NCBI GenBank assembly: GCA_964645645.1
Contig: CAZYBC010000004.1
Coordinates: 5,148 to 69,147 of the forward strand
From: an uncultured Pseudomonadales bacterium
Lineage (GTDB): Bacteria; Patescibacteriota; Microgenomatia; UBA1400; PJMF01
DNA length: 64,000 nt
Direction: 5' to 3'
Shown here: positions 1-64,000 of the stretch, in pieces
Layout of the letters: every line of letters starts with the position of its first letter
Position numbering within the stretch: position 1 is the stretch's first letter
Position numbers and translations under genes: made by a program
Notes under the pieces: generated by a model
What the model saw: only the letters and a program-made list of their open reading frames with translations
The model's database searches: none
Told to the model about the DNA's origin: nothing

Positions 1-2700
1 AGTGGCATTATTTGGCAAGCTATTTTGCAAGGTGATGGTGATCAACAAGTTACTTTAAATTCTGTTACCGTTACCGCTGAATTAGATAGTACTGCGCCAC
101 CAGTTAATGCCACTGCCGTAACTGTTATTGGAGCTGGTGCAGGTGGCTGGGTAAACACTGAACCAACTATTTCTTGGGCTAGTGGCTCTGACAATGATGG
201 AGGATCAAGAATTCTAGGCTATTGTATTGCTTTAGATGAAGTTAACATTGATTCAGCCAGCAATACACTTAATCCTGCTACCCAAGCTGGTTCTGTCATG
301 GAAGTTGACGGTAGTGTCATTGATGACGGAGTTGAATCGGCAGCTTGTCCATATATTGTTATTGGAAATAGTGTTAATTTAGCCAATATTACAGGTTTAA
401 CTTTAACTTCTGGCAAACAATACTATTTTAGTATTAAAGCTTTAGATAATGCTGGGAATATCTTTTCTGGGAGCAGTGAAGATTATCAAGATTTAGCTAC
501 TTTCAAAATTGATAATACCGCACCTAGCAATCCAGCATATATTTCTTTACCTGGTGATTTTATTGCCACCAAAAGTGCTACTTTATCTTGGCCAATTTCT
601 GGCGGTCAACAAGCCAGCGATGATGCTTCTGGAGTAGCTGGTTTTCAATATCGAATTGGCACCAGCGGCACTTGGTATGGTGATATTCACAATGGCAATC
701 AGAATTCTACTGATCTTCTTACTAATGACGGCAACTATGAATTCACCCAAGCCTATGATTTTGCTAATATTGCCGAAGGGACTAACTTGATCCAATTCCG
801 TACCTATGACAATGCTGGCAATGTTTCTAGTGTTGTCATTACTGGACTTTTAAAAATTAATACCACTGCTCCAAGTGAGCCAGCTAATCTTACAGTTACT
901 CCTAGTACCAATACTGTTAATTCTTTTGCTTTTGATTGGGATGTTCCAGCTACTTATTCTGGTAATATTGATGAATTTACATATTGTTACACTGTTAATA
1001 CCTTACCTTCAGCAACAACCTGTAATTGGACTGCAGCAGGTGTAACAGAATTAACAGCCGATGCTTACGCTACTCAGCCTGGATCAAACGTTTTTTATTT
1101 AGTCAGTAAAAGTGATGCTGGCACAGTTAATTATGAAAACTATGCTTCTATCACCTTTACTGCTAATACTTCTGCACCAAGTATTCCCCAAAACCTAGAC
1201 ATCGCTGATGTAAGCGTCAAAGCTACCAGCTCTTGGAAATTAGCTTTAGCCTGGGAAGCTCCTAGCAGTTTGGGAGCTGGAGTGGAGTACTATCAAGTTT
1301 ATCATTCTACAGATAACAGCACGTTTACTTCAGAATCCACTGTTTATGACATTTCTTATGTTGATACAGGTTTGTCTCAAGTGACCCATTACTATAAAGT
1401 AAGAGCCTGTGATAGCGCTAATAATTGTGGAGCATTTACCTCAGCAGTTTCTCTTTATCCTGATGGAAAATATACTACTTCACCAAGTTTAAATTCTGGA
1501 CCTAGCGCGAGTAATTTAACTACCAAAAAAGCTACGATCAGTTGGACTACTAGCCGTACATCTGACAGTAAAGTTGCTTATGGTCTTAAAAGTGGGAGTT
1601 ATTATGACGAAGAACCTTCTAATTCTAGCCAAGTCACTGATCACTCAATTAAATTAACTAATCTTTCTCCAGGTACTACTTACTACTATAAAGCCAAATG
1701 GACAGATGAAGATGGCAATACTGGCGAATCAGATGAAAAAACCTTTACTACTAATCCAGCTCCTTCTATTTCAGCCGTAGAAGCTACTGACACTGGCTTG
1801 TCTTCTACTTTAATCACTTTCACTGTTAAAAATGCCGTTAAGGCTAAAATTCTTTATGGTAAAACTGCCAATTATGGTGGTTCTCAAGAAGTCACGACAT
1901 CTACGCTAGAATCAACTTACTCAATTAAATTAGAAGATTTGGACGATGATTCAGAATATCACTATAAATTAGTGCTGTTAGATACTGAAAATGCTGAATA
2001 TGAGTTTGAAGACCATGTCTTCCAAACTTTACCTAGACCAAGAATTAGTAACGTTCAAATAGAAGAAATCAAAGGAGCAGCTCAACCAGCTGTATTAGTT
2101 AGTTGGGAATCCAATACAGGCATTTCCAGTATTATCAATTACTACCCAATTGATAATGCTAAGGAAACTCTTAACCAAGTAAATATCGAATTAATTAAAG
2201 GTGAACATCAAATGTTACTAAAAAATTTAAAAGCTGAGACTCAATATCAGATGTATATTAAAGGTGTTGATAAAATTGGTAATGAGGCTGTTTCTAGTTT
2301 AACTACTTTTACCACTGCCACTGATACTCGTCCTCCAGTTATCTATAACCTTAAAATTAGCACAGCTACTCAAGGTGAAGGGGCAGAGGCCCAGGCTCAA
2401 CTTTTAATTTCTTTTGATACCGATGAAGAATCAACTACACAGATTGAATTTGGAGAAGGTAGCCAAGAGACTTATTCTCACCGTACTCAATTAGATACAG
2501 ATTTAACCTTACATCACTTTACAATCGTGCCTAATTTGTCTCCAGCCAAAGTCTATCACTTACGAGCTTTAACTAAAGATAAGGCTGGTAATGAAACTGC
2601 GTCAATTGATAAAGTTATGGTCACTGGTAGAGCAACTGATAATGCCTTAGATTTGGTCATTAATAATTTATTTGAAATATTTGGATTTCTAAGAAAATAA
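1..2700 (+). CDS. Large secreted surface protein with tandem fibronectin-III/Ig-like repeats. It is N-terminally truncated by the window edge, because the frame is open back to position 1. It is a paralog of 35705-38872.
   Basis: Open frame from nt 1. Repeated beta-sandwich-like segments such as SWTTSRTSDSKVAYG and LSPGTTYYYKAKWTDEDGNTG. The C-terminal 400 aa align with the protein on the opposite strand at 35705-38872. Confidence 0.7.
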   Translation, partial: SGIIWQAILQGDGDQQVTLNSVTVTAELDSTAPPVNATAVTVIGAGAGGWVNTEPTISWASGSDNDGGSRILGYCIALDEVNIDSASNTLNPATQAGSVMEVDGSVIDDGVESAACPYIVIGNSVNLANITGLTLTSGKQYYFSIKALDNAGNIFSGSSEDYQDLATFKIDNTAPSNPAYISLPGDFIATKSATLSWPISGGQQASDDASGVAGFQYRIGTSGTWYGDIHNGNQNSTDLLTNDGNYEFTQAYDFANIAEGTNLIQFRTYDNAGNVSSVVITGLLKINTTAPSEPANLTVTPSTNTVNSFAFDWDVPATYSGNIDEFTYCYTVNTLPSATTCNWTAAGVTELTADAYATQPGSNVFYLVSKSDAGTVNYENYASITFTANTSAPSIPQNLDIADVSVKATSSWKLALAWEAPSSLGAGVEYYQVYHSTDNSTFTSESTVYDISYVDTGLSQVTHYYKVRACDSANNCGAFTSAVSLYPDGKYTTSPSLNSGPSASNLTTKKATISWTTSRTSDSKVAYGLKSGSYYDEEPSNSSQVTDHSIKLTNLSPGTTYYYKAKWTDEDGNTGESDEKTFTTNPAPSISAVEATDTGLSSTLITFTVKNAVKAKILYGKTANYGGSQEVTTSTLESTYSIKLEDLDDDSEYHYKLVLLDTENAEYEFEDHVFQTLPRPRISNVQIEEIKGAAQPAVLVSWESNTGISSIINYYPIDNAKETLNQVNIELIKGEHQMLLKNLKAETQYQMYIKGVDKIGNEAVSSLTTFTTATDTRPPVIYNLKISTATQGEGAEAQAQLLISFDTDEESTTQIEFGEGSQETYSHRTQLDTDLTLHHFTIVPNLSPAKVYHLRALTKDKAGNETASIDKVMVTGRATDNALDLVINNLFEIFGFLRK

Positions 2701-2703
2701 GCC

Positions 2704-3447
2704 ATGACTAAAAAAGAAATTCTAACTATCAAAGACGTTACCAAAAATTTTGTCGTGGGCAAACAAAAAATTGAAATTATTAAAAAAGCCTCTTTTACAA
2801 TTTACGAACAAGACTTTGTCATTATCTTTGGCCCTTCTGGTTGTGGTAAAAGCACGTTGCTCCACATTATGTTAGGCTTAGAAGAACCAAGTAGTGGTCA
2901 AGTTAACCTGCTAGGACAAAACTTATACCATTTAGATGAAGATAACCGAGCTGAATTGCGTAAAAAACAAATTGGGATGATTTATCAGCAAGCATTTTGG
3001 ATGCAATCCAGAACTGTTTTACAAAATGTTGCATTTCCTTTAACTCTCTTAGGCAAACCGCGTAGTGTTGCTTATGAACGAGCCTTAGAAAGTTTAAAAT
3101 TAACTGGAATGGACAATTGGCAAAATTATTTTCCAACTGAACTTTCTTCTGGGCAACAACAAAAGGTTTCTTTAGCTAGAGCATTAATTAATAATCCAAC
3201 TTTAATTGTAGCGGACGAACCAACTGGTAACCTAGATAGCGGCTCAAGTTTAGAATTAATGAATTTAATGAATAAACTTAACCACGCTGGTAAAACTATT
3301 ATCATGGTTACTCATGACCTAGAGTTTTTGAAATTTGGAAGTAGAGTAGTAGAAATGAAAGATGGAGAAGTTATTCAAGAATTAACCAATAATCATAGCG
3401 AAATCAAAAAAGCCAGTCAAAATGGCAAAAAACATTTATTAACATGA
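2704..3447 (+). CDS. ABC transporter ATP-binding protein (MacB/LolD-like)
   Basis: Walker [13 protein letters not shown] signature LSSGQQQ, Walker [17 protein letters not shown] stop overlaps the ATG of the next gene. Confidence 0.9.
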   Translation: MTKKEILTIKDVTKNFVVGKQKIEIIKKASFTIYEQDFVIIFGPSGCGKSTLLHIMLGLEEPSSGQVNLLGQNLYHLDEDNRAELRKKQIGMIYQQAFWMQSRTVLQNVAFPLTLLGKPRSVAYERALESLKLTGMDNWQNYFPTELSSGQQQKVSLARALINNPTLIVADEPTGNLDSGSSLELMNLMNKLNHAGKTIIMVTHDLEFLKFGSRVVEMKDGEVIQELTNNHSEIKKASQNGKKHLLT

Positions 3448-5450
3448 AAAATCTCGGTCAAAAATTAATTAAATATTCTTTATCTGCACTTAAAAATTTC
3501 CAGGAAATTTTTATCTTTTTTCTATTATTAAATTGTTTTTTTATCAATCAGCTATTTAGCAAAATTACAAATATAAATAAGTTACCAACTTTGATTAAAC
3601 AAATTGTTCACAATTGTCAGCAGATTGTACTAAAGGTTATGAACAAACTGGATAGAGGAAGCCGTGACAGTATTTCTCAAACTGAGATTATCCAAATTTC
3701 TCTTGAAAATATGTTTGTTAAAACTACCAGAACCGCAATTACAGTAGGAGGTATGAGCATTGCTATTGCCGTGATTGTTTTTTTAGTTTCTATTGGTTAT
3801 GGTTTACAAGATTTAGTTGTTTCTAGAGTTAGTAAATTAGAAGAAATGCAACAAACTGATGTGACTACTGGAGATGTAGGCAACTTATTTATTAATGATG
3901 AAAGCCTCAATGTTTTTTCTGGCATTAATCATGTTAAAGCTGTTTACCCAATTATTTCTTTAGTTGGAAAAGTCAGCATCAAAGAATCAGCCACCGAAGT
4001 AGTCATTAATGGCGTTACAAGCGATTATCTTAAAAACTCTGCTCTTAAAACCAGCAAAGGATATATTTTTGAAAATAAAGATACCACTCAGCCAGTCGCT
4101 GATAAAAAATTAACACTTACTCCTAGCCAAAACGTCGAGCCAGATATAAATGTGCTAATCGGTGAAGTTGAATTTTATCTTGATCAAAATCAATGGTTAG
4201 CAGTTAGAGAAGAACCTCAAAACAATGCCACTATCATTGGCTATACTCAACGCATCAATAGCCGAGCTCAAAATGGAGAAGAAGTCTGGGGAGAAAGTTA
4301 TAATAATGAGGAAACAACTGGCCAAGCTAGTGAGAGCGCTACTGGCCAAAAACTCGGTAAATGGATTAAAAGCGAAGTGGCTCTATGGGAAAAAACTGCT
4401 TGCGATGAAAGTAATTCTGATTGTATTAACGGCCAGTACTTAATGATTAGAGACAATAGCCAACAGCAACTAAAACAGATAGGTTATTTAACTGAAAATA
4501 AATTAACTGCCTATAGTTTAGTCAAACCACTGGGCGCCGAGACCAATAACACCATTAATGAAAACCAAAGCCAATCAATTGATGACCAAATTAAAGAATT
4601 AACTTCTCAAAACAAAGAAGAAGTTAGCAAAACTGAAAAAATAAAATTAAGTGATGAAGCTCAAAAAGAAATTATTGTTAATAATGCCATGGTGCAATTA
4701 TTAGGTGAAAATCTAGATAGCATTCTTAATAAAGAGATTGAAATTACCTTTATAGTTACCAGTGATCTAACCACTGGCCAACAAAATAAAAAAGTTGAAT
4801 CTTTTCCTGCTAAATATAAAGTGATTGGCATTATTAATAATGGCACTAATGCCATGGCTTGGGTACCCTTTACAGATCTACGCTCTTTAGGCATTAATAA
4901 TTATTCTAGTGCTAGAGTCATTTTGGATACAGATAAAAACCTAACAATTGTAAGAACTCAGATTGAGAATATGGGCTATAAAACAAATTCAGTGGCGGAC
5001 ACTGTTACTAAAATAAAAAATCTCTTTACTACTTTTAGAATTACCCTTGCTGCTATTGGAATGGCATCTTTAGGTGTAGCTGCACTGGGAATGTTTAACA
5101 CCTTAACAATTTCACTCTTAGAAAGAACCAGAGAAGTAGGCGTCATGAAAGCCATTGGCATGAAATCTAGAGAAGTTAGAGATTTATTTTTATCAGAATC
5201 AATGATCATGGGTTTTATGAGTGGTATTTTAGGAATTATCATTGGTTTTGTAGCTGGAAAAGTCACTGGTTTATTACTCTCTGTATTTTCACTCACTAAA
5301 GGTTATGGTTTATTGAATATTACTTCATTACCACTTTCTTTTATCTTGATAATTATGTTTTTATCAATTACAGTTGGATTTGTGACTGGTATCTATCCAG
5401 CTAATCGAGCGAAAAAAGTATCAGCATTAAATGCGGTGAGATATGAATGA
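3444..5450 (+). CDS. ABC transporter permease, FtsX/MacB-like, with a large extracytoplasmic domain
   Basis: N-terminal TM segment, about 400-aa soluble domain, then C-terminal FtsX-type TM helices (LLERTREVGVMKAIGM motif). Translationally coupled to the upstream ATPase. Confidence 0.8.
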   Translation: MKNLGQKLIKYSLSALKNFQEIFIFFLLLNCFFINQLFSKITNINKLPTLIKQIVHNCQQIVLKVMNKLDRGSRDSISQTEIIQISLENMFVKTTRTAITVGGMSIAIAVIVFLVSIGYGLQDLVVSRVSKLEEMQQTDVTTGDVGNLFINDESLNVFSGINHVKAVYPIISLVGKVSIKESATEVVINGVTSDYLKNSALKTSKGYIFENKDTTQPVADKKLTLTPSQNVEPDINVLIGEVEFYLDQNQWLAVREEPQNNATIIGYTQRINSRAQNGEEVWGESYNNEETTGQASESATGQKLGKWIKSEVALWEKTACDESNSDCINGQYLMIRDNSQQQLKQIGYLTENKLTAYSLVKPLGAETNNTINENQSQSIDDQIKELTSQNKEEVSKTEKIKLSDEAQKEIIVNNAMVQLLGENLDSILNKEIEITFIVTSDLTTGQQNKKVESFPAKYKVIGIINNGTNAMAWVPFTDLRSLGINNYSSARVILDTDKNLTIVRTQIENMGYKTNSVADTVTKIKNLFTTFRITLAAIGMASLGVAALGMFNTLTISLLERTREVGVMKAIGMKSREVRDLFLSESMIMGFMSGILGIIIGFVAGKVTGLLLSVFSLTKGYGLLNITSLPLSFILIIMFLSITVGFVTGIYPANRAKKVSALNAVRYE

Positions 5451-5454
5451 TGTT

Positions 5455-5670
5455 ATTGATCATAGGCTTTGTAAACACACCGCGAGCGGAATGGTTTACA
5501 AAGCCTATGATCAATAACTTAATTAAACACGCCGCAGGCGGAACGATTTACAAGATCTAATATTAGCTATTCTAGTTAAACGCACCGCAGGCGGAACGAT
5601 TTAGAAAGAACAATACTAAGATCATAACTTGATATTTTTTAAATGCACCGCAAGCGGAATGGTTTAAGCT
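5455..5670 (+). repeat. Tandem array of four REP-like imperfect palindromic units. The 26-nt cores are AAACRCRCCGC-NN-GCGGAAYGRTTTA, starting at 5473, 5525, 5578 and 5641. The first unit is embedded in a longer 22-bp-arm inverted repeat.
   Basis: Direct reading shows cores aaacacaccgcgagcggaatggttta, aaacacgccgcaggcggaacgattta, aaacgcaccgcaggcggaacgattta and aaatgcaccgcaagcggaatggttta. Flanking arms are ttgatcataggctttgtaaac / gtttacaaagcctatgatcaa. Confidence 0.8.
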
Positions 5671-5713
5671 AATTCCTTTATTAAAAAATCAAGTTTAAAA
5701 TAAAACTAGACTT

Positions 5714-6067
5714 ATGAACTTACTTTTTTTTACTTTATCTGCTTTGTTAAGTTATCGTTTTAATAGTTCTTTATCTAGACAAGGACATAAGATTAATAAA
5801 AGAATGCCGTATTTAAAAGTTAAATGTTTTCAGTTTAGTCCTAACATCAAAATTATTCTTAAAAGTAGAACTATTCACCTTCATCATTGGTTTACTTACT
5901 CAATTATTTTAATTATTACCCTTACTTTTAAGGCTGGATTTTTAGATAGCTTATTTTCTCAAGGTTTTTTATTAGGTGGCATTATTCAGGGTTTAACTTT
6001 TCCAGACTGGAAAAAATTTGTCATTAAAAATGAAGAACTTGAATCAAACCGTCAATTAAAACTATGA
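5714..6067 (+). CDS. Hypothetical small membrane protein
   Basis: ORF only, with hydrophobic segments and no recognisable motif. Confidence 0.3.
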   Translation: MNLLFFTLSALLSYRFNSSLSRQGHKINKRMPYLKVKCFQFSPNIKIILKSRTIHLHHWFTYSIILIITLTFKAGFLDSLFSQGFLLGGIIQGLTFPDWKKFVIKNEELESNRQLKL

Positions 6068-6816
6068 ACAATATCTTGATACCTTTATCACTTTCATTTT
6101 TAGCTGGAATCTGTACAGTTTTTGGAAGTTTTATTCTTTTTTTTATTAAAAATTTTAAAAAAAGTTATTTAAGTTTTTTTCTAGGAATTTCTGCTGGATC
6201 AATGATTTACCTTTCCTTTATGGAATTAATGCCAGAATCAGTTACTGAACTCGGCTTTGGACTAGCTAATACAATGTTTTTTTTAGGAATATTATTTATT
6301 GCAATTATAGATTTTATTGTTCCTCATCATTTTATAAACTATTGCTCAAAAAAAGGTATTAAATATAATAAACTGATGCTTTCAGGATTTATGGTTGCTG
6401 TAGCTATAACAATTCATAATTTTCCAGAAGGAATAGCAGTTTTTATGAGCTCATTAGGAAATACTCGTTTTGGCCTTTTAATTGCTTTTGCTACCGCTCT
6501 TCACAATATCCCAGAAGGAGTAGCAGTTGCCACACCAATTTATTTTGCTACTAAAAATAAATTTAAAGCTTTTAGCTATTCACTCCTAGCCGGTATTGCC
6601 GAACCATTAGGAGCCATTATTGCTTTTATTATTTTAAAACCTTATCTTTCCCCAATTTTTTTATCTTATATTTTCGCTTTCATCGCTGGAATAATGATTT
6701 ACATTAGCTTTGATGAATTATTACCATCTTGTTTTAAAAATAGCCAAGAACACACAGCAATTGCTGGTATTATTCTAGGCATGCTAATAATGGTTTTAAG
6801 TTTAAATTTTATTTAA
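6064..6816 (+). CDS. zupT: ZIP-family zinc transporter (ZupT-like)
   Basis: Multi-TM protein with HNFPEGIAV and HNIPEGVAVA metal-binding motifs typical of ZupT. Confidence 0.8.
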   Translation: MNNILIPLSLSFLAGICTVFGSFILFFIKNFKKSYLSFFLGISAGSMIYLSFMELMPESVTELGFGLANTMFFLGILFIAIIDFIVPHHFINYCSKKGIKYNKLMLSGFMVAVAITIHNFPEGIAVFMSSLGNTRFGLLIAFATALHNIPEGVAVATPIYFATKNKFKAFSYSLLAGIAEPLGAIIAFIILKPYLSPIFLSYIFAFIAGIMIYISFDELLPSCFKNSQEHTAIAGIILGMLIMVLSLNFI

Positions 6817-6863
6817 TTTTTTATTTTCTATAACACTAACATTTGATAAATAATACTTGACTT

Positions 6864-6885
6864 TTATTGAATATCTATTCAATAA
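6864..6885. promoter_or_regulatory. Operator-like palindrome TTATTGAATA-tc-TATTCAATAA. It sits between a TTGACT -35-like hexamer (6857-6862) and the likely true start codon at 6893.
   Basis: Perfect 10-bp inverted arms read directly. The same core recurs at 8122-8155. Confidence 0.55.
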
Positions 6886-6892
6886 TGTTATT

Positions 6893-8095
6893 ATGCCCAA
6901 ATCTAAAAAACAACCAAATAATAAATTATTATTTTTACTAACATTCTGCTTAATTTCCCTATTTTTAATCATTTACTTAATTATAAATAAACCAATTTCT
7001 GTTTTTAAAAACTTAGAAAAAAAATCAACTATTAATGGATTGATGATGCTCATTGAGTTTGAAAAAATTGACGGCATTTTACAATGGGAAAAAGAATTAG
7101 ATAGTCGTAATTTAACAGCTCTAGTTAAAGTTCAAAACAATGTTTTAGAAGAATACCCAGAAGTTTTTGAAAGATTAGCCAGCAAAGGTTATGAAATTGC
7201 TGGAGGATACGATAAAGCTGCCTTTTGGGATATGTCTTATGAAGAACAATATAAATATTTAAAAGAAGCACAAGAAATAGTAGAAAAAACAACTCATAAA
7301 AAAATGAAAGTTTTTGGTAGCCGCTATTTTGCTTATGATGAAAACACGCTTAAAGCTGCTGATGAATTAGGTATTGAATATATTTTAGGGAGAGGAACTC
7401 AAGATGTTTTAGCTCTTATTTATGCTCCTCAAGAATATAATATTAAAATTATTTCTGTTACTAATGTTGAAAATGGAGAAATGGGACGGGGTTCGTTATG
7501 CGATTATAGTCTTTGGGCTAGAGGAGCTGATTCAAAAGAATTTGCCCAAATTTTAACAGAAAGTATTGCTAAGAAACCAAAAAACATGATTTTAGTTTCT
7601 CATGCTTATCTGGGTGGGACTAGACTGGAGTGGTGGGAAGAATATAAACAAATCTTAGAATCTGACCAAATATCTTGGGTAGATTTTGATACTTGGGTAA
7701 ATAAACAAAACATTTTAACAATCTCAAATACTGATATTCCAATCAATCGAGAAGTAAAATATGTCCAACCTCAACCAGCTAAGGATATGGAAGAATATGC
7801 TCCAATTCCATCTTTAGAACAGAATGAATTAGTCATATTTCATAATGGATTAGGAGAAATGTGTTTAGAGGCTTTAAAATTTTTTAAACAACATCAAATT
7901 AAATTTATAGAATACTTAAACACAGACAAAAATTTTGCTAACCTACTAGCTAATTATCAAAAAGTATATCCCAATAGTGAAGGTGAATCAGATAGCTACC
8001 AATATTTTCCAGTCATTTTTTACAAAGGAAAAGCTTATTCTGGATTCAACGAAAAAATCAGAAATGAAATCTTAAAAAATTCTTCGAGAAAATAA
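6893..8095 (+). CDS. Hypothetical membrane-anchored protein with a C-terminal glutaredoxin-like segment. The ORF track starts it at a TTG at 6857, but the ATG at 6893 (MPKSKKQ) is the more likely start.
   Basis: N-terminal TM anchor. No catalytic motif recognised. The track start overlaps the promoter and operator. Confidence 0.5.
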   Translation: MPKSKKQPNNKLLFLLTFCLISLFLIIYLIINKPISVFKNLEKKSTINGLMMLIEFEKIDGILQWEKELDSRNLTALVKVQNNVLEEYPEVFERLASKGYEIAGGYDKAAFWDMSYEEQYKYLKEAQEIVEKTTHKKMKVFGSRYFAYDENTLKAADELGIEYILGRGTQDVLALIYAPQEYNIKIISVTNVENGEMGRGSLCDYSLWARGADSKEFAQILTESIAKKPKNMILVSHAYLGGTRLEWWEEYKQILESDQISWVDFDTWVNKQNILTISNTDIPINREVKYVQPQPAKDMEEYAPIPSLEQNELVIFHNGLGEMCLEALKFFKQHQIKFIEYLNTDKNFANLLANYQKVYPNSEGESDSYQYFPVIFYKGKAYSGFNEKIRNEILKNSSRK

Positions 8096-8121
8096 TATCT
8101 CTCTTGACATTTAGCTTCCAT

Positions 8122-8155
8122 ACAATTATATTGAATACTTATTCAATATAATTGT
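8122..8155. promoter_or_regulatory. 34-bp perfect palindrome ACAATTATATTGAATA-ct-TATTCAATATAATTGT. It overlaps the -10 region downstream of a TTGACA hexamer at 8104-8109, upstream of the DUF5320/DUF134 pair.
   Basis: 16-bp perfect inverted arms read directly. It shares the TATTGAATA/TATTCAATA core with 6864-6885. Confidence 0.6.
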
Positions 8156-8178
8156 AAAAATGAAAGGATAAATACAAT

Positions 8179-8370
8179 ATGCCAAGATTTGATAAAACAG
8201 GCCCACAAGGACAAGGTCCAAAAACTGGAAGAGGCATGGGAGAATGCGAAAAAAATGAAAAAAAGACAAAAAGAGGATTTGGAAGATGTTGTGATAAATA
8301 TGGTAGAGGTATGGGGAGATTTGCAGGAAAAAATATTGAGCAAATAGAAGAAAAAAATACTGATGCCTAG
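8179..8370 (+). CDS. DUF5320-family small Gly/Pro-rich protein
   Basis: MPRFDKTGPQGQGPKTGRGMGEC matches the MPRGDGTGPxGxGPxTGRG signature of DUF5320. An AGGA-type RBS lies 8 nt upstream. It is adjacent to a DUF134 gene, as is usual for this family. The antisense ORF 8143-8343 is rejected. Confidence 0.6.
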   Translation: MPRFDKTGPQGQGPKTGRGMGECEKNEKKTKRGFGRCCDKYGRGMGRFAGKNIEQIEEKNTDA

Positions 8371-8641
8371 AAATAAAATCCCCCGTTGTATACAGTTTAA
8401 TTCTAATGTTGTTTATTTTAAACCTCAGGGTATTCCACTAAAAATACTGGAAGAAGTCGTCCTTTTAGTTGAGGAGGTTGAAGCTTTAAGGCTTTACGAG
8501 GTCGATAACTTAAACCAAATAAATGCTGCTGAAAAAATGAAAATCTCACAGCCAACTTTTGCGAGAATCTTAGCTAGTGCAAATAAAAAAATTGCTGAGG
8601 CAATTGTTAAAGGTAAAGCTATTAGGATTTTATATCAATAA
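8363..8641 (+). CDS. DUF134/UPF0251-family putative DNA-binding protein
   Basis: MPRNKIPRCIQFNSNVVYFKPQGIP ... LSQPTFARIL ... GKAIRI matches the UPF0251 pattern (MPRxxKxRxV..P....FKPxGIP, C-terminal HTH). Confidence 0.65.
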   Translation: MPRNKIPRCIQFNSNVVYFKPQGIPLKILEEVVLLVEEVEALRLYEVDNLNQINAAEKMKISQPTFARILASANKKIAEAIVKGKAIRILYQ

Positions 8642-8664
8642 AAATTTGTAAAAATTTTCAATAG

Positions 8665-8700
8665 ACTTACTGCAAAATTTTATTTCGCAGTAAGTTTATT
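8665..8700 (+). terminator. Rho-independent terminator hairpin (ACTTACTGC...GCAGTAAGT) followed by TTATT
   Basis: 9-bp perfect stem read directly, 20 nt after the DUF134 stop. Confidence 0.5.
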
Positions 8701-8830
8701 AATTAAGCCAATCTTTGCCCATAGTTAAAATGAGTAAAACTCTAGCTTATCATAAATGGTTCTGTAGCAAAAAAACCTAGCTATCTGTTTTTTTTCTGTT
8801 TATAATGAGAATAATGCAGGTTTTGAAAAA
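8695..8830 (-). pseudogene. Degraded remnant of the 3' end of a metallophosphoesterase paralog (compare 15418-16098)
   Basis: The reverse complement reads ...FMIS*SFTHFNYGQRLA*, paralleling PLMINPGFTRFNYGQ of 15418-16098. About 70 percent nucleotide identity to 15440-15545, with an internal stop. Confidence 0.5.
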
Positions 8831-11504
8831 AATCTCTATTCCTTTGTGGAAGAAACTAATCATTAGATTTTTGTTATTAGTGGTTCTAACTGGCAACCTT
8901 TATTACTTATCATGGAGATTTAACACTTTATTCTGGACTAATAGAACTTTATCTGGCCTTTTGTTACTGACTGAATTAGTTTTTTTTGCTAATTTTTTAA
9001 TTCATTTTCCAGTTTTATGGCTTAAAAAACCAAAAAATATTTTAACCCAGATACCTAAATTTACTAAAAAATTAGCCATTTTGATTCCTACTTACAATGA
9101 ACCATTAAACATTCTTAGCCAGACCATCGAACAAAGTTTAGCTATAGCAATTCCTCAAAATTTAAAAGTTAAGATTGTGGTATTAGATGACGGCAACCGG
9201 GACTGGCTAAAAAAATATGTTAAGGAGTTAGCCAAAACAACTTCGGTCACTTTGGAATACTTAACTAGAACCGAAAGGTTTGGTTATAAAGCTGGCAACA
9301 TTAACAACTACCTTAAAAGTGTTTGCCAAGAAGATTTTATTTTAGTTTTAGATGCTGATTTTGTTCCTTTCAAAAATATTTTGGAAGAATTTTATCCTTA
9401 CTTAGGTATTGAAAAATTAGGTTTTGTTCAAGCTCCGCAATTTTTTAATAATATTGCTAAAGGTGATCCGTTTGGACAGGATCCTGCTATCTGGTTTTCA
9501 CTTTTACAGGTTGGCAGATATGGTCAAAATGCCTTAATTTGTTGTGGCTCTCCAACTTTATGGTCAGTGCCAGCTCTTCAATCTATTGGCTATATGCAAT
9601 ATAGCGTCACCGAAGACTTTTTAACTGGAGCAATGATTCAATCAAAAGGATGGCAAGCTATTTATTTGCAAAAAGATGTTGCTGAGGGTAAAGCGAGTGA
9701 AGATATTATTGATGTCAAGAAAAAAACTTTACGTTATTCTTCCGGGGCTTTTGAATTTTTTTCTTTTGCCAAAAAGTTATTAGCCAATGGCCATTTGTCT
9801 TTAAGACAACGTTTTTTACATTTTACCTATCCTTTAGCTTTTGTTGCACCTTTACTAACCCCAATTTTAATTGCCATTCCGATTTTATCCATCTTAACAG
9901 GCATTAGCCCTTTTGTTATTGACCAAAGTAGTTACCCTCATTTATTAAGCCAAATTATTGCTTTAATTAGTTTTCAAATTATTTTCTTTTTAGCCGTAGG
10001 TAAAAAAGCTTGGAAATCTTGGCAATTTTATTTAGGAATGTTCCCAGTTTATACAAAAGCGCTGTTACAAACTATCTTTGGTAAAACTGTGTTTCAAGTT
10101 AGTAAAAAAGGCGTCCAAAGTGCCGCGGCTTATGCTCAATTAAAAGCAGTTCGATTACAAATTTTTATTTTATTACTAAGCTGGGTTACCTTTTTTAAAG
10201 GTTTATTACTTTTTAGAGAAAATATTATTAGTATTTCTTTATATCCAGCTCTTTTCTGGTTGTTACTCAATAATTTTCTATTATTTGGCGTAATAAAAGC
10301 TCCTTTGTATTTAAGTTGGCAACAACTATTAACTCAAATTAAAGAACTAGGTAAAAATAAATTAAACTTTTTATTCAATAAAAAATTTGCGTTGATGGCT
10401 TTTATTTTTTTGATTATTGCTGGAGCAGGCAGTATGTGGTTTAGACAACGCTCAGTGCCTAATATAGAAGTTAAAGTACAACAAACAAATCTTAATAAAA
10501 TGAAAAATAACTTAGATTTATTAACAACTAAGTTATCACTTAATGACGACAGACGCTTCCAAACTTTACTATTTTTTACTGATTGGGGTGATAATAAGCG
10601 TGAAGTTGGCCAGGCTAATTTTTATCTTAAAGTTGAACCATCATTAAACTTAGCTTATGAAAATCAACTTGTGCCAATTATTACTTGGGAACCAGTAAAA
10701 AAGAATCTTTTAGGAGAATTTGCCGAAGACATCACTTTAAAAAGTATTAGAGAAGGGCAAAGCGACCAATATTTAATTGGCTGGCGAAATGGTTTGCAAG
10801 AATGGATGGATAAACATCCCGGATACGAAGTGAGAATTAGATTAATGCACGAAATGAACGCTCCAATTGACCGCTACCACTGGAGCCATGTTTCTCCAGC
10901 TGAATATCGAGCCAGTTATGAATATGTTTATAATTTAATTAGCCAAGTTAATGGTAATTTAAAGTGGATGGCAGTTTTCCAAAACTTCACGGCTGATGCT
11001 GGATGGACACAAAAACGAGCTAAAGATTATGACCGTTATATTCCTAATATTCCGGTTGATTATATTGGAATAGATGGTTACAGCAGACCTTTCTTAGCTG
11101 GTAAAGATGGGCCACCTGGAGGAGAAGTTACTCCAGCTCAAGTGTTACCCAGAGCCTTCTTTAAAGCCATGCGAGAAGCTTATCCCCAAGCAAAACTAGT
11201 TATCAGTGAAACAGCTGTCCCATATATGCCTAAAACTGATGAAGCCTTACCTTATCCAGCTGGAGAACTATCTTATCAAATGACAGATCTTGAGCGAGCC
11301 GCGTGGATTAATGACTTTAAAGATTATTTATTAGAGATCGACCAAGATTTTGGACTAGAAGAGATGACCTGGTTTAATGGTAATACTGATTATCATTGGT
11401 CAATTTTTGCCGAACAAGACCAATTAACAATCGCTGCCTTTAAGCAATTAATGTTAGAGTTAAATAAGGCTAAAATTAAAATTGGAATATATCCTGGTGA
11501 ATAA
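8805..11504 (+). CDS. Membrane GT2 processive glycosyltransferase (cellulose/chitin-synthase-like) fused to a C-terminal GH26-like domain
   Basis: GT2 motifs VVLDDGNRD, VLDADFVP, QAPQFF and TED, plus multiple TM helices. The C-terminal 350 aa carry RLMHEMNAPIDRYHW, resembling the GH26 motif of the two downstream genes. The true start may lie downstream of 8805. Confidence 0.65.
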   Translation: MRIMQVLKKISIPLWKKLIIRFLLLVVLTGNLYYLSWRFNTLFWTNRTLSGLLLLTELVFFANFLIHFPVLWLKKPKNILTQIPKFTKKLAILIPTYNEPLNILSQTIEQSLAIAIPQNLKVKIVVLDDGNRDWLKKYVKELAKTTSVTLEYLTRTERFGYKAGNINNYLKSVCQEDFILVLDADFVPFKNILEEFYPYLGIEKLGFVQAPQFFNNIAKGDPFGQDPAIWFSLLQVGRYGQNALICCGSPTLWSVPALQSIGYMQYSVTEDFLTGAMIQSKGWQAIYLQKDVAEGKASEDIIDVKKKTLRYSSGAFEFFSFAKKLLANGHLSLRQRFLHFTYPLAFVAPLLTPILIAIPILSILTGISPFVIDQSSYPHLLSQIIALISFQIIFFLAVGKKAWKSWQFYLGMFPVYTKALLQTIFGKTVFQVSKKGVQSAAAYAQLKAVRLQIFILLLSWVTFFKGLLLFRENIISISLYPALFWLLLNNFLLFGVIKAPLYLSWQQLLTQIKELGKNKLNFLFNKKFALMAFIFLIIAGAGSMWFRQRSVPNIEVKVQQTNLNKMKNNLDLLTTKLSLNDDRRFQTLLFFTDWGDNKREVGQANFYLKVEPSLNLAYENQLVPIITWEPVKKNLLGEFAEDITLKSIREGQSDQYLIGWRNGLQEWMDKHPGYEVRIRLMHEMNAPIDRYHWSHVSPAEYRASYEYVYNLISQVNGNLKWMAVFQNFTADAGWTQKRAKDYDRYIPNIPVDYIGIDGYSRPFLAGKDGPPGGEVTPAQVLPRAFFKAMREAYPQAKLVISETAVPYMPKTDEALPYPAGELSYQMTDLERAAWINDFKDYLLEIDQDFGLEEMTWFNGNTDYHWSIFAEQDQLTIAAFKQLMLELNKAKIKIGIYPGE

Positions 11505-11570
11505 TGATAAATTGCTAGGGGATGTAGTATAATTACATTATTAAACTAATATCATTTTAATAACTCATTT

Positions 11571-12674
11571 GTGAAAAAAATCAAAAATTTACCACTACTA
11601 TTAATTATCACCTTCATCGCTCTAGCTTCTTTGCTTTTGGTTTATTACTTACCTCGTAGTCAAGATACTCGATCTAAAGGTTATACTGAAGAAACATCTG
11701 TCAGCCCACAAACAGTTCTTGAGCCAACTACCACAACTGTAGAAAAAACCAGAGAACCTCTGTACTTAGGCTTTATCGTTAAAACCATTAGTGATCAAGA
11801 CATTAATGATGTTAATCAGCTTAGCAATAATCAAGTCTCCTTAATTGGTTCATATATCCAATGGGGCAATACCGGTAACTCCAAATTTACTCCAGAATTT
11901 TTTCAAGTCTTTAAACGCAGACAGATAACTCCGCTAATTACCTGGGAGCCATGGGATCCCAGCGCTGGTGTTAATCAAAAAAACTATACTTTAAGAAGCA
12001 TCATTAATGGAGATCATGATGAATATATTAGACAATCAGCTCAAGCAATCAAACGCGCAGAAATGCCTGTCTTTTTACGTTTTGCCCATGAAATGAATGG
12101 CAACTGGTACCCATGGAGTGGCACTACAAATGGCAACACAGCTCAAGAATATAAAGCTGCTTGGCAACATGTCGTGGAACTTTTTCGTTCTGAAGAAGTC
12201 ACCAATGTTACCTGGGTCTGGAGTCCTAATTCTGCCAGCTATCCCAACGACCCACTCAATGATTTAGCAGCATATTATCCAGGTGATGATTATGTTGACT
12301 GGGTAGCTTTAGATGGCTTTAATTGGGGCACCAAACAGGCAAGCAGTGGCTGGCAAAGTTTTGACAGCATCTTTCAAGAGTCTTATCTCAAATTAGTCAA
12401 TTTAACTAGCAAGCCAATCATGATTGCAGAAGTTGCTTCTACTGAATTAGGTGGAAATAAAGCTACTTGGATTAAAGAAACTTTAGAACAAAGCTTAAAA
12501 GATAATTATGCTCAAATTAGAGCCGTGGTATTTTTTAACCTAAACAAAGAAACTGATTGGAGAATTGAATCTTCTCCCACCAGCGTCACTCAATTTATTG
12601 AATCACTCAATAGTTTGCCATTTGTTACTAATTTAAATTTACTAAATGGTAAAATTTTAGAACCATCACTTTAA
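11571..12674 (+). CDS. Secreted glycoside hydrolase family 26 (beta-mannanase-like)
   Basis: N-terminal signal/TM segment and RFAHEMNGNWYPWSG. Confidence 0.7.
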   Translation: MKKIKNLPLLLIITFIALASLLLVYYLPRSQDTRSKGYTEETSVSPQTVLEPTTTTVEKTREPLYLGFIVKTISDQDINDVNQLSNNQVSLIGSYIQWGNTGNSKFTPEFFQVFKRRQITPLITWEPWDPSAGVNQKNYTLRSIINGDHDEYIRQSAQAIKRAEMPVFLRFAHEMNGNWYPWSGTTNGNTAQEYKAAWQHVVELFRSEEVTNVTWVWSPNSASYPNDPLNDLAAYYPGDDYVDWVALDGFNWGTKQASSGWQSFDSIFQESYLKLVNLTSKPIMIAEVASTELGGNKATWIKETLEQSLKDNYAQIRAVVFFNLNKETDWRIESSPTSVTQFIESLNSLPFVTNLNLLNGKILEPSL

Positions 12675-12709
12675 ACCTGATTTTTTTAAAAGTTAGGTTA
12701 TAAAAAAGC

Positions 12710-13948
12710 GTGCCAACTAAGAAAAAAACAAAAACTGCCCATTCTGTTTTGCTTAAAGTTTTAGGCTTTTTATTTTTGTTTTCTTTATTCACCCTAAGTT
12801 TTTTTACTGTTGTTTCAATCAATTCCACCAAAAAAAATTATTTATCAAAACATAACGACCTGTTATTAAGTTATCTAAAAAATCCACCTGATAATATTCT
12901 TTTACAAGGTATTACTGGTTCAGCTAGCCTCAATACTTATTACCAGCTTGATTTAACAACTGACAGCAATTTGGCTTATCAACAACTAAAAAATCCACAA
13001 TTAAAGCAAGAACCACCCCAACTAAAACCGCTTACTCCTCCTACTGATTTTTCAGACCGATCAACTTCTGAATTAGGCTTTAAACTTTTACAAGAGTTAC
13101 AAAAATTTGTTAACAACACTCCTTTTTTAAATCAAAATGATGAGCTACGTGATTTTGTTGCCCTCAATAAAAATCAACTCCCTAAAGTGGCAATTATTGG
13201 CCGGTTTCAAAATTGGGCTGATCCGCGCACTAACCGTTTTGACCAATACTTTGTTAATAGTGTTAAAAAAATGGGTGCTATTCCATATATTACTTGGGAA
13301 CCTTGGGCTGAAAAAGAACAAGCCGATCCCAGCAATCAACCAGATTTCCGTTTAGCAAACATTGTTGAAGGTAAATTTGATAAATACATTAAAGAATATG
13401 CCAAAGAAGCAGCTAAGTTTAACTATCCACTTTTTATCCGTTTTGCTCATGAAATGAATGGTCATTGGTATCCTTGGGGAGGGAAAGTTAATCAAAATAC
13501 TCCAGAAGATTACGTGGCTGCTTGGAGACATATTCATCAAATTTTTAAACAAGAAGGTGCTCATAATGTCATCTGGGTTTGGTCGCCTAATGAACCTTAT
13601 GGTGGGGCTTCTAACCAGAATTCAGACTTATTTAATCTTTATTATCCAGGTGATGATTATGTTGATTGGGTGGGTTTTTCTGCCTACAATTGGGGCAATT
13701 ATCGAGAATATGATACTCCACGCACTTTTAAAGAAATCACTGATGCTTCATACCAACTTTTATCACAGTACAACAAACCTCTCATGATCTCAGAAATTAA
13801 TAGTGCTAACATTAATGTGGATAAATTAGCTTGGATAAAAGAAATGAAAAAAACTATTTTGGATTATCCAAAAATAAAAGCAATTGTTTGGTATGAGAGT
13901 GAACAACAAATGCCTTTTAAAATTGAAGAACAACTTTTTTTTCAATAA
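12710..13948 (+). CDS. Secreted glycoside hydrolase family 26 (beta-mannanase-like), paralog of 11571-12674
   Basis: RFAHEMNGHWYPWGG, ITWEPW and YYPGDDYVDWVG are shared with the upstream paralog. Confidence 0.7.
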   Translation: MPTKKKTKTAHSVLLKVLGFLFLFSLFTLSFFTVVSINSTKKNYLSKHNDLLLSYLKNPPDNILLQGITGSASLNTYYQLDLTTDSNLAYQQLKNPQLKQEPPQLKPLTPPTDFSDRSTSELGFKLLQELQKFVNNTPFLNQNDELRDFVALNKNQLPKVAIIGRFQNWADPRTNRFDQYFVNSVKKMGAIPYITWEPWAEKEQADPSNQPDFRLANIVEGKFDKYIKEYAKEAAKFNYPLFIRFAHEMNGHWYPWGGKVNQNTPEDYVAAWRHIHQIFKQEGAHNVIWVWSPNEPYGGASNQNSDLFNLYYPGDDYVDWVGFSAYNWGNYREYDTPRTFKEITDASYQLLSQYNKPLMISEINSANINVDKLAWIKEMKKTILDYPKIKAIVWYESEQQMPFKIEEQLFFQ

Positions 13949-13951
13949 CTT

Positions 13952-15415
13952 ATGAAAAATTTTATAGTAACTAAACTAGCTAAAAAAAAAGAATTAATCT
14001 TTATTTTTTTGCTAACAATTTTAGGCGCTTTACTAAGATTTAATAATTTAGCTAGTAAAGAATTTTGGGAAGACGAAGCTTTTACTGGTATAATTGTCAA
14101 AGAAAATTGGGCTGAAGCTTGGAATTTAACTCTCAATGACACTCATCCACCGTTATATAACATGTTACTAAAAGCATGGGGAGAACTATTTGGTTATACT
14201 GATTTTGCTTTAAGAAGTTTGTCTGTGGTTTTAGGTACTCTGACTATCCCATTAGTTTTTTATTTGGTTAAAAAGCTCCAAAATTTATCTCGCTTAACTC
14301 CTTATTTTGCAGCAATTATCGTTACGGCTAACCCATTTTTAGTTTATTACTCTCAGGAAAGCCGCTCTTATGCCTTATTAGGGTTAGTGACAGTCTTAAC
14401 AACCCTAGCTCTTTACCAAGCCTTAACTCAACCAAAGTTACAATTAAGTAAAAATTGGTTAGCTCTCAGTTTTTTATTAACCTTAGGTATTTTTACTCAT
14501 TATATTTTTTTCTTTACTGTCTTAGGAGTGGGTTTAACTATTTGTAGTTATTGGCTAGCAAATCATCAACTACAATTAAAAAATCTCAAACATTTAGCAC
14601 TCATTACTATTGAAACAAGCTTTTTACCTCTCTTAAGTTTTGCGCTGTGGTGGCCATTATTTAAAACCCAAACCAACGTAGCCAAAGATACCACTGCCTG
14701 GATTCAGCCTGTTAATTTTAGCTATCTAATCAGAGATGCTTATATTGCTTTTTTTGGCTTTAACCAACATTGGGCCAGAATTCTGCCCATCACTGAACCT
14801 TTTGCCATTATTATTTTGTTATTGATTTTCAGCTTGATTATTTATACCCTTATCAAAACTAAAAATAGATTGGCGCTTCTATTTAGTTTTGTCATGAGTA
14901 TCGTCCCAATTTTAGCTATCATCATTGTCTCACTTTATTTTGGCAAACATCTTTTTTTGGAAAGATATTTAATTGGCTTTAATATTTTCTTGCTCATTTT
15001 TATCATTACAATTATTGCCGAAACAGAAAAAAAATTACTGATTTATCCGCTCGTTGGTTTTTATTTATTAATTGCTTGTAACTCTTTATTCAACCCTCAA
15101 GCTGGAGCTGATAAAGCTCAACAAAACTTAGGTTATAGAGAACTAAATAATTACATTAAAAACAGCAATAAAACTTTTGTCTTTGCCGACCCATTTGAAT
15201 TCACCATTGCTAAATATTATTTAGATAAAGAATTTTGGCCTAAAATCAAAGTTTTTGATTACCGCCAAGGATTATGGTATGGCACTTGGTTACTAATAGA
15301 TGACGTAGACTGCGTCAACCCTTGGACTATGAACAATTACCTGGTGGTTAACTATGATCCGTTTAATAGGGGAGAAGCAATCAGGATTAAGGAATTTAAG
15401 CTTTATGAACAGTAA
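13952..15415 (+). CDS. Integral-membrane GT-C glycosyltransferase (GT39/ArnT/PMT-like)
   Basis: About 11 predicted TM helices plus an N-terminal FWEDEAF loop typical of the GT39/ArnT fold. Confidence 0.55.
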   Translation: MKNFIVTKLAKKKELIFIFLLTILGALLRFNNLASKEFWEDEAFTGIIVKENWAEAWNLTLNDTHPPLYNMLLKAWGELFGYTDFALRSLSVVLGTLTIPLVFYLVKKLQNLSRLTPYFAAIIVTANPFLVYYSQESRSYALLGLVTVLTTLALYQALTQPKLQLSKNWLALSFLLTLGIFTHYIFFFTVLGVGLTICSYWLANHQLQLKNLKHLALITIETSFLPLLSFALWWPLFKTQTNVAKDTTAWIQPVNFSYLIRDAYIAFFGFNQHWARILPITEPFAIIILLLIFSLIIYTLIKTKNRLALLFSFVMSIVPILAIIIVSLYFGKHLFLERYLIGFNIFLLIFIITIIAETEKKLLIYPLVGFYLLIACNSLFNPQAGADKAQQNLGYRELNNYIKNSNKTFVFADPFEFTIAKYYLDKEFWPKIKVFDYRQGLWYGTWLLIDDVDCVNPWTMNNYLVVNYDPFNRGEAIRIKEFKLYEQ

Positions 15416-15417
15416 TA

Positions 15418-16098
15418 TTATAAACCTTCATTAATTAAGCTAATCTTTTTATTTTGTATATGAACGCATTGCCCATAGTTAAAGCGAGTAAACCCAGGGT
15501 TTATCATAAGCGGCTCTGTTGAATGTTCTTGAAAATGAGAATGGCCGCAAATTAAATTAAGATTATTTTTTTGAATATATTTTTTAAACTTTTTATTAAC
15601 TTGCGAATAATGTTGCATCAAAAGCTGATGTACAAATTTATTTCCTAAATATTCTCTCGTTGAAGCAAGAGCTCCACCCAATCTAAAATTAGGAAAATTA
15701 AAACGTTCATCGTAGGCCGGTGAAATAGTATTGCCATGGAGAATTAAATATTTTATGCCATCAATGCTAATTTCTAAAGATTCATGTGATTCCTGACAAA
15801 AAATAGCTGGAGTATCTTGCCCTGTGATATATTTTTTATGATCATGATTTCCATAAAAATAGAGTGTGGCTTTTTTTTGCAGCAGGGGAAATAGTCTGTC
15901 TCGCCAGGGAGAAGTTATAAAATCATTCCAGCTTGTAAGCCAAGCATCCCAAAAATCTCCTAACAGCATTACGACATCCGCTTTTTCAATATTCTTTTTA
16001 AGAAATTGAAAAATTCTTTCATTAAATAAGGATGTCAGATGTGTATCTGAAAAAATTACAATTTTTTGATGGTTGGTGTTTATTTCCATGAAGATCAA
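15418..16098 (-). CDS. Calcineurin-like metallophosphoesterase
   Basis: FSDTHL, GDFWD, GNHDH, LHGN and GHSHF metal-ligand motifs. Confidence 0.8.
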   Translation of the reverse strand: MIFMEINTNHQKIVIFSDTHLTSLFNERIFQFLKKNIEKADVVMLLGDFWDAWLTSWNDFITSPWRDRLFPLLQKKATLYFYGNHDHKKYITGQDTPAIFCQESHESLEISIDGIKYLILHGNTISPAYDERFNFPNFRLGGALASTREYLGNKFVHQLLMQHYSQVNKKFKKYIQKNNLNLICGHSHFQEHSTEPLMINPGFTRFNYGQCVHIQNKKISLINEGL

Positions 16099-16662
16099 TT
16101 ACTTTCTCAGCTTCAAAATATAATTTTTCTGTAAAGCTAATTCATCTAACATTGAATGAAGTATTTTGGACTTCTCTTTAATTTCTAATCCTTTTGCAGC
16201 ATCTTGAGCTTTAATGAGTACTTCTTTTAATTCTTCAATTTCCAGAACCGTGGCGGCAATACAGTAATAGCTTTTAGAACGCCCCTCGTTAAACTCGGTT
16301 AACATTTTTTTTAGAATCAGCTCCCTGGCAATTTGGGTCTTCTCAAATTCATTTACCCCAATTTTTTTAATCAAAGCAATGTCATTTTCAAGTTTTTGAT
16401 AACACTTAAATGAATCAACCTTACAACCAAGTGCTCGATGTTTTGCCCATTCCTCACAGGTTTTATTTTCATCACACTCCCAGCAAAATTCGACCTTTTT
16501 TTTCTTAATGGCGCAAGTAATAAATGGGCAACCCACCGCCATTCTTGCTTTACTCTTACAACCTAAACATCGGCTATTTGCCACAGTATTAAAATTTGGA
16601 CAAAGCCGGCAAGAAAGTCCGCATATGCCAATTTCGGGATATTCTGTTTTCATAACTAACAT
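16099..16662 (-). CDS. Cysteine-rich protein (DUF3795-like)
   Basis: CGLSCRLCP, CLGCKS, GCPFITC and CWECDENKTCEEW cysteine clusters. Confidence 0.45.
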   Translation of the reverse strand: MLVMKTEYPEIGICGLSCRLCPNFNTVANSRCLGCKSKARMAVGCPFITCAIKKKKVEFCWECDENKTCEEWAKHRALGCKVDSFKCYQKLENDIALIKKIGVNEFEKTQIARELILKKMLTEFNEGRSKSYYCIAATVLEIEELKEVLIKAQDAAKGLEIKEKSKILHSMLDELALQKNYILKLRK

Positions 16663-16667
16663 TTCTT

Positions 16668-17111
16668 TTACTCAATAATTTTAGTTCCACTCCAGCGAAA
16701 AGGTGAAAAATCAATTTTCAATAAATTTTGAAGAGGAAGAAACATTGGTTTTGGCAGCTCATTCCACTTAAACCAACGCCACTCCTCACATTTTGTTGGT
16801 TCCATAACTTCTGGCTCACCACTTTTACTAGATGCAATCACAAAAACAGTGATGTAATGTTTACCTTCTTTATAAAAAATATCATTAGTATATGGACCGT
16901 ATTGTAAATTTGTAATTTCCAAGCCGACTTCCTCTTTTGTCTCTCTCCTAGCACAATCAGCAATACTTTCATTTATTTCAAGATGACCGCCAGGAAAATT
17001 CCAAGTTCCTTCTCCATGTGAATTTTTGCGTTTACCAAGCAAAACTAAATCATCTCTTATGATAATAACTCCCAATCCTACTTTGGGTCGTCCCTTGAGT
17101 ATAATTGACAT
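16668..17111 (-). CDS. NUDIX hydrolase
   Basis: Nudix box GGHLEINESIADCARRETKEEVGL. Confidence 0.85.
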   Translation of the reverse strand: MSIILKGRPKVGLGVIIIRDDLVLLGKRKNSHGEGTWNFPGGHLEINESIADCARRETKEEVGLEITNLQYGPYTNDIFYKEGKHYITVFVIASSKSGEPEVMEPTKCEEWRWFKWNELPKPMFLPLQNLLKIDFSPFRWSGTKIIE

Positions 17112-17118
17112 AACTTAT

Positions 17119-17313
17119 TTAAATATATAATAAACTACTTCTATCTAGTTTAGTAGATTCGGCAACCTTACTCATGTCTTTAATTTTTGCTACATCACCT
17201 AATGCTTTCGCAATGAGTTTATTATCCCCAGTGGCAAAAGAAACATTGAGATATTCTTTAATATCTTTTTCTGTTTTTAGATAATCAGTGGAACTATATT
17301 TTGTTATTTTCAT
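17119..17313 (-). CDS. Truncated HTH addiction-module antidote-like protein (COG3636-like)
   Basis: LIAKALGDVAKIKDMSKVAESTKLDRSSLLY parallels LIAAALGDIARARGMSQLARDTGLSRESLYKAL of that family. The C-terminal end is missing. Confidence 0.4.
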   Translation of the reverse strand: MKITKYSSTDYLKTEKDIKEYLNVSFATGDNKLIAKALGDVAKIKDMSKVAESTKLDRSSLLYI

Positions 17314-17324
17314 AAATAGATCGC

Positions 17325-17957
17325 TTAATGAGTACTTAGACTTTCAGTAAGCGCCCTACCAATCAATTTTTCTAAAAGAGTTAAATCACCTTCATCACCA
17401 GCTTGCATGGCTTTAAGATATTCCTTCCTATCATCATCTGTTCCGACTTGTATTTCAATAGGTGGTAATTTTAATTTCAGTAAAATAAGCGATGTTAATA
17501 TCCGAGCAGTTCGACCATTGTAGTCTTGAAATGGATGAATAAAGACAAACCTATGTTGAAACCAAGCAAGGAAGCAAACGACCTTATCTATATATTCTGG
17601 ATCATTAGATTTAGGCAAACTATTAAGCTGCGCCTTTAAATCATCTAATAAATTTTTAACCAATTCTGGTATTTGAAAATATGCTGGTGCTTCTTTTCCA
17701 GAATAAGTAACTTGGATAGTTCTAAACTTGCCTGCCCAATCAGGGAAAATCCATTGAAAAGAAATCGCATGGAGTTTAAGAATCAATGAAGTAGTAATTT
17801 CTGTGTTTTTTCTAGACTTGATTAAATCATAAATAAACTCTAAGCCTTTTTTTGTGCCTTCTAACTCAAATTGAAGTAATTTTGTGCGAGGAATAATACC
17901 AAAAGCGGTTTCTTTGAAAGAAGTTGCACCTAGTGGTTTTGTGCTATCAATAGACAT
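17325..17957 (-). CDS. Fic/Doc-family protein (putative AMPylating toxin)
   Basis: Fic motif HPFQDYNGRTAR, a variant of HPFx(D/E)GNGRxxR. Confidence 0.75.
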   Translation of the reverse strand: MSIDSTKPLGATSFKETAFGIIPRTKLLQFELEGTKKGLEFIYDLIKSRKNTEITTSLILKLHAISFQWIFPDWAGKFRTIQVTYSGKEAPAYFQIPELVKNLLDDLKAQLNSLPKSNDPEYIDKVVCFLAWFQHRFVFIHPFQDYNGRTARILTSLILLKLKLPPIEIQVGTDDDRKEYLKAMQAGDEGDLTLLEKLIGRALTESLSTH

Positions 17958-17960
17958 TGT

Positions 17961-18134
17961 TTACTTAAATAACGCATTCACCATCTTGCGAGTAACTGGT
18001 TCACCCTCAAGTTTGGTGGTTCTGAAAATCATCTCAGGCATAGCAGCAAGAAACGCACTTAGTAATGACTTTTTAGTGGTTTTCTTTTTTTTATAGCTAG
18101 TATATGCCTTATGAAGGCGAGATTGCTTTTTCAT
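17961..18134 (-). CDS. Unannotated 57-aa ORF immediately upstream of fic, a putative VbhA-like Fic antitoxin
   Basis: The reverse complement reads MKKQSRLHKAYTSYKKKKTTKKSLLSAFLAAMPEMIFRTTKLEGEPVTRKMVNALFK. It contains TTKLEG, which matches the inhibitory (S/T)xxxE(G/N) motif. Its stop lies 3 nt before the fic ATG. Confidence 0.5.
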   Translation of the reverse strand: MKKQSRLHKAYTSYKKKKTTKKSLLSAFLAAMPEMIFRTTKLEGEPVTRKMVNALFK

Positions 18135-18369
18135 AGCTGAGAGTATTATAGCTCAAAAATCTTGAGGAATCTTTAGAATAAATATTGTGCCAGAATCGTG
18201 CCGCGTATCGTACCAATAAAAGTAAAATTAGTAATTATAATAGATTGGACATATGATGCCAGAAAAATTACTCTTGGAAAACCCTATTTATATGGCTATA
18301 GAAATCCAGAAAATAACATTTTTTGGTTATTTAATGAATGTATAACAGAAATGTTAAATATCGAAATAT

Positions 18370-18910
18370 TAGATAGTTGTGAAGCTCGCCGGGCTAAAGC
18401 CCGGAGCTTCACAGCGGATCTGTGTTTAGTTTGCTGATATACTTGCCTGTATGACAAGCAAGTATCAGGTAGGCTCTCATACTAAACATCGCCTTATTTA
18501 TCACTTCACTTTTATCCCTAAATACCGTAAAGAAATTATTAGAGGAAAGCTTAAAAAAAGACTGATTGAACTCTTTAACGAGTGCGCTTCTGTTAATAAT
18601 TGGTTAATCCTTCAATTGGAAATTCTTTCTGATCACGTCCATTTACTTATTCAACTTAATACTGATGATTCTCCTGCCAAAACTATGCAATTCCTTAAAG
18701 GTGGTTCTTCCATTGTGATCAGAAAAGAATTCCCTGATATCAAAGCTTTCCTCTGGGGTGACTCCTTCTGGGCCGATGGCTATTTTGTGGAAACTATCGG
18801 TATTAAAAATGAAAAAATTATCAGAGCCTACCTGGACTCTCAGCAAACTAAACACTCTAAGCCTCGCATTCACCACCGGGCTTGAAAGCCCGGCGTTCTC
18901 TGCTCAGGCG
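18370..18910 (+). mobile_element. IS200/IS605-family insertion sequence (tnpA only) with subterminal hairpins
   Basis: Left hairpin gaagctcGCCGGGCtaaaGCCCGGagcttc at about 18377-18406. Right hairpin CCGGGCttgaaaGCCCGG at about 18871-18888. The Y1 transposase gene lies between them. Confidence 0.75.
18451..18885 (+). CDS. tnpA: IS200/IS605 Y1 (HUH) transposase TnpA
   Basis: 144 aa with the HUH motif LSDHVHLLI, the typical IS200 TnpA size, and flanking hairpins. Confidence 0.85.
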   Translation: MTSKYQVGSHTKHRLIYHFTFIPKYRKEIIRGKLKKRLIELFNECASVNNWLILQLEILSDHVHLLIQLNTDDSPAKTMQFLKGGSSIVIRKEFPDIKAFLWGDSFWADGYFVETIGIKNEKIIRAYLDSQQTKHSKPRIHHRA

Positions 18911-19286
18911 TTATAGAAAAGTAGGTACTGATTATTTAAGCAATAATACAATTGGATATGCTCACTCAATTATTTTTATAGACGCTCTTATAAAACGAAC
19001 GTCAGAATTATCTGGAAAATCTGAAACAGAGATAAGATATTCATTATATTCTGGGTACTTGAGAGGTGATCACAGTGCACTAAGGGTTTTTAAAGAAACA
19101 TTTGGAGTTAATGCTTTGAGTTATTTATCAATTCTAGATGATTCACATTCATCATGGATGTATATTGAAATAGTTGCAAAAAAATTTGGATTCAAACCTG
19201 ATGAAATAGAACAAATGAAAATAAAAGCACAAGATTATGTCGAAAATAAAAAACCAATTAATATTATGGGAGGAATAATAATATAA
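18882..19286 (+). CDS. Hypothetical protein. The true start is probably internal, because the 5' end overlaps the IS right end.
   Basis: ORF only. Confidence 0.3.
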   Translation: MKARRSLLRRYRKVGTDYLSNNTIGYAHSIIFIDALIKRTSELSGKSETEIRYSLYSGYLRGDHSALRVFKETFGVNALSYLSILDDSHSSWMYIEIVAKKFGFKPDEIEQMKIKAQDYVENKKPINIMGGIII

Positions 19287-19662
19287 AAAGTTTAACCCTT
19301 TTTACAAGTTAAATTTCTCAAAAATTAATCTAGATATCCCATGCAGTCTTGTAATGGGTTCTTGTACAAAAGAGTTAATAAATGGTGATACAAGCGACTG
19401 TGAAGGAGACGTTTATACTACTGAGAGAGGTCAAGATAGATGTATAACAAAAAAGCTAGAAAATTTTGAAGTTACTCAAGATAAACTGATATGGTATGGA
19501 AAAAAACACGATCTTTAGAATAAAAATTTTGGGGTCGGTCACCATACTTAATAAGTAGTAGTTTGATGCAGTCGGTAGAGCGTATTTTAGCAGTGTTTGA
19601 TGATGCGGTGCAGTTTGGGCTGGTATCACTTCGATTGAATGAAATATACAACTTACAACTTA

Positions 19663-21414
19663 CTAGCTATTCTTCGTAAAAAGCACTGGAGTATTTGATT
19701 GCGGGCAAACGCCCTCAATTATGTTTGTTTGAATCACTATGGGCATTGGAAATTCATTTCCCGTTAACAAGGCCTGCCCCCTTTTGAAGGTTGGTAAAAA
19801 TGACAACAACCCTAAAGAACTATCTTGCACCGAATTCTTGATTGCCTCAATATCTCGGTCATTTATTAACCTATGAGCTATGAATGTTCCCATTTGACTT
19901 AATACACCTGCAGGAATATCTGCTGGTCTTTGTGTGCTAAGGCATAAAAAAAGTCCAAATTTTCTAGATTCTTTTGCTAGCTTTGCAAATGCGTCTAGTC
20001 TGTATTCGTTAGAGTATTCATCTTTTACTCGATCACGTTCAAAAATTAGGTGGGCTTCATCTACCATTAACACAACTGGTTTCAATTTAAAATTTTTAAA
20101 TACATCTAACTGCTTCCTCAATCCCTCAAGAAAAAACCTACCGATTGCATTACTAAATATATCCCTAGCATATGCATCAGTCGGAATTTGTGAAACGTCA
20201 AGCAAAAGCAATTTTTCGTTAGAATTATAAAATTCAATAAACTCATTCGCAAACTCTTTTAACTCACTTATCTTCTTAAAACCGAACAAAGTTGAAATAC
20301 CATTCTTAACCCTTAAATTTGATATTCTTCTGACAAGGGATGTGCAATGATCCAGGTGTCCCATATTCTGACCACCCCATAAAGCATAATTTTTTTCACC
20401 TTGTCTTGAACCAAATGCAGCGTCGTATACACACTCATACTCTATCTGCTTCATTAATTTTCCAATATCAAAGTCAGCGTATTCATCTTCGACTTGTTCA
20501 ATATATTGTTCATACAAAGTGTTATATTTTACTTTTTCCAAATTTTCTTTAATTATGTACCCTTCCTTAACAATTTCGGATTCATCTGCAACTTTGGCCA
20601 ACTTAAGACTTCTTATGGCTTGTTGCAAAATTGGTTCTTGAACTTGCCCAGATGGTCTAAAAAGTGCAAATAAATCAGATTCAGTCAACTTCTGATATGG
20701 AAAATTTGTGTCCCCACCTTCTCCAAATTTTAACCTTCGTGTATATGTTTGTTTACCAAATACCTCAAATTCACCATTTGCGTCTATTAATACAATTTTG
20801 GAATTATTTTTTTTAACGAGTTCTTCAATTAATTTTGCTAAGGTATAACTCTTCCCACTACCAGTAGTGCCAACAATTGCACAATGTCTTGATAATAGCG
20901 CGTTTGCAGATACTCTGATTGCTTTAGCTGAATCAGAATCGAGCTTGGCTAGTTCAAGTAGATCTTGAGGCGAATTTTTATCGTTTGTCTTCTTGCCAAA
21001 ATCTTTGATTAATTTTTCTAATAATGTAATTGGACAAGCATAGGCTTTTGCACCTATTTCGGGATATTGCTCTACGCCTGCGCCATTGTTCACTAAACTA
21101 AATGAATCGAAAGATAATTGAAATTCAACGATTGCAACGGGATAAGAATTGCTTTTTTTAATTGCAGAACTGCTTTCATATGAAGAATTTTTATCCTGCA
21201 ATACAACCTTGATAGTTTTCGCTAACAAACCATAACCATGCCCCTCAATCACCACATAATTACCAACGAGTCCACCCTGTAGGATTTCACCATCATAATA
21301 AAATCTATCAAGTAATTTAGGAGATGGGAAACAAACGCTTGCTGTTGTAGGCGTAACAGAAGAAACATATCCAATGAACCGTTCACGATTAAAAGGGGAC
21401 GCCGTCATCTTCAA
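19663..21414 (-). CDS. herA: HerA-like (DUF87) ATPase of a SIR2-HerA anti-phage module
   Basis: Walker A GTTGSGKSYTLAKL, Walker B VVLMVDEAHLIF. About 580 aa. Overlaps the upstream SIR2 gene by 26 nt. Confidence 0.75.
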   Translation of the reverse strand: MKMTASPFNRERFIGYVSSVTPTTASVCFPSPKLLDRFYYDGEILQGGLVGNYVVIEGHGYGLLAKTIKVVLQDKNSSYESSSAIKKSNSYPVAIVEFQLSFDSFSLVNNGAGVEQYPEIGAKAYACPITLLEKLIKDFGKKTNDKNSPQDLLELAKLDSDSAKAIRVSANALLSRHCAIVGTTGSGKSYTLAKLIEELVKKNNSKIVLIDANGEFEVFGKQTYTRRLKFGEGGDTNFPYQKLTESDLFALFRPSGQVQEPILQQAIRSLKLAKVADESEIVKEGYIIKENLEKVKYNTLYEQYIEQVEDEYADFDIGKLMKQIEYECVYDAAFGSRQGEKNYALWGGQNMGHLDHCTSLVRRISNLRVKNGISTLFGFKKISELKEFANEFIEFYNSNEKLLLLDVSQIPTDAYARDIFSNAIGRFFLEGLRKQLDVFKNFKLKPVVLMVDEAHLIFERDRVKDEYSNEYRLDAFAKLAKESRKFGLFLCLSTQRPADIPAGVLSQMGTFIAHRLINDRDIEAIKNSVQDSSLGLLSFLPTFKRGQALLTGNEFPMPIVIQTNIIEGVCPQSNTPVLFTKNS

Positions 21415-22681
21415 TGTCCTCTCTAGCAGGTTCTTTTATTAATATACCTTCATGTCTAGCTTCGAAAGTTTTTTCGGCCTCCTCATCAAAGTTAATTGGA
21501 ATTTCATTAACAAATCTTTGAAAAGTATCAGCAATCAATGTGATGTTATTATTTGTTTGATCACTAATTTTTTTGTTGAACATCGACACAACTTCTTGAG
21601 AAGATTTTTCGTCAGTTATTTTTGGTGATACTATTGCTAATTCGAAATTGAGATTAGACTCCAATGCTTCTAAAACCGCTCGATTGATATGTAGATCACT
21701 AAAACTATAGCCGATAACGAGCAAAACGGTATTTTCCTTTCTTAACGTCTGCTGAAACCTTGACATCATTTCAAAAAATGGCATTTGATAGCTTTGCTCG
21801 AATTTATGATTACTTGGGGGAATTATCATCGGATCATCGCTTGGTGTTTGGAGTCGTATAACTTGCGCTTTGTCTTCTGATCCTTCCCAATCTAAAGAAC
21901 CATGAAGTTTGAATAGTTGAAACACTTTTTCCTCATAATTTTCCTGGTCGTGAATTCTGTGATGTTCTCGTTTGACAATATCTAAGTCGAAATTTGAACC
22001 ATGAAAGACGGGTTTTCTAGTAAATGAAAACCCATCAACAATTGTGGCATTAATCATTTCACCTGCTTGCTCAAATAAAGTATCGTAATTCAATGTATAT
22101 AGCTGTAATCTACGTTTGTTTGAACTGCGAGCAGATATGACACTTTTTAAAAATTTCTTATGTGGTGAATTATCATGTAAAAATAAATTGCATTCACTTT
22201 TAATCGTTTTTATTATTGATTGCTTGACTTCGATGCATAATGATACATTTTCTTTTGTTTCTTGTCGTATATCGTATTCATTAGCTGTAGAATACATCTC
22301 AAGTTTGCTAATGAATCGCTCAAGCTGAAAATTATCTTCTTTTTCATTTAACAAATTTTGAAGAGCAGACACCTTCTTTTCATCAATATTTTTTTTGCAT
22401 TCAACCCAAATTTGCCCAACAGTTTTACCAGTATATTTGGTAGATGTTGTATCTAGGCTCTTGCCTTTTTTATCTAAAGTGATGGATGTGCCAGCTCCAG
22501 TTAATACCACAAAGTTGTCAGCCAACAGCCACTCTTTTAATTTTTGAGATATTTCTTGATATGCTAATTTTATACTCGACTCATCAATATAAGTAGAAAC
22601 ACCATCTGTTAATTTTACTTGGGCTTTTGAATTAGCTTTAATGCCAGTACTTGATTTGATCAGAGATAGAGTATCTCCCAT
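21389..22681 (-). CDS. SIR2-domain protein (NAD+-consuming effector of the SIR2-HerA defense system)
   Basis: Sirtuin-fold motifs VVLTGAGTSI (GAGxS), YTLNYDTLFE (TxNxD) and FKLHGSLDW (catalytic His-Gly). Paired with herA. Confidence 0.7.
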   Translation of the reverse strand: MGDTLSLIKSSTGIKANSKAQVKLTDGVSTYIDESSIKLAYQEISQKLKEWLLADNFVVLTGAGTSITLDKKGKSLDTTSTKYTGKTVGQIWVECKKNIDEKKVSALQNLLNEKEDNFQLERFISKLEMYSTANEYDIRQETKENVSLCIEVKQSIIKTIKSECNLFLHDNSPHKKFLKSVISARSSNKRRLQLYTLNYDTLFEQAGEMINATIVDGFSFTRKPVFHGSNFDLDIVKREHHRIHDQENYEEKVFQLFKLHGSLDWEGSEDKAQVIRLQTPSDDPMIIPPSNHKFEQSYQMPFFEMMSRFQQTLRKENTVLLVIGYSFSDLHINRAVLEALESNLNFELAIVSPKITDEKSSQEVVSMFNKKISDQTNNNITLIADTFQRFVNEIPINFDEEAEKTFEARHEGILIKEPAREDIEDDGVPF

Positions 22682-22713
22682 ATATTCCTCACTATCATTT
22701 GTTAACTATTTAT

Positions 22714-24165
22714 TTAACTCGCTTTCACCAACGATGCCTCCAATTCCTCGAATTGCTCTAAGGCATTACGAAGGTTTTCGGTAATTTCAGCAAGTAATAT
22801 CTCTGGCTCAGGTAGGTTTTCTAAATCTTCAAGCGATTCATCTTTAAGCCAAAAAATGTCCAAGCTCGTATTGTCACGCTTTATCAATTCGTCGTAAGAA
22901 AACATTTTGAAACGGTTGGTTTCAGAGCGTTCATGGCGATTGGTGGGGTTGTAGCAAGCAATGAAGTCCTCAAGGTCTTTTAAGGTCATCATATTTTGTT
23001 TTAAGGTGAAGTGTTTATTGGTTCTAAGATCGTAAAACCAAACCTCTTTTGTCCAAGGGTTTTCACTAGCTGGCTTTTTATCAAAAAAGATCACATTAGC
23101 CTTGACTCCATTGGCGTAAAAAATCCCAGTCGGTAATCGTAGGATGGTATGGACATCATAGTCATGCAGTAGCTTCTTGCGTATCGTTTCACCCGCGCCT
23201 GCTTCAAATAGTACATTGTCAGGAACTACCACCGCAGCACGACCACCAATTTTTAGTAGTGTTTTGATGTGTTGTAAAAAGTTTAATTGTTTGTTGGAAG
23301 TAGTCGCCCAAAAGTCTTCTCGCTCATAGGTTTGTTGTTCAGATTCAACCTCTCCAGCGGTATTGGTAATTTTAATACTGCTTTTTCGCCCGAAAGGTGG
23401 ATTAGTTAATACCAAGTCGAATCTATCGCCAGGGTCAGAAATAAGGCTATCTCCTACAGTTACAGGGCTGTTTTCACCGCCTATGCCATGCAAGAACAAG
23501 TTCATAGCACACAGTCTGGCGGTATTATCGACAATATCCCAGCCTTTAAAGGTGTTATTTCGTACAAACATCTGTTGGTCGATATCAAGCTTATGGTGTT
23601 CGTTTAGGTATTCATTAGTTGCTAGGAAAAATCCACCGGTACCACAAGCCGGATCGCACACCGTTTGGCCTGGTTCTGGTCGCATAACCTCCACCATAGC
23701 TCGAATTAAAGCTCTAGGGGTAAAGTATTGCCCAGCTCCGCTTTTGGTATCTTGGGCATTTCGTTCAAGCAAACCTTCGTAGATTTCACCTTTAACGTCT
23801 ACATCTAAGCCCATCCAAGTTTCACCATCGATCAAACTAACCAATCTTTTTAGTTTTGCAGGGTCTTGAATACGGTTTTGTGATTTACGGAAAATTAGGC
23901 CAAGTAAACCGCCTTCTTTTGAAAGCTCAAGCAAAATATGGCGATATTGTGCTTCAAGGTCAGTACCGTTGAGTTTAATTAAACTAGCCCAATCTAAACC
24001 TTCTGGGATTATTGAGGCTCTTTTGGTTAGCTTTGTTTGTTCATCAGCCATTTTGAGGAATAGAAGATAGGTAAGCTGTTCGACGTAATCGCCATAGCTT
24101 ACTCCGTCATCCAACAAAACAGTGCAAAATCCCCAAACTTTATTTACGATATTTGATTTTGTCAT
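22714..24165 (-). CDS. hsdM: Type I restriction-modification N6-adenine DNA methyltransferase HsdM
   Basis: Motif I VCDPACGTGGFF, motif IV LTNPPFG, HsdM N-terminal domain. Confidence 0.9.
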   Translation of the reverse strand: MTKSNIVNKVWGFCTVLLDDGVSYGDYVEQLTYLLFLKMADEQTKLTKRASIIPEGLDWASLIKLNGTDLEAQYRHILLELSKEGGLLGLIFRKSQNRIQDPAKLKRLVSLIDGETWMGLDVDVKGEIYEGLLERNAQDTKSGAGQYFTPRALIRAMVEVMRPEPGQTVCDPACGTGGFFLATNEYLNEHHKLDIDQQMFVRNNTFKGWDIVDNTARLCAMNLFLHGIGGENSPVTVGDSLISDPGDRFDLVLTNPPFGRKSSIKITNTAGEVESEQQTYEREDFWATTSNKQLNFLQHIKTLLKIGGRAAVVVPDNVLFEAGAGETIRKKLLHDYDVHTILRLPTGIFYANGVKANVIFFDKKPASENPWTKEVWFYDLRTNKHFTLKQNMMTLKDLEDFIACYNPTNRHERSETNRFKMFSYDELIKRDNTSLDIFWLKDESLEDLENLPEPEILLAEITENLRNALEQFEELEASLVKAS

Positions 24166-25307
24166 ACTAATTTCCCTTCAAAAGCTTGTTTTAAAATTGA
24201 TTGCTTAAGTTGATTGGTTTTTATTTTTGTCATTTGTAATAAGTTATTCAAATACGCTACTTTCGAAGATATTTCTTCATATTCTAAGTATGCCTGTTCA
24301 ACTGTTTTTCTTTCTGGTACCGGCACACATATTCTTGCAAGAGTTGATTGACTAATAGTGTTTTGCCCGGCCGATGACACCTTGTTTAGCTGAACAAACT
24401 TTCTCATCTTCGAAGTATTCATATACATCTGTACCCACTCAGCTAGATAAGGTTGTTTTAATCGAAATCGAATAAAATGATCACAGAATGCAATATCACC
24501 ATCTAGCCTATTACATAAAATCATTCGTCCAACAAAATTAGTACTCCCGTTAACACGGATGCACAATAAATCGTTTTCAGATAATTTATATTTTTCAATT
24601 TCGTTTTGATCTAATAAAATTGATCTTGTTTTTGTTAAATCTAATTTTTGGTCACTAATATCTGCCAACCTAACAACAACAGTATTTATTCCTGTTGTCC
24701 CAGAACGTTTGCTAATACCATTTTGAGATAGTTCAAATAATTCAGGAAATGTAATCAAATTTGAACTTGGTTGAACATTGTTAAACAATCTTTCAAGCCA
24801 TGAAGCTCTATATGTTTCTGTTTCTATAATTAATTTTTTTATTTCACCTATATTTACATCAATCACTGAAAACAGCTCTTCAATTTTATCGACGATTTTT
24901 TGTTGGTCATCTATTGGAGGGAGTGGAATTTGTAAGGGTGACAAATTAGTCCGAGTAATTTGCGGCTGTGCTGAACCTGAAATTACTTTTGAAAAATCAG
25001 AGCCTATCAAAGCGTATTTTAAAAACAACTTATTAAGGTTATCAGTTTTTGGTTTTGCAACCATTGAATTACCTGTAATCCACGAAAACGCTTCACTAAA
25101 ATTTATCGTTCCACAAGTTGCCCCACGACAAGTAATACAAACCTGTTCATCTTCATGATTGTATTGGTCATAATATCCTATGACGCCATTAGCGCCATAA
25201 ACCTTATATTTCCCATATTTTAAAATTTGCTTTGATGTAATAGTTTTGGGTTGGTATAAATCACACACATCCCCCAAACTTACTTTTTTATAAATACTAT
25301 TTGTCAT
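24162..25307 (-). CDS. hsdS: Type I R-M specificity subunit HsdS (two target-recognition domains)
   Basis: 381 aa with a two-TRD architecture and conserved central and C-terminal helical repeats. 4-nt overlaps with hsdM and hsdR. Confidence 0.8.
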   Translation of the reverse strand: MTNSIYKKVSLGDVCDLYQPKTITSKQILKYGKYKVYGANGVIGYYDQYNHEDEQVCITCRGATCGTINFSEAFSWITGNSMVAKPKTDNLNKLFLKYALIGSDFSKVISGSAQPQITRTNLSPLQIPLPPIDDQQKIVDKIEELFSVIDVNIGEIKKLIIETETYRASWLERLFNNVQPSSNLITFPELFELSQNGISKRSGTTGINTVVVRLADISDQKLDLTKTRSILLDQNEIEKYKLSENDLLCIRVNGSTNFVGRMILCNRLDGDIAFCDHFIRFRLKQPYLAEWVQMYMNTSKMRKFVQLNKVSSAGQNTISQSTLARICVPVPERKTVEQAYLEYEEISSKVAYLNNLLQMTKIKTNQLKQSILKQAFEGKLV

Positions 25308-28012
25308 ATCACTAAATAACTATTCAATTCATTTGTAATCTGCTCTAGTTGCCCGCCAAACACCTCATGAGCCTTAAAGATACCACCCCTATCTCTGAAT
25401 GGAGGTAACTCAAAACTAGTGATTTCTCCATTAAGCTGAATTGAGCCATTGATTGCCACAAAGTCTTTAATCATTTTAAGCCAAAAAAGTTGATCGTCAG
25501 AAAATTGCATACCTTTGGCATGAGTATCATCCAGCCATTTTTGGAATCGCTCTTCAACTGTAGTGGGGAATGGTTCGAGGTCTTGGGATTTATCTACCGC
25601 AAATCGGACTAAGGAAACAATGTTAGTTAACACTCGATCTGGCCTGGCATTTCTGACCTTTGATTTATACAGCTCTCGATATGCATTCCATAGCTGATCA
25701 TTGGTGAATCTGACATTGGCATGAAGCAACCTATCTCGAAGTTCCTTAATTTCTTGGAAGGTCAAAGCCTGTTTTTTGTACGGCTTGTTAAAGATAATTT
25801 GCAAGGCAGTAATTTCATCTTGATTTTGTTTGATGTACTCCTCAAAACTTTGGACTAATTCTTGTGGGGCGATTGGTTCGGGCTTCGGAACGTCAATCGG
25901 ATTGTCTGGGGATAGGTCAATCACTATTTCATTGCGTTGTTTAATATCGAGCATTAACTGTCTAAAGTCGGGATTATCGAAATAATTTAGAGCCTCTTGT
26001 TTCTGTTGTTGCTTTTGCTCATCAGTGCCAGCTTTGTCAGGGTCGATCACATCTAAAAGTTCGTGAGCCACTTGTTTTAAGGTAACTCCATTATTGGCTT
26101 GTTGTAGTTCGTCTTTATCGGAATCAGATAATGATTGTTCAAATTTGGAAATACGACCAGCCAGAGAGGCAATCCCATCATCATCAATGGTTCTTAGGGC
26201 TGCACTTTCAAGCAAGGATTTGAATGACACAAATGGTTGACGCTCAAGAGTACGAGAATCAGTTTTTACGCTTTCAGTTACCCCAACAGCATCAAAAATT
26301 ACAAATCTGTTTTTGTAATCTGCATCAGGTGTGACAGCTTTAAGGTCATCCTCGCCAATGGTACGAGTCCCTCGACCCTTCATCTGCTCAAAATAAACTC
26401 GGGATTTGACATCACGCATAAAGATCAAGCACTCAAGGGGTTTGATGTCGGTACCAGTCGAAATCATATCAACCGTAACGGCTATACGTGGGAAATATGA
26501 ATTGCGGAAACTTTGAATTAAATCTTCGACGTTTTCGCCTGTTCGGTAGGTAATCTTTTTTGCAAACTGATTTCATTTACCAAATACTTCACGCACGATA
26601 TGAACAATCTCCTCTGCATGGTTATCATCTTTGGCAAAAATCAAAGTTTTGGGAACAGTTTCACGATCAGGGAAAATATCAGGCAACCAGTTTTTGAATA
26701 CTCGTATAACAGTTCTAATCTGATCGGGGGCAACTACACTTCGATCAAGCTGACTAGCTTCATAGGTTAAATCTTCATCTAATTGCTCCCATCTAAGTTT
26801 TCTAGTTTGACGATCACGAACATCAACAAAAGTGCCTTGATTGATGGTATTACCTTGCTCACCAATTTGAGTTTTGATGCGGTATACGTCGTAACCAACG
26901 TTAATTCCATCAGCTACAGCACGTTCATGAGAATACTCCATGATGAGATTGCTATTGAAAAAGCCTACCGTATGTTTTGATGGCGTGGCAGTTAATCCTA
27001 TTAGAGTAGCGTCAAAATACTCAAGGACTTGTCGCCAAAGGTTATAAATAGAGCGATGGCATTCGTCGGTTACAATAAAGTCAAAGGTTTCGATAGGTAG
27101 TTTAGGATTGTATTCAACTGGTGCATTATCTTCGTAACTAAAAGCAGGTGGATTATCAAATTGTGAACCTTCTTCCAATGTTTCATCAAAATCTTGATTT
27201 CCTGAAAGAATTGAGTACATGCGTTGGATGGTGCCAATGCAAACTTTACTAACCGGATCAATGCTGGGGCTTTTAAGATGCTGAACGTTGTATAGCTCGG
27301 TAAACTTGCGGCCATCATCGGGAACGGTAAACTTTTGGAATTCTTTGAGTGTTTGTCTGCCCAAGTTGCCACGATCGACTAAAAATAAAATACGTTTGGC
27401 TTTGCCATATTTAAGCAATCGGTAAATAAACGAAGTAGCAGTAAAAGTTTTACCACTACCTGTGGCCATTTGAAGTAAAGCTCGGGGATCGTCTTTGGCC
27501 AATGATTTTTCAAGATTGGTGATAGCCTCAATCTGACAATCACGAAGGCCAACCACGTTTAATTCTGGGAATTTTTGCAAACGACCTCTGAGGGTTGAGT
27601 CATCTTGCACCCATTCAAGTAATGTTTCTGGTTTATGGAAGGCGAACAAGCGTCTGGATCTAGGTTGTGGATCACGTTCATTTCGAAAAAAAGTTTCTGT
27701 TCCAGTACTTTCGTAAGCAAATGGTAGGTTTTCATCCACCTTGGGTAAATTTGGATCGGTACTGGTAATGTACTTGCCAGATTGTTCGGCAACACCGCTA
27801 AGGGTAGTGCCTGCCGCTTTGGCTTCGACTACACCCACTGCTTTTCGATCAACAAAAAGCATGTAATCGGCTGGTCCTTTTTGGGTTGGAAATTCTCTTA
27901 CAGCAACACCTAATTTTGCTCCTAGATTTAATCTGGAGCGATCTTGAATATCCCATCCTGCCTGGATGAGTAATTTATCGATATCTTGTCGTGCTATTTC
28001 TTCTGGTGTCAT
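25304..28012 (-). pseudogene. hsdR: Type I restriction endonuclease HsdR, interrupted by a single in-frame TGA at 26573-26575
   Basis: N-terminal part 26573-28012 has QMATGSGKTFTA and DECHR. C-terminal part 25304-26572 continues in the same frame straight after the TGA (...REVFGK*NQFAKKITYRTGENVEDL...RIAVTVDMISTGTDIKP...QMKGRGTR) with no other stop or frameshift. Confidence 0.8.
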
Positions 28013-28183
28013 ACATATAGTTTCCTGAAAACTGAAGTACTGACAATTATAGCTCTTAGCCTGGGATAATAAAAGAATACAAGTTTACCTCTAAAAAATA
28101 CCTTTTTTGGGGTGGAGTAAGAGAGGTTGTTAGAAATTTAATTCCTCAGCTCAATCCCTATTTTCTCACACTAACAAGCTTTT

Positions 28184-28226
28184 GAAAAAAAAATAGCTGC
28201 AAAAAGTTGGTCAGACTTTTTGCAGC
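28184..28226 (-). terminator. Rho-independent terminator (GCTGCAAAAAGT-loop-ACTTTTTGCAGC, then T-run on the minus strand)
   Basis: 12-bp perfect stem read directly, followed on the minus strand by TATTTTTTTTT. It lies downstream of 28248-28625. Confidence 0.65.
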
Positions 28227-28247
28227 TTGAAGTGATCTGATACCGCG

Positions 28248-28625
28248 CTACTGTTTTTTACGCCAGTTGCGATACCAGATCATAAATGGCAAACCAATTA
28301 ATAAGGCAGCCCCGCCAGCGAAGTAAAAAATCCAGTGGAAACTGAGTCCCATCTCGATTCCTCCTAAGCCAGCGATTAGAATCAACACAAACCACAACCT
28401 AAATTGCAGGTCTTGATCGTGTTTAACTCTAGCGTCAACTGCTTTTGCTCCCTTCATGCTCAAAGCAAACCACCCACGAATTAACAACCCAACTACGATA
28501 CCTCCCACTGCTGACCGAGCAAAGGGAAAGCTACCACCGTATGGAGTCATTAAAAAAATGAGCGCCGCAAGAGCAGAGAGAACTGAGAAAACGTTCACCT
28601 CCTGCTTTGGTGTCATTTCTAACAC
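28248..28625 (-). CDS. Hypothetical small membrane protein
   Basis: Four hydrophobic segments. Local GC looks higher than the flanking chromosome. Confidence 0.45.
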   Translation of the reverse strand: MLEMTPKQEVNVFSVLSALAALIFLMTPYGGSFPFARSAVGGIVVGLLIRGWFALSMKGAKAVDARVKHDQDLQFRLWFVLILIAGLGGIEMGLSFHWIFYFAGGAALLIGLPFMIWYRNWRKKQ

Positions 28626-28728
28626 CTCCTTAGTTGCCGTAAGATTTGCTTTGCGCTAACGCATCGCCACAGCAACTAATAATTATTATATCAAGTAAAA
28701 GCTTAAAAGTAAATATTATAGGATATTG

Positions 28729-28805
28729 GGGTGGCTGACGAGACTTGAACTCGCGACCTCCGCTTTCACAGAGCGGCGCTCTAAACCAACTGAGCTACAA
28801 CCACC
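28729..28805 (-). tRNA. tRNA-His (anticodon GTG)
   Basis: Reverse complement GGTGGTTGTAGCTCAGTTGGTTTAGAGCGCCGCTCTGTGAAAGCGGAGGTCGCGAGTTCAAGTCTCGTCAGCCACCC. 8-bp acceptor stem with an encoded G-1, D-arm, CT-GTG-AA anticodon loop, TTCAAGT T-loop. Confidence 0.8.
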
Positions 28806-28881
28806 ATATAAATGTTAACTGATTAATTTCAGCTAACTTTATTTTTAAAAAAGTCTAAAAGATTTTTCTAAGACTTTTCTG

Positions 28882-28955
28882 TACGCCAAGTAGGACTCGA
28901 ACCTGCGACCTACTGCTTAGAAGGCAGTCGCTCTATCCAGCTGAGCTATTGGCGC
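28882..28955 (-). tRNA. tRNA-Arg (anticodon TCT)
   Basis: Reverse complement GCGCCAATAGCTCAGCTGGATAGAGCGACTGCCTTCTAAGCAGT...TTCGAGTCC...TTGGCGTA. Cloverleaf with a CT-TCT-AA anticodon loop. There is one T-stem mismatch and a G1:U72 pair. Confidence 0.7.
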
Positions 28956-29038
28956 GTGTTTAGGTTAAATAACTAAAAAGCATTTAACCTGCATATTTTC
29001 TCAGAAAAACGTGTTTTTTTCTACTGTTAAATAAAAAC

Positions 29039-29626
29039 TTACTGATTAGCTTCTCCTAGCACAAACCCTTTAGCCTGCCCAAATTGCAAAAAACCATTAA
29101 AATCTAATTTTGTATTACTAATTTTAGAATCAGCAAAATTAGTTCTAAGAATGCTAGCACCACTTAAATCTGCCTTAGCCAAAATGCAATTTTCAAAGCT
29201 GGCTCCATCTAATTTAGCCAAAGAAAAATTAGCTTCTGACAGATCACATTTCATAAAGATACTATTACTCAAATCGCTTTTAGAAAAATTAGTTTTTTGT
29301 AATTTAGCCATTACTTTTAAATTTTTATCTCCAGATTTTAGTTTGTAAAAAATAGCGTTTTCAATTAAACATTCTTCAAAACTGCATTCCTTAAAGTTAA
29401 CTTCGGAAAAATCTAAATAACTTAATTTTGATTCTACAAATTTGCAAAATTCAAAAGCACTCATATCAAAAACCACTTCACTAAAATCACAATTCTGAAA
29501 AACGCAGTGCTTAAAAAATGACAGTCTTAAATTGACCTTACTAAATTTACAGTCAATAAAATTATCTTTTTCAAAATTTTCTCCGCTGAGTTCTGAAATA
29601 TTAAATTGTTTATGACGATAAAACAT
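29039..29626 (-). CDS. Pentapeptide-repeat protein
   Basis: Tandem A(D/N)LSxA pentapeptides (ADLSGASILRTNFADSKISNTKLD). Confidence 0.75.
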   Translation of the reverse strand: MFYRHKQFNISELSGENFEKDNFIDCKFSKVNLRLSFFKHCVFQNCDFSEVVFDMSAFEFCKFVESKLSYLDFSEVNFKECSFEECLIENAIFYKLKSGDKNLKVMAKLQKTNFSKSDLSNSIFMKCDLSEANFSLAKLDGASFENCILAKADLSGASILRTNFADSKISNTKLDFNGFLQFGQAKGFVLGEANQ

Positions 29627-29674
29627 AAGACTATAATATCACTCTTTTATACGCTATAATATCAGGTTACCTTT

Positions 29675-31870
29675 ATGCCATTTCAATTAGTTTCACCCTT
29701 CCAACCCACCGGCGATCAACCTCAAGCTATTGAGGCATTGACTGCTAAAATTCAAGCCGGTAATCGCCACCAAACTTTGTTAGGTGTTACTGGGTCGGGG
29801 AAGACTTTTACCATGGCAAATATTATTGCAAAGACGCAAAAGCCAACTTTAATTATTGCTCATAATAAAACTTTGGCTGCTCAGCTTTATCAGGAATTCC
29901 GCGATTTTTTCCCCAATAATGCCGTTAGCTATTTTGTCTCTTACTACGATTATTATCAGCCAGAAGCTTACATTCCCACCACTGATACTTATATCGAAAA
30001 AGAGGCCCAGATTAATGATGAAATTGATAAGCTACGTTTAGCTAGTACAACCAATTTAATGACCCGCGACGATGTGATTATCATTGCCAGTGTGTCCTGT
30101 ATTTATAACCTTGGTTCACCGGTTGAATATGGTCAATACATGATGGAATTGATTGAAGGGGAAATTATCGCTCGTGAGAGTTTACTAATTCAACTAAGTA
30201 ATATGCAATACGAACGCTCCAGCGCTGAATTACGCCGTGGGACTTATCGTTTGAGAGGGGACACGATTCAAATTTGGCCTGCTTATCAAGATACAGCCCT
30301 CAATCTTGACACTTTAGCCAATCAAATTGTCAGTATTGATGAAATTGATCCAATTTCTGGTCAAATTACTCCGGACAGTCGGGCTTTTCAAGCCCAAACC
30401 GGTCATCTCAAACGTTATGTTTTATATCCAGCTAAACATTATCTTATTAATCCCAAAAACCAGGCTGATTCCATTAAAGAAATTGAGCAAGATTTGATTG
30501 ATCGGGTAGCTCAACTTACCCAAGCTGGTAAAACCCTTGAGGCTTACCGCTTAAAACAAAAAGTTAGTTATGACTTAGAAATGATTAAAGAATTTGGTTT
30601 TGTGAATGGCATTGAAAACTATTCACGCTATTTTGACGGCCGAGAGCCAGGATCCGCCCCTTTTACTTTGCTGGAATATTTCCGCGAAAACCGCCGCCGC
30701 TTTGGCAAAACTGCTGATGGTCAAGCAGACACTTTCTTAACCATTATTGATGAAAGCCATATCAGTGTGCCGCAAATTCGGGGTATGTATAACGGCGACC
30801 AAGCCCGCAAAAAAACCCTGATTGATTACGGTTTCCGCTTGCCCAGTGCTTTGGATAACCGCCCGTTACAATTTCAAGAATTTTTAGCTAATAATGATCA
30901 ATTTTTATATGTCAGCGCCACCCCCAATGATTGGGAGGTTCAGCAGAGTGGAGGAGAAGAGCAAATTGTAGAACAACTCATTCGTCCCACAGGCTTGCTA
31001 GATCCACAATTAGAAGTCCGCTCCAGTAAAAATCAAATTGAAGATTTAGTTTGGGAAGTAGTTTTGCGCAAACAACGTGGCCAACGGGCTATCGTCACCA
31101 CCTTAACTAAAAAAATGGCTGAGGTTTTAACTGACTATCTGAATGACGAACAAAAAATTAAAAAATTAATCGCCCATCACCTAAAAAATAATCCAGAATT
31201 ATCCGCTGATAATTTAGCTCTACCCAAAGTCGCTTATCTACACTCTGATGTTGAAACCTTAGAACGCTCTGATATTTTAACTTCATTGCGTAAAGGTGAA
31301 TATGACGTGGTGGTTGGGATTAACTTGCTGCGTGAAGGTTTAGATTTACCAGAAGTCACTTTAGTAGCAATTTTAGACGCTGATAAAGAAGGATTTTTGC
31401 GCAGCGCCACTTCTTTGATTCAAACCATCGGCCGGGCCGCTCGTCATGATCAAGGCATGGCCATTCTTTATGCAGAAAAAATTACCAGATCAATGCAAAT
31501 TGCTATTGATGAGACCAAACGCAGACGACAAATTCAACTCGAATATAACCAAGAACATGGCATTACGCCGGCCACGATTATTAAACCAATCCGAGACCGA
31601 ATGGTAGAGAAAAAAGAAGACAATGACTATGAAACCATTGGCCAAAATTCATCAGCTAAGTCTGCCAACAAAAAACCCAAGAAACCATTGTTAGTTTATC
31701 TATCTAAAAAAGAAGCTGTTGATCTAAATAATTTTGATCCCACTAGTTTTACCCCAGGAGAAAAAAATCGGCTGGCTAAACTGTTGAAAACCAAAATGCA
31801 CCAAGCCGCTGATGATTTAGATTTTGAACTAGCGGCAATTATTAGGGATAGCTTAAGCAAAATAGAATAG
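29675..31870 (+). CDS. uvrB: Excinuclease ABC subunit B
   Basis: LGVTGSGKTF Walker A, UvrB helicase motifs, C-terminal UVR domain. Confidence 0.95.
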   Translation: MPFQLVSPFQPTGDQPQAIEALTAKIQAGNRHQTLLGVTGSGKTFTMANIIAKTQKPTLIIAHNKTLAAQLYQEFRDFFPNNAVSYFVSYYDYYQPEAYIPTTDTYIEKEAQINDEIDKLRLASTTNLMTRDDVIIIASVSCIYNLGSPVEYGQYMMELIEGEIIARESLLIQLSNMQYERSSAELRRGTYRLRGDTIQIWPAYQDTALNLDTLANQIVSIDEIDPISGQITPDSRAFQAQTGHLKRYVLYPAKHYLINPKNQADSIKEIEQDLIDRVAQLTQAGKTLEAYRLKQKVSYDLEMIKEFGFVNGIENYSRYFDGREPGSAPFTLLEYFRENRRRFGKTADGQADTFLTIIDESHISVPQIRGMYNGDQARKKTLIDYGFRLPSALDNRPLQFQEFLANNDQFLYVSATPNDWEVQQSGGEEQIVEQLIRPTGLLDPQLEVRSSKNQIEDLVWEVVLRKQRGQRAIVTTLTKKMAEVLTDYLNDEQKIKKLIAHHLKNNPELSADNLALPKVAYLHSDVETLERSDILTSLRKGEYDVVVGINLLREGLDLPEVTLVAILDADKEGFLRSATSLIQTIGRAARHDQGMAILYAEKITRSMQIAIDETKRRRQIQLEYNQEHGITPATIIKPIRDRMVEKKEDNDYETIGQNSSAKSANKKPKKPLLVYLSKKEAVDLNNFDPTSFTPGEKNRLAKLLKTKMHQAADDLDFELAAIIRDSLSKIE

Positions 31871-31882
31871 TACAATATTGAT

Positions 31883-32083
31883 ATGTATAATTGGAACATA
31901 GACACTACTAAATTAAAGAAAAATCCTGATGAATACGCTAAATTTATTTTAGAACAAAGAATTAATTTTGGACTAAATGGTAAAAAACTTTCATTAAAAA
32001 ACCTTAAAAAATACTGGAACGAGTTAGATATTGATTTGGCAAAAAAAAATTATTTACAAAAAATTATATGGCCTCAATCTTAA
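31883..32083 (+). CDS. Small hypothetical protein overlapping the start of the downstream nucleotidyltransferase gene. It could be a cognate antitoxin.
   Basis: 66-aa ORF with a 16-nt overlap with 32068-32724. Confidence 0.3.
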   Translation: MYNWNIDTTKLKKNPDEYAKFILEQRINFGLNGKKLSLKNLKKYWNELDIDLAKKNYLQKIIWPQS

Positions 32084-32724
32084 CTAAACAACAAAAATTA
32101 GCTTTAAAACTTATTGCACAAACGCAACTTGCTTCATTTTTTTATTTTTCTGGTGGAACAGCTTTAGCACATTATTATTTACGACATCGCAAATCAGAAG
32201 ATTTAGATTTTTTTTGCGAAAATGAATTTGATCCACAACAAATTACGATCATTTTAAAAAGTATTCAAAATAAACTCAAGTTTAATGAATTTGATTTTCA
32301 AAATAGTTTTAACCGAAATTTATATTTTTTAAAATTTGATGATAATTATGTTTTAAAACTTGAATTTACTTATTATCCTTTTCAACAAATTGAAAAACCT
32401 TCAAAAAAAGATAATTTATTAATAGATAGTCCAATTGACATCGCTACTAACAAATTATTCACCATTGTCCAAAAACCCAGAGGTAGAGATTATTATGATT
32501 TGTATTATTTAATTGATAAATATGGCTACCAAATTGAAGATTTACGCATGAAAGCTAAGATTAAATTTGATTGGCATATTGATCCATTACAATTAGCTTC
32601 TAGGTTAAATGAAGTTGACCTAAAATTAGATGATCCAATTCTTTTAAAAAAAATCAATAAGAAAAAATTGATTAATTTTTTTCAAAATGAAGCCATAAAA
32701 TTAAGCAAAAAAATTTTAGATTGA
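32068..32724 (+). CDS. AbiEii/DUF1814-like nucleotidyltransferase (third copy)
   Basis: FSGGTALAHYYL...RKSEDLDFF matches the GGTAL...RxSxDLDF signature shared with 39125-39823 and 43443-44201. Confidence 0.55.
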   Translation: MASILTKQQKLALKLIAQTQLASFFYFSGGTALAHYYLRHRKSEDLDFFCENEFDPQQITIILKSIQNKLKFNEFDFQNSFNRNLYFLKFDDNYVLKLEFTYYPFQQIEKPSKKDNLLIDSPIDIATNKLFTIVQKPRGRDYYDLYYLIDKYGYQIEDLRMKAKIKFDWHIDPLQLASRLNEVDLKLDDPILLKKINKKKLINFFQNEAIKLSKKILD

Positions 32725-32754
32725 GATAATTTTTACACCACCTTTTTTATTTAC

Positions 32755-32897
32755 TTTGCCATTCCGCCTGCGGCGTATTTAATTAGGAAATTAGTAATAC
32801 ACTTTGTAAACCATTCAAACGAAGCTTGTTGCGTTTAATTAAGCTGTTGATGTAAACCATTCCACCTGTGGTGTGTTTACAAAGCCTATGATCAATA
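32755..32897 (-). repeat. Tandem array of three REP-like units of the same family as 5455-5670, in reverse orientation, at the 3' end of the second FtsX-like permease gene
   Basis: Reverse complement gives aaatacgccgcaggcggaatgg (32759-32780), a degenerate middle copy (32808-32836) and ttgatcataggctttgtaaacacaccacaggtggaatggtttac (32852-32897). The last is near-identical to 5455-5500 except ccgcgagcgg becomes ccacaggtgg. Confidence 0.75.
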
Positions 32898-32900
32898 GAC

Positions 32901-34922
32901 CTATTCATATCTCAACGCATTTAATGCTGAAATTTTGGTGGCTCTTTTAGCAGGATAATGACCAGTTAAAATTCCCACAATGGTTGATAAAAACATTACA
33001 GAAATAACAAAAGTAAAAGGAATTACTGAGACATCAACTAAACCAACTCCCTTTACCACAGCTACACTGGATAAAGCCAAACTCAATAATTTTCCTGCGC
33101 TATAACCAATCATCAATCCCAATAAGCCCCCATAAAAACCCATAATCATCGATTCGGTTAAAAATAATTCTTTTACTTCTGCAGATTTCATGCCCATTGC
33201 TTTCATCAAACCTACTTCACGGGTTCTCTCTAATAAAGACACCGTTAAAGTATTAAACATCCCCAAAGTAGCAACTGCTAAAGCCACCATCCCCACTATC
33301 CCTAAAACTAATCTAAAAGTAGCAAACAAATTATTAATCTGAGCAACTGTATCAACTACTGAAACTGTCCCATAACCCATTGATTCAATCGCCGATCTAA
33401 CATTAGCCAACTGATTTTTTTCTTTGACAATAATTTTAATTTGAGACATGCGATTAATGCCCAAAGACCTCAATTCCACAAAAGGAACATAAACTACAGG
33501 CGTATCTTCTTCTGGAGTAACTCCTACAATTTTGTAAGTGGTGGGGGCAGATTCAATTCTTTCTGTTTCTCCCTCAACCAAATTACCAATTGCCACAAAA
33601 GTTAAAGTGATTTCTTGACCGACAGCTTGATTTTCAGCTAAACCGATGACATTTAACACTGCTTTGTTAACTACTGCTTCTCGTAAAGAATTTTTATTGA
33701 GCTCTACAACCTTAATTTTGTTATTTATGGGCATATTAGCCGAACTACTAGCCAAATTAACAATTGGCAAAGTGCCATCAGCTTTAGTAACGCCTAACAC
33801 TTTGGCTGACTCATTGACTGTAATTGGAGAAAGCCAAGCCGTATAACCCTCTTTTATTAATTGTTTGCCAGCTTCATCTCTAAGAGGAATATATTGCCCA
33901 TCTTCACAATCTTGGTCAACCACGGCTAAAGCATTTACCTCGGTTTTTTCTGCCTCAGTTTTAACGCAAGTTTGATTTTTCCACAAAGTAAATTCTGCCT
34001 TAATCCAAAAAGCAGTGTTTGTTGGTAAACTATCTTCTGGACCAGCATAATCGGCATAATGATCACCTAAAACTTGACTGCCATTTTGAGTCTCAGCTAC
34101 TTTTTTAGTGTAACCTAATACCGAACTTTGAGTAGAGGATTCACTACGCACTCTCAGCCACTCACCCTCTTTAATACTAAAAGTTAAAAGCTCAGCGCTA
34201 TCACTAGCTTGCTGAGTTTGACCAGTAATATCAGTAGTAATAATCTTGCTTGATTTTGGTGAAGTAGAACTAACTAAATCATCACTCACAAAAATTTGGC
34301 CGTGAATGGGCTGAATAGCTGAGCTTTTTAAATAATCGGTGGTAACTCCATAAACTGCTAAATCTGAAACAGAATTTTGATAAGAAATTTTACCAACAAC
34401 ACTGATTAAGGGGAGTGTAGCCTTAATTTGTGGCATATCTTTTAAACTAGCCAGCAATGATTCATTTAAAGCAGTTTCTTCACTTAACCCAGGTAAAATT
34501 TCTGCTTGTTCAAGCTCTTCCAACCGAGCCACTCGTGAAGTAACTAAATTTTCTAAACCATAACCAACTGAGACTAAAAAAACAATAAAAGCAATACTAA
34601 TGGCCATCCCGCCAATCGTGACCATGGTTCTGGTTTTTTTAACCTGCATATTGCGGAATGACAATTCAATTAAATAAGATCGGCTTAAAGTTTTTTGCTG
34701 ATTTTTTTCTAAAAAATCCAAAGTTTTTTCATAAAATTTATCAAATTGACCGGCCAAAGAGAGAACAGGTTTTAACCAAAAATAATCTTTTTTAATAGCT
34801 AATAAAAGATTAAAAACAATCTTAAGAGAATATAAAACCACCATTAACATAAAGCTGGCAAGATTTTTAAATCTAAATAACAACATCTTTAACCAGTTGT
34901 TTATTTTTTTCCAAATGATCAT
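32901..34922 (-). CDS. ABC transporter permease, FtsX/MacB-like (paralog of 3444-5450)
   Basis: Same architecture and C-terminal FtsX TM block (LLERTREVGLMKAMGM) as 3444-5450. Confidence 0.8.
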   Translation of the reverse strand: MIIWKKINNWLKMLLFRFKNLASFMLMVVLYSLKIVFNLLLAIKKDYFWLKPVLSLAGQFDKFYEKTLDFLEKNQQKTLSRSYLIELSFRNMQVKKTRTMVTIGGMAISIAFIVFLVSVGYGLENLVTSRVARLEELEQAEILPGLSEETALNESLLASLKDMPQIKATLPLISVVGKISYQNSVSDLAVYGVTTDYLKSSAIQPIHGQIFVSDDLVSSTSPKSSKIITTDITGQTQQASDSAELLTFSIKEGEWLRVRSESSTQSSVLGYTKKVAETQNGSQVLGDHYADYAGPEDSLPTNTAFWIKAEFTLWKNQTCVKTEAEKTEVNALAVVDQDCEDGQYIPLRDEAGKQLIKEGYTAWLSPITVNESAKVLGVTKADGTLPIVNLASSSANMPINNKIKVVELNKNSLREAVVNKAVLNVIGLAENQAVGQEITLTFVAIGNLVEGETERIESAPTTYKIVGVTPEEDTPVVYVPFVELRSLGINRMSQIKIIVKEKNQLANVRSAIESMGYGTVSVVDTVAQINNLFATFRLVLGIVGMVALAVATLGMFNTLTVSLLERTREVGLMKAMGMKSAEVKELFLTESMIMGFYGGLLGLMIGYSAGKLLSLALSSVAVVKGVGLVDVSVIPFTFVISVMFLSTIVGILTGHYPAKRATKISALNALRYE

Positions 34923-35701
34923 TGCTGTAATTTTTCTCCTCGTTTTGTATTATGAATATTTTTTTTAAAATATTCACTGGGATTTGTAGCTTGAGAAATA
35001 ATTTTGCCATCAAACATTTCTAAACTCCGAGAAGCATAATCTAAATATTCCAAATCGTGAGTCACCATAATCACTGTTTTACCTTGCCGATGTAAATTAG
35101 CCAGCAATTTCATCAACTCTTGACCAGATTTAAAATCTAAATTACCAGTTGGCTCATCCGCAATGATTAAATCTGGATTAGTCACCATCGCTCTAGCTAA
35201 AGCCACGCGTTGTTGTTGTCCGCTAGATAACTCTGTAGGGATATAATCTTGCCAATCGGTCATGCCTACTAAATCTAAAACCGCCAAAGCCTTTACGGCA
35301 GCCTCTTTGGCTTTCATGCCGCTTAAACGCAATGGAAACATCACATTTTCTTTAACCGTTAAAGCTTTTACCCAGTTGGGCTGCTGATAAACCATGCCAA
35401 TGTAATATTTTCTTAAATCAGATAGGCCATCTTCATCAAGGCTATCATATAAAGATTGACCTTTAAATAAAACTTTGCCATGAGTAGGTTTTTCCAAGCC
35501 CAATAAAATATGCAATAAGGTAGATTTACCACAACCTGATGGCCCAAAAATTACTAAAAATTCGCCAGCTTTTACGACTAAATTAATATCCATTAAAATA
35601 GGCGTGGCTTGAGCTTTCACAAAAAAAGTTTTATCTATATTAATCGCTTCAAGCACAGGGCGATTAGATTTTGCTGGTAGAGTCTTATTCATTTCAATCA
35701 T
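34919..35701 (-). CDS. ABC transporter ATP-binding protein (paralog of 2704-3447, roughly 55 percent identical by eye)
   Basis: [37 protein letters not shown]. Confidence 0.9.
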
Positions 35702-35704
35702 TGA

Positions 35705-38700
35705 TTATTCCTTAATAATTCGCAAAAAACTAAACGCTGAACTTAAATTTTCCATCACTAAATCAAAAGCTGAGCGAGTGGCTTTGGGCGCAATCGTAGC
35801 CATATCAATACTGAGCGCTTCATTCCCAGCTGCGTCTTTAGAAATAGCTCTTAAGTGATAAACCTGGCTAGGCGTAAGACCAGAAATAATTACCGAGTGA
35901 TTAAGAGTTAAATTGCCATCTTCTTGAGTTTTTTGACCATAACTTGTCCCAGTGCCTTCTCCATATTCTACTTGGGTAGTAGCTGGCTCATCAGTCGTCC
36001 AAGAGACTACCAGTTGAGCTTTTACTTGACCAGCCGCAAAACCAACTGGCGGAATAGTGCCACCAATTACTTTCAACCCAATAATTTGTGATGGTCGAGT
36101 ATCAGTAGCCGTCGTAAACACAAAAGTATCAGAAGAAGCTTCATTGCCAGCTTTATCCAAGCCTTTTACTAGTAGATTATATTGTTGAGAAGGCAAAAAG
36201 CCAGAAATAGTCATCTCTCGATTACCAGCCAACAACTCCACATCAACTTGATCTTTAGCCAGACTGGGTTGACCAACTGGATAATAGCTAACAATTGCTG
36301 AAGTCGGCGTATTGACTGTCCAACTAACTAAAATGGTAGTTTGAGAAGTGCCGGCTACTTCTTGCAAACTCACATTCGTAATCCTTGGTCTAGGCATGGT
36401 AGTAAAAGTTAAAGCCTGACCTTCATACTCATAACCTTCGCTATCAAAAGTATTAATTTTGTAATAATAAGTAGTGCCATCTTCCAGACCAGATAACTCA
36501 GTGGTCACTATATTAGCCGTGGTAGAAGTAGCCACCTCTTTTAAACCACCAAAGGCCGTACTTTTACCATAATAAATTTTAACGCTACTTGCTCCACTAA
36601 CAGTATATTTAATGATGGCACTGCTTAGGCCAATTTGAGTAGCTTGAGGATCTGTGACTGAAGGCGCCGCTTGAGTGGTAAAACGCTTTTCACTACTTGT
36701 ACCAGTGTTACCGTCTTCATCAGTCCACTTCACTTTATAATAATAGACTGTACCTGGAGACAAATTAGTTAAATTAATAGTGTGGTCAGTCACTTGAGAA
36801 GCATTAGATGGTTCTTCGGTAAAATAACTTCCTGAACTAGTGCCAAAAGACACTTTAGAATCACTGTTTCTACTAGTTGTCCAAACAATTTTAGCTTTTC
36901 TGGTAGTCACCGAGCTTTCACTGGGGCCAGAAGTTAAACTAGCCGCCTCAGTATAAGTGCCTTTGGGAGTAAGAGTAACCGCATTGGTATAGGAAGGACT
37001 AGCCGTTGATTCGCTAGAAGTATCACTTGTGCCAATCCGCCAATAATACTGCCTTGATTCGCCAACAGTATCCACATAAGCTGTCCCGCTGGTGGTAGTA
37101 ACAGTAGTCCAAATAGAACCATCGGTTGACCTTTGCACTGTATAGGTTAAGGTACCAGTGCCTTGGTAAGTAGGATGATTCCAAGCTAAAGAAGCCCGCC
37201 ATAAAGAAGCAGATTTAATTGATGCATCAGCCACACTTAAATCTTTGGCTGGATCTGGCATAGTAGAGTTTAAAGTAAAAGTGCCAGCAATATAGTTACT
37301 AGGAGAATAGTTATCTCCGTCATCCACCGCCACTACTCGCACGGTATTGCTCCCTTTTTGCACGCCAGCTAATTCGCTAGCTGATAAACTGGTGCCAGTA
37401 ATAGGGATATAAGTGGCTGAATTAGAAGTTAAAGTGCTCAAAGTTGAAGGCGGAGTAGTATTAATCATGTAGTAATAACTAGCAATCGTTTGCCCATCCG
37501 CCGGCGTAGCCGCTGGCCAGGAAAGAGCAAAAGAATTGCTCGTGCTAGTGGTTGGCGTAATCGTCACCACTGCATCACCAGCAAAAACTGGAGCATCTCC
37601 TCCATAAGCCAAATTCCCAGTTCTATAAGTAGAAGGGGAAGAAACATTGCCAGCTAAATCAACCGTTCTAAAAGAAATAATATTATCACCAATCACTAAA
37701 TAATCACCATCACGAGCTTGAGTTAAATAAAGCGGTTGCTCATAAGCAGCGGGGATATAAGAAATGCCCAATAAAGCATGCGTGCTGGTGCCAAGCCAAT
37801 CACCACTATTATTAAGCATGTATTGCCACCCCAAAACTGCCGAGTGGACATCACTACTAGCTGCACTGCCACTGGTAGGCCAAGAAAAATTCATGTCCAC
37901 AATGTTATTAAATGTTCCAGAAGCAGGATTAATATAGGACACATTAGTCGGCGCAGTATTATCAAAAATAAAACTAAAAGTGGCCATACTGGTGTTATAA
38001 GTATTACCAGCATTATCAATGGCTTTAATATTCAAATGATAAGTGGTGCCATTCACAAAACTACTGGATAAATAATCACCAGCAGATAAATCTAAAACCT
38101 CACTAGCCACAATAAACATACAATCAGTGCCAAGCGTAGAAACTGGAGAATTGGTGAGCAGGCCCGCGGTACCAGATTGCGTTAAATGATTGCCAGGATC
38201 AGCACTAGCTGAAGTACCAAGATACAAACAATAACCTTTTAAGTCTGATCCACCCACATTATCAGCCCCAGCACTCCAGGTAAAATAAGGTTCAGTACTA
38301 TTAGAATAACCAGCCTCTGGAATAGTGTGGCCAGCCACGGCTGACTTCATCACAATGGCGGAGGCATTAGTGGCAGGCTCAGTAATATCAGTGCTGTAGT
38401 CAGCAATACTCACCCCAGGGCTAGTAAAATTTAACCAGCCCACATCTTCACTAAAAGCATAACCACTTAAAGTGCCAGTACTCAGGTTAATCGTTACCGC
38501 ACTATTGTAATTGCTGAAATCAATATAAGCGCCAGTTGCTACCACTAAGGCTTTACCAGCTAAAATCCCGGTATCTGGATCATAAGTGACTGGCCCTTGC
38601 GGATTATCAGTTTCACCAAAAGCCACCCAACCCACATCTTCACTAAACACATAGCCCTCAAAATTGTGGGCAATCATATTAATCCGGACATTAGAATTGT

Positions 38701-38872
38701 AATTATCAAAATCTAAAAAAACACTAGTGTTTGCTGCTACGGCCTTACCAGAGATAGCAAAGCTAGAAGCATAAACCAAAGGATGAAAACTTTTTAGCAC
38801 TAAAAGACCAGCCAGCACTAAACTAACTAACGGCAAAAACTTCTTGGCAGAGTTTAGCTTAAACTTTAACAC
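35705..38872 (-). CDS. Large secreted Fn3/Ig-like-repeat surface protein (1055 aa) with a signal peptide. Paralog of 1-2700.
   Basis: N-terminal signal peptide. The C-terminal 450 aa align with the 25-2700 protein (SWTTSRNSDSKVSFG, LSPGTVYYYKVKWTDEDGNTG). Confidence 0.75.
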   Translation of the reverse strand: MLKFKLNSAKKFLPLVSLVLAGLLVLKSFHPLVYASSFAISGKAVAANTSVFLDFDNYNSNVRINMIAHNFEGYVFSEDVGWVAFGETDNPQGPVTYDPDTGILAGKALVVATGAYIDFSNYNSAVTINLSTGTLSGYAFSEDVGWLNFTSPGVSIADYSTDITEPATNASAIVMKSAVAGHTIPEAGYSNSTEPYFTWSAGADNVGGSDLKGYCLYLGTSASADPGNHLTQSGTAGLLTNSPVSTLGTDCMFIVASEVLDLSAGDYLSSSFVNGTTYHLNIKAIDNAGNTYNTSMATFSFIFDNTAPTNVSYINPASGTFNNIVDMNFSWPTSGSAASSDVHSAVLGWQYMLNNSGDWLGTSTHALLGISYIPAAYEQPLYLTQARDGDYLVIGDNIISFRTVDLAGNVSSPSTYRTGNLAYGGDAPVFAGDAVVTITPTTSTSNSFALSWPAATPADGQTIASYYYMINTTPPSTLSTLTSNSATYIPITGTSLSASELAGVQKGSNTVRVVAVDDGDNYSPSNYIAGTFTLNSTMPDPAKDLSVADASIKSASLWRASLAWNHPTYQGTGTLTYTVQRSTDGSIWTTVTTTSGTAYVDTVGESRQYYWRIGTSDTSSESTASPSYTNAVTLTPKGTYTEAASLTSGPSESSVTTRKAKIVWTTSRNSDSKVSFGTSSGSYFTEEPSNASQVTDHTINLTNLSPGTVYYYKVKWTDEDGNTGTSSEKRFTTQAAPSVTDPQATQIGLSSAIIKYTVSGASSVKIYYGKSTAFGGLKEVATSTTANIVTTELSGLEDGTTYYYKINTFDSEGYEYEGQALTFTTMPRPRITNVSLQEVAGTSQTTILVSWTVNTPTSAIVSYYPVGQPSLAKDQVDVELLAGNREMTISGFLPSQQYNLLVKGLDKAGNEASSDTFVFTTATDTRPSQIIGLKVIGGTIPPVGFAAGQVKAQLVVSWTTDEPATTQVEYGEGTGTSYGQKTQEDGNLTLNHSVIISGLTPSQVYHLRAISKDAAGNEALSIDMATIAPKATRSAFDLVMENLSSAFSFLRIIKE

Positions 38873-39124
38873 TAAGATAAGAATAGCAAAAAAGAGGCTG
38901 TGATAGCAAGCTGAAAAACTGTTTTGTTTTATCTGGCAATAAAGTCTAAATAATTATCTTTATTTATTGTTTGAAAGTGTGAATTTGGATAATTATCTGT
39001 CCAAGCTTGTGGTAACTTTGCAGTATTTTTACTTAACTTAAATTCAAAACAAACTGAATTAGCGTTAATTCCGCTTGTCTATGATCCGAAATAGCGCCAA
39101 TTCCGCTTATGGAGCTATTTAAAA

Positions 39125-39823
39125 TTATTTTTCATTGCTTTCTTTTCGCAATTGCAATAAAGAAATAGTCTCTTCTCGCAACTTAGCTCTAGCCCAATCC
39201 TTCTGCCCTTCAGTCAATAATTCACCTGACCCATCCAAAATATTGCGGTTATTCATTTTTTCTAATTTTTTAATACATTTTTCTACTAACGTATCGAAAG
39301 GCATCTCTGCTCGCTGTTCTACAATTTTTTTATTAATTAAAAAACGATTTTTCAAAAAAAACCAAACATCATAAATGTCTCGGCTAGTTTTGCCCATCCG
39401 TTCATACATAGCCATTAATTTATGAGCAAACATATCCTCAGCAACCATCACCAGCATCGACATCCCAAGATAAGTTTTTATTTCATATTTTGAGCCAAAA
39501 TGTCTACGATTGATTTCTATCTTAATATTGTGAGCCTTATCTTGATATGAAAGTAAGCAAAATAAATTATGACGTTTTTTATATGAATCTTTAAGTTGCC
39601 CGTATTTTTTCACAATCTCTACCACTCGCTCAAAAACTAAAGCTTCTTTGTCATCATCCAATAAATCAAAATCAAGATCAACTGAAAATCGATCTAAGCC
39701 ATAAAACATTAACAAAGCTGTTCCGCCTTTAAATCCCAAAAAAGGTGAAATAGTGGTATCAGAATAAATATTTTTCAGAATTTGAAACAAAATAGTTTTA
39801 TGAATTACAATATCAAATGTCAT
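39125..39823 (-). CDS. abiEii: AbiEii-family nucleotidyltransferase toxin (type IV TA / abortive infection)
   Basis: FKGGTALLMFYGLDRFSVDLDF (GGTAL...RFSxDLDF). 4-nt overlap with the upstream abiEi. Confidence 0.7.
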   Translation of the reverse strand: MTFDIVIHKTILFQILKNIYSDTTISPFLGFKGGTALLMFYGLDRFSVDLDFDLLDDDKEALVFERVVEIVKKYGQLKDSYKKRHNLFCLLSYQDKAHNIKIEINRRHFGSKYEIKTYLGMSMLVMVAEDMFAHKLMAMYERMGKTSRDIYDVWFFLKNRFLINKKIVEQRAEMPFDTLVEKCIKKLEKMNNRNILDGSGELLTEGQKDWARAKLREETISLLQLRKESNEK

Positions 39824-40401
39824 AAATTAGATACCTTTTTAAATAAAGACTGCACTTTTTTTTCTAGACTTTTATTTTCATATAATGGTAATAATTGAAA
39901 TATTTTTTTCCAATCAAGCGCTCTTAAATTATCAAAATGATAATCAGTGCTATGATACAAAATGTCCAAAAATGATCTTTCTTTGGTGGCAATAGAAACA
40001 CCATTTGTTTGTTGAATTCCAATGGAATTAGCTAAGATAGCACTTTTTACTTTTCGATATGAATAAATTTGCCCATCAATAATAATTTTTCTACTTAAAT
40101 AAGACGCAACCGTAATCACTGTTTGATATTGGAAGATTAAACCTTCTTTTGCCAAAACAGTTTCAAAACTAACATAAGAGGGTAAAAATATTCTAGTGGC
40201 TAGTTCTAATTTGTTATAATTTTTGTCTTTGACGTAGATGCCTTTGCGCAATCGATAAAGCTGGCCTTTTTTAACATAATAATTTAAACGAACTCTAGCA
40301 GATGTTGTATCATCATCCTGCCACAATAAAGCCAAGTCTTTTAAAGTAAAGACTGTTTTATTTAATCTTAAAATAATATCTAAATAATTACCTTTTTGCA
40401 T
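39820..40401 (-). CDS. abiEi: AbiEi-family antitoxin / transcriptional regulator
   Basis: Size, position upstream of and overlapping abiEii, and an N-terminal wHTH-like segment. Confidence 0.6.
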   Translation of the reverse strand: MQKGNYLDIILRLNKTVFTLKDLALLWQDDDTTSARVRLNYYVKKGQLYRLRKGIYVKDKNYNKLELATRIFLPSYVSFETVLAKEGLIFQYQTVITVASYLSRKIIIDGQIYSYRKVKSAILANSIGIQQTNGVSIATKERSFLDILYHSTDYHFDNLRALDWKKIFQLLPLYENKSLEKKVQSLFKKVSNL

Positions 40402-40404
40402 ATT

Positions 40405-40443
40405 TTGAACTGTAAGTTAGGTTTAACCTAACCTACAGTTCAA
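40405..40443. promoter_or_regulatory. 39-bp near-perfect palindrome abutting the abiEi start codon (TTGAACTGTAAGTTAGGTT-t-AACCTAACCTACAGTTCAA). Candidate AbiEi autoregulatory operator or RBS-sequestering hairpin.
   Basis: 19-bp arms with one mismatch, read directly. Confidence 0.5.
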
Positions 40444-40719
40444 AATATATGCTTAATTAAAATCACTGTCAAGCAGCAGCTAGATAAAATAGATGCACTT
40501 GGAAAAAAATTTCTTTATGATAATTAAGCTCTAACATAAAGTGGCCAGATTTTTAAACAGCTATGCTATTTAGCTACAGCTATTAAAAGAGAAGTTTAAT
40601 AAATTAAAAGGCGATTTACTTACCTATTTTTTAGGTATAAATAACCCACTTTTTTTATCTAAAAACCAGCTAAAATACTTAGCTTTACGATAAGAAAGTC
40701 TACAAAGTAAATCTTTTTT

Positions 40720-40865
40720 AGCCAATTATTGGTCTGGCACGACTAACACCACTAATACTAATAACGCTTGGTACACTAATCTAAGCAATGGCAACACGAA
40801 CAACAATACCAAGACTACAGCTACATATTCATTTCGGTGTGTGTTTTAGTCTAAGGACTTTTAAA
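40720..40865 (+). other. DGR template repeat (TR)
   Basis: 146 bp matching the reverse complement of 42462-42607, with differences only at 13 TR adenines. Located immediately upstream of avd. Confidence 0.92.
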
Positions 40866-40872
40866 GAAAACT

Positions 40873-41229
40873 ATGTTTTATCAAAGCATGCCACTTTATC
40901 TAGAGCTGATTAACTTACTCAAGTTAGAATATAAGCTAAATAAAAATATTGCCAAACAATATCGTTATTCTTTGGGAGAAAAAATTATTGATTTAACCTG
41001 GCAAATGCTGGATTTATTTATTGAAGTTCAACATTTAAGCAACATTTCAAACTCTAATAAAACAGCTCTCATTAAAACAATGATTGCTGATCATGAAAAA
41101 TTGCAATTACGGCTCAGATTTTTAGGAGAATTGCAACTAATTTCTCTTAAACAACAAGCTCAATTGCTTGCTCATACAACGGCTATTGGCAAAATGCTGG
41201 GCAGCTGGCTAAAACATGTCCCAAAATAA
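40873..41229 (+). CDS. avd: DGR accessory variability determinant (Avd, four-helix-bundle family)
   Basis: 118 aa, helical, bAvd-like layout. Lies directly between the TR and the RT and overlaps the RT by 14 nt. Confidence 0.75.
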   Translation: MFYQSMPLYLELINLLKLEYKLNKNIAKQYRYSLGEKIIDLTWQMLDLFIEVQHLSNISNSNKTALIKTMIADHEKLQLRLRFLGELQLISLKQQAQLLAHTTAIGKMLGSWLKHVPK

Positions 41230-42400
41230 AACTAGCACAATTTTTACTTATCAAAAAATTCTTAAAGCTTATTTTTTCTGCCGAAAACATAAGCGTCAAG
41301 CTCTGAGTGCTTTGGCTTATGAACTAAACTTTGAGAAAAATCTTGGTCAATTGATAGAGCAGCTACAAAATAAAACCTATCAACCCCAAAGTGCGGTTTA
41401 TTTTATTGTTACCAAACCAAAACCTAGGGAAATTTTTGCCAGTGAATTTGGAGATAGAATTACCCATCATTTGCTTATTAACGAAGTAGAAAAAATCTGG
41501 GAAAAAGACATTTTCATCACTGATTCTTATGCTTGTAGAAAGGGCAAAGGCCACCATTTTGCCCTCCAAAGAGTGAAAAACTTAGCTAAAAAGTATCGAT
41601 ATTATGGCCAATTTGATATTAGTAATTTTTTCTCTAGTATTGATAAAAATATTTTATTTGAAATTTTTGCCAAAGTTATAAAAACACAAGCAAAACCAGA
41701 ATTCTGGAAAAATAATCTTTTATGGCTAACTAAAATAATTATTTTTTCTGATCCCACCCAAGATTTTTTTTATAAAGGCAATCAAAAATTAAAAAAATTA
41801 GTGCCAGCACAAAAGTCATTATTTAATCAAGAACCAGAAATTGGCTTGCCGATTGGCAATCTAAGTAGCCAATTTCTGGCTAATGTTTATCTTAATGAAC
41901 TAGATCAATTTGTAAACAAAAAGCTTAAAATAACCGCCTACGCTAGGTACGTTGATGACTTTTTAATCTTTAGTAATTCAAAAACTAAAGTTATTCAAGC
42001 CAGAAATCAAATTAAAGAATTTTTAAAAACTGAACTCAAATTAACCTTGCATCCTAAAAAACAGCAAATTCAAACTACTTGGCATGGCATTCCTTTTGTT
42101 GGCTACTTTATTAAGCCAGGTGGAGCGCAAGTTAGAAGAAATGTGGTAAAAACTCTTAAAAATAAATTGTTTTATGCCCAAAAACTCAAAAATTTACCCC
42201 AAATCATTACCTCTTTAAATTCTTATTATGGCCATTTTATTCATGCTAATTCATATCGCTTAAGAAAACACCTTTTTAAACAACATCTAAGTCAAGAATT
42301 TCATCAGTATCTGTGGGTAAAAGGTCATTACCAATCTTTTTGGCCAACTAAAAAGTTTTTTGCTAAAGGAAAAAATCTTTCCTTTAGCAAAAAAAAATAA
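41216..42400 (+). CDS. DGR reverse transcriptase
   Basis: RT motifs SYACRKGKGHHFAL (motif 2-like), LPIGNLSSQFLANVYLNELD (motif B') and YVDDFLIF (YxDD). 394 aa, typical for DGR RTs. Confidence 0.9.
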   Translation: MSQNKTSTIFTYQKILKAYFFCRKHKRQALSALAYELNFEKNLGQLIEQLQNKTYQPQSAVYFIVTKPKPREIFASEFGDRITHHLLINEVEKIWEKDIFITDSYACRKGKGHHFALQRVKNLAKKYRYYGQFDISNFFSSIDKNILFEIFAKVIKTQAKPEFWKNNLLWLTKIIIFSDPTQDFFYKGNQKLKKLVPAQKSLFNQEPEIGLPIGNLSSQFLANVYLNELDQFVNKKLKITAYARYVDDFLIFSNSKTKVIQARNQIKEFLKTELKLTLHPKKQQIQTTWHGIPFVGYFIKPGGAQVRRNVVKTLKNKLFYAQKLKNLPQIITSLNSYYGHFIHANSYRLRKHLFKQHLSQEFHQYLWVKGHYQSFWPTKKFFAKGKNLSFSKKK

Positions 42401-42411
42401 AAAAACTCAAA

Positions 42412-42463
42412 CCCGCCTTTGGCGGGAATAAAAACCTAAGTTTCAGATTCTGAAACTTAGGTT
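42412..42463. terminator. Two adjacent hairpins (CCCGCCtttGGCGGG and AACCTAAGTTTCAGAttcTGAAACTTAGGTT) between the convergent RT and target genes
   Basis: Perfect stems read directly. The second hairpin lies immediately 3' of the VR on the target sense strand. Confidence 0.6.
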
Positions 42464-42607
42464 TAAAAGGCCTTAGACTAAAACACACACCGAAATGAAT
42501 ATGTAGCTGTAGTCTTGGTAAGGTTGTACGTGACGCCACTGCTTAGATGAGTGTACCAAGCGTTATTAGTAACAGTGGTGGAAGTCGTGCCAGACCAATA
42601 AGTGGCT
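42462..42607 (-). other. DGR variable repeat (VR), covering the last 42 codons and the stop of the target gene
   Basis: See TR. VR codons T,S,V,H,S,V,Y,L correspond to TR AAT/AAC codons. Confidence 0.92.
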
Positions 42608-43371
42608 GCACTATTACTTAAAAACTCAGCTGAGCCATCTATATAGGCCATCATCAACTCTTTTTGATAAGGCAAGCGCCAACCAGTACCTAAAGCTTCA
42701 CAGCCGGTTTTACTACTAATTAGTTTTACACACTTACAAGCCACATCGCCATGAGCAACACAAGAGCCAGGATTCTCCGCTGAACCAGGCTGAGCACAAT
42801 TATTCGCCGTAAACCAATTCGCCGCACTACTAATTCTAGCCGACCAGACTAAGCCAGTGTTGGCATCCTGCTTTTCTGCTTGAGCATTACTAGTATTACA
42901 GTAAGTATTCGCTTCATTACAAGTGGTCCAGCTAGCCAGATAACTCCCAGTTGGTAAAGTAGTAGCATCATGAATCCCGCCCACACTCTGTGGATAATCT
43001 GCATTTCCGCCATTATATGTACCATTAGCCTTAGCATCATTAAAAGTTCCTCTGGCAGCCGCATTAATTCTATTCCAGTAAGCCCCCCAATCTCCCCAGG
43101 ACCCAGCGGCCGTACTACCATAATCTAAAGTTGTTAAAGCATCAGCGAGTTGTTTTAAACGAGAATCAGCCTCAGATTCTGGAGAAGAACCTGTCTGTTC
43201 GGCGCGAATAATTTTAATTTGCCGGTTAAGACTCAGCCCTACCAAAACTAAAAACCCCACGGACAAAACTAACTGCCACGAAAAAATTTTTTGGCTTCTT
43301 ACAAATAGCAAGCGGATTTTTTGAAAAAATTTCATACTAATAATATGACGGATTAGAGAATGAGGTGTCAA
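42478..43371 (-). CDS. DGR target protein: secreted or membrane-anchored DUF1566 / C-type-lectin-fold (FGE-like) protein with the VR at its C-terminus
   Basis: GWRLPYQKELMMAY (DUF1566 WRLPT.EL motif), N-terminal hydrophobic anchor, C-terminal ...YSFRCVF typical of DGR CLec-fold targets. Confidence 0.85.
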   Translation of the reverse strand: MTPHSLIRHIISMKFFQKIRLLFVRSQKIFSWQLVLSVGFLVLVGLSLNRQIKIIRAEQTGSSPESEADSRLKQLADALTTLDYGSTAAGSWGDWGAYWNRINAAARGTFNDAKANGTYNGGNADYPQSVGGIHDATTLPTGSYLASWTTCNEANTYCNTSNAQAEKQDANTGLVWSARISSAANWFTANNCAQPGSAENPGSCVAHGDVACKCVKLISSKTGCEALGTGWRLPYQKELMMAYIDGSAEFLSNSAATYWSGTTSTTVTNNAWYTHLSSGVTYNLTKTTATYSFRCVF

Positions 43372-43380
43372 GACTTAGTA

Positions 43381-43433
43381 AGTATAGCCTAATTAAACCA
43401 TTCCGCTTGCGGTGTGTTTAATAAGGCTATACT
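43381..43433. repeat. Single REP-like element with 11-bp flanking arms (agtatagcct...aaggctatact)
   Basis: Core aaaccattccgcttgcggtgtgttta is the reverse complement of aaacacaccgcaagcggaatggttt. Confidence 0.7.
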
Positions 43434-43442
43434 TACCAAGAT

Positions 43443-44201
43443 TTATACCGTTGTAATACTCTCAAATGGCAGGCTTTTGATAAGTTCCTCAATCTGACTG
43501 TCATCTACCTGCTTGGAATAGTAAATCTGGCCCATTTCCTGCTCTTTTTCAGTAGCAATTACCTTCCAGTTGGTTTGGATACTGGCTTTAGTAATTGGTC
43601 GGCGAATTTCCTTTTGCCGGACATATGAAATAATTTCATCCAAATCCAGCTGGTACTTTTCCAAAAGTAAGTAGATATCATAGAAATCTCGATAACGAGC
43701 CCGATCACTCATAGCTCGGATTTTCTCAGCACAGACTTCTCTGATATCCATAACAGACACTTTAAAATCTACACCCCAGACATTGTGATAAACCATCGTT
43801 TGAGGTGTAAGTAACACATTTTGCAAGAAGTCGATTTCTACCTTGAGCGAATTGGGCTGAATAAGTGGTCCCATATACTGAAGTTTTTCAAACTTAATTG
43901 TGGCATTAGAAAGATAGTCCTTTTTTATACTCAGATAATCAATATTATCAAAAATTTCCCTAATTTCTTCAAGTGACAACTGTGTTTTATTTGAAGAAAA
44001 ATCTAAATCCTCAGAAAAACGATATTGATCCAAATAACAGTGATGAAGGGCTGTGCCACCCTTAAAAATAAGATTTTTGCCAATTTTAGAAGCGGCAATA
44101 ATCTGCATTACCAGAGCTAAGAAATAATCCTTCTCAGCAATATGTAAAGGATAACGCAAACTTTTACGATTGATAATTTCAAGTTGTTGTCTAGTAAGCA
44201 T
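43443..44201 (-). CDS. abiEii: AbiEii-family nucleotidyltransferase toxin (second copy)
   Basis: IFKGGTALHHCYLDQYRFSEDLDF. Confidence 0.7.
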   Translation of the reverse strand: MLTRQQLEIINRKSLRYPLHIAEKDYFLALVMQIIAASKIGKNLIFKGGTALHHCYLDQYRFSEDLDFSSNKTQLSLEEIREIFDNIDYLSIKKDYLSNATIKFEKLQYMGPLIQPNSLKVEIDFLQNVLLTPQTMVYHNVWGVDFKVSVMDIREVCAEKIRAMSDRARYRDFYDIYLLLEKYQLDLDEIISYVRQKEIRRPITKASIQTNWKVIATEKEQEMGQIYYSKQVDDSQIEELIKSLPFESITTV

Positions 44202-44206
44202 AGGGT

Positions 44207-44989
44207 TTATTTAACTGACTGATATTTATCAAAATAAGCATCATAATATAATCGCCATTTGGCATTAAACTTAGTATCTCCAAAAATCATCAGGTGAGTA
44301 CCTTTTAACTTAACTTGATTATAAAGATCACTAGAATCAATTCCTAAAAGATCAAATAAGAAACCAAATATCTTAATGGTAACTAAAGACATCTTACCTA
44401 AATACTCAATCATTCTTTGTATATCAAGTGAACTTTTATACAATGAGAGCTTTTCCACAACCAAATCAACAGTATATTTGCTTTTATGGAATTGAATCAT
44501 ATCAATTAAGGCTTTTTCAGCCGTGGCCATACGCACTGTCTTATTATCTATAATTACCTCTTCCCAACCAAAAAACCATTTATCCAATACTTTTACAAAG
44601 CTATACTCGGCTGACTGCAATTGCACCGTCTTATACTGCACCTGAGAGATTGAAATAGTTTTGTTGGTTAGTTGGTCAAACATGCCATGATAAGCTAAAG
44701 CTGACTCAAAAGAGATGTAAGAATCTTTAACTAAAAGATTGGCAACGACATAGGGCGAGAGAGATAAAAATCCACGGTTGCTCAGGTCAGAGATGGCATA
44801 CAAACCTTTTTTTACCCGAATCAGCCAGCCGTTGTGGGTTAATTTAACAATTACCTTTTTTGTCCTCTGCTGGTTCCACAATCCCTCAGCCTGGCTATAA
44901 ATCTGCTCAGAAGTCACAATTTGGCCATGTTTGACGATCAGATTCTCTAGAAGCATGCTTTGATTGGTGTTTAGAATAGTTTGTTTCAT
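44207..44989 (-). CDS. abiEi: AbiEi-family antitoxin (second copy)
   Basis: 260 aa, upstream of abiEii. Two-domain layout resembling 39820-40401 over the N-terminal domain. Confidence 0.6.
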   Translation of the reverse strand: MKQTILNTNQSMLLENLIVKHGQIVTSEQIYSQAEGLWNQQRTKKVIVKLTHNGWLIRVKKGLYAISDLSNRGFLSLSPYVVANLLVKDSYISFESALAYHGMFDQLTNKTISISQVQYKTVQLQSAEYSFVKVLDKWFFGWEEVIIDNKTVRMATAEKALIDMIQFHKSKYTVDLVVEKLSLYKSSLDIQRMIEYLGKMSLVTIKIFGFLFDLLGIDSSDLYNQVKLKGTHLMIFGDTKFNAKWRLYYDAYFDKYQSVK

Positions 44990-45281
44990 ATAGCTTAAGT
45001 ACCCTTTTATGGGAACTATCTACTTATAGATTAAACAATTCTAATAAACTTGTCAAGAATCCACATCAGAAAATACTTTTATTTAAGATTATCTGATTGA
45101 GCTCGACAAATCATAAATCAACAGGTTCAGACATATTTATGGGTTCAACAATGATATCTCCATGCCGATTTTTAAATACTCTAAAAATTTCGTCTACAAA
45201 TTAGAAATTCAATTACTATAATTACAAACTAGCCACTTTATGAATTTTAGGATTAAATAAAATTTTATTAATCTATTACAC

Positions 45282-45328
45282 ATAGTTTCACTAAATCATT
45301 CCACTTGTAGTGCATTTAGTGAGACTAT
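45282..45328. repeat. Diverged REP-like element upstream of uvrA
   Basis: atagtttcactAAATCATTCCACttgtaGTGCATTTagtgagactat. The inner palindrome CAC..GTG replaces CCGC..GCGG. Confidence 0.55.
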
Positions 45329-45445
45329 ATATAAAGGTAGATTTTTCCAAACAAAACCCATATAATATACTTTCGCCAAAAATGCTGTGGGCGCAGAAAA
45401 TTCTGCCAACCTCATCAAATTAAAAAGCTGGCGAAATCACAATAA

Positions 45446-48400
45446 ATGTCAAAAACAAACCCTGCCAATTCTAACGCCAAAAAAACTAAGACCGCTTCAC
45501 CAGAGCCGGTTTCTCCTAACACTCACATTATTGTCACCGGGGCGCGTGAGCATAACCTCGCTAACATCAATTTAACCATTCCCAAAAACCAGCTGGTGGT
45601 TTTTACTGGCTTATCTGGTAGCGGCAAAAGTTCTTTAGCTTTTGATACTTTATACGCTGAAGGTCAACGTCGCTACGTGGAATCTTTAAGCTCTTATGCT
45701 CGCCAGTTTTTAGGGGGGATGAAAAAGCCAGCGGTTGATCAAATTGATGGGCTATCACCAGCTATTTCTATTGATCAAAAAACAACTTCACATAATCCTC
45801 GTTCTACCGTGGGCACGATTACTGAAATTTACGATTATTTGCGCTTACTTTTTGCTAGAGTGGGGCATCCTCATTGTCCAGAATGTGGTCAAGAAATTGC
45901 TAGCCAAAGTATTGATCAGATTGTTAATCAAGCTTTAAATAAAATTGAAGATCAGCTGAACCAAACTCAGCAACCGGCCAAACTCTTTATCCTTTCGCCA
46001 GTGGTTAAAAATCGTAAAGGGGAATTTTCTAGCTTATTAGCTTCATTACAAAAAAAAGGGTTTATTCGGGCTAGAATTGATGGCAATGTTTATGATTTGC
46101 GTCAAGAATTAAACCTCATTAAAACCAATAAACATAATATTGAAATTATTGTTGATCGGTTGATAATCAGTAAGCAACAAATGCGCGATGAGGCTGAACT
46201 CAAAACCATTAAAAGCCGGCTTAATCAATCTTTTGAAGAAGCGCTAAAACTGACTGATGGTTTAGCAATGATTAGTTTTATTTTAGATCAAAGTTTTGAT
46301 TTTCCAGAAAAACCGACTGACTTCAAAGACATTTTGTTCAGTGAAAAACTAGCTTGTAGTAATTGTGGCATTTCCATCAAAGAGCTAGAACCAAGAATGT
46401 TTTCTTTTAACTCTCCAGATGGCGCTTGTCCAGTTTGTCATGGTTTAGGTTCAATTTTAAAAATTGATCCTGATAAAATTTTAGCGTCAGATTTAACACT
46501 CAGCGAAGGGGCAATTATTCCTTTTGCCACTACTTTGGCTAGAGAAGGCTGGTGGACTAGATTAATCAAAACAGTGGTAGAAGATGCTGGTTATGATTTT
46601 CGTAAAACTCCATTTAAAGACATGAGTGAACAATTTCAGCAAGTGTTGTTATATGGTTCCAAAAAAATTTATGATGTAACTGGCGAAAATCGTTTTGGCC
46701 AAATGACCACTATTCAACAACAATTTGAAGGTTTTCTCAAAAATCTCGAAAGACGCTATCAAGAAACTAACAGTGATTTTATGCGTCACGAAATTGAACG
46801 CTACATGCGTAAAGAAACTTGCCAAGCTTGTTTGGGTGATCGGCTCAAGCCAGAATCTTTGGCAGTATATATTGATCATCAAAATATTGCTGATGTCAGT
46901 AAATTGCCCATTTCTCAGGCGCTAAAATGGATAGAAACTTTGCAAAAGCAAGATATTCTTAATCCTAAAGAAAAAGCCATTGCTCAATCAATTCTCAAAG
47001 AAATTCTCGCTCGTTTAAATTTTTTAACTTCGGTTGGTCTTAATTATTTAAACTTAGCTAGAGAAGCCGCCACCTTAGCCGGTGGTGAAGCTCAGCGGAT
47101 TCGCTTAGCATCTCAAATTGGCACTGGTCTAACTGGCGTGTTATATATTTTGGATGAACCGACCATTGGTTTACACCAACGTGACAATCATCAACTCATT
47201 AACACGCTCAAAAATCTGCGTGACAAAGGTAATAGTGTGATGGTGGTAGAGCATGACCGTGACTTAATGTTAGAAAGTGATTATTTGTTTGATTTTGGCC
47301 CAGAAGCTGGCAAAAATGGCGGCCAGGTAGTCGCTTTTGGGACACCCGAAGAAGTTTTAGCTAGTAAAAATTCTTTAACGGCTAAATATTTAGCCCGTAA
47401 AAAAGATGTTCTTAGAGAAAGACTCTCCGTTAATCTTAAGCCTCAAGAATTATCCGGCATTAAAACTGCCAGCCAAACTCAACAAGCCATTAAAATCAAA
47501 GGTGCTAATAAACATAACCTTAAAGGTTTAGATGTTGAATTGCCGTTAGGTAAATTAATTTGTATTACTGGTATTTCTGGTTCTGGAAAATCTACGCTTT
47601 TGCATGACACGCTTTATGCTAATTTAGCTGATAAGCTTGGCAAAAAAGTTGACGAAAAGCCAGGTTTTGTACAGGAATTTATTGTACCAGATTTGGTTAA
47701 ACGAGTTAGCTTAATTGACCAAAGTCCCATTGGTAAAACACCACGTTCTAATCCAGCTACTTACACAAAAATTTTTGATTACATTCGCAAAATTTTTGTA
47801 AATACTAAAGAAGCGCAAGTGCGCGGTTATAACCTTAGCCGCTTTAGCTTTAATGTCAAAGGTGGTCGTTGTGAAGCTTGCCAAGGTGACGGTCAGCTTA
47901 AAATTGAAATGCAGTTTTTACCTGATGTTTATGTCACTTGTGATGTTTGTCACGGCAAACGTTATAACAGCGAAACTTTGCAAGTTACCTATCAAGAAAA
48001 AAATATTGCCGAAGTTTTAAACATGGAAGTCGCTCAAGCTTACGAATTTTTTAAGAATCATGCCACTTTACGCCATAAACTCAAAACCCTCATTGACGTT
48101 GGTTTAGGTTATATCGAATTAGGTCAACCTGCGCCAACGCTCAGCGGCGGTGAAGCTCAGCGGGTGAAGTTAGCCAAAGAACTGGCGACCAAAAGTTATG
48201 ACCATACCATCTATTTACTTGATGAACCAACCACTGGTTTACACTTTGCCGATATTCAAAAACTACTCAATGTTTTAAGCCAACTTGTAGCTCAAGGCAA
48301 CACCGTAATTGTGATTGAACACAATCTCGACATTATTAAAAATGCTGATTGGATTATTGATTTAGGCCCAGAAGGTGGTGAGGCCGGTGGTGAAATTGTG

Positions 48401-48490
48401 GCCGTAGGGACACCAGAGCAAGTAGCACAAAATCCTAATTCCTTTACTGGCTATTATCTAAAACAAGAACTAGAACTAATGAAAAAATAG
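45446..48490 (+). CDS. uvrA: Excinuclease ABC subunit A
   Basis: Two ABC ATPase modules (GLSGSGKSSLAFDT, GISGSGKSTLLHDT), zinc-finger Cys clusters, LSGGEAQR signature motifs. Confidence 0.95.
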   Translation: MSKTNPANSNAKKTKTASPEPVSPNTHIIVTGAREHNLANINLTIPKNQLVVFTGLSGSGKSSLAFDTLYAEGQRRYVESLSSYARQFLGGMKKPAVDQIDGLSPAISIDQKTTSHNPRSTVGTITEIYDYLRLLFARVGHPHCPECGQEIASQSIDQIVNQALNKIEDQLNQTQQPAKLFILSPVVKNRKGEFSSLLASLQKKGFIRARIDGNVYDLRQELNLIKTNKHNIEIIVDRLIISKQQMRDEAELKTIKSRLNQSFEEALKLTDGLAMISFILDQSFDFPEKPTDFKDILFSEKLACSNCGISIKELEPRMFSFNSPDGACPVCHGLGSILKIDPDKILASDLTLSEGAIIPFATTLAREGWWTRLIKTVVEDAGYDFRKTPFKDMSEQFQQVLLYGSKKIYDVTGENRFGQMTTIQQQFEGFLKNLERRYQETNSDFMRHEIERYMRKETCQACLGDRLKPESLAVYIDHQNIADVSKLPISQALKWIETLQKQDILNPKEKAIAQSILKEILARLNFLTSVGLNYLNLAREAATLAGGEAQRIRLASQIGTGLTGVLYILDEPTIGLHQRDNHQLINTLKNLRDKGNSVMVVEHDRDLMLESDYLFDFGPEAGKNGGQVVAFGTPEEVLASKNSLTAKYLARKKDVLRERLSVNLKPQELSGIKTASQTQQAIKIKGANKHNLKGLDVELPLGKLICITGISGSGKSTLLHDTLYANLADKLGKKVDEKPGFVQEFIVPDLVKRVSLIDQSPIGKTPRSNPATYTKIFDYIRKIFVNTKEAQVRGYNLSRFSFNVKGGRCEACQGDGQLKIEMQFLPDVYVTCDVCHGKRYNSETLQVTYQEKNIAEVLNMEVAQAYEFFKNHATLRHKLKTLIDVGLGYIELGQPAPTLSGGEAQRVKLAKELATKSYDHTIYLLDEPTTGLHFADIQKLLNVLSQLVAQGNTVIVIEHNLDIIKNADWIIDLGPEGGEAGGEIVAVGTPEQVAQNPNSFTGYYLKQELELMKK

Positions 48491-48600
48491 CTTGACTGCA
48501 CAATAGAGGTCAACTGAACGGCTAAAAAAACTAGAAATGTGTCGGGATTTTTGTCGAGATACTCTTTCGTCAGTTTCTTTTCTCTAGTATATTAAACTTA

Positions 48601-50514
48601 ATGACATTAAATTTTAAAAAAATTATCTTTGCTTTAGGCCTTACTTTTTTTTGTGCAAGTCAGTGTTTTGTTCATCCGCTACCGATTTCCGCCCAAGAAA
48701 ATCCTGTTCCAGAACCAACCCAACAGCCAGCCAGTGAACAAAATTTTGATACTAGCTTAACCACCATCTACACCGTCAATAAAAATGGCCAAACTTATGT
48801 AGAGCATCAATTTAAAATCAAAAATTTATCCCCAGAATATTACATTAACAAATATGGCCTCCAACTAAACAGCACTTCTATTGATAACATTAAAATTTAC
48901 CATCAAAATAAAGAACTTACTCCAGAAGTCACTAAAACCAACAAGGAAACTAGCATCGGCATTAGCTTGAGCGAAAAAGTTGTTGGAGAAGGAAAAATTA
49001 ATCAGCTTAAAATTAGCTATACGGATCCAGATGTCGCTCAAATTAATGGTCAAGTTTTAGAAATCAATATCCCTAAATTAGCTGATGCTAGCAAATACAA
49101 CCAACGGGATGTCAAATTAATTACACCAATTTATTATGGCTACCCTCAACGGGTTAATCTTACTAACTATGCGAATAGTCTTGATAATCAACAAGTAATT
49201 ACCTATTTTGCCAACCCTGGTGGAGAAGCCATTTCCGCACTCTTTGGCAATCAGCAGATTTACCAACTTAAAGCTGACTACTACTTAAATAACAATACTA
49301 GCAATCCTGGCTTAACTCAGATTGCTTTGCCACCAGATACCCCTTGGCAAAAAATTAATTACCAAGTTTTAGAACCGTTACCAGACGATTTTAAACTTGA
49401 TCAGGATGGTAATTGGATTGCTACTTATAAACTAGCTCCAGCTACCAGTATGACTGTTAAAATTCAGGCTTTAGTCAAAGTTAGCATTAATCAAGATCCC
49501 AATATTCCTGTGATTAGCCCAGGCAAAGAACATCTAGCCACCGCCAAACCTTGGCCAGTAGACAATGGCCAAATTAAAGATCTAGCTAAAACTTATAATT
49601 CTCCTAAAACTATCTATCAATACAGCATTGATACCTTAGATTACACCACCAAAGATTTGAGTAAAAAAATTGATCGTTTAGGGACGATGGAAGCGCTGAA
49701 CAACCCTACTGATGCTACCTGCCAAGAATTTACTGACTTATTTATTACTTTAGCCAGAGCCAATAATATTCCAGCCAGAAGATTAACTGGTTATGCTTAT
49801 TCTAATAACGAAAAGCTTAAACCCCTCAGTCTTAATCAAGACATTTTGCATGCTTGGCCAGAATATTGGGATGAAACTAAAAAAAATTGGATCAGCGTTG
49901 ATCCAACCTGGGAAGATACTACTGGCGGAATTGATTACTTTAATCAATTTGACTTAAACCATTTAGTCTTTGCCATTAATGGAGTAGACAGTAATCTACC
50001 TTATCCTGCTGGAGCATATAAAGAAGAGAGCAATCACGGTAAAACCGTAGAAGTCAGTTTTGCTCAAGATTTTCCAGTCATGCTACCCAAATTTGATTTA
50101 AAACTAGAACCAAGAGAACAGCCGTTTTCTTTGTTACCGGGTCTATATTATTTAACCCTTACTAACCAAACTGGTCAGGCTTGGTATAATTTAGACTTAG
50201 ATTTTGAAAGTGAAGCTGCCATTTTAATTGAAAACAGCTTTAATATTGATGCTTTTACGCTGCTACCTTTCCAAAATCTACAATTACCAGTCATTATTTA
50301 TAATCAAAATGGATGGAAACTCTCAGATACTCAATTAAACATTTTACTTAAATACAATCATGAAACCAAAGTCCAGCAACAATACCAAATTAAAACCGCA
50401 CCCAAGCTCCACCACTTTATCTACAACCCAGTCTTCTTGGCTAGCTTGGTCATCGGTGGTCTCATCGTTACCCTCATCGCCGGGAGTATATTGGTTTTTA
50501 GACGGAAAAAATAG
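48601..50514 (+). CDS. Secreted transglutaminase-like cysteine protease-fold protein with a C-terminal TM anchor
   Basis: Signal peptide, transglutaminase core CQEFTDLFITLARANNIPARRLTGYAY, C-terminal hydrophobic helix then RRKK. Confidence 0.65.
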   Translation: MTLNFKKIIFALGLTFFCASQCFVHPLPISAQENPVPEPTQQPASEQNFDTSLTTIYTVNKNGQTYVEHQFKIKNLSPEYYINKYGLQLNSTSIDNIKIYHQNKELTPEVTKTNKETSIGISLSEKVVGEGKINQLKISYTDPDVAQINGQVLEINIPKLADASKYNQRDVKLITPIYYGYPQRVNLTNYANSLDNQQVITYFANPGGEAISALFGNQQIYQLKADYYLNNNTSNPGLTQIALPPDTPWQKINYQVLEPLPDDFKLDQDGNWIATYKLAPATSMTVKIQALVKVSINQDPNIPVISPGKEHLATAKPWPVDNGQIKDLAKTYNSPKTIYQYSIDTLDYTTKDLSKKIDRLGTMEALNNPTDATCQEFTDLFITLARANNIPARRLTGYAYSNNEKLKPLSLNQDILHAWPEYWDETKKNWISVDPTWEDTTGGIDYFNQFDLNHLVFAINGVDSNLPYPAGAYKEESNHGKTVEVSFAQDFPVMLPKFDLKLEPREQPFSLLPGLYYLTLTNQTGQAWYNLDLDFESEAAILIENSFNIDAFTLLPFQNLQLPVIIYNQNGWKLSDTQLNILLKYNHETKVQQQYQIKTAPKLHHFIYNPVFLASLVIGGLIVTLIAGSILVFRRKK

Positions 50515-51820
50515 AGTTTTATACGTTGGTAAAGCCAAAAATTTAAAAAAACGTTTACAAAACTATACTCAGCTTAAACGTCTATCACCGCGCATCAAAG
50601 ACATGGTGCATACGGCGGTTAAATTGCAGTGGGAAGTTTTAGAAAGTGAACTAGAAGCTTTGTTAATTGAAGCGGAATTAATTCGCCTGCATCAGCCAGC
50701 TTTTAATATTTTACTCAAAGATGACAAAACTCCACTTTATTTAGTCATTACTGATGAAACTTATCCACGTCTTTTACGGATTCGCAAAAAAGAAATTCCC
50801 CAATACCAAAACCGCGGTAAAATTTTAGGCCCTTACCAAAGTAGTTATAAACTCAATGAAGTATTAAAAATAGCTCGCCGGATTTTTCCCTGGTGCGACG
50901 AAGCTGGCAAAAAAACTCATTTTTCTACCAACCAGCCAACACCCAAAGCCTGTTTTTATTACCATCTGCAACTGTGTTCTGGAGCCTGTATCGGCAAAGT
51001 TTCTTCAGCAGATTATCAAGCCATGATTAAACAACTCACTTTGTTTTTACAAGGCAAGAAAAAAAACGTGGTTAAAAACATGACTACCCAGATGAAAGAT
51101 TTAGCTGATCAACTCAAATTTGAACAAGCTAATCAAATTAAACTTCAGTTAGCCATGATTGAAGAAGTCACCAGCCATAATTACCACCTTAAACCAGAAT
51201 TAATTTTACCAGCGCTCAATCAAAATCAAGCCCAACACGCTTTGCTGCATCTTTATAAAATCCTCGCAACTCACTTAAATTTACCCAAAAATTACCAATT
51301 TCACCGCATGGAAGGCTATGACGTTAGCAACATTATGGGCAAAAATGCCAGCGTTTCCATGGTGGTTTTTGAGGACGGTCAGCCAGCCAAAGACCAATAT
51401 CGACTTTTTAATATCAAAACTCTTGATACACCCAATGATTACCAGATGATGAAAGAAGCCCTCACTCGCCGTCAAAATCATTCCGAATGGCCTTGGCCTA
51501 ATCTAATTATTATGGATGGGGGAAAAGGGCAAGTACGCTCGGCGTTAAGTGTTTGGAAAAACACCAATACACCCATTATTGGCTTAGTAAAACACCCAGA
51601 CCGCGTGGTAATTCCAAGCCGAGTGGAAAGTATGGTCGGGAATACCACCGGGGCTATTGGCTCCGACAAATCCAAGCGACTCAAAATTACTTGGCAAGTG
51701 ATCAAACTCCCAACAGATCATCCCAGCTTAAAACTTTTGGAACAGGTGCGGGATGAATCACATCGTTTTGCAAAAAAGCAACATATGAAATTGAGAAATA
51801 AGAGTTTTATTGAAGAGTAA
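50360..51820 (+). CDS. uvrC: Excinuclease ABC subunit C. The true start is probably downstream, for example the in-frame GTG at 50456, because the track start overlaps the preceding gene by 155 nt.
   Basis: GIY-YIG motif PGVYWFLDGKNRVLYVGKAKNLKKRL, UvrC central and RNaseH-like domains. Confidence 0.85.
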   Translation: MKPKSSNNTKLKPHPSSTTLSTTQSSWLAWSSVVSSLPSSPGVYWFLDGKNRVLYVGKAKNLKKRLQNYTQLKRLSPRIKDMVHTAVKLQWEVLESELEALLIEAELIRLHQPAFNILLKDDKTPLYLVITDETYPRLLRIRKKEIPQYQNRGKILGPYQSSYKLNEVLKIARRIFPWCDEAGKKTHFSTNQPTPKACFYYHLQLCSGACIGKVSSADYQAMIKQLTLFLQGKKKNVVKNMTTQMKDLADQLKFEQANQIKLQLAMIEEVTSHNYHLKPELILPALNQNQAQHALLHLYKILATHLNLPKNYQFHRMEGYDVSNIMGKNASVSMVVFEDGQPAKDQYRLFNIKTLDTPNDYQMMKEALTRRQNHSEWPWPNLIIMDGGKGQVRSALSVWKNTNTPIIGLVKHPDRVVIPSRVESMVGNTTGAIGSDKSKRLKITWQVIKLPTDHPSLKLLEQVRDESHRFAKKQHMKLRNKSFIEE

Positions 51821-51902
51821 GCCAACCTAGCTTGCCAACCCCACTACAGCTGTTCTAAACTTTAAAATAGTTACTTACTGCAAAATAAAAAATATAACCT
51901 CT

Positions 51903-52268
51903 ATGAAAATCCTTAAATCTATTCTTATCACCGGCCTCAGCATTGCTTTATTAGCTTATCTTTTGCCAACAGTTTCTTATCAAAATTTAACTGCCCTAAT
52001 TCTAGCCAGCATTGTACTGACTTTACTGAATAAAATTGTTAAACCAATTTTAAAAATTCTATTTTTACCAGTTAATATTGTCACTTTAGGTCTATTTTCT
52101 TGGGTAATTAATTTAGCCTTACTAGCTTTGGCCACTTATTTAGTGCCTGGTTTCCAAATTAAAGCCATGGTGCTTTTTGGCCAACCAATCGGCTGGTTGG
52201 GTTCTTTATTTATCACTTCTTTTTTGATTGCCATTGCCCAAAGTTTTATTGGCTTATTTATTAAATAA
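51903..52268 (+). CDS. Small 4-TM membrane protein (DUF360/YvlD-like)
   Basis: Four hydrophobic helices, 121 aa. Confidence 0.45.
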   Translation: MKILKSILITGLSIALLAYLLPTVSYQNLTALILASIVLTLLNKIVKPILKILFLPVNIVTLGLFSWVINLALLALATYLVPGFQIKAMVLFGQPIGWLGSLFITSFLIAIAQSFIGLFIK

Positions 52269-52373
52269 CAGCGCTCCCAAGAGCTAAAAAACCTTTTAGA
52301 TAAAATTTTTTGATTAAACTTCTCTAAAGCCTGGTAACTACCATCACCGCTTAAAAATTGCTATAATGTTAGT

Positions 52374-53384
52374 ATGAAAATTCGTCATTTATTGTTTGTA
52401 TTATGTTTACCTCTAGTTACTAGCCTCGCTAGTAGCCAAAAAGTCTGGGCTCAAACCACCGAGCAAGTCGCTGTAGAACAAGCCCAAGTTGCTCCTACCA
52501 AAAAACCTACTTTAGACACTGTCGAAATTGAAATTTTAGATCATGATGTACAAGCTACTTTATCAGCCACTCAAGAAGCTACAGGAGAAACTAAATTGGC
52601 TTCTCCTTCCGCTGAAGTAGTCCAAAAAATTCAAGAAAAAAAAGACGAGGATATTACTGAAACTGGGGGCAAACAAAAAAGCAAATTAGTCACTTATATT
52701 GAAGAACATCCACCCGGACCATTAAGTTGGAATAACTTTTTATTGCATGCCTTAATTAAGGCAATTGAGAAAGGTTTACCAGCCAACCTTGTGGTTTTGT
52801 TATTGCTCTTTCCTTTAATTGCTTCTCTTATTGCGGTCTCCAGACATATTTTGGGCTTGCAAGGTTTTGGTATTTATATCCCCGCAGTTTTATCCGTAGC
52901 CTTTGTATCCACAGGAATTTTTAATGGGGTAATTATCTTTTTAGCAGTGCTAATTTTTGCCACTTTAACCAGATTCCTAATCAAAAAACTCAAATTACCA
53001 TATTTACCTAGAACTGCCATGTTATTGTGGGGAGTTTCAATTTTAGTCTTAGGTTTATTAGTTTTATCTTCCCAATTTAATATTTTAGACTTATTAAGCA
53101 TTAATATTTTTCCAATCTTAATTATCATGTTGTTAACAGAAAATTTCATGGAATCTCAGCTATTTAATAGTCAAAAAGAAGCCTTAAAACTTACTTTTGA
53201 AACTTTATTAATTGCGGTTTCTTGTGCTGTTTTGATTAGCCAAGATGCTGTACAAATGTTTGTTATTTTAAGACCAGAATTAACCCTCATTGGCACAGCC
53301 GTCCTTAACTACATGATTGGTAAATATACCGGCTTAAGACTTTTGGAATATCTCCGCTTTAGTCAAATCATTAACAACAAATAA
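52374..53384 (+). CDS. Signal-peptide protein with an extracytoplasmic domain followed by a multi-TM domain. Candidate membrane partner of the ATP-grasp/QEGLA cluster.
   Basis: N-terminal signal peptide, about 100-aa soluble region, then 6-7 TM helices. Confidence 0.45.
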   Translation: MKIRHLLFVLCLPLVTSLASSQKVWAQTTEQVAVEQAQVAPTKKPTLDTVEIEILDHDVQATLSATQEATGETKLASPSAEVVQKIQEKKDEDITETGGKQKSKLVTYIEEHPPGPLSWNNFLLHALIKAIEKGLPANLVVLLLLFPLIASLIAVSRHILGLQGFGIYIPAVLSVAFVSTGIFNGVIIFLAVLIFATLTRFLIKKLKLPYLPRTAMLLWGVSILVLGLLVLSSQFNILDLLSINIFPILIIMLLTENFMESQLFNSQKEALKLTFETLLIAVSCAVLISQDAVQMFVILRPELTLIGTAVLNYMIGKYTGLRLLEYLRFSQIINNK

Positions 53385-53386
53385 CT

Positions 53387-54667
53387 ATGCTCAAAGCTAA
53401 CACCATTTTGGGCATGAATGCTCGAAATCAACTCTACACGACTCTTAATTCCAAAAAGGCACGTAGTATTTGTTCGTCAAAATATGCTACTAAAATTCTA
53501 TTGACTAATAAAAATATTCCCACTGCTCAAATCTATGCCGTAATGGCTACCTCTGAGGATATTAATGAATTTGATTGGTCAACTTTAACTACCAACTTCG
53601 TGATTAAACCAACCAACGGCAATGCGGGTAAAGGGGTAATCGCATTTAGAAAATATTCCGAAAAAGGTCATTATTGGCTAGATACGCTAAGAAGAAAGTG
53701 GACCCTGGATGATCTAAAATTACATTGTTTTGATATTTTGGAAGGGCAATATAGCACTTATGGTTCTAACCACAAAATTATTATTGAAGAGCGTGTCCCT
53801 ATTCATCCTAAATTGCTTAAATATTCCAGCCAAGGTACGCCAGATATTAGAATCATTGTTTTTAATAGTGTGCCAGTGATGGCAATGATGCGTTTACCTA
53901 CCTTAGAATCAGAAGGTCGAGCTAATTTATCTCAGGGAGCAATTGGTTTAGGGATTGATCTAGCTACGGGATTGACTACTCACGCCATTATCCATAAAAA
54001 CCAGGTTATCAAATATCTACCTGGTACAGAAAAAAAATTAATTGGCATTAAAATTCCTTTTTGGCAAAAATTACTTTTAACCGCCGTGCAAGCTTCTCAT
54101 GCCGCAGATTTATCTTTTGCCGGCATTGATTTATTTGTTCACAAAGAAAAAGGGCCAATGGTGGTAGAACTTAATTCTAATCCTGGGTTGTCTATTCAAA
54201 ATGCTAATGATGCTGGCTTAAGACGCCGTTTGCAAAGAGTAGAGGATCTCAACGTTCTTAATGCTGAACATGGCGTCAGAATCGGCCAAGCTTTATTTGC
54301 CGAACACTACGCTGACCAAATTGTAGCTGAAGAAGGCATTAAAATTATTCAAGCTAAAGAAGAAATTAGCCTTTTTGACAGCCAAAATCATCCTCATAAA
54401 GTCAATGCTTTAATTAACACTGGCCGACAACAAAGTGTCGTAGCCTTTGATTTAATGGAAGATCTCAATTTAATTGAAATCGATGATCCTTTATGGTTTA
54501 ACACTTCCCGCGAAGAAGGCAAAATTCCAATTGTAGAAATTAAAATTAAACTTAAACAACGAACTATTAAAACAACTGCCATTGTTTCTAAAAGATTAAA
54601 TCGCAAAAAATGTAAAATTGAGATTGGCAGACATGATTTAGCTGGCTTTTTAATTAAAGCACTGTAA
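53387..54667 (+). CDS. ATP-grasp ligase, alpha-L-glutamate-ligase-related (RimK-like) family
   Basis: N-terminal ILGMNARNQLY motif of the RimK-related family. ATP-grasp core FVIKPTNGNAGKGV. Confidence 0.65.
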   Translation: MLKANTILGMNARNQLYTTLNSKKARSICSSKYATKILLTNKNIPTAQIYAVMATSEDINEFDWSTLTTNFVIKPTNGNAGKGVIAFRKYSEKGHYWLDTLRRKWTLDDLKLHCFDILEGQYSTYGSNHKIIIEERVPIHPKLLKYSSQGTPDIRIIVFNSVPVMAMMRLPTLESEGRANLSQGAIGLGIDLATGLTTHAIIHKNQVIKYLPGTEKKLIGIKIPFWQKLLLTAVQASHAADLSFAGIDLFVHKEKGPMVVELNSNPGLSIQNANDAGLRRRLQRVEDLNVLNAEHGVRIGQALFAEHYADQIVAEEGIKIIQAKEEISLFDSQNHPHKVNALINTGRQQSVVAFDLMEDLNLIEIDDPLWFNTSREEGKIPIVEIKIKLKQRTIKTTAIVSKRLNRKKCKIEIGRHDLAGFLIKAL

Positions 54668-54710
54668 ATCTGATTGTCTATTAAAAAAATCAGATTTTAG
54701 AAAATTATTT

Positions 54711-55649
54711 ATGGGTCTAATCCGTGATTTAACACCACTCAATCTGCTTACTGAAAAACAAAAATTTTTTGCCGATACAACTTACAACCCACAATTTAAA
54801 TACATTAGAAAATTTAGCAAGGCTGAGCTTTATCAATATGGTTTTCCTAAAGCTAAATTAGTAGCTTTTGCCGAAATGATCCTCAAAAAATATCCCGGAA
54901 GAACTATTTCCAATCGTGAAATATTATCTAAAACTTACATCAAACAACAAATTACAGATCTATTTCAAAAATTAGGTTTAACTAAAATTCCCATTTATTT
55001 TTCTACAGATTTTTCTTTTAGTGCCATGCTATCTAGCGAAGGCTTATTTTTTAGAGAACCGGTTTTTTTAAGTAAAGAAGAATTAATTTCTAAACTCAAC
55101 CATGAAATTCAAACTCATTTGTTAAGAAGAATTAATCATCAACACTTTTTTGGCAAAAAAATTAAAATTGAAGACGAAGTAGAATTTAAAAAAACTGAAG
55201 AAGGTTTAGCTGTCCTTAACTACTACATTCAGAAAAAAAATAAATTTAGCCGTAAATCATTTGTCAGTTACTATTCTGTATATCTAACTCAAAAATATTC
55301 TTTTGCCAAAAGCTTTGCTATTCTTAGAAGTTATCAAGTTAATGAAAAAATGGCTTGGAATCTTTTAGTCCAAAAAAAACGAGGTTTAGAAGATACTAGC
55401 CAGCCCGGTGGTTTTACCAAAGATTTAGTTTATCTAGAAGGCATGGTCAAAGTTGCCAAATGGCTATTAAAAAACCAAACCCCCAATTTGTTATATGCTG
55501 GTAGAATAAGTTTAAAACAAGCCGATCAACTAAAAAACACCATTGATCAAAAACAAATTTTACTGCCTACTTTTTTAGCTGATCAAAAATTTTATCTTAA
55601 CCAAATTAAAAAAATTGTTGAAGCCAATCACTTAGATGAACTTTTTTAA
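54711..55649 (+). CDS. QEGLA-motif (DUF1704) family protein, predicted carboxypeptidase-like
   Basis: TEEGLAV matches the family's QEGLA motif. Gene context with the RimK-related ligase matches the known conserved neighbourhood. Confidence 0.55.
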   Translation: MGLIRDLTPLNLLTEKQKFFADTTYNPQFKYIRKFSKAELYQYGFPKAKLVAFAEMILKKYPGRTISNREILSKTYIKQQITDLFQKLGLTKIPIYFSTDFSFSAMLSSEGLFFREPVFLSKEELISKLNHEIQTHLLRRINHQHFFGKKIKIEDEVEFKKTEEGLAVLNYYIQKKNKFSRKSFVSYYSVYLTQKYSFAKSFAILRSYQVNEKMAWNLLVQKKRGLEDTSQPGGFTKDLVYLEGMVKVAKWLLKNQTPNLLYAGRISLKQADQLKNTIDQKQILLPTFLADQKFYLNQIKKIVEANHLDELF

Positions 55650-55651
55650 CT

Positions 55652-56635
55652 ATGCCACAAAATTCTCAAATCCCAAACTTAGACGCCAGCGCCAGAATTA
55701 TTAGTGAAGAAGCACAAAAAAGAGGCATTCATTGCAGCTATTTTGAGCATCGCAACTTAATCTTAATGGAAAAAAATGGTCAACAATGGTATACCTGCGG
55801 ATCAAGAACCTCTTTTCAATCCTCAGTGGGTCTAACTATTGCTAACAACAAAAGTTTAACCAAAAAAATACTTAATCGTTTTGACTTACCAACTGCCAAA
55901 GCAGTTAGAGTTAATCAACAGAGCGACCTAGTCCAAATCAAAAATTTACAATTTCCTTTAGTAATGAAACCCATTGATGGCGCTCATGGCAGTGGGGTAG
56001 TGGTTGGCCTAAAAACCTATCAAGAAGCTGAAGCTGCTTGGCAAGCTAATCCTAAAATTATGATTTTTGAAGAAACTCTCCAAGGCATAGAATATCGCGT
56101 TGTCTGTATTGATTATAAATTTACAGCCGCCGCTTTCCGCAAACCAGCTCATGTAATAGGAGATGGCCAGCAAACCATCGCTCAACTCATTGCAGAAAAA
56201 AACCAACACCCATGGCGCTCTGAAGGCCATCAAGGTAATTTAACTAAAATCATGGTTGATGATCTAGTCACAGCCAACCTGGCCGAACAAAATTTCAAAG
56301 TAGATGATGTGCCAGCCAAAGACAGCTATGTCTTTTTACGTAAAACTGCTAACCTTTCTACAGGCGGTGAAGCTTGGGATGTAACTGATGAAGTCTGCCC
56401 AGAAAACATTGCCCTATTTGAAAAAATTGCCCGTTGCTGTGATTTAAATACCATCGGGATTGATATCATGTGCCAAACTTTAACTACCCCCATTACTCAG
56501 CAAGCCCAAGCTGGAGTAATTGAAGTTAATGCTTCACCTGGTTTAAGAATGCATCATTATCCTATTAAAGGCAAAGCTAGAAATGTAGCTGGACAAATTT
56601 TAGATATGGTAGAAAAGTATGTCCTAATTAAATAG
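55652..56635 (+). CDS. Second ATP-grasp ligase (RimK/cyanophycin-synthetase-like)
   Basis: LVMKPIDGAHGSGVVVG ATP-grasp nucleotide-binding segment. A ligase-type C-terminal half. Confidence 0.6.
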   Translation: MPQNSQIPNLDASARIISEEAQKRGIHCSYFEHRNLILMEKNGQQWYTCGSRTSFQSSVGLTIANNKSLTKKILNRFDLPTAKAVRVNQQSDLVQIKNLQFPLVMKPIDGAHGSGVVVGLKTYQEAEAAWQANPKIMIFEETLQGIEYRVVCIDYKFTAAAFRKPAHVIGDGQQTIAQLIAEKNQHPWRSEGHQGNLTKIMVDDLVTANLAEQNFKVDDVPAKDSYVFLRKTANLSTGGEAWDVTDEVCPENIALFEKIARCCDLNTIGIDIMCQTLTTPITQQAQAGVIEVNASPGLRMHHYPIKGKARNVAGQILDMVEKYVLIK

Positions 56636-56697
56636 TTCTTAACTTCAAAGATGTTCTTTTTCTTTAAATATGTTACTATATACAAGTAACTCAAACT

Positions 56698-57951
56698 ATG
56701 AAAAAGTCATTCATTCTTCTCACCCTTACTGCCTTTGTTAGTTTGTTAATTGCCAGCTTTGGCTTAGCTAAACCAGCTTTAGCTTTACAATGTTTAGAGG
56801 AACGCAATCACACTCCTAGCACTAGTAACATTGAAGGCACTTATCTTTTTTACTGTAACCAACTTTCTTGTACTCATAGCCCAGATGCTAATAATAATGA
56901 TGTTTATGCTTTACGTTGTGATAGCAGTAATGCTGTTTATTACACTTACCGTTCTGGCAAAATTACAGATCAATGTGCCATTTTCCCAACTGGAGCAGGG
57001 GGTTATCACTATTTACCTACCGGCCAAGCTTGTGAATGTTTAGCTTATCAAATTGACTGGATGAGCAGAAATAGCAGCAATAATTTAGTTAATGTTGGTT
57101 GGACCATGGACGATGCTCCTCAAAGTAGCTGCGCTATTACCCTCACTCCTACGCCAACCATCAGCAAAACTCCAACTCCCACAAAAACTCCCACTCCAAC
57201 TAAAACTCCTACCCCTACCAAGACACCAACTCCTAGCTTAACTCCTACGCCAACTACTAAACCTCATTCTAGCTCTTGTGATGATCTTAATATTATTAGT
57301 GGCAACGATTCTTTAGTCCCAGCTACAGTTAAATTTGAAGCCAAGGCCAGTGATAGTGATAATTTAATCAGGAAATATAAATTCTATTTTGGCGATGGCG
57401 ATAGTGAAGAAAGCTATTCCAACCAAATCAGTCACTATTATGATGTCTCTGGTACTTTTACTGCCAGAGTAGAAATTCAAGATAGCCAATCTAACTGGCA
57501 AACCAGCAGTGCTTGCACCGCTAGTGTCACTATTAAATCCTCAGAAGTAGAAAGCCATAAATCAGCTTGTAGCGATCTTTTTATTACCGCCGGTAACTAT
57601 AGTTATGCGCCTACCACCATTAATTTCACAATCAATGGTTATGATAACAAAGGAAATTTGCAAGCTTATCGAATTAATTATGGTGATAATCAGCAAGAAG
57701 AACTTAGTTATAATACCTTTAGTCATTATTATGCTCAGGCTGGTACTTACACCGTTTCTGCCTATGTTAAAGATTCTCATGGTAATTGGTTAGGCGGAAG
57801 CAATGGCTGTGTCAAATCAGTGACTATTAAAAATCACGTTTTAACTCGCCAACCAGAAACCGGTGCTAACTTATTAGTTTCTGGTTTAAGCCTTATGTCT
57901 GGCATCAGTGGTTTGATCCTTAGCTATCTAAAGAAACGCTTTAAAGCCTAA
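56698..57951 (+). CDS. Secreted cell-surface protein with a Pro-Thr repeat linker and two PKD-like domains. It has a C-terminal sortase-type sorting signal (QPETG, hydrophobic span, KKRFKA).
   Basis: Signal peptide, (TPTPTK)n at about 57140-57265, PKD-like FYFGDGDSEE...HYY motifs, C-terminal LTRQPETGANLLVSGLSLMSGISGLILSYLKKRFKA. Confidence 0.65.
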   Translation: MKKSFILLTLTAFVSLLIASFGLAKPALALQCLEERNHTPSTSNIEGTYLFYCNQLSCTHSPDANNNDVYALRCDSSNAVYYTYRSGKITDQCAIFPTGAGGYHYLPTGQACECLAYQIDWMSRNSSNNLVNVGWTMDDAPQSSCAITLTPTPTISKTPTPTKTPTPTKTPTPTKTPTPSLTPTPTTKPHSSSCDDLNIISGNDSLVPATVKFEAKASDSDNLIRKYKFYFGDGDSEESYSNQISHYYDVSGTFTARVEIQDSQSNWQTSSACTASVTIKSSEVESHKSACSDLFITAGNYSYAPTTINFTINGYDNKGNLQAYRINYGDNQQEELSYNTFSHYYAQAGTYTVSAYVKDSHGNWLGGSNGCVKSVTIKNHVLTRQPETGANLLVSGLSLMSGISGLILSYLKKRFKA

Positions 57952-57985
57952 TTCATTTAGTCGAATTTAGGCTTTAACTAAAAAC

Positions 57986-58618
57986 ATGAAAGTGTTAAGC
58001 AAAATCCCTGCTTGGGTACCACTAGCGTTAGCAGGCATCTTCATCATTTGGTTGTTGAATACTTTTGTGCCGATTATTATAGTGGAAAGCCGCTACCAAA
58101 TTCAAAAATTCTTCCGTGAACAACTTAAAATTACTAGTTTAAAAGAACTGTTTGTGCCAGACTTTAGCGCCTTTAGTGACATTGGCTCTAGTTATAAAGA
58201 TTTTGGCCTGTATATCCCCAGCATTTATCTTAATGAACCAATCATTGCTAATGTCGATGCCAATAACAAAAAAAACTATCAACAGGCACTCAAACAAGGC
58301 ATCGCCCATGCCGCCGGGACGCCATTACCAGGCAATAGCGGACTTGGCTATTACTTTGCCCATTCTTCTAGTGCTGGCTTAATTTCTGCCAAAAGTGCTG
58401 TGTTTTATCTTTTAGGTAAATTAAAAGCCGGCGATCTTGTTTACATCTGGCACAACAATCAAAAGTTTACTTACCAAGTCACTCAAACTCAGATCACCCC
58501 TGCCAACCAAACTGATTTTCTTACAGCCCATTATGAACAAGAAACCATTGTCCTACAAACCTGTTGGCCAATAGGAACTAACCACCAACGCTTGTTGGTC
58601 TTTGCGCAAAGGCAATAA
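57986..58618 (+). CDS. Sortase-family transpeptidase
   Basis: N-terminal TM anchor, catalytic TLxTC-like VLQTCWP, downstream Arg, His in GIAHAAG. Confidence 0.6.
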   Translation: MKVLSKIPAWVPLALAGIFIIWLLNTFVPIIIVESRYQIQKFFREQLKITSLKELFVPDFSAFSDIGSSYKDFGLYIPSIYLNEPIIANVDANNKKNYQQALKQGIAHAAGTPLPGNSGLGYYFAHSSSAGLISAKSAVFYLLGKLKAGDLVYIWHNNQKFTYQVTQTQITPANQTDFLTAHYEQETIVLQTCWPIGTNHQRLLVFAQRQ

Positions 58619-58669
58619 AAACTAGGCTTAAAAAAGAGAGTTTTTAGGCCAAAAAAATAAAAGGAAAAA

Positions 58670-58843
58670 ATGGCAAAAAATAGAGTAAAAGAACCTATAA
58701 TTCCAAAAAAAGAATCTAATCTCGCTCAAAAAATAGCTGATTGGATATTAAATAATGCACCAGGTCTTTTTCTTTCTTTGATTAATCAAGATTCAATTGA
58801 AGCTTATGAAGATCCTAATCTTAAATATCAAAAAAAGAAGTAA
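58670..58843 (+). CDS. Unannotated 57-aa ORF with an AGGA-type RBS. Possibly a small hypothetical protein.
   Basis: aaaggaaaaaATG context. Translation MAKNRVKEPIIPKKESNLAQKIADWILNNAPGLFLSLINQDSIEAYEDPNLKYQKKK. Confidence 0.3.
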   Translation: MAKNRVKEPIIPKKESNLAQKIADWILNNAPGLFLSLINQDSIEAYEDPNLKYQKKK

Positions 58844-58869
58844 ACCCCAAAATAAAACCCTCCACTTAA

Positions 58870-59391
58870 ATGCCAACCTCCAAAGAACAACTCACACCAG
58901 ACCAACAAAGACTGCTTAAACAACGAAATCTTTCAGCACCAGCTGAAACACTTATTATTCAAGCTTTGCTAAGTGGAAATCCTCGCAAAATCCAAGCAGC
59001 AAAAGCCTTGCTTTCTGGTCACGCCTCATTACTAGACTTATGTTTAAATCAGCTCCCTGAGGAACCTTTAGAAAATTTTTGTCTAGCTGTCAATCAAGGC
59101 CTTTACGACGAAGCCATCGTGGCGCAAATGCAGGCTGATTTTCCTCATCTAACTAGAAGCTATTTAAAATTAAACCAGCCAGATTTTATAGGCATAGATA
59201 AAAGTTTACTGATACGCAGTATTCAGGCTGTTTTCCAAACTATTTATCCAAGAAGAACTTATCACAATCTTTTATCTAGATCAGCTAACGATCTTCACCA
59301 ATTTATTGAACCGAACGCAATAAACAGAATTGTACAGTTATTTAAATCCAGAGCCACTGATAGAGGAAATATGTCCCAAGCCAAAAAATAG
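58870..59391 (+). CDS. Hypothetical protein
   Basis: ORF only. Confidence 0.35.
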   Translation: MPTSKEQLTPDQQRLLKQRNLSAPAETLIIQALLSGNPRKIQAAKALLSGHASLLDLCLNQLPEEPLENFCLAVNQGLYDEAIVAQMQADFPHLTRSYLKLNQPDFIGIDKSLLIRSIQAVFQTIYPRRTYHNLLSRSANDLHQFIEPNAINRIVQLFKSRATDRGNMSQAKK

Positions 59392-59475
59392 CGTTCATTT
59401 TGCAAACCCCATAATCTTTTTTTTAGTCCATCATTAAAAGCACTTATAGCTTTATTTATCCAACCTATCTGTGGA

Positions 59476-60300
59476 TTGTCTAAATTAAGTTTTTTTTATA
59501 TAAATGGGCCTAAGATGACTACTTCCCAAAATCCCACTACTATCAAATATCTTACTAAAGATAATTTTAAAGAACTTAGCGAAAACTTTCTTACTAAAGA
59601 TGACTTTAAAGAACTGAGCAAAAACTTTCTTACTAAGAATGATTTTAAAGAACTTAGTAAAAACTTTGTTACTAAAGATTACCTTAAAGAACTGAGCAAA
59701 AACTTTGTTACCAAAGACTATCTTAAAGAGTTTGGTAAAAACCTAATTTGTGAGCTTGATAAAAAATTTGTTACTAAAAAAGAATTTAAAGAATTTAGCA
59801 CAGAAATTACTACCAACTACATTACTAGAACTGAACTTTATGAATTTGGTACAGAAGTTACTAATACTATTTTAGCTGGAGTAGACAGAATCGTAGATAG
59901 AATTGATCATAGATTTTATAAAATCGAAGACAAACTAGGCAGAACTGAAGAAAGCCTAGATCAATTAACAGAGAGAGTAGATCTCTTAGAGCCTAGAATT
60001 GATAAATTAGAAAAAGATCAAGTCATTTATGCTAACAAATTAAATAATTTATCTAAAAATGTAAACGAATTAAATATTAAATTTAAAAAATTAGACAAAA
60101 AAACTACTAATGTAGATAAACTCCTTGCTAACTTAGATAAAAAAATTTTCAATGTAGATACGCAACTTACCTATTTAGAAAATAGAATTGTTCATTTAGA
60201 TAAAAAAACCAGTAACATAAGCACTAAACTCAAGTCTCAAATTAAACAACATCTAAAACTTAAAGAACAATTCAAATTTTTACATCCTAGCTTTGCTTAA
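59476..60300 (+). CDS. Coiled-coil protein with five tandem 13-aa (39-nt) repeats KD(N/D)FKELS(E/K)NF(L/V)T
   Basis: 39-nt period tandem repeats at about 59557-59751 read directly. The remainder is heptad-like (LDKKxxNVD repeats). Confidence 0.55.
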   Translation: MSKLSFFYINGPKMTTSQNPTTIKYLTKDNFKELSENFLTKDDFKELSKNFLTKNDFKELSKNFVTKDYLKELSKNFVTKDYLKEFGKNLICELDKKFVTKKEFKEFSTEITTNYITRTELYEFGTEVTNTILAGVDRIVDRIDHRFYKIEDKLGRTEESLDQLTERVDLLEPRIDKLEKDQVIYANKLNNLSKNVNELNIKFKKLDKKTTNVDKLLANLDKKIFNVDTQLTYLENRIVHLDKKTSNISTKLKSQIKQHLKLKEQFKFLHPSFA

Positions 60301-60402
60301 GATTTTAGTTTCGCCACTTTGCCCACCACTTTCTTAGCACTCAAAACTTCATTCTGCTAATTGCCCCTTTTCAAGCTCCAGCACACTAGCTAAAATAGAA
60401 CT

Positions 60403-62961
60403 ATGAATCCAAACCAATTCACTACCAAAGCCGCCCAAGCTTTACAGGAGGCTTTTCAACTCGCTAATAAAGTTCAAGATAGCCAACTCACACCTTGGCA
60501 TTTACTCTACGTCTTGATTAAGCAACCAGATGGCTTAATTCCTACCTTGTTACAAAAATTAGAGCAAGACCCTCAAGCCTTAGCCCAACAAGTTCAAGAT
60601 AAATTACGGCAATTGCCTAAACTAGCTACCGCTAGTGAGGTTTATCCTTCCGCCCAACTTAACCAAGTGCTGAGTCAAGCCGAAACTCAAGCAGCTAAAT
60701 TAAAAGATGAATATTTAAGCACTGAGCATCTTTTTTTAGCCTTGCTTGAACAGCCAGAAATTAGCCAGCTTCTTAAGCTAAAACCACAACAAGTGTTAGC
60801 AGTGCTCAAAACAATCCGCGGTAACCAAAAAGTTACTGATCAAGATCCGGAAAATAAATATCAGGCCTTAGAAAAGTATACCCAAAATTTTACTCAATTA
60901 GCCAGAGAAGGAAAAATTGACCCAGTTATTGGGCGTGATGCAGAAATCAGACGGATTACTCAAATTTTATCTCGCCGCACCAAAAATAATCCTGTGCTAG
61001 TCGGTGAACCAGGCACTGGTAAAACTGCCATTGTAGAAGGTCTAGCCAGAAAAATTATTGATAATGACGTTCCAGATGCTTTAAAAAATAAAACCATTCT
61101 TAACCTCGACATGGGGGCTTTGATTGCCGGAGCTAAATATCGCGGGGAATTTGAAGATCGGCTCAAAGCCGTGATTAAAGAAATTGAAAAAAGTGATAGC
61201 CAACTTATTCTTTTTATTGATGAACTACACACCATTGTGGGAGCCGGGGCTAGCGAGGGTAGTACCGATGCTGGTAACTTACTCAAACCAGCTTTAGCCC
61301 GTGGCACTTTACGAACCATTGGCGCCACTACCTTAAAAGAATATCGCAAATATATTGAAAAAGATGCCGCTTTAGAACGGCGTTTCCAGCCAGTAATGGT
61401 AGAAGAGCCTAGCTTAGAAGACGCTATTTCCATTTTGCGAGGCATCAAAGAAAAATACGAAGCCCACCATGGCGTCAGAATTCGTGACAATGCCATTGTA
61501 GCCGCGGTTAATTTGTCTGATCGCTACATTACTGATCGTTTTTTGCCAGATAAAGCCATTGATCTGATGGATGAAGCTGCCAGTGCCATTCGCATCGAAA
61601 TTGATAGCAAGCCTACCGTGATTGACCAGCTAGAAAGAAAGATTCGCCAACTAGAAATTGAAAAGCAAGCTCTCAAAAAAGAAAAAGATCAAGCTAGCCA
61701 AGATCGGCTCAAGGCAATTGATAAAGAACTGAGTGAACTCAAAGAACAACATCAACAACTAGATTTGCATTGGCAAAATGAGAAAAAAATCATTGACCAA
61801 ATCAAGCAAGCTAGCAAAAAAATAGATCAACTTCGTGAGGAAGCTAAAATTGCTGAACGCAACTATGATTTAGAAAAAGTTGCCAAAATTAACTATGGCG
61901 AAATTCCAGAATTAGAAAAAAGCCTTAAAGCCAGTAAACAAGAACTTACTAAACTGCAAAAAGATCGACAAATTCTTAAAGAAGAAGTCACTGCCGAAGA
62001 CATTGCCAGTGTTGTTGCGCGCTGGACTGGTATTCCAGTAGAAAGAATGCTCAAAAGTGAAACTGACAAGCTCGTTAACTTAGAAGCTGAGTTAGCCAAG
62101 CAAGTAGTCGGTCAAGAAACAGCAGTTAAAGCTGTCGCCAATGCTATCCGCCGCAATAAAGCTGGGCTGGGCGATCTTGATCGCCCCATTGGTTCGTTTA
62201 TTTTTCTTGGACCAACTGGAGTAGGGAAGACTCAATTAGCCAAAACTTTGGCTGGTTTTCTCTTTAACGATGAAAAAATGATCATCCGCATTGATATGAG
62301 CGAATACATGGAAAAACACAGTGTCGCTCGTTTGGTTGGTTCGCCACCAGGATATGTGGGTTATGAAGAAGGTGGGCAACTCACCGAAGCAGTGCGCCGG
62401 CATCCTTACAGTGTCATTTTATTTGACGAAATTGAAAAAGCTCATCCGGATGTTTTTAATATTCTGCTTCAAATTTTGGACGATGGCCGCCTCACTGATA
62501 GCAAAGGTCGTACGGTAAACTTCAAAAATACCATCATTATTATGACCTCCAACTTAGGTAGCGATCTTATTAGCCAATTTAAAGACAAACCAGCTAAACA
62601 AGAAGAAGCTATTCAACAATTGTTGCGTCAAACCTTTAAACCTGAATTTTTGAATCGGGTGGACGAAACTATTATTTTCCAACAGCTTAGCCAAGAACAA
62701 ATTAAAGCTATTGTTAAATTGCAGCTAGAAGAAATTAAACAACGGCTGGCTAAAAAGCAACTTAGCCTAAATGTTACTGACGCCGCAGTTGATTATTTTG
62801 CGCAAACTGGCTTTGACCCAGTTTTTGGAGCTAGACCATTAAAAAGACTCATTCAAAAAGAAATCTTAGATCAACTATCTTTGGAATTAATTGAAGGTAA
62901 AATTCAGGATGGTCAGACAATTAAATTGGATTATAATAACAAAAAACTACAATTTGTATGA
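60403..62961 (+). CDS. clpB: ATP-dependent chaperone ClpB
   Basis: Two AAA+ modules ([30 protein letters not shown]), long coiled-coil M-domain, Clp N-domain. Confidence 0.95.
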
Positions 62962-62985
62962 TACAATATTGAGGTTATTTAGGAT

Positions 62986-63059
62986 GGGTGTGTAGCTCAG
63001 TTGGTTAGAGCGCTATCCTGATAAGATAGAGGTCCTTGGTTCGAGTCCAAGCACACCCA
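62986..63059 (+). tRNA. tRNA-Ile (anticodon GAT)
   Basis: GGGTGTGTAGCTCAGTTGGTTAGAGCGCTATCCTGATAAGATAGAGGTCCTTGGTTCGAGTCCAAGCACACCCA. Perfect cloverleaf with a CT-GAT-AA anticodon loop. Confidence 0.9.
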
Positions 63060-63230
63060 CTACCAAATAAAACCAAGTCTAAATTTCATCCCTCAAAACC
63101 TCTTTTTTGATATAATTAGCAATAAAAAGCTATATTTTTATGGATAAAATATTAGACTTGAAAATTAGCAGTCACTAAGATAGAATGCTAAAGTTAATAA
63201 ATAAGCAAAAAGATTGATATACAGGAATAA

Positions 63231-64000
63231 ATGAAAGATAACAAAAAAGATCAAAATACATCAAAAACTAACGATAAAACTTCTGCAGACCTCAAGGCTA
63301 CAGAAGAAAAGCTTGATCAAGTCATTGATCGTCTAAAAAAAATGGCTAAAAAAAGCGCTAAGCTAGCTGCCACAGCTGCTGTTAATTCTTCAACACCCCA
63401 ACCAATAACTGCTCAAGCAATTAAACCTCAAGCTAAAGAAAAACCAGCTACCCCTAAACTTAATTTACCTGAACCATTACTCACGCTACCAGTTATTCCG
63501 GTCCGTGAAGGTGTGCTTTTCCCCAGTACTGAATCAATTTTAACCTTTGGCAGAGAGATTTCTAAAAAAGCTTTACTCAATGCTGCTCATAATAAAAATT
63601 ATGTCGTCTTAGTCACTCAAAAAAGAGCCAATCTTAAAAATCCTCAGCCCAATGATCTTTATCAGGTTGGCACTTTAGCGATTATTGAACGAAGCATTAA
63701 AAATGAAGATACGATTAGTGCTTTAGTCCGTGGCATTAGCCGAGTAAAAATTCTTAATTTTGTTCAATTAGCGCCAATGATGATGGCCCAAGTAGTTAAA
63801 ATCAAAGAAATCCTCACTAGAGATGATGAGCTCATGGCTTTAAGCAGCCATTTACAAAAATTATTCCGCGAAATTGTTCAATTAGGCAAACCAGTTGAGT
63901 TTCTAAGCTTTATGAAACTAATGAGTGGGGTTAACGAAGGCGAGCTGGCTGACCAAATTGCTAGTACTTTAGACCTTAAAACCGCGCAACGTCAACAACT
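63231..64000 (+). CDS. lon: Lon protease, N-terminal part. The gene continues beyond the window.
   Basis: ATG at 63231, open to the window end. Lon N-domain pattern LPVIPVREGVLFPSTESILTFGREIS. Confidence 0.7.
   Translation, partial: MKDNKKDQNTSKTNDKTSADLKATEEKLDQVIDRLKKMAKKSAKLAATAAVNSSTPQPITAQAIKPQAKEKPATPKLNLPEPLLTLPVIPVREGVLFPSTESILTFGREISKKALLNAAHNKNYVVLVTQKRANLKNPQPNDLYQVGTLAIIERSIKNEDTISALVRGISRVKILNFVQLAPMMMAQVVKIKEILTRDDELMALSSHLQKLFREIVQLGKPVEFLSFMKLMSGVNEGELADQIASTLDLKTAQRQQ

Follow-up and report, generated by a model that had tools for sequence, protein, structure and literature searches.

A large Fn3 surface protein linked to a type VII ABC transporter in Patescibacteria, a candidate receptor on a membrane base

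The partners known for type VII ABC systems are hydrolase activators, adaptors, chaperones and a lipase. The class works by mechanotransmission and not by transport across the bilayer (PMC5985334, PMC12646458), and the partners on which it acts in this way are extracytoplasmic (PMC5985334, PMC7668044, PMC12646458). For the FtsEX class, a partner outside the membrane is driven by the same principle (PMC7668044, PMC10694151). FtsEX, with EnvC, PcsB, CwlO or RipC as its partner, is wall-associated and is built from a separate ATPase and a four-TM FtsX-type permease whose outer domain lies between TM1 and TM2. MacAB-TolC, Spr0693-0695, YknXYZ and YtrEF represent the MacAB-type pumps, while LolCDE acts on a protein that is Sec-exported and held at the membrane. 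The variable proteins of diversity-generating retroelements (DGRs), such as Mtd, TvpA and the CPR targets, have C-type-lectin folds and carry the variable region (VR) at the C-terminus; according to surveys, neither membrane domains nor any others are recognisable in the CPR targets (PMC8144416).

Here we describe a three-gene unit, the trio, which pairs a large Fn3-repeat surface protein with an ABC ATPase and a permease and occurs twice in the window (the whole stretch of 64,000 nucleotides that was analysed). The host of both copies is an ultrasmall Patescibacterium. The Patescibacteria form a very large group, most of it uncultured, and appear to live attached to other microbes; to our knowledge, how they recognise and hold a host is largely unknown. 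The trio offers a concrete, testable candidate for such attachment hardware, a modular and sometimes DGR-hypermutated receptor tied to a type VII ABC complex, and would add a new partner class for type VII systems. We tentatively favour, at somewhat less than even confidence, a reading in which a wall-pinned type VII ABC motor is the base of a ligand-binding surface receptor and not a trans-membrane exporter. In the literature searched we found no description of the trio, although an earlier mention by Paul et al. 2017 (Nat Microbiol, on CPR DGRs) is possible; this agrees with an earlier note on this DNA, which had called the function uncharacterised, and the trio is a dedicated, conserved and seemingly uncharacterised unit around an Fn3 surface protein.

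Layout and transporter class of the two cassettes

Open reading frames and their translations give the gene order large protein, ATPase, permease in cassette 1 (plus strand) and in cassette 2 (minus strand). Cassette 1 comprises large surface protein 1 (positions 1-2700), ATPase 1 (2704-3447) and permease 1 (3444-5450); the window edge cuts the 5' end of the first gene, leaving 899 aa of large protein 1 visible and its N-terminus outside the window. Cassette 2 comprises large surface protein 2 (1055 aa; 35705-38872), ATPase 2 (260 aa; 34919-35701) and permease 2 (673 aa; 32901-34922). A 3-nt spacer 3' of the large gene and a 4-nt ATGA overlap between the ATPase and permease genes are identical in both cassettes, bearing out the shared gene order and translational coupling claimed in the earlier note. 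Pairwise alignment of the cassettes, proposed there as a check, gave BLASTP identities of 42% for the large proteins (over about 900 aa), 51% for the ATPases and 38% for the permeases.

Both ATPases match ABC_tran in Pfam and are of the LolD/FtsE/MacB-NBD type, with the Walker A, signature, Walker B and H-loop motifs intact. Their best NCBIfam matches are LolD, MacB and FtsE at 195-205 bits, all under the cut-offs. The permeases match FtsX (PF02687; 58-62 bits against a cut-off of 25.5) and MacB_PCD (PF12704; 40-53 against 27) in Pfam. Neither reaches a curated NCBIfam cut-off for LolC/E, MacB or FtsX, with scores of 64-81 bits against 966 for MacB, 52-67 against 362 for lolCE and 27-38 against 225-255 for FtsX. 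Source records name homologous permeases 'antimicrobial peptide transport system permease' or lipoprotein-release transporters, and the family includes an ATPase-permease fusion of the MacB type (P0118).

Hydropathy places TM1 of the permease at about residues 101-119 and TM2 at about 538-556, and the roughly 418 aa between them form the extracytoplasmic domain, close to the 400 aa estimated earlier. In permease 2, TM1, this domain and TM2-4 are preceded by an additional N-terminal hydrophobic helix (residues 25-43), a departure from type VII topology. Sequence matches in the PDB are YtrF, MacB, Spr0695, LolF/C/E and FtsX, and the top Foldseek matches of an AF2 model are MacB, LolE, Spr0695, 5xu1 and YtrF/YtrEF (E 1e-20 to 1e-16), the whole-permease model being of moderate quality (pLDDT 73.6, pTM 0.52). 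By these matches, the permease has the type VII fold of MacB, LolCE and YtrF, with the TM1/outer domain/TM2-4 topology.

An SH3b-like beta insert enlarges the outer domain by about 200 aa in comparison with MacB-type permeases; it is found at residues 243-372 of permease 2 (33807-34196, minus strand) and approximately at 4158-4544 (plus strand) of permease 1, as placed by alignment to permease 2. Residues W306, W314, C319 and C339 of the permease 2 insert are invariant in alignment columns that include permease 1. The insert resembles the wall-binding modules of lysins, and it probably binds the wall.

The trio thus resembles FtsEX in its separate ATPase, in its four-TM FtsX-type permease with the outer domain between TM1 and TM2 and, presumably, in its wall association. 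In contrast to FtsEX, the trio permease is twice as long, has a MacB-type PCD plus the SH3b-like insert and scores far under the FtsX cut-offs; the trio partner is a 1000-3000 aa Fn3-stalked protein; and several copies occur per genome. Domain searches of the large proteins returned neither a coiled coil nor a hydrolase domain such as FtsEX partners have, and the analogy is one of transporter class only. It is very improbable that the trio is an FtsEX-like regulator of wall remodelling or division, in which the SH3b permease would control wall hydrolysis and the Fn3 protein would serve as scaffold. The ATPases do score near FtsE (195-197 bits), the insert is similar to lysin modules, and reconstructions of Patescibacteria count FtsE and FtsX, which may or may not be members of the trio family, as cell-division genes by sequence similarity (PMC11809585, PMC13059738). 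However, the FtsX models yield 29-37 bits against cut-offs of 225-255, hydrolase, LytM and coiled-coil domains were not found in the large proteins or the conserved flanks, and a housekeeping division factor would not be expected to occur in two to several copies per genome, to have hypervariable heads or to reach sizes of up to about 3000 aa. These FtsE/FtsX listings, like the antimicrobial-peptide and lipoprotein-release labels, may need checking against the trio family.

MacAB-TolC, Spr0693-0695, YknXYZ and YtrEF provide the top sequence and fold matches of the trio, which also has the MacB_PCD domain and, in some members of its family, a fusion of ATPase and permease like that of MacB. Unlike these pumps, it has no membrane-fusion-protein adaptor or outer-membrane duct, and the gene linked to it encodes a giant surface protein whose C-terminal tail is private; an adaptor-type domain was not found in the scanned window ORFs or the conserved flanking genes. 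A pump for the efflux or extraction of a lipid, a peptide or a small molecule, with the Fn3 protein replacing the membrane-fusion-protein adaptor of MacAB, YknXYZ or Spr0693-0695, would account for MacB, Spr0695 and YtrF being among the nearest solved relatives, for the antimicrobial-peptide label on homologues and for the P0118 fusion. We consider it improbable, as no membrane-fusion-protein gene lies in the cassettes or their vicinity, none of the domains typical of an adaptor (hairpin, lipoyl, barrel) occurs in the large proteins, the NCBIfam model for MacB gives 81 where 966 is required, and the lectin-like, DGR-diversified heads of relatives suit target binding and not a channel.

The large surface proteins and their conserved tail

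The domain search of the large proteins that the earlier note had suggested returned fn3 and Pur_ac_phosph_N repeats in both (Pfam). Large protein 2 consists, from N- to C-terminus, of a signal peptide, two GY-FSEDVGW--F repeats, Ig-like domains, a four-Fn3 stalk and a C-terminal tail, and the visible part of large protein 1 consists of Ig-like domains, the four-Fn3 stalk and the tail. The two are homologous along their whole shared length, and identity rises from 34.5% in the N-terminal portion to 51% over the final 415 aa. The earlier description of a shared C-terminus and divergent N-termini is right in that the C-terminal 415 aa are better conserved, but the N-terminal parts are still homologous, and the difference is a gradient.

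The Sec-type signal peptide of large protein 2 (38765-38872, minus strand; KKFLPLVSLVLAGLLVLKSFHPLVYA before the cleavage point and SS after it) was recognised from translation and hydropathy and is also present in orthologues; an N-terminal signal peptide or anchor was found in 39 of 48 complete orthologues in addition to large protein 2. The cleavage sites are AxA-type, without a lipobox cysteine. At the other end, a motif scan and an alignment of 60 orthologues define the tail, which is VTGRATDNALDLVINNLFEIFGFLRK in large protein 1 (2620-2697, plus strand) and IAPKATRSAFDLVMENLSSAFSFLRIIKE in large protein 2 (35708-35794, minus strand). Its consensus is ...ITPKAT-NAL(D/N)LVI-NL--AFGFL: the conserved ITPKAT motif is followed by about 19 residues of hydrophobic or amphipathic character, and the tail often ends in K/R. 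No 19-aa hydropathy window in either tail reaches the threshold for a membrane span, and the mean Kyte-Doolittle value of the consensus, calculated by hand, is about 1.1. Conservation among the 60 sequences is concentrated in roughly the last 420 aa, with a modal-residue fraction of 0.7-0.85, and the four-Fn3 stalk is conserved to the same degree as the tail. In contrast, the N-terminal parts of orthologues range from 985 to 2973 aa and carry FGE-sulfatase/CLec, Laminin_G_3 or DUF2341 modules.

The two large proteins end in ...ATDNALDLVINNLFEIFGFLRK and ...ATRSAFDLVMENLSSAFSFLRIIKE, with no LPXTG signal. A sortase gene is present in the window at 57986-58618. The large proteins have no match to an SLH or S-layer family in Pfam or NCBIfam, and orthologues have lectin-like heads, several of them with a DGR variable region, which points to a ligand-binding receptor or adhesin and not to a lattice protein; the S-layer-like character proposed earlier is not supported.

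The linkage of this protein to the transporter was examined in 61 deduplicated related loci drawn from many Patescibacteria lineages. In 57 of these, the ATPase gene is preceded on its own strand by a tail-bearing ORF whose end is less than 900 nt away, and in the other four the large gene is either displaced from the ABC genes or oriented opposite to them. The loci contain 73 copies of the tail motif, each of them 9-12 residues from a stop codon; all 73 are within 8 kb of such an ATPase, and 68 are within 900 nt. In the window, it is found solely at the two large proteins. The trio, with two to several copies per genome, is a module found throughout the Patescibacteria phylum. The earlier note had named the phylogenetic distribution of the cassette as a check, and assignment of the permeases to a characterised LolCDE or MacAB system without Fn3 linkage in other genomes as the outcome that would speak against it; this outcome did not arise, as the permeases reach none of the curated cut-offs and linkage holds in 57 of the 61 loci.

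A profile search of 1.84 billion representatives, done without taxonomy, gave 7385 matches at E <= 1e-10, mostly generic multi-Fn3 proteins. Many large proteins among them, up to 6321 aa, finish in the Fn3-plus-tail unit, while a search with the last Fn3 and the tail returned just short fragments at contig ends. The Fn3 protein SEML1_0890 of Southlakia, listed in Tn-seq tables, was considered as an already tested member and set aside as a 195-aa protein of a different family.

The earlier note had also proposed a dedicated export or assembly system. The dedicated, conserved unit stands. Export of the large protein by the trio is not supported, because the large proteins have Sec-type signal peptides of their own and the permease has the type VII fold, whose class works by mechanotransmission. 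The nearest defensible form of the assembly idea is a C-terminal sorting or release step, in which the tail would keep the Sec-exported protein at the membrane and the ABC complex would act transiently on this cargo, extracting it in the manner of LolCDE and handing it to the wall or outer layer. We judge this reading rather unlikely, although several observations fit it. The layout of the tail resembles that of a sorting signal, the tail is exclusive to genes adjoining the trio ABC genes, LolE and LolC are among the top structural matches, and operon linkage supports it equally with the receptor-base reading; by linkage alone, a stable base or motor and a transient sorting step are indistinguishable. 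LolCDE, which shares the type VII fold, offers a plausible analogy for the tail. However, the polarity of the tail is too high for an ordinary membrane span, the stalk is conserved like the tail and would not be needed for a short sorting signal, and the conserved flanking genes include no acceptor or chaperone analogous to LolA. The trio differs from LolCDE also in its LolC/E score (67 against 362 bits) and in its partner, which is not a lipoprotein.

A diversity-generating retroelement and the proposed receptor

A DGR lies beside cassette 2 (40720-43371), as identified by Pfam (bAvd, RVT_1, Lcl_C) and by comparison of template repeat (TR) and VR. It comprises the TR (40720-40865), Avd (40873-41229, plus strand), the reverse transcriptase (41216-42400, plus strand) and a target gene for a separate 297-aa Lcl_C protein (42478-43371, minus strand) with the VR at 42462-42607. 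TR and VR match over 146 nt at 91%, and all 13 mismatches fall at TR adenines. The TR matches nothing else in the window; large protein 2 was accordingly rejected as the target of this DGR. The idea that the Lcl_C target is a detached head of the long orthologues was also rejected, since BLASTP detected no similarity. Synteny of the DGR with cassette 2 extends to related genomes, three of which have the same layout, and the two may be functionally linked.

In at least nine related genomes the VR lies inside the large gene itself, at about aa 360-450, and in four further genomes it lies at the 5' junction of the large gene; the VR mismatches in these orthologues are again adenine-specific. As in Mtd, TvpA and the CPR targets, a lectin-type module (FGE-sulfatase/CLec) holds the VR. 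The orthologues, of about 1550 aa, differ from these proteins in that the VR is not C-terminal but lies about 360-450 aa into the chain, counted from the N-terminus, and in that the chain runs on into the conserved stalk and tail tied to the ABC operon. The trio may give a context to CPR DGR targets, which were surveyed as domain-less (PMC8144416). Neither large protein of the window has a lectin head (Pfam) or a DGR variable region (TR comparison), in difference from DGR variable proteins, and the receptor argument is for this reason taken over from orthologues.

The receptor-on-base reading would work as follows. The large protein, which leaves the cell by the Sec route on a signal peptide of its own, is a modular chain made of a variable outer part, the conserved four-Fn3 stalk and the conserved amphipathic tail; the outer part is a lectin-like head, often DGR-hypermutated, in relatives, and consists of short repeats and Ig-like domains in cassette 2. 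The coupled ATPase and permease genes encode a type VII complex of the MacB/LolCDE/FtsEX fold, and the permease dimer, pinned to the wall through its insert, would be the membrane base that holds the tail and stalk. ATP hydrolysis may then cause a conformational change across the membrane by which the receptor is deployed or actuated and not pumped across. We infer the physical contact of tail or stalk with the permease, the binding of the insert to the wall, and what the mechanical work is for and in which direction it acts. The two copies in the window probably present different receptors. A bolder extension, which we consider unlikely, makes the trio the main ATP-powered host-recognition organelle of Patescibacteria, a wall-anchored motor that deploys, tensions or retracts an Fn3 stalk with a DGR-rewritten head. 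If true, it would join targeted hypermutation to an energised attachment machine and provide a cellular context for the featureless-looking CPR DGR targets.

Age of the paralogues and the 3' hairpin repeats

Coding DNA of the two cassettes is 71-74% similar in patches of 150-200 nt. Each permease is nearer to orthologues elsewhere (63% and 47%) than to its partner (38%), and in a neighbour-joining tree permease 1 is on a long branch outside the clade of permease 2; sorting of the family into type 1 and type 2 by BLAST score is not clean. The cassettes are ancient paralogues, both of which have been retained.

A long hairpin directly follows the permease 1 stop and is followed by three further core copies (5446-5665, plus strand). 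The core of the repeat is AAAC-N-CACCGCNNGCGGAA-(T/C)G-(G/A)TTTA, and the permease 1 hairpin folds at -42.2 kcal/mol (z = -11.6). The same repeat family occurs after the permease 2 stop (32762-32897, minus strand) and also at 43401, adjoining unrelated genes; no Rfam family matched at the 3' hairpins. The shared 3' repeats reported earlier are thus real, though they belong to a family that is not confined to the cassettes.

The earlier note had proposed that the inverted cassettes or their shared 3' repeats could act as recombination substrates and invert the 27-kb segment between them, and we regard this as extremely unlikely. The cassettes are convergent, and their 3' hairpin repeats share a 55-nt match at 84% and a 28-nt exact word (32870-32897 = 5454-5481), the longest common to the cassettes. 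Against inversion stand the patchy similarity of the coding DNA, the great age of the paralogues, the generic intergenic nature of the hairpin repeat and the presence of uvrB and tRNA genes within the segment. Furthermore, the arrangement varies among genomes: in two genomes with both copies on one contig, the copies are divergent and about 10 kb apart in one, whereas in the other they point the same way and are separated by about 73 kb. The segment had been described as holding a defence island, and SIR2-HerA, a type I R-M system and AbiE are indeed present; they occupy only part of 5451-32900, which also carries an envelope-polysaccharide cluster, two tRNAs and uvrB. A search by exact protein for other assemblies of this organism gave only two Logan contigs of about 2 kb, too short and breaking at repeats, and revealed no alternative junction. 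One of them begins in the repeat tract downstream of permease 1 (at about 5552), which fits a repeat-induced assembly break.

Organization and distribution of the three-gene cassette

The two cassettes of the window were expected to have equal gene order and translational coupling, and the ORFs bear this out. On the plus strand, the ORF of large gene 1 extends past the window start and stops at 2700, followed by ATPase 1 (247 aa, 2704-3447) and permease 1 (668 aa, 3444-5450). On the minus strand, large gene 2 (1055 aa, 35705-38872) is followed by ATPase 2 (260 aa, 34919-35701) and permease 2 (673 aa, 32901-34922). In each cassette, 3 nt separate the large gene from the ATPase gene, which overlaps the permease gene by 4 nt. 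By Pfam, the large proteins carry fn3/Pur_ac_phosph_N repeats, the ATPases match ABC_tran, and the permeases match MacB_PCD and FtsX. Pairwise identities between the cassettes are 42% (large proteins), 51% (ATPases), and 38% (permeases). The large proteins can be aligned along their entire shared length, protein 1 being cut by the window edge; the C-terminal part is better kept, as claimed earlier (51% in the last 415 aa), but the N-termini described as divergent still align at 34.5%.

Named permease homologues come from Patescibacteria, and a scan of one genome per species identified at least 485 loci with homologues. The titles of the best 80 of these include Woese-, Shapiro-, Pace-, Collier-, Davies-, Beckwith-, Roizman-, Moran-, and Nomurabacteria, WWE3, WS6, and Microgenomates. 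Large gene, ATPase, and permease follow each other on a single strand at nearly all loci, based on tblastn and ORF calling. The earlier note would have taken permeases of a well-characterised LolCDE or MacAB system, unlinked to Fn3 proteins in other genomes, as counting against its reading, and the opposite was seen: of the 61 deduplicated loci that have 3 kb or more 5' of the ATPase, 57 have an ORF bearing the conserved C-terminal motif (the tail) that ends within 900 nt upstream of the ATPase, and the remaining 4 have one within 2.6-7.7 kb. This Patescibacteria-type cassette, at 40-58% identity, is also carried by many 'MAG TPA_asm' records titled uncultured Pseudomonadales, Gammaproteobacteria, Bdellovibrionales, or Anaerolineae (L012) (related loci L004-L008, L011, L019, L021, and others); these organism labels look unreliable or wrong. 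In one lineage (L001, 5443-9872, and L002), a T4SS-like cluster comes after the cassette, with genes for TrbC/T4SS pilin proteins, a VirB4-like ATPase, and a Peptidase_M23 protein.

A stalked surface protein and its proposed ABC partner

The 60 large-protein orthologues (985-2973 aa) have in common a C-terminal module of four Fn3-like domains, the stalk, and end in ...TITPKAT-NAL(D/N)LVI-NL--AFGFL, then a few residues; the conserved part is the last ~420 aa. All 73 occurrences of the tail motif in the loci lie 9-12 residues ahead of the stop, and in the 64-kb window it is found only at large proteins 1 and 2. A signal peptide or anchor is present at the N-terminus of 39 of the 48 complete orthologues, many of which show an AxA-like cleavage site ('IFA|LND') together with a conserved n-region FFEPRFHFSRFQFN; the signal peptide of large protein 2 is KKFLPLVSLVLAGLLVLKSFHPLVYA|SS. 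Long orthologues have an unusual cytoplasmic n-region motif (YFFEPRFHFSRFQFN), followed by a hydrophobic core and the 'IFA|LND' cleavage-like site; the motif is shared by the large-protein N-termini of L003, L009, L011, L013, L015, L016, L037, L043, L045, and L063. The variable N-terminal parts contain an FGE-sulfatase/C-type-lectin fold, Laminin_G_3, or DUF2341. Large protein 2 belongs to the short type: it carries the GY-FSEDVGW--F repeat twice together with Ig-like domains, and a lectin module was found neither in its translation nor by Pfam.

ATPases 1 and 2 score best against LolD, MacB-NBD, and FtsE models, with intact motifs. The permeases reach no curated family cut-off: the MacB model gives 64-81 bits (cut-off 966), lolCE 52-67 bits (cut-off 362), and the FtsX models 27-38 bits (cut-offs 225-255). 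The solved relatives recovered by sequence search are YtrF, MacB, Spr0695, LolF/C/E, and FtsX, and the AF2 model (pLDDT 73.6) matches MacB, LolE, Spr0695, and YtrEF in Foldseek (E 1e-20 to 1e-16).

Hydropathy places ~418 residues between TM1 and TM2, in agreement with the ~400-aa extracytoplasmic domains noted earlier. An SH3b-like insert at residues 243-372 makes this outer domain roughly double the usual size; the insert contains the invariant residues W306, W314, C319, and C339, has no match in Pfam, and reaches a pLDDT of 94.4 when modelled by itself. An extra hydrophobic helix, kept in homologues, precedes TM1 (residues 25-43 in permease 2, 21-39 in permease 1); type VII permeases known so far have four TM helices.

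Type VII ABC systems, the class with the MacB/LolCDE/FtsEX fold, do not carry substrates across the bilayer; ATP hydrolysis instead moves the outer domain, which acts on a partner or an already-external substrate (PMC5985334, PMC7668044, PMC12646458). We infer that the ATPase-permease complex would act as both motor and membrane base for a stalked surface receptor. The grounds are that the large protein brings a Sec signal of its own, that its tail and stalk are private and invariant, that coupling among the three genes is tight, and that the permease insert is wall-binding-like. The main rival is a LolCDE-like transient extraction or sorting of the tail by the ABC pair; an efflux pump with an unusual adaptor and an FtsEX-like wall regulator are less likely readings. 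At L053, two tail-bearing large genes in tandem (2237-4993 and 6674-8913) lie 5' of one ATPase-permease pair, so a single ABC base may serve more than one large protein.

Diversity-generating retroelements beside the cassette

Among flanking-ORF clusters of all loci, the commonest genes upstream of the large gene encode a reverse transcriptase (RT) and an Avd-like protein, components of a diversity-generating retroelement (DGR); tblastn with the window RT places an RT there in 20 of 83 loci. Two layouts were identified. In layout (a), seen in the window, L004, L005, and L022, with a remnant in L007, Avd and RT are oriented divergently to the large gene, and a separate Lcl_C protein of ~290 aa has the variable region (VR) at its 3' end. 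The window DGR is complete (40720-43371), comprising template repeat (TR, 40720-40865), Avd (40873-41229), RT (41216-42400), and VR (42462-42607), and its target is an Lcl_C-domain protein of 297 aa that has a membrane anchor at the N-terminus and the VR at its 3' end. TR and VR (146 nt) are 91% identical, and 13 of 13 mismatches fall at TR adenines. The TR matches neither large gene of the window, where the link between DGR and cassette is synteny only.

In layout (b), the RT is found immediately 5' of the large gene and in the same orientation, and the VR is within that gene at aa ~360-450, the end of the CLec module (L009, L011, L013, L015, L016, L020, L037, L043, L063). The cleanest cases have 10/10 to 16/16 adenine-specific mismatches. 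At four further loci, the VR spans the beginning of a stalk ORF without a signal peptide (L014 5604-5720; L024 5493-5610; L027 5658-5777; L031 4524-4644), so that lectin head and Fn3 stalk appear as separate or interrupted ORFs; the break may reflect a true split, a stop introduced by the DGR, or population variation affecting the assembly.

According to surveys, DGR targets of CPR bacteria are usually without recognisable membrane or other domains (PMC8144416). No description of the trio or of the DGR-ABC association was found in the full-text literature searched on Patescibacteria/CPR, FtsX/MacB, fibronectin, and DGR, Paul et al. 2017 not being covered. Both the class of transporter and the mechanism of DGRs are already known; the new features are the class of partner, its private tail, the SH3b-like insert of the permease, and a linkage that extends across the phylum.

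Duplication, intergenic hairpins, and neighboring genes

The closest orthologues of permease 2 are 63% identical to it, and permease 1 reaches at most 47% with any locus; since both are nearer to orthologues than to each other (38%), the cassette duplication is old. Two copies also occur elsewhere, divergent and ~10 kb apart in JBAYIT01, in the same orientation ~73 kb apart in JACKFX01, and each on its own contig in CAZILK and JBDRQW. DNA similarity between cassettes 1 and 2 is limited to short patches of 71-74%, and their longest common exact word is 28 nt (5454-5481 = 32870-32897), located in a hairpin-repeat family. Programmed or frequent inversion of the 27-kb segment, for which recombination between the cassettes had been suggested earlier, finds no support in these data.

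The intergenic hairpins, with conserved apex AAACACACCGCNAGCGGAATGGTTT, occupy 5446-5665, 32762-32897, and 43375-43445, the copy at 43401 following an AbiEii gene. Two copies form long perfect stems (-42 and -32 kcal/mol, z ~-12 and -9). The family has no match in Rfam and probably represents REP-like or terminator elements. The public short-read contig L085 begins within the repeat tract 3' of permease 1.

The segment between the cassettes holds SIR2-HerA, type I R-M, and AbiE, consistent with the defence island described earlier, but also a polysaccharide cluster, tRNA-His, tRNA-Arg, and uvrB. Immediately 3' of cassette 1, the envelope-polysaccharide cluster (6064-15415) encodes a ZIP transporter, a polysaccharide deacetylase, a cellulose-synthase-like GT2 of 899 aa, two GH26 proteins, and a PMT_2 glycosyltransferase. 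The defence cluster (19663-28012) comprises SIR2-HerA, then hsdM and hsdS; hsdR is split into two ORFs (26573-28012 and 25304-26467) and may thus be a pseudogene. Next to this cluster are genes for a Fic protein (17325-17957) and an IS200-type transposase (18451-18885). Three AbiEii toxin genes lie at 32068-32724, 39125-40401, and 43443-44989, two of them with AbiEi antitoxin genes and the 32068 copy preceded by only a 66-aa ORF; one AbiE pair is inserted between cassette 2 and the DGR. Farther along, 52374-58618 encodes a 7TM_transglut protein, two ATP-grasp proteins, and a MATCAP-like peptidase, a combination that suggests a module for peptide modification, and then a PKD-domain protein and a sortase.

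Follow-up and report, generated by a model that had tools for sequence, protein, structure and literature searches.

In E. coli, REP sequences located just past stop codons stabilize or down-regulate the messages upstream of them. It has been reported that a REPIN consists of two REPs in inverted orientation, with conserved ends and a variable paired spacer (PMC3337134), and that REPINs are mobilized by RAYTs (Bertels and Rainey, PMC3116915, PMC3337134). No description of REP- or MITE-like repeats in Patescibacteria was found in the papers searched, in agreement with the initial annotation of this DNA, where the hairpin family considered here was called uncharacterized for such organisms. In the window, that is, the whole stretch of 64,000 nucleotides (64 kb) analyzed here, the family was found in singles and head-to-tail arrays. 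The joint reading that we favor, and hold to be moderately probable, is that of a lineage-specific REP-like hairpin repeat of a CPR bacterium, which spreads non-autonomously and serves as a 3' transcript hairpin.

The repeat is built on a 27-nt core with the consensus TAAACACACCGCAAGCGGAATGGTTTA, of which eight clear copies were detected in the 64-kb window at up to six mismatches to the 27-mer. Together with one unit whose inner hairpin was swapped and two decayed units, 11 units were counted in five intergenic loci. The earlier observation of at least nine copies was confirmed (eight cores and the swapped unit, plus the decayed two), and the case for the family is somewhat stronger than it had appeared there. 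Four cores are on the + strand (5472-5498, 5524-5550, 5577-5603 and 5640-5666) and four on the - strand (32853-32879, 32755-32781, 43394-43420 and 45292-45318). The pattern proposed in the initial annotation gave seven matches in the window, compared with 0.16 expected, and seven or more matches were obtained in none of 100 shuffles. A covariance model built from the copies (R1) matched these sites only in the window. All 11 units are outside ORFs of at least 100 aa, and they are thus intergenic, as had been stated. Within the arrays the period is 52-63 nt.

Array A comprises four + strand units. The first, A1 (5452-5518; core 5472-5498), is a full-length hairpin (77.7 bits with R1) which begins 1-5 nt past the stop codon of FtsX-A (5448-5450). 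In A2 (5524-5550, 45 bits) only the core is left and the outer arm is degraded. A3 (5577-5603, 60.6 bits) has the core and a right arm, GAAAGAACAATACTAAG, which is similar to an arm of the copy on L008, a contig of a related strain. The final unit, A4 (5640-5666, 60.7 bits), is again a core only. Array B is on the - strand. Its unit B1 (32835-32895; core 32853-32879; 40.3 bits), with the inner stem CCAC/GTGG, is positioned after the FtsX-B stop codon (32901-32903) and has one outer arm short by 10 nt. B2 (32807-32837) retains both core flanks, and its inner hairpin is swapped for AACAAGCTTCGTT. B3 (32755-32781, 58.3 bits) is a core with a damaged 3' outer end; the convergent AbiEii-1 gene (32068-32724) stops 30 nt away from it.

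The remaining three loci are also on the - strand. S1 (43374-43440, 78.8 bits) is a full-length hairpin whose core (43394-43420) equals the consensus exactly; it lies downstream of AbiEii-3, 2-8 nt from the stop codon (43443), and directly upstream of a promoter-like site of the next gene. S2 (45272-45338; core 45292-45318; 72.8 bits) is also full-length, with the inner stem CTAC/GTGG and stem 1 closed by T-A, and is placed between the divergent AbiEi-3 and uvrA genes. A decayed pair of units, also listed in the initial annotation, is found at 39061-39115, downstream of AbiEii-2 and about 9 nt from its stop codon (39125). Its alignments to the core are marginal, but the 9-mer AAGCGGAAT occurs twice in this interval on the correct strand, compared with a whole-window expectation of 0.63. 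The region is 100% identical in L008.

A full-length unit is a 59-67-nt imperfect palindrome, in which the conserved 27-nt apical module sits on a basal stem of 16-20 bp whose sequence drifts between copies while its pairing is retained; the whole stem amounts to about 27-31 bp. In the core, stem 1 (5 bp) pairs positions 1-5 with 23-27 and is followed by a bulged A/G at position 6, stem 2 (2 bp) pairs positions 7-8 with 21-22 with a bulged AA at 19-20, and the GC stem (3-4 bp) pairs positions 9-11 with 16-18 around a CNNG loop. Since the bulges are asymmetric, the two halves of the core are not equivalent (ACA and AATG), and this asymmetry was seen in every copy. The flanking inverted arms described in the initial annotation were recovered as 16-20-bp outer arms in A1, S1, S2 and the L008 copy (L008 7553-7611). 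The full-length copies were folded as one long hairpin as both RNA and DNA, with z from -4.6 (S2) to -13. For A1, the values were -41.9 kcal/mol as RNA (z -12.2) and -28 kcal/mol as DNA (z -12).

Pairing was examined in a covariation alignment of eight copies and 59 columns. Standard pairs made up 81% of the cells, compared with 31-40% when the 3' partners were slid by 1-3 columns. Two-sided changes were observed at 17 of the 27 pairs, and the observed values were reached in none of 500 shuffles. The compensatory changes reported earlier for the inner stem were confirmed: the variants are CCGC/GCGG, CCAC/GTGG and CTAC/GTGG, in which a G-C pair is replaced by A-T in B1 and S2, and S2 also carries a T.G pair. 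The covariation reaches beyond that inner stem to stem 1, stem 2 and the entire outer stem. For example, the closing pair of stem 1 is C-G, T-A or T.G, an A-T pair of stem 2 is G-C in A2, and one position of the outer stem is G-C in A1, C-G in S1 and T-A in S2. Similarly, between A1 and the copy downstream of the FtsX gene in L008, 5 of 16 outer-arm positions are different, each of them with a compensating change. Two sub-types of outer arm can be distinguished, and part of the variation may therefore separate sub-family masters rather than represent changes in place.

The initial annotation concluded that the hairpin is under selection. Conservation of pairing over primary sequence was upheld by the alignment; selection on the hairpin itself is the likely reading of this covariation. 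Perfect compensation could alternatively originate in template-switch correction of palindromes, without selection. G.U and C.A mismatches on the sense strand showed no clear bias, and these small counts favor neither an RNA-level nor a DNA-level function.

The positions and orientation of the copies are closely related to the genes beside them. Arrays A and B each follow a three-gene operon encoding a large fn3 surface protein, an ABC ATPase and an FtsX/MacB-type permease. The proteins of these two paralogous operons are 38-51% identical, and the arrays are about 80% identical and collinear unit for unit, spacers included. As homologous and collinear arrays, they represent a single origin and not two. 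The other loci are independent. The proteins AbiEii-1, AbiEii-2 and AbiEii-3, on the other hand, are merely 25-29% identical to one another, and copies beside such divergent genes indicate that the element has dispersed. Restriction to a single duplicated segment, which the initial annotation had named as the outcome contrary to its reading, was therefore not what was found: copies are located 3' of three AbiEii genes of such low mutual identity and of FtsX genes.

In every case where a gene ends beside a unit, the strand carrying TAAAC-A-CA is the coding strand of that gene. The base of the hairpin is 1-9 nt past the stop codon for A1, B1, the L008 copy, S1 and the decayed pair, while S2 is not at the 3' end of any gene. 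The earlier statement that most copies are at the 3' ends of convergent genes did not hold, because convergent flanks were found at array B only; the flanking genes are co-directional for array A, S1 and the decayed pair, and divergent for S2. Cumulative GC skew peaks at about 12000-15400, where gene orientation turns from + to -, and this peak may be the replication terminus. If so, the same strand of all copies would be on the lagging-strand template. The orientation of the copies to transcription is thus confounded with their orientation to the inferred direction of replication.

All copies in the window adjoin AbiE or FtsX/ABC modules, and none was found in the remaining ~50 kb, which includes a defense cluster at 17-28 kb. 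This confinement to two gene families points to linkage to the modules more than to free transposition. The defense cluster itself (17325-28012) encodes Fic, SIR2_2 with an anti-phage-type HerA helicase, and a type I restriction-modification system whose hsdR is split into the ORFs 26573-28012 and 25304-26467. Repetition of another kind was noticed in a coiled-coil protein gene (59476-60300), which contains a direct repeat at 59550-59742 with a period of 78 nt and 84% identity.

The distribution of the repeat was found to be narrow. Homologues of UvrB, FtsX and AbiEii placed the host in Patescibacteria, in the Microgenomates/Woesebacteria-Pacebacteria neighborhood, with the closest named UvrB 63-67% identical. 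The identical organism was present in the Logan assemblies SRR11845627 and SRR11845629, and a strain with 96-100% nucleotide identity in SRR29243425; the same copies were found at the same places in all three. Among the collections searched, the repeat recurs in near-identical strains only. The strict core pattern (43-bit) gave no match in the GTDB species genomes (596 Gb) or the JGI metagenomes. The relaxed pattern gave none in the IMG/VR viral contigs and two in the JGI metagenomes, both of which are chance matches, as they are within the uvrA coding sequence (K-R-A-T-G-R-T-I-Y). A BLAST search with the 69-nt hairpin against phages and plasmids returned no match. Furthermore, loci totaling 970 kb, or about 1 Mb, in the genomes of 80 related Patescibacteria were scanned with mismatches and with the covariance model, and the repeat was absent from them. 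In Rfam, only three tRNAs of the window passed the gathering threshold and no family matched the repeat; permissive scans gave merely sub-threshold matches to miRNA-precursor-like hairpins. Exact look-ups of proteins of the window led, for the minority with a record, to short contigs that are identical or near-identical. No pair of filled and empty sites was found among the strain contigs compared, and no transposition event was seen. Contigs of SRR29243425 break at the copies, L002 starting directly after unit A2 and L008 stopping 6 nt past its copy. This suggests that the repeat or its palindrome fragments short-read assemblies of this lineage, and hints at its repetition in the genome.

Among known repeat systems, the REP/BIME elements of Enterobacteria and Pseudomonas share a number of features with the family. 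Like them, it comprises short imperfect palindromes that are strictly extragenic and species-specific, occur as singles and clusters, carry asymmetric bulges that mark the strand, keep their pairing while part of the sequence drifts, and occupy sites just past stop codons. However, REPINs are conserved at the base and variable at the apex, whereas here the apex is conserved and the paired base is variable; the arrays are head-to-tail and not inverted doublets as in BIMEs and REPINs. In contrast to REP-RAYT systems, no RAYT adjoins any copy in the 64-kb window, and the host is a CPR bacterium. The initial annotation had proposed a REP/BIME-type or MITE-like repeat. 'REP-like' is a fair name for these dispersed, intergenic, imperfect palindromes, but the hallmarks of BIMEs/REPINs and of MITEs are absent. 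MITE membership was rejected since the outer arms differ among copies, no target-site duplication was found and there is no similarity to the resident IS. Around the copies neither a target-site duplication nor a conserved flanking tetranucleotide was visible, and no direct repeats flank A1, S1, S2 or the L008 copy. Membership in the REP-RAYT/REPIN, MITE or attC class is not established, as several defining features of these classes are missing.

An association with a RAYT/IS200-like gene, which had been suggested for testing, was not supported in the window. The sole Y1_Tnp gene there (18451-18885; Pfam 1.4e-34) matches the IS200/IS605 TnpA structures 2EC2, 2A6M and 2XM3, and no RAYT entry matched it at E <= 0.01, so the only Y1 protein of the window is a canonical IS200/IS605 TnpA. 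The hairpins bracketing tnpA (CCGGGC...GCCCGG) are unrelated to the core and were found nowhere else in the window. A link between the family and this TnpA was ruled out because the end hairpins are unrelated and confined to the IS. An exact-protein look-up of TnpA yielded no further contig. The IS itself is TnpA-only and of the IS200/IS605 type (18378-18896); its left end forms a hairpin at 18378-18411 and its right end one at 18877-18894. Two long-range inverted repeats of 16 nt, perfect or near-perfect, connect the 3' end of tnpA with its start and 5' leader (18422-18437/18840-18855 and 18466-18481/18819-18834).

In form, the family still resembles the end hairpins of IS200/IS605 elements and of their miniature derivatives, PATEs, which are subterminal imperfect hairpins recognized as single-stranded DNA; the left-end hairpin of the resident IS (18378-18411) likewise has an AT-rich outer stem, a bulge, a GC inner stem and a 4-nt loop. 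The copies differ from such ends in having no sequence similarity to the resident IS and in being single hairpins without a left-end/right-end pair. A further likeness is to dispersed repeats of terminator-like form, such as SPRITEs of Streptococcus pneumoniae, and to intrinsic terminators, which are stable hairpins directly 3' of a coding sequence and co-oriented with the gene. However, there is no U/T tract here and the ~27-31-bp stem far exceeds a terminator stem. No T-run follows A1, A4, S1 or S2. An intrinsic terminator was rejected, as the terminator scan of 31-46 kb listed no copy of the repeat; it did list the canonical hairpins with a T-run at 42426-42412 and 42394-42356.

The favored reading, a lineage-specific REP-like repeat, includes two stages. 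The repeat would have dispersed non-autonomously as a small element; the likeliest route is one in which its hairpin, in single-stranded DNA, is processed by an HUH/Y1-type enzyme whose gene is outside the window, the two strands being told apart by such an enzyme through the conserved asymmetric bulges. A copy that has settled downstream of a gene would become the 3' end of that gene's mRNA, where its role is probably that of a 3' transcript hairpin. The long stem could form a 3' stem-loop acting as a barrier to 3' exonucleases and/or as a transcript-end insulator between modules. Such a role would account for the retention of pairing copy by copy.

The exclusive association with AbiE and FtsX/ABC modules also sustains an RNA-based alternative linked to these modules and, less likely, one in which the copies mark cassette boundaries. 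The former, which we consider possible but unlikely, is a non-mobile cis-acting 3' RNA element of the host, recognized by a protein or by RNase III and regulating the AbiE and FtsX/ABC operons. Its copies would have been spread solely by recombination or gene conversion with or between these modules. That every copy adjoins such a module and none is elsewhere in the 64 kb would be expected of it, as would the sense orientation of all copies within about 10 nt of a stop codon and the pairing kept copy by copy. The similarity of the arrays (about 80%, compared with 38-51% for the neighboring proteins) also fits conversion or strong constraint. However, S2 is away from any gene 3' end, and tandem arrays of 3-4 units with decayed or truncated members typify selfish repeats and not regulatory sites.

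The same modules without the element argue further against a regulatory site belonging to them. The nucleotide homology of the AbiE-3 module with its counterpart on L093, a contig of another organism, runs from the promoter to the stop codon, and no hairpin follows it in L093. The element thus belongs to this genome and not to the incoming module, and the possibility that it is part of a mobile AbiE module was ruled out on this basis. Likewise, a conserved 3' element of FtsX operons was ruled out, since the downstream regions of the homologues in 80 Patescibacteria share no such hairpin; several of them have ordinary hairpin-plus-T-run terminators. With AbiE-3 of L093 and the FtsX operons of the 80 relatives lacking the element, it is not intrinsic to either module. 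FtsX-A and FtsX-B share 26 of their final 27 coding nucleotides. Gene conversion into the coding end is a needless explanation of this: the C-terminus SALNALRYE does not vary within the phylum, and 25 of 27 are matched by unrelated, AT-rich relatives that have it. For the mosaic of L008 and the window, breakpoints of recombination at the elements were also rejected, since identity falls off gradually and not at the copies.

The cassette alternative draws on the genomic setting of the copies. Sedentary integrons have as a hallmark toxin-antitoxin cassettes with species-specific palindromic repeats. Here, uvrB and uvrA are 13.6 kb apart (31870-45446), while in relatives uvrA directly follows uvrB (L003-L005) or is separated from it by a PhdYeFM/ParE toxin-antitoxin pair (L006). 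The island between them contains three AbiE modules, FtsX operon B and a diversity-generating retroelement (DGR), and four of the five element loci are in it, at junctions of modules. The AbiEi/AbiEii module 3 (43443-44989; L093 3213-4762) has counterparts with 85-91% protein identity in more than 100 clusters from many lineages of Patescibacteria (Gottesman-, Roizman-, Woese- and Amesbacteria), whose housekeeping UvrB is at most 73% identical. From these sequence comparisons, AbiE-3 looks like a toxin-antitoxin module spreading horizontally within CPR.

Other features of the island were recorded. The DGR is complete (40720-43371), with a template repeat (TR) at 40720-40865, bAvd at 40873-41229, a reverse transcriptase at 41216-42400 and a variable repeat (VR) at 42462-42607 (146 nt, 91% match), the VR being at the 3' end of a target gene of the Lcl_C C-type-lectin fold (42478-43371, - strand). 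Directly next to the VR end there is a perfect palindrome of 16 bp (42432-42464), and 42426-42412 forms a GC hairpin with a T-run. A link of the repeat to the DGR was rejected: the TR/VR end CGGTGTGTGTTTTAG is superficially core-like, but it encodes the C-terminus ...FRCVF before the stop codon, and the DGR has its own palindrome at 42432-42464. Directly upstream of the AbiEi-2 start codon there is a near-perfect, operator-like palindrome with 24-bp arms (40400-40448), inside which L008 starts.

In the cassette alternative, the copies would be boundary recombination sites comparable to attC sites of chromosomal integrons (such as the VCR of Vibrio cholerae) or pdif sites, and the uvrB-uvrA modules would have been captured beside the hairpins by a site-specific or hairpin-specific recombinase. 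This enzyme might be one that has no relation to IntI and whose gene is elsewhere, and it would probably read the hairpin as folded single-stranded DNA. The likeness to attC (VCR) sites extends to a species-specific imperfect palindrome of ~60-130 nt located 3' of accessory, often toxin-antitoxin, genes, to the uniform orientation along an array, and to extrahelical bases that mark one strand. The separation of uvrB and uvrA by the module island agrees with capture, and AbiE-3, AbiE-2 and FtsX operon B on the - strand each end in a co-oriented copy. At the island edges, S2 adjoins uvrA, and a strain 96% identical in uvrB diverges exactly at the uvrB stop codon; the end of the AbiE-3/L093 homology at the stop codon is only a few nucleotides from S1. 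However, no integrase, tyrosine recombinase or serine recombinase was found among the annotated ORFs of the 64-kb window. No R'' (RYYYAAC) or R' (GTTRRRY) boxes are shared at the stem bases (GTTATTGATC.., TTAATATTAG.., CTTGGTAAG.. and TTTATATATAG..), and conservation is apical, the opposite of attC. In contrast to integrons, intI was not found in the window; the modules comprise several genes under promoters of their own, and some are on the other strand. Moreover, the left boundary of AbiE-3 is ~215 nt from S2, and there is no element at the uvrB edge of the island. We therefore regard this explanation as improbable.

AbiEi proteins bind inverted repeats. The copies might accordingly be imagined as double-stranded DNA operators for a dimeric protein such as the AbiEi antitoxin/repressor, since they are palindromic sites adjoining AbiE modules. 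This is very improbable, as the two-sided changes preserve pairing and not a fixed half-site, the halves are consistently asymmetric (ACA and AATG), and most copies are 3' of operons and not at promoters; the AbiEi-2 promoter has the separate operator-like palindrome at 40400-40448, and nothing of the element is seen in the conserved promoter of AbiE-3. A degenerate CRISPR array, chance or an assembly artifact has next to no probability: array A does have 27-nt repeats with a period of 52-63 nt, but 4-6 of the 27 positions are different from one repeat to the next, the 'spacers' of array A are homologous to those of array B, no cas genes or domains were found in the window, chance is excluded by the shuffles, and the copies recur in Logan assemblies made independently.

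As the evidence stands, a well-known class of repeats is modestly extended: a familiar REP-like type is met in a new host, with no earlier REP-like repeat for Patescibacteria found in the papers searched. It indicates that structurally constrained repeats persist in the tiny, gene-dense genomes of CPR bacteria, even at the episymbiont size of about 1 Mb. In practice, such repeats seem to fragment short-read assemblies of the lineage, where Logan contigs end at the copies, and might be used as strain markers. The family also gives a handle on how accessory islands with toxin-antitoxin, defense, surface-protein and exporter operons are organized, insulated or exchanged. If the cassette explanation were true, it would mean an integron-like platform in CPR bacteria and a new type of gene-capture site with a conserved apex.

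Follow-up and report, generated by a model that had tools for sequence, protein, structure and literature searches.

The 64-kb window (the whole stretch of DNA analysed, 64,000 nucleotides) holds two perfect palindromes with a common core, TATTGAATA-NN-TATTCAATA, which are probably operators of the DUF134/UPF0251 protein encoded downstream of the second one. Through them, this small regulator would repress its own operon and co-repress a gene for a CE4/NodB-like protein, forming a regulon of two promoters. This overall reading is a computed one: it is built on the sites and their rarity, on the geometry of promoters that are themselves consensus predictions, on conservation across bacteria and archaea, and on the covariation of the operators with the recognition helix of the protein. 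The features involved are as follows.

6064–6816, + strand: ZIP metal-transporter gene (Pfam Zip, 105 bits), directly upstream of operator 1; context only.
6857–6862, + strand: −35 element TTGACT of the CE4/NodB-like gene promoter (promoter scan, 10/12, 18-nt spacer).
6864–6885, no strand: operator 1, a perfect 10+2+10 palindrome, TTATTGAATA-TC-TATTCAATAA.
6868–6873 and 6876–6881: core of operator 1, TGAATA and TATTCA (sequence reading).
6881–6886, + strand: −10 element AATAAT of the CE4/NodB-like gene promoter (promoter scan), ending 6 nt before the ATG at 6893.
6893–8095, + strand: CE4/NodB-like gene, 400 aa (Pfam Polysacc_deac_1, 40.4 bits against a cut-off of 23.1).
8104–8109, + strand: −35 element TTGACA of the DUF5320–DUF134 promoter (promoter scan, 11/12, 17-nt spacer).
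8121–8156, no strand: operator 2, a perfect 17+2+17 palindrome containing ACAATTATATTGAATA-CT-TATTCAATATAATTGT at 8122–8155.
8127–8132, + strand: −10 element TATATT of the DUF5320–DUF134 promoter, its last T being the first base of the operator 2 core.
8132–8137 and 8140–8145: core of operator 2, TGAATA and TATTCA (sequence reading).
8163–8168, + strand: Shine-Dalgarno-like AAAGGA, 10 nt before the DUF5320 ATG (sequence reading).
8179–8370, + strand: DUF5320 gene, 63 aa, Gly/Arg-rich with 3 Cys (Pfam PF17253, 50.8 bits against a cut-off of 27).
8363–8641, + strand: DUF134/UPF0251 gene, 92 aa (Pfam PF02001, 70.5 bits against a cut-off of 27, residues 3–87).
8660–8700, + strand: terminator-like hairpin at the end of the operon (RNA fold −17.8 kcal/mol, z = −5.9), with UUUAUUAAUU after it.

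That operator 1 is a perfect palindrome with 10-bp arms, as the original prediction had it, can be read directly from the sequence, and the core that was said to be common to both palindromes is indeed found in each. For operator 2, the perfect palindrome proposed at 8122–8155 stands, but its extent was drawn too short, one more pair bringing it to 8121–8156. The two sites are also rare: the 64 kb contain no third TATTGAATA-NN-TATTCAATA site, and TATTGAATANNTATTCAATA has exactly two exact matches, the operators themselves, with a single extra match at 3 mismatches, inside an ORF (0.18 expected at up to 3 mismatches, and none of 100 shuffles reaching three). With a 22-nt weight matrix trained on 69 orthologous sites, operator 2 scores 24.8 and operator 1 scores 19.7, when the next best position in all 64 kb reaches 4.6, which leaves no further regulon site above that score in the window; simulated windows yield 0.07 matches of at least 12. 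The two sites seen against 0.07–0.18 expected show that the motif does not occur at random frequency. Perfect palindromes with arms of at least 10 bp are likewise in excess, with eight entries at five places against 0.85 in simulation.

Operators 1 and 2 sit on the two promoter-like sequences that rank highest in the region (sigma-70-type consensus predictions), the DUF5320–DUF134 promoter being the top site of the scanned region, and the promoter scan (11/12 and 10/12) agrees with the earlier claim that each palindrome overlaps the spacer or the −10 of a TTGAC(A/T) promoter. Operator 2 spans the −10 and the predicted start site (about 8139), and operator 1 occupies the whole −35/−10 spacer and overlaps the −10 of the CE4/NodB-like gene promoter. 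Because this −10 lies so close to the ATG and no Shine-Dalgarno sequence precedes the gene, the spacing indicates that its mRNA is probably leaderless. At the DUF5320 gene, GGAGG-type sequences occupy the equivalent of the Shine-Dalgarno-like position in orthologues.

The arrangement extends well beyond the window. In a comparison set of about 170 related loci, with 80 genome loci for the count of the core, TGAATA-NN-TATTCA precedes DUF5320/DUF134 operons in 69 of the 80, from CPR bacteria, Dependentiae and DPANN archaea, at about 40–50 nt upstream of the DUF5320 start codon and at the same promoter position, in keeping with the expectation that orthologues would have the motif upstream as well. 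Over these 69 loci, conservation of the G and the C in TGAATA/TATTCA is about 99%, and the geometry is fixed (TTGACA, 16–18 nt, then a −10 hexamer that ends with the opening T of the core) in 60 of 70 orthologous sites, the −35 TTGACA being at the same distance in 61 and a −10-like hexamer in register with the core in 69. Part of this operator conservation is promoter conservation, since the flanks ATTATG/CATAAT resemble −10 boxes. The Dependentiae loci with the core before DUF5320 are L059 and L067, and in the DPANN loci L073 and L077, which have the core, a TATA-like box stands in for the −35/−10. The motif stays with DUF5320, which leads the operon, also where DUF134 lies 2–4 kb downstream in the gene run. 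In metagenome loci of 44–52% G+C, an AT-rich palindrome, GTTATGAATATATATTCATTAT, lies 16–22 nt upstream of the DUF134 ATG and no DUF5320 separates the two; the operator directly precedes DUF134 in this way in L081, L086 and L176 as well. Several archaeal-type loci have two sites per cluster (L097, L100, L101, L103, L115, L123, L128).

What ties the operator to DUF134 in particular is its covariation with the protein. The DUF134 protein of the window, whose homologues are 70–82% identical across Patescibacteria, combines a small beta-sheet with a sigma-70-region-4/DeoR-like helix-turn-helix (HTH), the recognition helix starting from Q63 (ISQPTFAR); its AlphaFold model (pLDDT 81.7) has three helices (36–47, 52–58 and 63–83), the third opened by Q63, and in both sequence and fold the HTH matches the DeoR DNA-binding domain and sigma-70 region 4. 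Over 152 loci, the inner triplet of the operator covaries with one residue of this recognition helix: AAT half-sites accompany 92 of 101 S-Q helices and none of 51 S-R helices (Fisher p = 1.6e-31, uncorrected for phylogeny, the loci not being independent). The S-Q-P-T-F-x-R helix is paired with ATG-AAT-A, and S-R helices with ATG-AGC-A, GAC or GGC: SRPTFQR and SR(P/Q)TFGR helices go with ATTATGAGCATATGCTCATAAT, SRPTFHR with TTATGGACATAGGTTCATAA and SRSTFQR with ATGGGCATATGCCCAT. The covariation rests on about four independent Q/R transitions, counted on a neighbour-joining tree of the 90-residue protein built with the helix masked. The remaining nine of the 101 S-Q loci are without an AAT site in a simple search, and some of them have incomplete upstream DNA or a distant operon start. 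In the SR..GR class, TTGACA is followed at once by the operator, whose right flank is the −10, as at operator 1. Cys9 was considered as a sensor residue for the whole family and rejected, being invariant in the CPR subfamily only.

The nearest well-understood counterpart is DeoR of Bacillus subtilis (SorC family; structures 7bhy and 8r7y), whose HTH shares 40% identity over 40 residues with that of DUF134 (rmsd 0.7 A to 7bhy). The recognition helices are alike (ISRPTVSR in DeoR, ISQPTFAR here), and in the DeoR–DNA complex R34 and R39 of this helix contact bases (PMC11229326); R34 corresponds to Q63 of the window's protein and R39 to the invariant R68 of DUF134. The DNA-binding domains of DeoR, a repressor, sit as a dimer on a promoter-overlapping inverted repeat with ATTGAA/TTCAAT half-sites (PMC11229326). 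The two systems differ in that DeoR has a sugar-phosphate effector domain of 250 residues and functions as a tetramer, on a composite operator of 39 bp, whereas the window's DUF134 has 92 aa and no effector domain, in the spacing of the half-sites (2 bp for DUF134, 6 for DeoR), and in that DUF134, unlike DeoR, has the Gly/Arg/Cys-rich DUF5320 encoded with it or, elsewhere in the family, carries a zinc ribbon as a fusion. Since the window's protein ends at residue 92 and Pfam assigns it to DUF134 only, it is not a member of the SorC family, although its HTH is homologous. Taken with the covariation, this homology to a DNA-bound DeoR sustains the proposal that DUF134 is the likely autoregulator.

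We infer that DUF134 binds as a dimer and that its effect is repression, not activation. One subunit of the dimer would take each half-site (consensus TTATGAATA, here TATTGAATA); on operator 2, over the −10 and the start site, it would block RNA polymerase and thus its own synthesis, and on operator 1, in the −35/−10 spacer, it would co-repress the CE4/NodB-fold gene.

The protein encoded by this second target had been described as membrane-anchored and of unknown function. The anchor is there (helix 10–32 of an AlphaFold model with pLDDT 85.6), but the family is partly known: the N-terminal anchor is followed by a fold of the CE4/NodB (polysaccharide deacetylase) type and, at the C-terminus, by an alpha/beta domain in which one Cys is conserved, and the top Foldseek matches are ArnD (8t0j, E 1.6e-7) and many CE4 deacetylases. 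Among 25 orthologues read by eye, EFE 55–57 and AGGY 103–106 are invariant at the positions where the CE4 motifs TFDD and HSxxH are expected, and with regard to the Asp-His-His triad, H237 is the sole invariant His. Orthologues are 57–74% identical, and in 9 of 12 distinct loci the CE4-like gene lies within a DUF134 operon or has its own site: it is inside the operon in L019, L024, L058, L062, L086/87 and L176, it has its own operator 34 nt before the ATG in L177, and it lies downstream of a site and a DUF134 remnant in L178. No site was found before the stand-alone orthologues of L083–85, L088–89 and L090 (three distinct), which rules out universal conservation of operator 1 and makes it lineage-specific. 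The idea of a mini-regulon is thus upheld by the recurrence, in other genomes, of the CE4-like gene within DUF134 operons or downstream of a site of its own, but operator 1 itself belongs to some orthologues only.

Several other explanations of the palindromes have to be weighed against operators bound by DUF134. They might be boxes of another metal regulator, Fur/Zur or ArsR/SmtB, of which the DUF5320–DUF134 operon would merely be a target. Zn/Mn/Fe transport genes are abundant in DUF134 clusters, Fur-family genes adjoin the operon in L006, L009, L024, L028, L091 and L094, and ArsR-like genes do so in L003, L005 and L043. The likeness extends to the DNA: Fur and Zur also use AT-rich inverted repeats on the −10/−35 of metal-transport operons, and Fur, znuABC and ZIP are found in these same clusters; ArsR/SmtB proteins are small, autoregulated, metal-responsive repressors (an ArsR-like gene follows DUF134 in L003 and L005), whose operators have a 12-2-12 shape, the same two-base central spacer as here and TGAACA-NN-TATTCA-like or, more generally, TGAAxA..TATTCA-like cores. 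Fur/Zur boxes, however, are 7-1-7 or 9-1-9, against the 6-2-6 core here, and ArsR/SmtB proteins are winged-helix proteins, against the sigma-region-4-like HTH of DUF134. Fur and ArsR genes are found in three loci each among the clustered operon runs, and the three runs with ArsR-like genes do not include the window's cluster. Where the classic targets of Zur are at hand, in the Fur-ZnuA-ABC-ABC3-ZIP loci L091–L094, the DUF5320 promoter has the sole strong site, and no site with a score of at least 6 precedes Fur, ZnuA or ZIP, so that a Zur or ArsR box was rejected on the lack of a site before fur, znuA and ZIP in the closest relatives. The site tracks DUF134 and its helix instead, and the operator is kept directly before DUF134 in lineages richer in G+C. 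A foreign regulator would not explain why the inner bases of the operator covary with the DUF134 helix; it is because the triplet covaries with a base-contacting helix residue that we take DUF134, and not Fur/Zur or ArsR, to be the binder, and we regard another metal regulator as decidedly unlikely.

Alternatively, the palindromes could work as RNA hairpins, either terminating or stabilising the upstream transcript or as a 5′-UTR element. Operator 2 begins 26 nt past the CE4-like gene's stop codon. If transcribed from upstream, it would form a hairpin of −15.7 kcal/mol (z −7.8), and operator 1 one of −6.9 kcal/mol. Yet neither hairpin is followed by a U-tract, the predicted start lies in the centre of operator 2 and leaves an unstructured 5′ UTR (−1.9 kcal/mol, z 0.41), and hairpins at the orthologous sites are weak (−5 to −7 kcal/mol, z −1.2 to −2.0). 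It is the primary sequence of the half-sites that is conserved, not their pairing alone, and changes in it accompany those of a residue in the protein. An Rfam scan of 5300–8900 returned no family, only sub-threshold miRNA noise. On the unstructured 5′ UTR, the weak orthologous hairpins and the Rfam result, an RNA element was rejected as the main function, and we hold this explanation to be very improbable. The probability is smaller still, close to negligible, that the palindromes are a chance or promoter-derived AT-rich symmetry with no regulatory protein behind it. In a genome of 30% G+C (29–31% in this region) short AT-rich palindromes are common, and the resemblance of the operator flanks to −10 hexamers would fit such an origin; but the sites outnumber the expectation as given above, the near-invariance of the core G and C contradicts a chance reading, and the same 20-nt site is present in contigs of 44–52% G+C. 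The last alternative accepts that DUF134 binds the sites and holds that it activates, or that it acts as a promoter-recognition factor in the manner of sigma region 4, which its fold resembles, on flanks that double as −10-like elements. The promoters concerned are already at 10–11/12 of the sigma-70 consensus, the operators lie on their −10/+1 or −35/−10 spacer, a position standard for occlusion and not for class I/II activation, and DeoR, the nearest solved homologue, is a repressor (PMC11229326). We thus find activation unlikely, and retain DUF134 as the probable repressor of both promoters.

The role of DUF5320 is approached through the order of genes and through domain fusions. The DUF5320 gene leads the operon, its stop overlapping the DUF134 start by 8 nt, and an alignment of 43 orthologues displays a conserved N-terminal motif, MPxFDxTGPxGxGPxTGRGxGxC; the window's protein matches only the N-terminal half of the Pfam model (1–52 of 99), the C-terminal coiled-coil part being absent. 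We infer from these two kinds of evidence that DUF5320, translationally coupled and Gly/Arg/Cys-rich, is a partner of DUF134, serving as sensor or modulator. DUF5320 was also sought as a Pfam domain in the tails of long DUF134 proteins and CDF transporters, and this was rejected, as Pfam finds zinc ribbons only. By pairwise BLAST, the small protein of L052 matches the tail of the L077 DUF134 at 53% over 60 aa and CDF tails at 37–38%, matches that are partly low-complexity. An HMM of DUF5320 trained on CPR sequences is positive in 8 of 21 non-CPR operons and under-detects, missing L174, which is Pfam-positive.

With regard to the signal, the state of a metal, of Fe-S or of thiols may be what is sensed, judging by gene order and domain fusions. 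The neighbours of DUF134/DUF5320 include ZIP, ZnuABC, CDF, Fur, YibE/F, thioredoxins, NifX-like, MinD/NUBPL and EncFtn, and ZIP adjoins the DUF5320 promoter in L091, L092/L093, L019 and L073; the weight-matrix scan found no operator upstream of the window's own ZIP gene. The classical DUF134 clusters of anaerobes (COG1342 with NifX-like proteins and MinD/Fer4 ATPases) have the same regulator family, often with DUF5320 in the operon, and share the operator frame TTATG-NNN-A-NN-T-NNN-CATAA, there 29–51 nt before the DUF134 ATG. They differ in that DUF134 is the first gene and is longer (150–170 aa, having a zinc ribbon and a Gly/Arg/Cys tail at the C-terminus), in having an S-R helix with G/C-containing half-sites, and in their cargo, which is NifX-like, DUF364, EncFtn and MinD/NUBPL there and CE4-like, YibE/F, ZIP and thioredoxin here.

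On this basis, we tentatively raise a wider possibility, to which we give clearly less confidence than to the operators themselves: DUF134 and DUF5320 may form an undescribed two-part sensor-repressor of CPR bacteria, Dependentiae, DPANN archaea and many anaerobes, which would use the TTATG-NNN-A-NN-T-NNN-CATAA operator, sense metal, Fe-S or thiol state and control metal genes, with a Q/R choice of half-site. The DUF5320 module would be a separate protein in CPR bacteria, would be fused elsewhere to DUF134 together with a zinc ribbon, and would also occur at the C-termini of CDF transporters. The candidate targets, ZIP, CDF, ABC-3, YibE/F, NifX-like, MinD/NUBPL, EncFtn and DUF364, would be concerned with metal transport and the trafficking of metal cofactors, and the helix residue would set the half-site, Q specifying AAT and R specifying AGC/GAC.

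Many anaerobes and thousands of genomes from uncultured CPR and DPANN organisms encode DUF134/UPF0251 (COG1342), which has no described function, and a whole-word full-text literature search found no functional study of DUF134/UPF0251/COG1342 or of DUF5320. The sites presented here provide the first predicted operator for the family and a link to metal handling. Together, the operator, the predicted rule of specificity that pairs Q63 with AAT and R with AGC/GAC, and the recurring gene set would make the DUF134 family directly testable. If the reading is true, DUF5320, YibE/F and the highly conserved CE4-like envelope protein would be parts of a metal or thiol homeostasis module, and the regulon would be among the few that can be inferred in CPR bacteria, whose regulation is almost unknown.

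Two palindromes, termed sites 1 and 2, mark the promoters of a CE4-like gene and of an operon in which DUF5320, a small Gly/Arg/Cys-rich protein, precedes DUF134, the proposed helix-turn-helix repressor. The features of this region are as follows, with genes assigned by Pfam, palindromes read from the sequence, and promoters, like all start sites, predicted:

6064-6816: ZIP transporter
6857 (TTGACT), 18 nt, 6886 (AATAAT): promoter of the CE4-like gene, 10/12 consensus matches
6864-6885: site 1, TTATTGAATA-TC-TATTCAATAA
6893-8095: polysaccharide-deacetylase-family (CE4-like) protein
8104 (TTGACA), 17 nt, 8132 (TATATT): DUF5320-DUF134 promoter, 11/12 consensus matches
8122-8155, extended to 8121-8156: site 2, ACAATTATATTGAATA-CT-TATTCAATATAATTGT
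8179-8370: DUF5320
8363-8641: DUF134, its start overlapping the DUF5320 stop by 8 nt

The palindrome at 6864-6885 reads as originally described, and the one at 8122-8155 is present too, albeit with arms of 17 bp rather than 16, since a palindrome search added one pair (8121-8156). Their common 20-mer, TATTGAATANNTATTCAATA, occurs exactly twice in the 64-kb window, where one further match, with three mismatches, lies inside an ORF and 0.18 matches at up to three mismatches are expected by chance. Because the G+C content of the region is only 29-31%, we also used a 22-nt weight matrix derived from orthologous sites, which scored 24.8 and 19.7 at the two sites and 4.6 at the third best window position, when simulated windows yielded 0.07 matches scoring at least 12; the motif thus occurs above random frequency. 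Another perfect palindrome, TGAATATTTTTTTTAAAATATTCA (34953-34976, inside the minus-strand ORF 34919-35701), carries the TGAATA/TATTCA half-sites of the operators spaced by 12 nt instead of 2, and is probably due to chance given its low matrix score (-2.9).

The window also holds other repeats. A 34-nt repeat (reference TAATTAAACACGCCGCAGGCGGAACGATTTACAA) is found in four copies at 5446-5669, spaced by 52-63 nt, between an ORF ending at 5450 and the pair formed by a 117-aa ORF and ZIP; each copy holds a CCGC-N3-GCGG hairpin, the first is set within an inverted repeat with 31-nt arms (5446-5476/5494-5524), and the array has no Rfam family match. Further away, a perfect palindrome with 16-bp arms, AAACCTAAGTTTCAGA-T-TCTGAAACTTAGGTTT (42432-42464), separates the convergent ORFs 41216-42400 (+) and 42478-43371 (-) and may be a bidirectional terminator.

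Conservation of the motif upstream of orthologues was borne out when a genome collection was searched with aligned DUF134 proteins: of the 80 loci retrieved, 69 carry TGAATA-NN-TATTCA (the core, up to one mismatch allowed), centered about 40-50 nt 5' of the DUF5320 start codon. The core stays with DUF5320 even in gene runs that place DUF134 2-4 kb downstream (L003, L005, L021, L026, L028, and L073). As many MAG titles are taxonomically implausible, lineage statements are limited to the few clearly named records; the core is found in Dependentiae (L059 and L067) and in DPANN archaea (L073 and L077), in which a TATA-like box before the core replaces the -35/-10 elements. AT-rich, CPR-like contigs among L003-L082 are often titled "uncultured Gammaproteobacteria" or "Pseudomonadales," labels that look unreliable, and homologues 70-82% identical to the window DUF134 are labelled Patescibacteria, Woesebacteria, Beckwithbacteria, and Microgenomates, which places the window in a CPR bacterium.

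Aligned on the core, these sites give the consensus TTGACAA-N17-TATAAT|GAATAnnTATTCAttat, and 60 of 70 show a -35 element (at most one mismatch to TTGACA) followed after 16-18 nt by a -10, the final T of which also opens the core. Site 2 has exactly this register, so transcription of the operon is expected to start near 8139, the center of the palindrome. Both palindromes indeed sit on TTGAC(A/T) promoters, as had been proposed, and these are the top-ranked promoter-like sequences of the region. At site 1, the operator directly follows the -35 and its right flank doubles as the -10, the same layout that is standard (cTTGACAaATTATGAGCATATGCTTATAAT) in the SR..GR class of DUF134 loci. The CE4-like ATG (6893) lies 6 nt past the -10, with no Shine-Dalgarno sequence (6881-6895), so this mRNA is probably leaderless. 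Directly 3' of the DUF134 stop, the operon ends in a strong terminator-like hairpin (8660-8700; -17.8 kcal/mol, z -5.9), so the 899-aa GT2/cellulose-synthase-like gene at 8805 probably forms its own transcription unit.

To address which protein binds the palindrome, metagenomes were scanned with aligned divergent DUF134 sequences, which yielded 80 further loci. Loci encoding an I/V-S-Q-P-T-F-x-R recognition helix (S-Q class) have the same AT-rich palindrome, which on contigs of 44-52% G+C (L096, L105, L117, L127, L134, L146, L147, and L154) lies 16-22 nt before the DUF134 ATG with no DUF5320 between. Loci with an S-R helix have a palindrome 29-51 nt 5' of the DUF134 ATG that shares the outer frame and differs in its inner bases:

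SRPTFQR, SRPTFGR, and SRQTFGR: ATTATGAGCATATGCTCATAAT
SRPTFHR: TTATGGACATAGGTTCATAA
SRSTFQR: ATGGGCATATGCCCAT

Across 152 loci, the AAT half-site (named for its inner triplet) accompanies 92 of 101 S-Q proteins versus 0 of 51 S-R proteins (Fisher p = 1.6e-31, a value that ignores relatedness), and Q/R changes about four times on a neighbor-joining tree built with the helix masked. The DUF134 helix-turn-helix also matches the DNA-binding domain of Bacillus subtilis DeoR in sequence (E 5e-4) and in fold (40% identity over 40 residues, rmsd 0.7 A). In structures of DeoR on its operator, the half-sites are ATTGAA/TTCAAT, with base contacts made by R34 and R39 of ISRPTVSR (PMC11229326). Our alignment pairs R34 with Q63 of the window DUF134, the first residue of the third helix in its AlphaFold model, and R39 with the invariant R68. 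On computational grounds, this covariation and homology strongly support DUF134 as the protein that binds the palindrome, in line with the autoregulator originally suspected, and the DUF5320-DUF134 system would work as a small autoregulated repressor. The window protein is not a SorC-family member, however, since it lacks the effector domain of the DeoR/SorC regulators with which it shares a homologous helix-turn-helix. A full-text literature search on the names DUF134/UPF0251/COG1342 and DUF5320 found no functional paper.

Fur-family or ArsR-like genes often occur within DUF5320/DUF134 clusters, and the palindrome could then belong to a Fur/Zur-family or ArsR-like regulator, a very improbable reading. 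The closest relatives speak against a Zur box: L091 (Fur-ZnuA-ABC-ABC3-ZIP-DUF5320-DUF134), L092 (ZIP-DUF5320-DUF134-YibE/F-Trx and further genes), and L094 (DUF5320-DUF134-Fur-YibE/F-ABC-ABC3-Trx) each have a single strong site, at the DUF5320 promoter, and none upstream of Fur, ZnuA, or ZIP, where a Zur box would be expected. A function of the palindromes as RNA is likewise unlikely, and DUF134 remains the best candidate binder.

The site-1 gene had been described as a membrane-anchored protein of unknown function; its 400-aa product does have an N-terminal helix (residues 10-32), but a CE4/NodB fold is recognizable (nearest to ArnD and putative deacetylases), with a C-terminal alpha/beta domain holding one conserved Cys. 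The protein is strongly conserved in Microgenomates (57-74% identity). Among DUF134-centered loci, its gene lies downstream in the DUF134 gene run in L019 (DUF5320-DUF134-YibE/F-CE4-ZIP, one run), L024, L058, and L062. Loci retrieved via CE4 homologues are mixed. In L086/87 and L176, DUF134 and CE4 form an operon that has a site immediately 5' of DUF134 (scores 15.9 and 27.0); in L177, CE4 has a site of its own, ATAGTGAATTCATATTCATTAA, which lies 34 nt 5' of its ATG, with a DUF5320-DUF134 pair nearby. In L178 (3367-3500), a weaker operator-like site is followed by a DUF134 remnant (MPRNKIP... then stops) and the CE4-like gene; here, site and target appear to have survived the decay of the regulator gene. 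The proposed mini-regulon is thus supported: judged from gene neighborhoods and sites, the CE4-DUF134 link is recurrent (9 of 12 distinct loci, window included) but not universal, as three distinct orthologues retrieved via CE4 homologues have no site (L083-85, L088-89, and L090). Other repeats precede the orthologues in L083 (about 3925-3950; palindrome ATTGCAAC-AAA-GTTGCAAT) and L088 (about 3930-3960), with no DUF134 operator, and another regulator may control these genes.

In CPR loci, the operon is chained to genes for YibE/F (19 loci), a ~398-aa thioredoxin-like protein (17), a 90-aa thioredoxin (10), ZIP (7), NifX-like (6), CDF (6), MinD with a 4Fe-4S insert (5), and ABC/ABC-3 (3-5); non-CPR operons include DUF364/DUF4213 ("heavy-metal chelation"), DUF5320, NifX-like, EncFtn, MinD/Fer4, and NUBPL/Mrp. 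In L021 (4851-5891), DUF134 is in frame with a YibE/F-like membrane protein as one 346-aa ORF, which reflects a gene fusion or else a frameshift in the assembly. CDF proteins encoded inside expanded DUF5320...DUF134 operons (L003, L005, L021, and L028; e.g., L003 3465-4514) have Gly-rich tails with a CxCPxCG...CPxC zinc ribbon. Long-form DUF134 proteins carry at their C-terminus a zinc ribbon and a Gly/Arg tail that includes a CC pair, and a Gly/Arg-rich module with zinc ribbon is common to the L052 protein in DUF5320 position, the tail of the archaeal DUF134 in L077 (53% identity to the L052 protein), and the C-terminal ends of CDF transporters encoded in the operon (37-38% to the L052 module). 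The gene neighborhoods, these shared modules, and the conserved N-terminal motif of DUF5320, which includes one conserved Cys, suggest that DUF5320 may work with DUF134 and that the signal could be metal, Fe-S, or thiol state. Overall, with an operator and a Q/R rule in hand, the uncharacterized, widespread DUF134 family becomes directly testable.

What the first reader, a model, noticed from the sequence alone, without database searches (positions are those of the whole stretch)
19663..22681. SIR2-HerA anti-phage module embedded in the restriction-modification island
- The 430-aa protein has sirtuin-fold motifs GAGTS, TLNYD and the HG catalytic dyad.
- It overlaps by 26 nt with a 583-aa HerA-type ATPase (DUF87) carrying Walker A GTTGSGKS and Walker B DEAH.
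- This pairing is the SIR2-HerA NAD+-depleting defense system.
- It sits directly downstream of hsdM in the same orientation, forming a five-gene defense operon or island.
Basis: partly seen in the sequence, partly recalled or inferred. Interest (0 to 1): 0.6.

Follow-up and report, generated by a model that had tools for sequence, protein, structure and literature searches.

The report
SIR2-HerA defence pair behind restriction genes
This is a genuine, intact copy of the known SIR2-HerA anti-phage system (an NAD+-destroying enzyme plus a ring ATPase). It is attached to the end of a type I restriction-modification operon whose cutting subunit has been knocked out by a stop codon, so it is a divergent new member of a known kind, not a new system.

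Summary
ORF 21389-22681(-) is a SIR2 protein and ORF 19663-21408(-) a HerA ATPase. Their best PADLOC hits are SIR2 (1.8e-69) and HerA (9.9e-142). A confident AlphaFold model of the SIR2 (pLDDT 86) matches only SIR2 subunits of solved SIR2-HerA complexes at ranks 1-39, with ThsA, SPARSA and KomBC far behind. Catalytic N198/D200/H260 and HerA Walker A/B are intact.

There are two corrections. HerA most likely starts at ATG 21408 (581 aa, 20-nt overlap, as in relatives), not at TTG 21414. The 'five-gene operon' contains a dead gene, because hsdR carries an in-frame TGA at 26573-26575.

The host is probably a Patescibacteria (CPR) MAG. The pair is divergent: the nearest SIR2 is 65% identical and the nearest HerA 76%.

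One extra lead emerged. In this short-HerA clade, 11 of 16 distinct loci sit directly behind, or once inside, restriction-modification operons of several types, often with overlapping or near-abutting ORFs. The figure is about 27% for 56 canonical SIR2-HerA loci. This may be ordinary defence-island clustering or real functional coupling; I could not tell which.

Verdict: new member of a known kind, moderate-low interest.

The parts
21389..22681 (-). SIR2-family NADase subunit of a SIR2-HerA system (430 aa). GAGTS 62-66; catalytic N198/D200 in TLNYD; H260 in KLHGS.
   Evidence: PADLOC SIR2 PDLC04075 1.8e-69 and Pfam SIR2_2. PDB sequence hits only to SIR2 of SIR2-HerA complexes. AF2 model pLDDT 86, Foldseek ranks 1-39 all SIR2-HerA SIR2 chains. 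N198, D200 and H260 invariant in 121 homologues.
19663..21408 (-). HerA-family hexameric ATPase/translocase subunit (581 aa from ATG 21408; the longest ORF starts at TTG 21414). In 581-aa numbering: Walker A GTTGSGKS 180-187, Walker B VDEAH 449-453, conserved STQRP 491-495.
   Evidence: PADLOC HerA PDLC04103 9.9e-142 covering residues 5-577; Pfam DUF87 + HerA_C. PDB hits to defence HerAs 8xau, 8wiv, 8yho, 8j4u_M. The 581-aa form is on record. 76% identical to the HerA of L001, aligned from residue 1.
22714..24165 (-). hsdM, type I restriction-modification methyltransferase. It ends 32 nt upstream of the SIR2 start.
   Evidence: PADLOC MTase_I 2.6e-196; Pfam N6_Mtase + HsdM_N. Junction sequence with GTGAGGA ribosome-binding site.
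24162..25307 (-). hsdS, type I specificity subunit. It has 4-nt overlaps with both hsdR and hsdM.
   Evidence: PADLOC Specificity_I 1.7e-42; Pfam Methylase_S. Coordinates.
25304..28012 (-). hsdR, type I restriction subunit of the EcoEI_R_C type. It is inactivated by one in-frame TGA at 26573-26575 (codon 480), which splits it into ORFs of 479 and 387 aa.
   Evidence: Pfam HSDR_N + ResIII in the first ORF, EcoEI_R_C in the second. The same reading frame continues through the stop. An HsdR homologue in L079 aligns straight across the stop. TGA is an ordinary stop in this window, ending 9 of 41 long ORFs.
28066..28095 (-). Promoter-like site upstream of hsdR; candidate operon promoter.
   Evidence: Consensus scan, 9 of 12 matches. 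Weak evidence only.
28195..28227 (-). Strong terminator-like hairpin (13-bp stem plus T-run) ending the preceding gene. It marks the upstream edge of the operon.
18451..18885 (+). IS200/IS605-type Y1 transposase (tnpA), about 780 nt beyond the HerA stop. It interrupts the island.
   Evidence: Pfam Y1_Tnp 1.4e-34. Flanking palindromes are visible and as inverted repeats I5 and I7.
17325..17957 (-). Fic/DOC protein, candidate further defence gene of the same island.
   Evidence: Pfam Fic. PADLOC PDC-S04 2.6e-29 and SoFic 1.2e-15.
16668..17111 (-). NUDIX hydrolase, candidate defence-associated gene.
   Evidence: Pfam NUDIX 1.8e-24. PADLOC PDC-S07 6.2e-16.

Best explanation
An intact two-gene SIR2-HerA (Nezha-type) abortive-infection module lies at the 3' end of a type I restriction-modification operon (hsdR-hsdS-hsdM-sir2-herA). 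It is probably co-transcribed with that operon. The host is a low-GC chromosome, probably of a Patescibacteria/CPR bacterium.

By homology with the solved E. coli, Paenibacillus and S. aureus systems, the mechanism would run as follows:
- HerA forms a hexameric ATPase ring that binds a double-layered SIR2 dodecamer.
- Assembly and activation open the SIR2 NAD+ pocket.
- On phage infection the complex hydrolyses NAD+ (nuclease and helicase activities are also reported), which stops the infected cell from producing phage.

The restriction subunit of the neighbouring type I system carries a premature stop. That system can therefore at most methylate, while SIR2-HerA is left as the functional defence.

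Shown here: family membership by sequence and fold, intact catalytic and ATPase motifs, conserved gene order and overlap, and the hsdR nonsense codon.

Inferred: complex stoichiometry, NADase activity, co-transcription, the trigger, and anti-phage function in this host.
For: - **Profiles.** PADLOC SIR2 1.8e-69 and HerA 9.9e-142, near full-length. Pfam SIR2_2, DUF87 and HerA_C.
- **Solved structures by sequence.** The SIR2 hits only SIR2 subunits of SIR2-HerA complexes; the HerA hits defence HerAs.
- **Fold.** AF2 model pLDDT 86. Foldseek ranks 1-39 are all SIR2-HerA SIR2 chains, TM 0.55-0.76.
- **Catalytic residues.** N198/D200/H260 align with Paenibacillus N163/D165/H212 and S. aureus N226/H287 (PMC11472057; PMC11514289). 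They are invariant in 121 homologues.
- **ATPase motifs.** Walker A Lys and Walker B DE are present.
- **Conserved pairing.** SIR2 is immediately followed by HerA in all related loci that extend far enough. The same 20-nt overlap is seen in L001, L004, L006, L010 and L011.
- **Operon signals.** Only a 32-nt gap with a ribosome-binding site separates hsdM from sir2. hsdR/hsdS and hsdS/hsdM overlap by 4 nt. A terminator plus a promoter-like site lie upstream of hsdR, with no convincing terminator inside.
- **hsdR stop.**
- **Host.** The nearest named UvrB relatives are Woesebacteria, Pacebacteria and Patescibacteria. The nearest SIR2-HerA relatives are in Saccharibacteria and Nomurabacteria MAGs.
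Against: - There is no experimental evidence for this locus.
- The pair is divergent from every characterised system: about 20-23% SIR2 identity to solved structures.
- HerA is about 115 aa shorter than Paenibacillus HerA and ends about where that protein's C-terminal arm domain (aa 576-696) begins. S. aureus HerA is also short (562 aa).
- I could not model the complex or HerA itself.
- Co-transcription rests on gene spacing and weak consensus scans.
- The hsdR TGA could be a sequencing or assembly error in a MAG.
Confidence: 0.85

Rival explanations
1. RM-coupled module. In this short-HerA clade, SIR2-HerA is not autonomous but is the abortive-infection arm of a composite restriction-modification operon. 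It could be a PrrC/PARIS-like guardian that fires when the restriction enzyme is inhibited. Alternatively, HerA could load on the DNA ends or stalled translocation complexes that restriction creates on unmodified phage DNA.
For: - **Frequency.** 11 of 16 distinct loci of the clade have RM genes directly adjacent on the same strand.
- **RM types seen.** Type I (window); type III (L011, L095, L096); PLD-SNF2 nuclease-helicase + MmeI-like methyltransferase (L004, L006, L010); type II NgoPII + C5 methyltransferase (L015); MmeI-like IIG (L018); Eco57I methyltransferase + helicase + GmrSD (L017).
- **Tight junctions.** They are mostly tight: L004/L006 4-nt overlap, L010/L011 8-nt, L017 1-nt, L016 4-nt gap, L096 5-nt gap. 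Gaps elsewhere run up to 61 nt (L015).
- **One insertion inside an operon.** In L016 the pair sits between type III mod and res.
- **Comparison set.** The rate is 15 of 56 in distant canonical SIR2-HerA loci (Fisher p = 0.003).
- **Open question in the field.** A 2025 mini-review lists the Sir2-HerA trigger as 'Unclear' (PMC12198126).
- **Precedent.** RM guardians embedded in RM loci are established (PrrC in EcoprrI, PARIS; PMC12707154).
Against: - Published SIR2-HerA pairs protect when moved alone into hosts lacking them (PMC11472057).
- 5 of 16 clade loci have no adjacent RM (L001, L008, L093, L094, L097).
- The RM partners belong to unrelated families, which argues against a specific protein-protein interface.
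- The hsdM 90%-identity cluster has 10 members on 10 contigs, but the HerA cluster has only this one, and no SIR2 above 65% identity exists. The two modules therefore have separate histories.
- In the window hsdR is dead while SIR2-HerA is intact.
- The loci are not phylogenetically independent, the RM seed set was drawn from the clade itself, and the sample is small.
- Defence-island clustering and selection for co-transfer explain the adjacency without any coupling.
Confidence: 0.15
2. Decaying island. The SIR2-HerA pair, like hsdR, is a non-functional remnant of a horizontally acquired defence island that is being eroded by a nonsense mutation and an IS200 insertion.
For: hsdR carries a nonsense codon. 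An IS200-type transposase sits about 780 nt beyond the HerA stop. Relatives often carry a third gene (DUF2779) after HerA that is absent here.
Against: Both ORFs are full-length relative to homologues and align end to end. All invariant catalytic and ATPase residues are retained. Ribosome-binding sites and the conserved 20-nt overlap are intact. The DUF2779 gene is missing in several other clade loci too (L001, L006, L008).
Confidence: 0.07
3. A different SIR2 or P-loop system: a Thoeris ThsA-like, DSR-like or Argonaute-associated SIR2 effector, or a conjugative VirB4/TraG-type ATPase, placed side by side by chance.
For: There are weaker PADLOC hits to Aga_SIR2 (2.2e-30) and weak Pfam hits of the HerA Walker-A region to TrwB_AAD_bind, FtsK_SpoIIIE and AAA_10.
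Against: - No ThsA or DSR model appears among the 25 hits shown.
- The best SIR2 model scores about 39 orders of magnitude better than Aga_SIR2.
- Foldseek puts ThsA, SPARSA and KomBC at or above 9e-8, against 7e-23 for SIR2-HerA SIR2.
- No Argonaute, TIR or SLOG partner gene is present.
- The HerA profile match is full-length, whereas the conjugation-family matches cover only about 40 residues.
Confidence: 0.01

Closest known systems
E. coli SIR2-HerA ('Nezha') system (PDB 8su9, 8sub, 8uae, 8j4u)
   Same: Two-gene SIR2 then HerA architecture. The SIR2 fold is the best structural match (Foldseek E 7e-23, TM about 0.65-0.72). The Asn/Asp/His catalytic residues and HerA Walker motifs are conserved.
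   Different: Only about 21% SIR2 identity. The window SIR2 has an extra N-terminal beta-rich segment of about 50 aa before GAGTS. HerA is 581 aa against 610 aa. Here the pair is appended to a type I RM operon.
Paenibacillus sp. 453MF SIR2-HerA (PDB 8w9l, 8wiv, 8wld; PMC11472057)
   Same: Best sequence-level PDB hit for the SIR2 (7.8e-23). N163/D165/H212 correspond to N198/D200/H260. The ORFs overlap (26 nt reported there).
   Different: Paenibacillus HerA is 696 aa with a C-terminal arm domain (aa 576-696). The window HerA ends at about the equivalent of residue 580, so it lacks that domain.
Staphylococcus aureus Sir2-HerA (PDB 8yhx, 8yho; PMC11514289)
   Same: Short HerA (562 aa) of similar size. 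Catalytic N226/H287 are equivalent to N198/H260. HerA binding activates the Sir2 NADase.
   Different: About 20% SIR2 identity. Whether the window SIR2 is a dimer or a dodecamer on its own is unknown.
DUF4297-HerA defence system (PDB 8xau family)
   Same: HerA is nominally the top PDB sequence hit (2.4e-26). It has the same HerA hexamer-plus-effector logic.
   Different: The effector there is a DUF4297 nuclease, not SIR2. The score is no better than for SIR2-HerA HerAs (1.7e-25 to 3e-24), so the hit does not discriminate.
PrrC-EcoprrI and PARIS (restriction 'guardian' abortive-infection systems; PMC12707154)
   Same: An abortive-infection effector gene is physically embedded in, or attached to, an RM operon.
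   Different: The proteins are unrelated (anticodon nuclease; AriA/AriB). No evidence here shows that SIR2-HerA senses RM inhibition. The resemblance is positional only.

Membership tests
SIR2-HerA (Nezha) anti-phage system | A SIR2-family protein of the SIR2-HerA subtype, not ThsA, DSR or Argonaute-associated | tested here: met
   PADLOC SIR2 PDLC04075 1.8e-69, near full-length. PDB phmmer hits only to SIR2 of SIR2-HerA complexes. Foldseek ranks 1-39 are all such chains. That these PADLOC models belong to the SIR2-HerA system definition is from my knowledge of PADLOC naming; it was not verified here.
SIR2-HerA (Nezha) anti-phage system | Catalytic Asn (and Asp) of the NYD motif plus catalytic His | tested here: met
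   N198/D200/H260 align to Paenibacillus N163/D165/H212 and S. aureus N226/H287. They are invariant in 121 homologues.
SIR2-HerA (Nezha) anti-phage system | A HerA-family (DUF87/FtsK-HerA) ATPase with intact Walker A and Walker B | tested here: met
   PADLOC HerA 9.9e-142 over residues 5-577. Pfam DUF87 5.9e-25 and HerA_C 8.1e-11. GTTGSGKS and VDEAH present.
SIR2-HerA (Nezha) anti-phage system | SIR2 gene immediately upstream of HerA on the same strand, as a conserved pair | tested here: met
   20-nt overlap in the window. SIR2 is followed by HerA in all related loci that extend far enough.
SIR2-HerA (Nezha) anti-phage system | Assembly into a HerA hexamer : SIR2 dodecamer supramolecular complex | not testable with these tools
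SIR2-HerA (Nezha) anti-phage system | HerA-dependent NADase activity, NAD+ depletion on infection, and phage protection | not testable with these tools
   Requires experiment.
Type I restriction-modification system | HsdM and HsdS present and intact | tested here: met
   PADLOC MTase_I 2.6e-196 and Specificity_I 1.7e-42. Pfam N6_Mtase, HsdM_N and Methylase_S.
Type I restriction-modification system | Intact HsdR (nuclease plus both helicase lobes in one polypeptide) | tested here: not met
   In-frame TGA at 26573-26575 between the ResIII lobe and the second helicase lobe/EcoEI_R_C.
Thoeris ThsA / DSR SIR2 effectors | Best profile or fold match to ThsA (SIR2-SLOG) or DSR, with a TIR (ThsB) partner for Thoeris | tested here: not met
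   No ThsA or DSR model among the PADLOC hits shown. ThsA Foldseek E about 1e-7 against 7e-23. No TIR or SLOG gene nearby.
DUF4297-HerA system | HerA paired with a DUF4297 nuclease | tested here: not met
   The partner is SIR2_2, not DUF4297.
MADS (methylation-associated defence system) | Multi-gene mad1-mad8 set | tested here: not met
   Only secondary hits to mad2 (HsdM, 5.8e-62), mad5 (HsdS, 3.1e-26) and mad8 (HerA, 1.1e-21). All are far below the type I and HerA models, and no other mad genes were seen.
RM 'guardian' abortive-infection modules (PrrC-like) | Effector gene embedded in or attached to an RM operon | tested here: met
   Window and 10 further clade loci.
RM 'guardian' abortive-infection modules (PrrC-like) | Effector activity depends on the state of the RM enzyme | not testable with these tools
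   Requires genetics or biochemistry.

The most novel reading that the evidence does not exclude
The short-HerA SIR2-HerA clade, found largely in CPR/Patescibacteria, may be a restriction-coupled abortive-infection arm and not an autonomous system. It has been repeatedly fused into operons of unrelated RM types. It could fire when restriction is blocked, or when restriction produces DNA ends or stalled translocases on foreign DNA. If so, that would supply the still-unknown trigger of SIR2-HerA.
Probability: 0.15. Interest if true: 0.7.

Novelty: new member of a known kind. Interest (0 to 1): 0.35.

Why it matters
On its own this is a correct annotation of a known defence system in a poorly studied lineage, probably a CPR/Patescibacteria MAG. 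It is a divergent sequence variant: at most 65% (SIR2) and 76% (HerA) identity to anything found in the very large collections searched.

The wider value is the context pattern. This clade sits behind, or once inside, restriction-modification operons of at least six different kinds, often with overlapping or near-abutting ORFs. The activating signal of SIR2-HerA is still listed as unclear. A reproducible genomic link to restriction enzymes is therefore a cheap, testable lead: does restriction activity, or its inhibition, trigger the NADase? If the link is only defence-island clustering, the finding stays routine.

Tried and rejected
- **Metagenome scan.** The context sample therefore stayed small.
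- **Exact look-ups.** The look-up of encoding contigs found nothing for the window's own SIR2 or HerA.
- **First AF2 run.** With 18 sequences it gave pLDDT 60 with the catalytic core disordered, and I discarded it. Re-running with 121 sequences fixed this.
- **Island boundaries.** No repeat of the tRNA-His 3' end marks an integration site. No direct or inverted repeats flank the SIR2-HerA cassette.
- **Lost third gene.** tblastn found no remnant of the DUF2779, SLFN_AlbA or Res genes that follow HerA in relatives.
- **Alternative genetic code for the hsdR TGA.** I considered code 25 or 4. I rejected it because TGA ends 9 of 41 long ORFs and long ORFs are unbroken under table 11.
- **RNA families.** Rfam found only three tRNAs.
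- **Literature.** Searches found no paper describing SIR2-HerA as RM-embedded. The library lacks most subscription journals, so this is not proof of absence.
- **MADS.** I considered MADS because of the mad2, mad5 and mad8 hits. I rejected it because they are secondary to the type I and HerA models.
Full report
**1. Observation**

The minus strand of the window carries an uninterrupted run of ORFs:

| Coordinates | Length | Identity |
|---|---|---|
| 26573-28012 | 479 aa | hsdR, first part |
| 25304-26467 | 387 aa | hsdR, second part |
| 24162-25307 | 381 aa | hsdS |
| 22714-24165 | 483 aa | hsdM |
| 21389-22681 | 430 aa | SIR2 |
| 19663-21414 | 583 aa from TTG | HerA |

- The 430-aa product contains GAGTS (62-66), TLNYD (196-200) and KLHGS (258-262).
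- The HerA product contains GTTGSGKS and VDEAH.

**2. Identity of the pair**

Profile searches:
- PADLOC gives SIR2 PDLC04075 at 1.8e-69, covering residues 13-406 of the SIR2.
- It gives HerA PDLC04103 at 9.9e-142, covering residues 5-577 of the HerA.
- All the other SIR2 hits shown are 'SIR2' or 'Aga_SIR2' models, with no ThsA or DSR among them.
- Pfam gives SIR2_2, and DUF87 + HerA_C. Conjugation-type P-loop families match only about 40 residues around Walker A.

Solved structures by sequence:
- The SIR2 matches only three distinct PDB sequences, all of them SIR2 subunits of solved SIR2-HerA systems: 8w9l (Paenibacillus), 8yhx (S. aureus) and 8j4u/8su9 (E. coli).
- HerA matches the defence HerAs 8xau, 8wiv, 8yho and 8j4u_M at 1e-24 to 1e-26.

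Fold:
- An AlphaFold2 model built from only 18 sequences was poor (pLDDT 60).
- With 121 homologues it reached pLDDT 86 and pTM 0.86.
- Foldseek against the PDB returned SIR2 chains of SIR2-HerA complexes at ranks 1-39 (E 7e-23 to 4e-12).
- KomBC, ThsA and SPARSA began only at about 9e-8.

Catalytic residues:
- The published residues are Paenibacillus N163/D165/H212 (PMC11472057) and S. aureus N226/H287 (PMC11514289).
- They align to N198/D200/H260, which are invariant across 121 homologues.

**3. Two corrections**

*(a) HerA start.*
- The longest ORF begins at TTG 21414, giving a 26-nt overlap.
- ATG 21408 has a GAGAGGA Shine-Dalgarno 8 nt upstream.
- The 581-aa product is the one on record from an NCBI 74,345-bp contig.
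- Relatives align from residue 1.
- L001, L004, L006, L010 and L011 all show a 20-nt SIR2/HerA overlap.
- So the overlap is most likely 20 nt.

*(b) hsdR is a pseudogene.*
- The two hsdR ORFs are in the same frame, separated by a single TGA at 26573-26575 (...VFGK*NQFAKKITY...).
- The first part carries HSDR_N + ResIII. The second carries the C-terminal helicase lobe and EcoEI_R_C.
- An HsdR homologue from L079 aligns straight through the stop.
- TGA is an ordinary stop here, ending 9 of 41 long ORFs, so an alternative genetic code is not the explanation.
- The 'five-gene operon' is therefore hsdR(pseudo)-hsdS-hsdM-sir2-herA. The type I system can at best methylate, unless the TGA is an assembly error.

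**4. Operon and island**

- hsdR/hsdS and hsdS/hsdM overlap by 4 nt.
- hsdM and sir2 are separated by 32 nt containing a GTGAGGA ribosome-binding site.
- A strong hairpin-plus-T-run terminator (28227-28195) and a promoter-like site (28095-28066) lie upstream of hsdR. Nothing convincing lies inside the run.
- Co-transcription is therefore likely, but it is inferred.
- tRNA-His and tRNA-Arg sit just upstream (28727-28955), and uvrB lies beyond them.
- Downstream of HerA come about 380 nt of non-coding DNA, an unannotatable 134-aa ORF and an IS200-type tnpA.
- Next come a Fic protein (PADLOC PDC-S04 2.6e-29, SoFic 1.2e-15) and a NUDIX protein (PDC-S07 6.2e-16).
- The defence island therefore spans roughly 16.6-28.0 kb.
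- I found no att-like repeat or cassette-flanking repeat.

**5. Host and divergence**

- UvrB's nearest named relatives are Candidatus Woesebacteria (67%), then Pacebacteria and Patescibacteria (about 63%).
- The hsdM 90% cluster includes a Woesebacteria MAG.
- The nearest genomic SIR2-HerA relatives are in Saccharibacteria, Nomurabacteria and Gracilibacteria MAGs.
- The window is thus probably from a CPR/Patescibacteria MAG with about 35% GC.
- The closest SIR2 among 5.8 billion protein clusters is 65% identical, followed by a clade at about 49-56%.
- HerA is 76% identical to its closest relative and 65-68% to the rest of the clade.
- HerA in this clade is short (about 560-610 aa). It ends about where the C-terminal arm domain of the 696-aa Paenibacillus HerA begins. 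S. aureus HerA is similarly short (562 aa).

**6. Context in relatives (the one new lead)**

I examined 16 distinct loci of the short-HerA clade. Eleven have restriction-modification genes directly adjacent on the same strand.

| Locus | Adjacent RM genes |
|---|---|
| Window | Type I |
| L011, L095, L096 | Type III Mod...Res, then SIR2-HerA |
| L016 | Type III Mod, SIR2-HerA, then Res (the pair sits inside the operon) |
| L004, L006, L010 | PLD-SNF2 nuclease-helicase + MmeI-like methyltransferase |
| L015 | NgoPII endonuclease + C5 methyltransferase |
| L018 | MmeI-like type IIG enzyme |
| L017 | Eco57I-type methyltransferase + helicase + GmrSD |

- Junctions range from an 8-nt overlap to a 61-nt gap. 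Many are overlapping or separated by only a few nucleotides.
- Five loci lack an adjacent RM: L001, L008, L093, L094 and L097.
- Among 56 distant canonical SIR2-HerA loci, about 15 have an RM gene in the equivalent positions (Pfam on 54 upstream proteins; seed-based classification).
- Fisher p = 0.003, or 0.012 after collapsing the three related PLD-SNF2 loci.

Caveats:
- The loci are not phylogenetically independent.
- The RM seeds came from the clade itself.
- The planned metagenome scan failed.

Evidence against obligate coupling:
- The partner RM families are unrelated to one another.
- Published pairs work alone in heterologous hosts (PMC11472057).
- The window's hsdM has nine ≥90% relatives on other contigs, while its HerA has none and no SIR2 exceeds 65% identity. 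The two modules therefore joined independently.

Reasons the lead is still worth following:
- RM 'guardian' abortive-infection genes embedded in RM loci are an established concept (PrrC, PARIS; PMC12707154).
- The SIR2-HerA trigger is listed as unclear (PMC12198126).
- I found no paper describing this association, though the searchable library is incomplete.

**7. Mechanism**

The most likely mechanism follows the solved homologues (confidence about 0.85):
- A HerA hexamer binds a SIR2 dodecamer and relieves SIR2 autoinhibition.
- NAD+ is hydrolysed during infection and the infection aborts.
- ATPase activity is required for this.

Membership and motif integrity are shown here. Assembly, activity, trigger and expression are inferred.

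Rivals:
- RM-coupled effector, about 0.15. This modifies the main reading and does not replace it.
- Decaying remnant, about 0.07.
- A different SIR2 or P-loop system, about 0.01 and effectively refuted.

**8. Verdict**

- The finding is real and correctly interpreted, apart from the HerA start and the dead hsdR.
- It is a new, divergent member of a known kind in an under-sampled lineage.
- Interest is moderate-low (0.35). It is lifted slightly by the recurrent embedding in RM operons, which is a testable lead to the unknown trigger.

Noticed in passing
window 26573-26575 (within hsdR 25304-28012, minus strand): A single in-frame TGA splits the type I restriction subunit between its two helicase lobes. 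hsdS and hsdM are intact, so the system looks methylation-only. It could also be a MAG assembly error.
   Followed up: yes
window 21389-21408 and alignment A1: The nearly invariant C-terminal (I/V)PF tail of the clade's SIR2 proteins lies inside the 20-nt overlap with herA (SIR2 ...GVPF* / HerA MTASPF...). Its conservation may reflect dual-coding constraint and not a docking motif.
   Followed up: partly
L004 13031-14518, L010 13025-14512, L011 11853-13346: In several relatives a 495-aa DUF2779 protein follows HerA with overlapping stop and start codons. It gives weak Cas4-like PD-(D/E)xK nuclease hits. L011 then has a PIF1 helicase. This may be a third component of some cassettes. No remnant is present in the window.
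   Followed up: partly
L016 7936-15394 (Candidatus Nomurabacteria MAG): SIR2-HerA is inserted between type III mod and res, with near-abutting junctions. This is the clearest case of the pair lying inside an RM operon.
   Followed up: partly
window 16668-17957 (minus strand): A Fic/DOC protein (PADLOC PDC-S04/SoFic-like) and a NUDIX hydrolase (PDC-S07-like) lie just beyond the IS200 element. A Fic gene also directly precedes SIR2 in relative L008. NUDIX enzymes can act on ADP-ribose, which is the SIR2 product.
   Followed up: partly
window 18370-19286: An IS200/IS605-type Y1 transposase (18451-18885) is flanked by GC-rich palindromes. A 134-aa ORF with no family match begins inside the element's right end. 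No tnpB is present.
   Followed up: partly
window 28727-28955 (minus strand): tRNA-His(GTG) and tRNA-Arg(TCT) lie immediately upstream of the island, next to a 125-aa ORF that looks hydrophobic by eye and has no family match (28248-28625). No att-like repeat of the tRNA 3' end was found.
   Followed up: yes
window 29039-29626 (minus strand): A 195-aa pentapeptide-repeat protein sits between the tRNAs and uvrB. Its exact sequence is not in the protein collection.
   Followed up: no
L019 10001-10555 (Candidatus Gracilibacteria MAG): The SIR2 homologue appears only as a short ORF fragment under table 11. The likely reason is that this lineage reads TGA as glycine (code 25).
   Followed up: no
window 22714-24165 versus 19663-22681: hsdM has nine other members in its 90%-identity cluster, from other contigs, including a Woesebacteria MAG. 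HerA is a singleton cluster, and the SIR2 has no relative above 65% identity. hsdM and hsdR are also more GC-rich (0.40-0.42) than sir2-herA (about 0.34-0.355). The RM and SIR2-HerA modules seem to have separate origins.
   Followed up: partly
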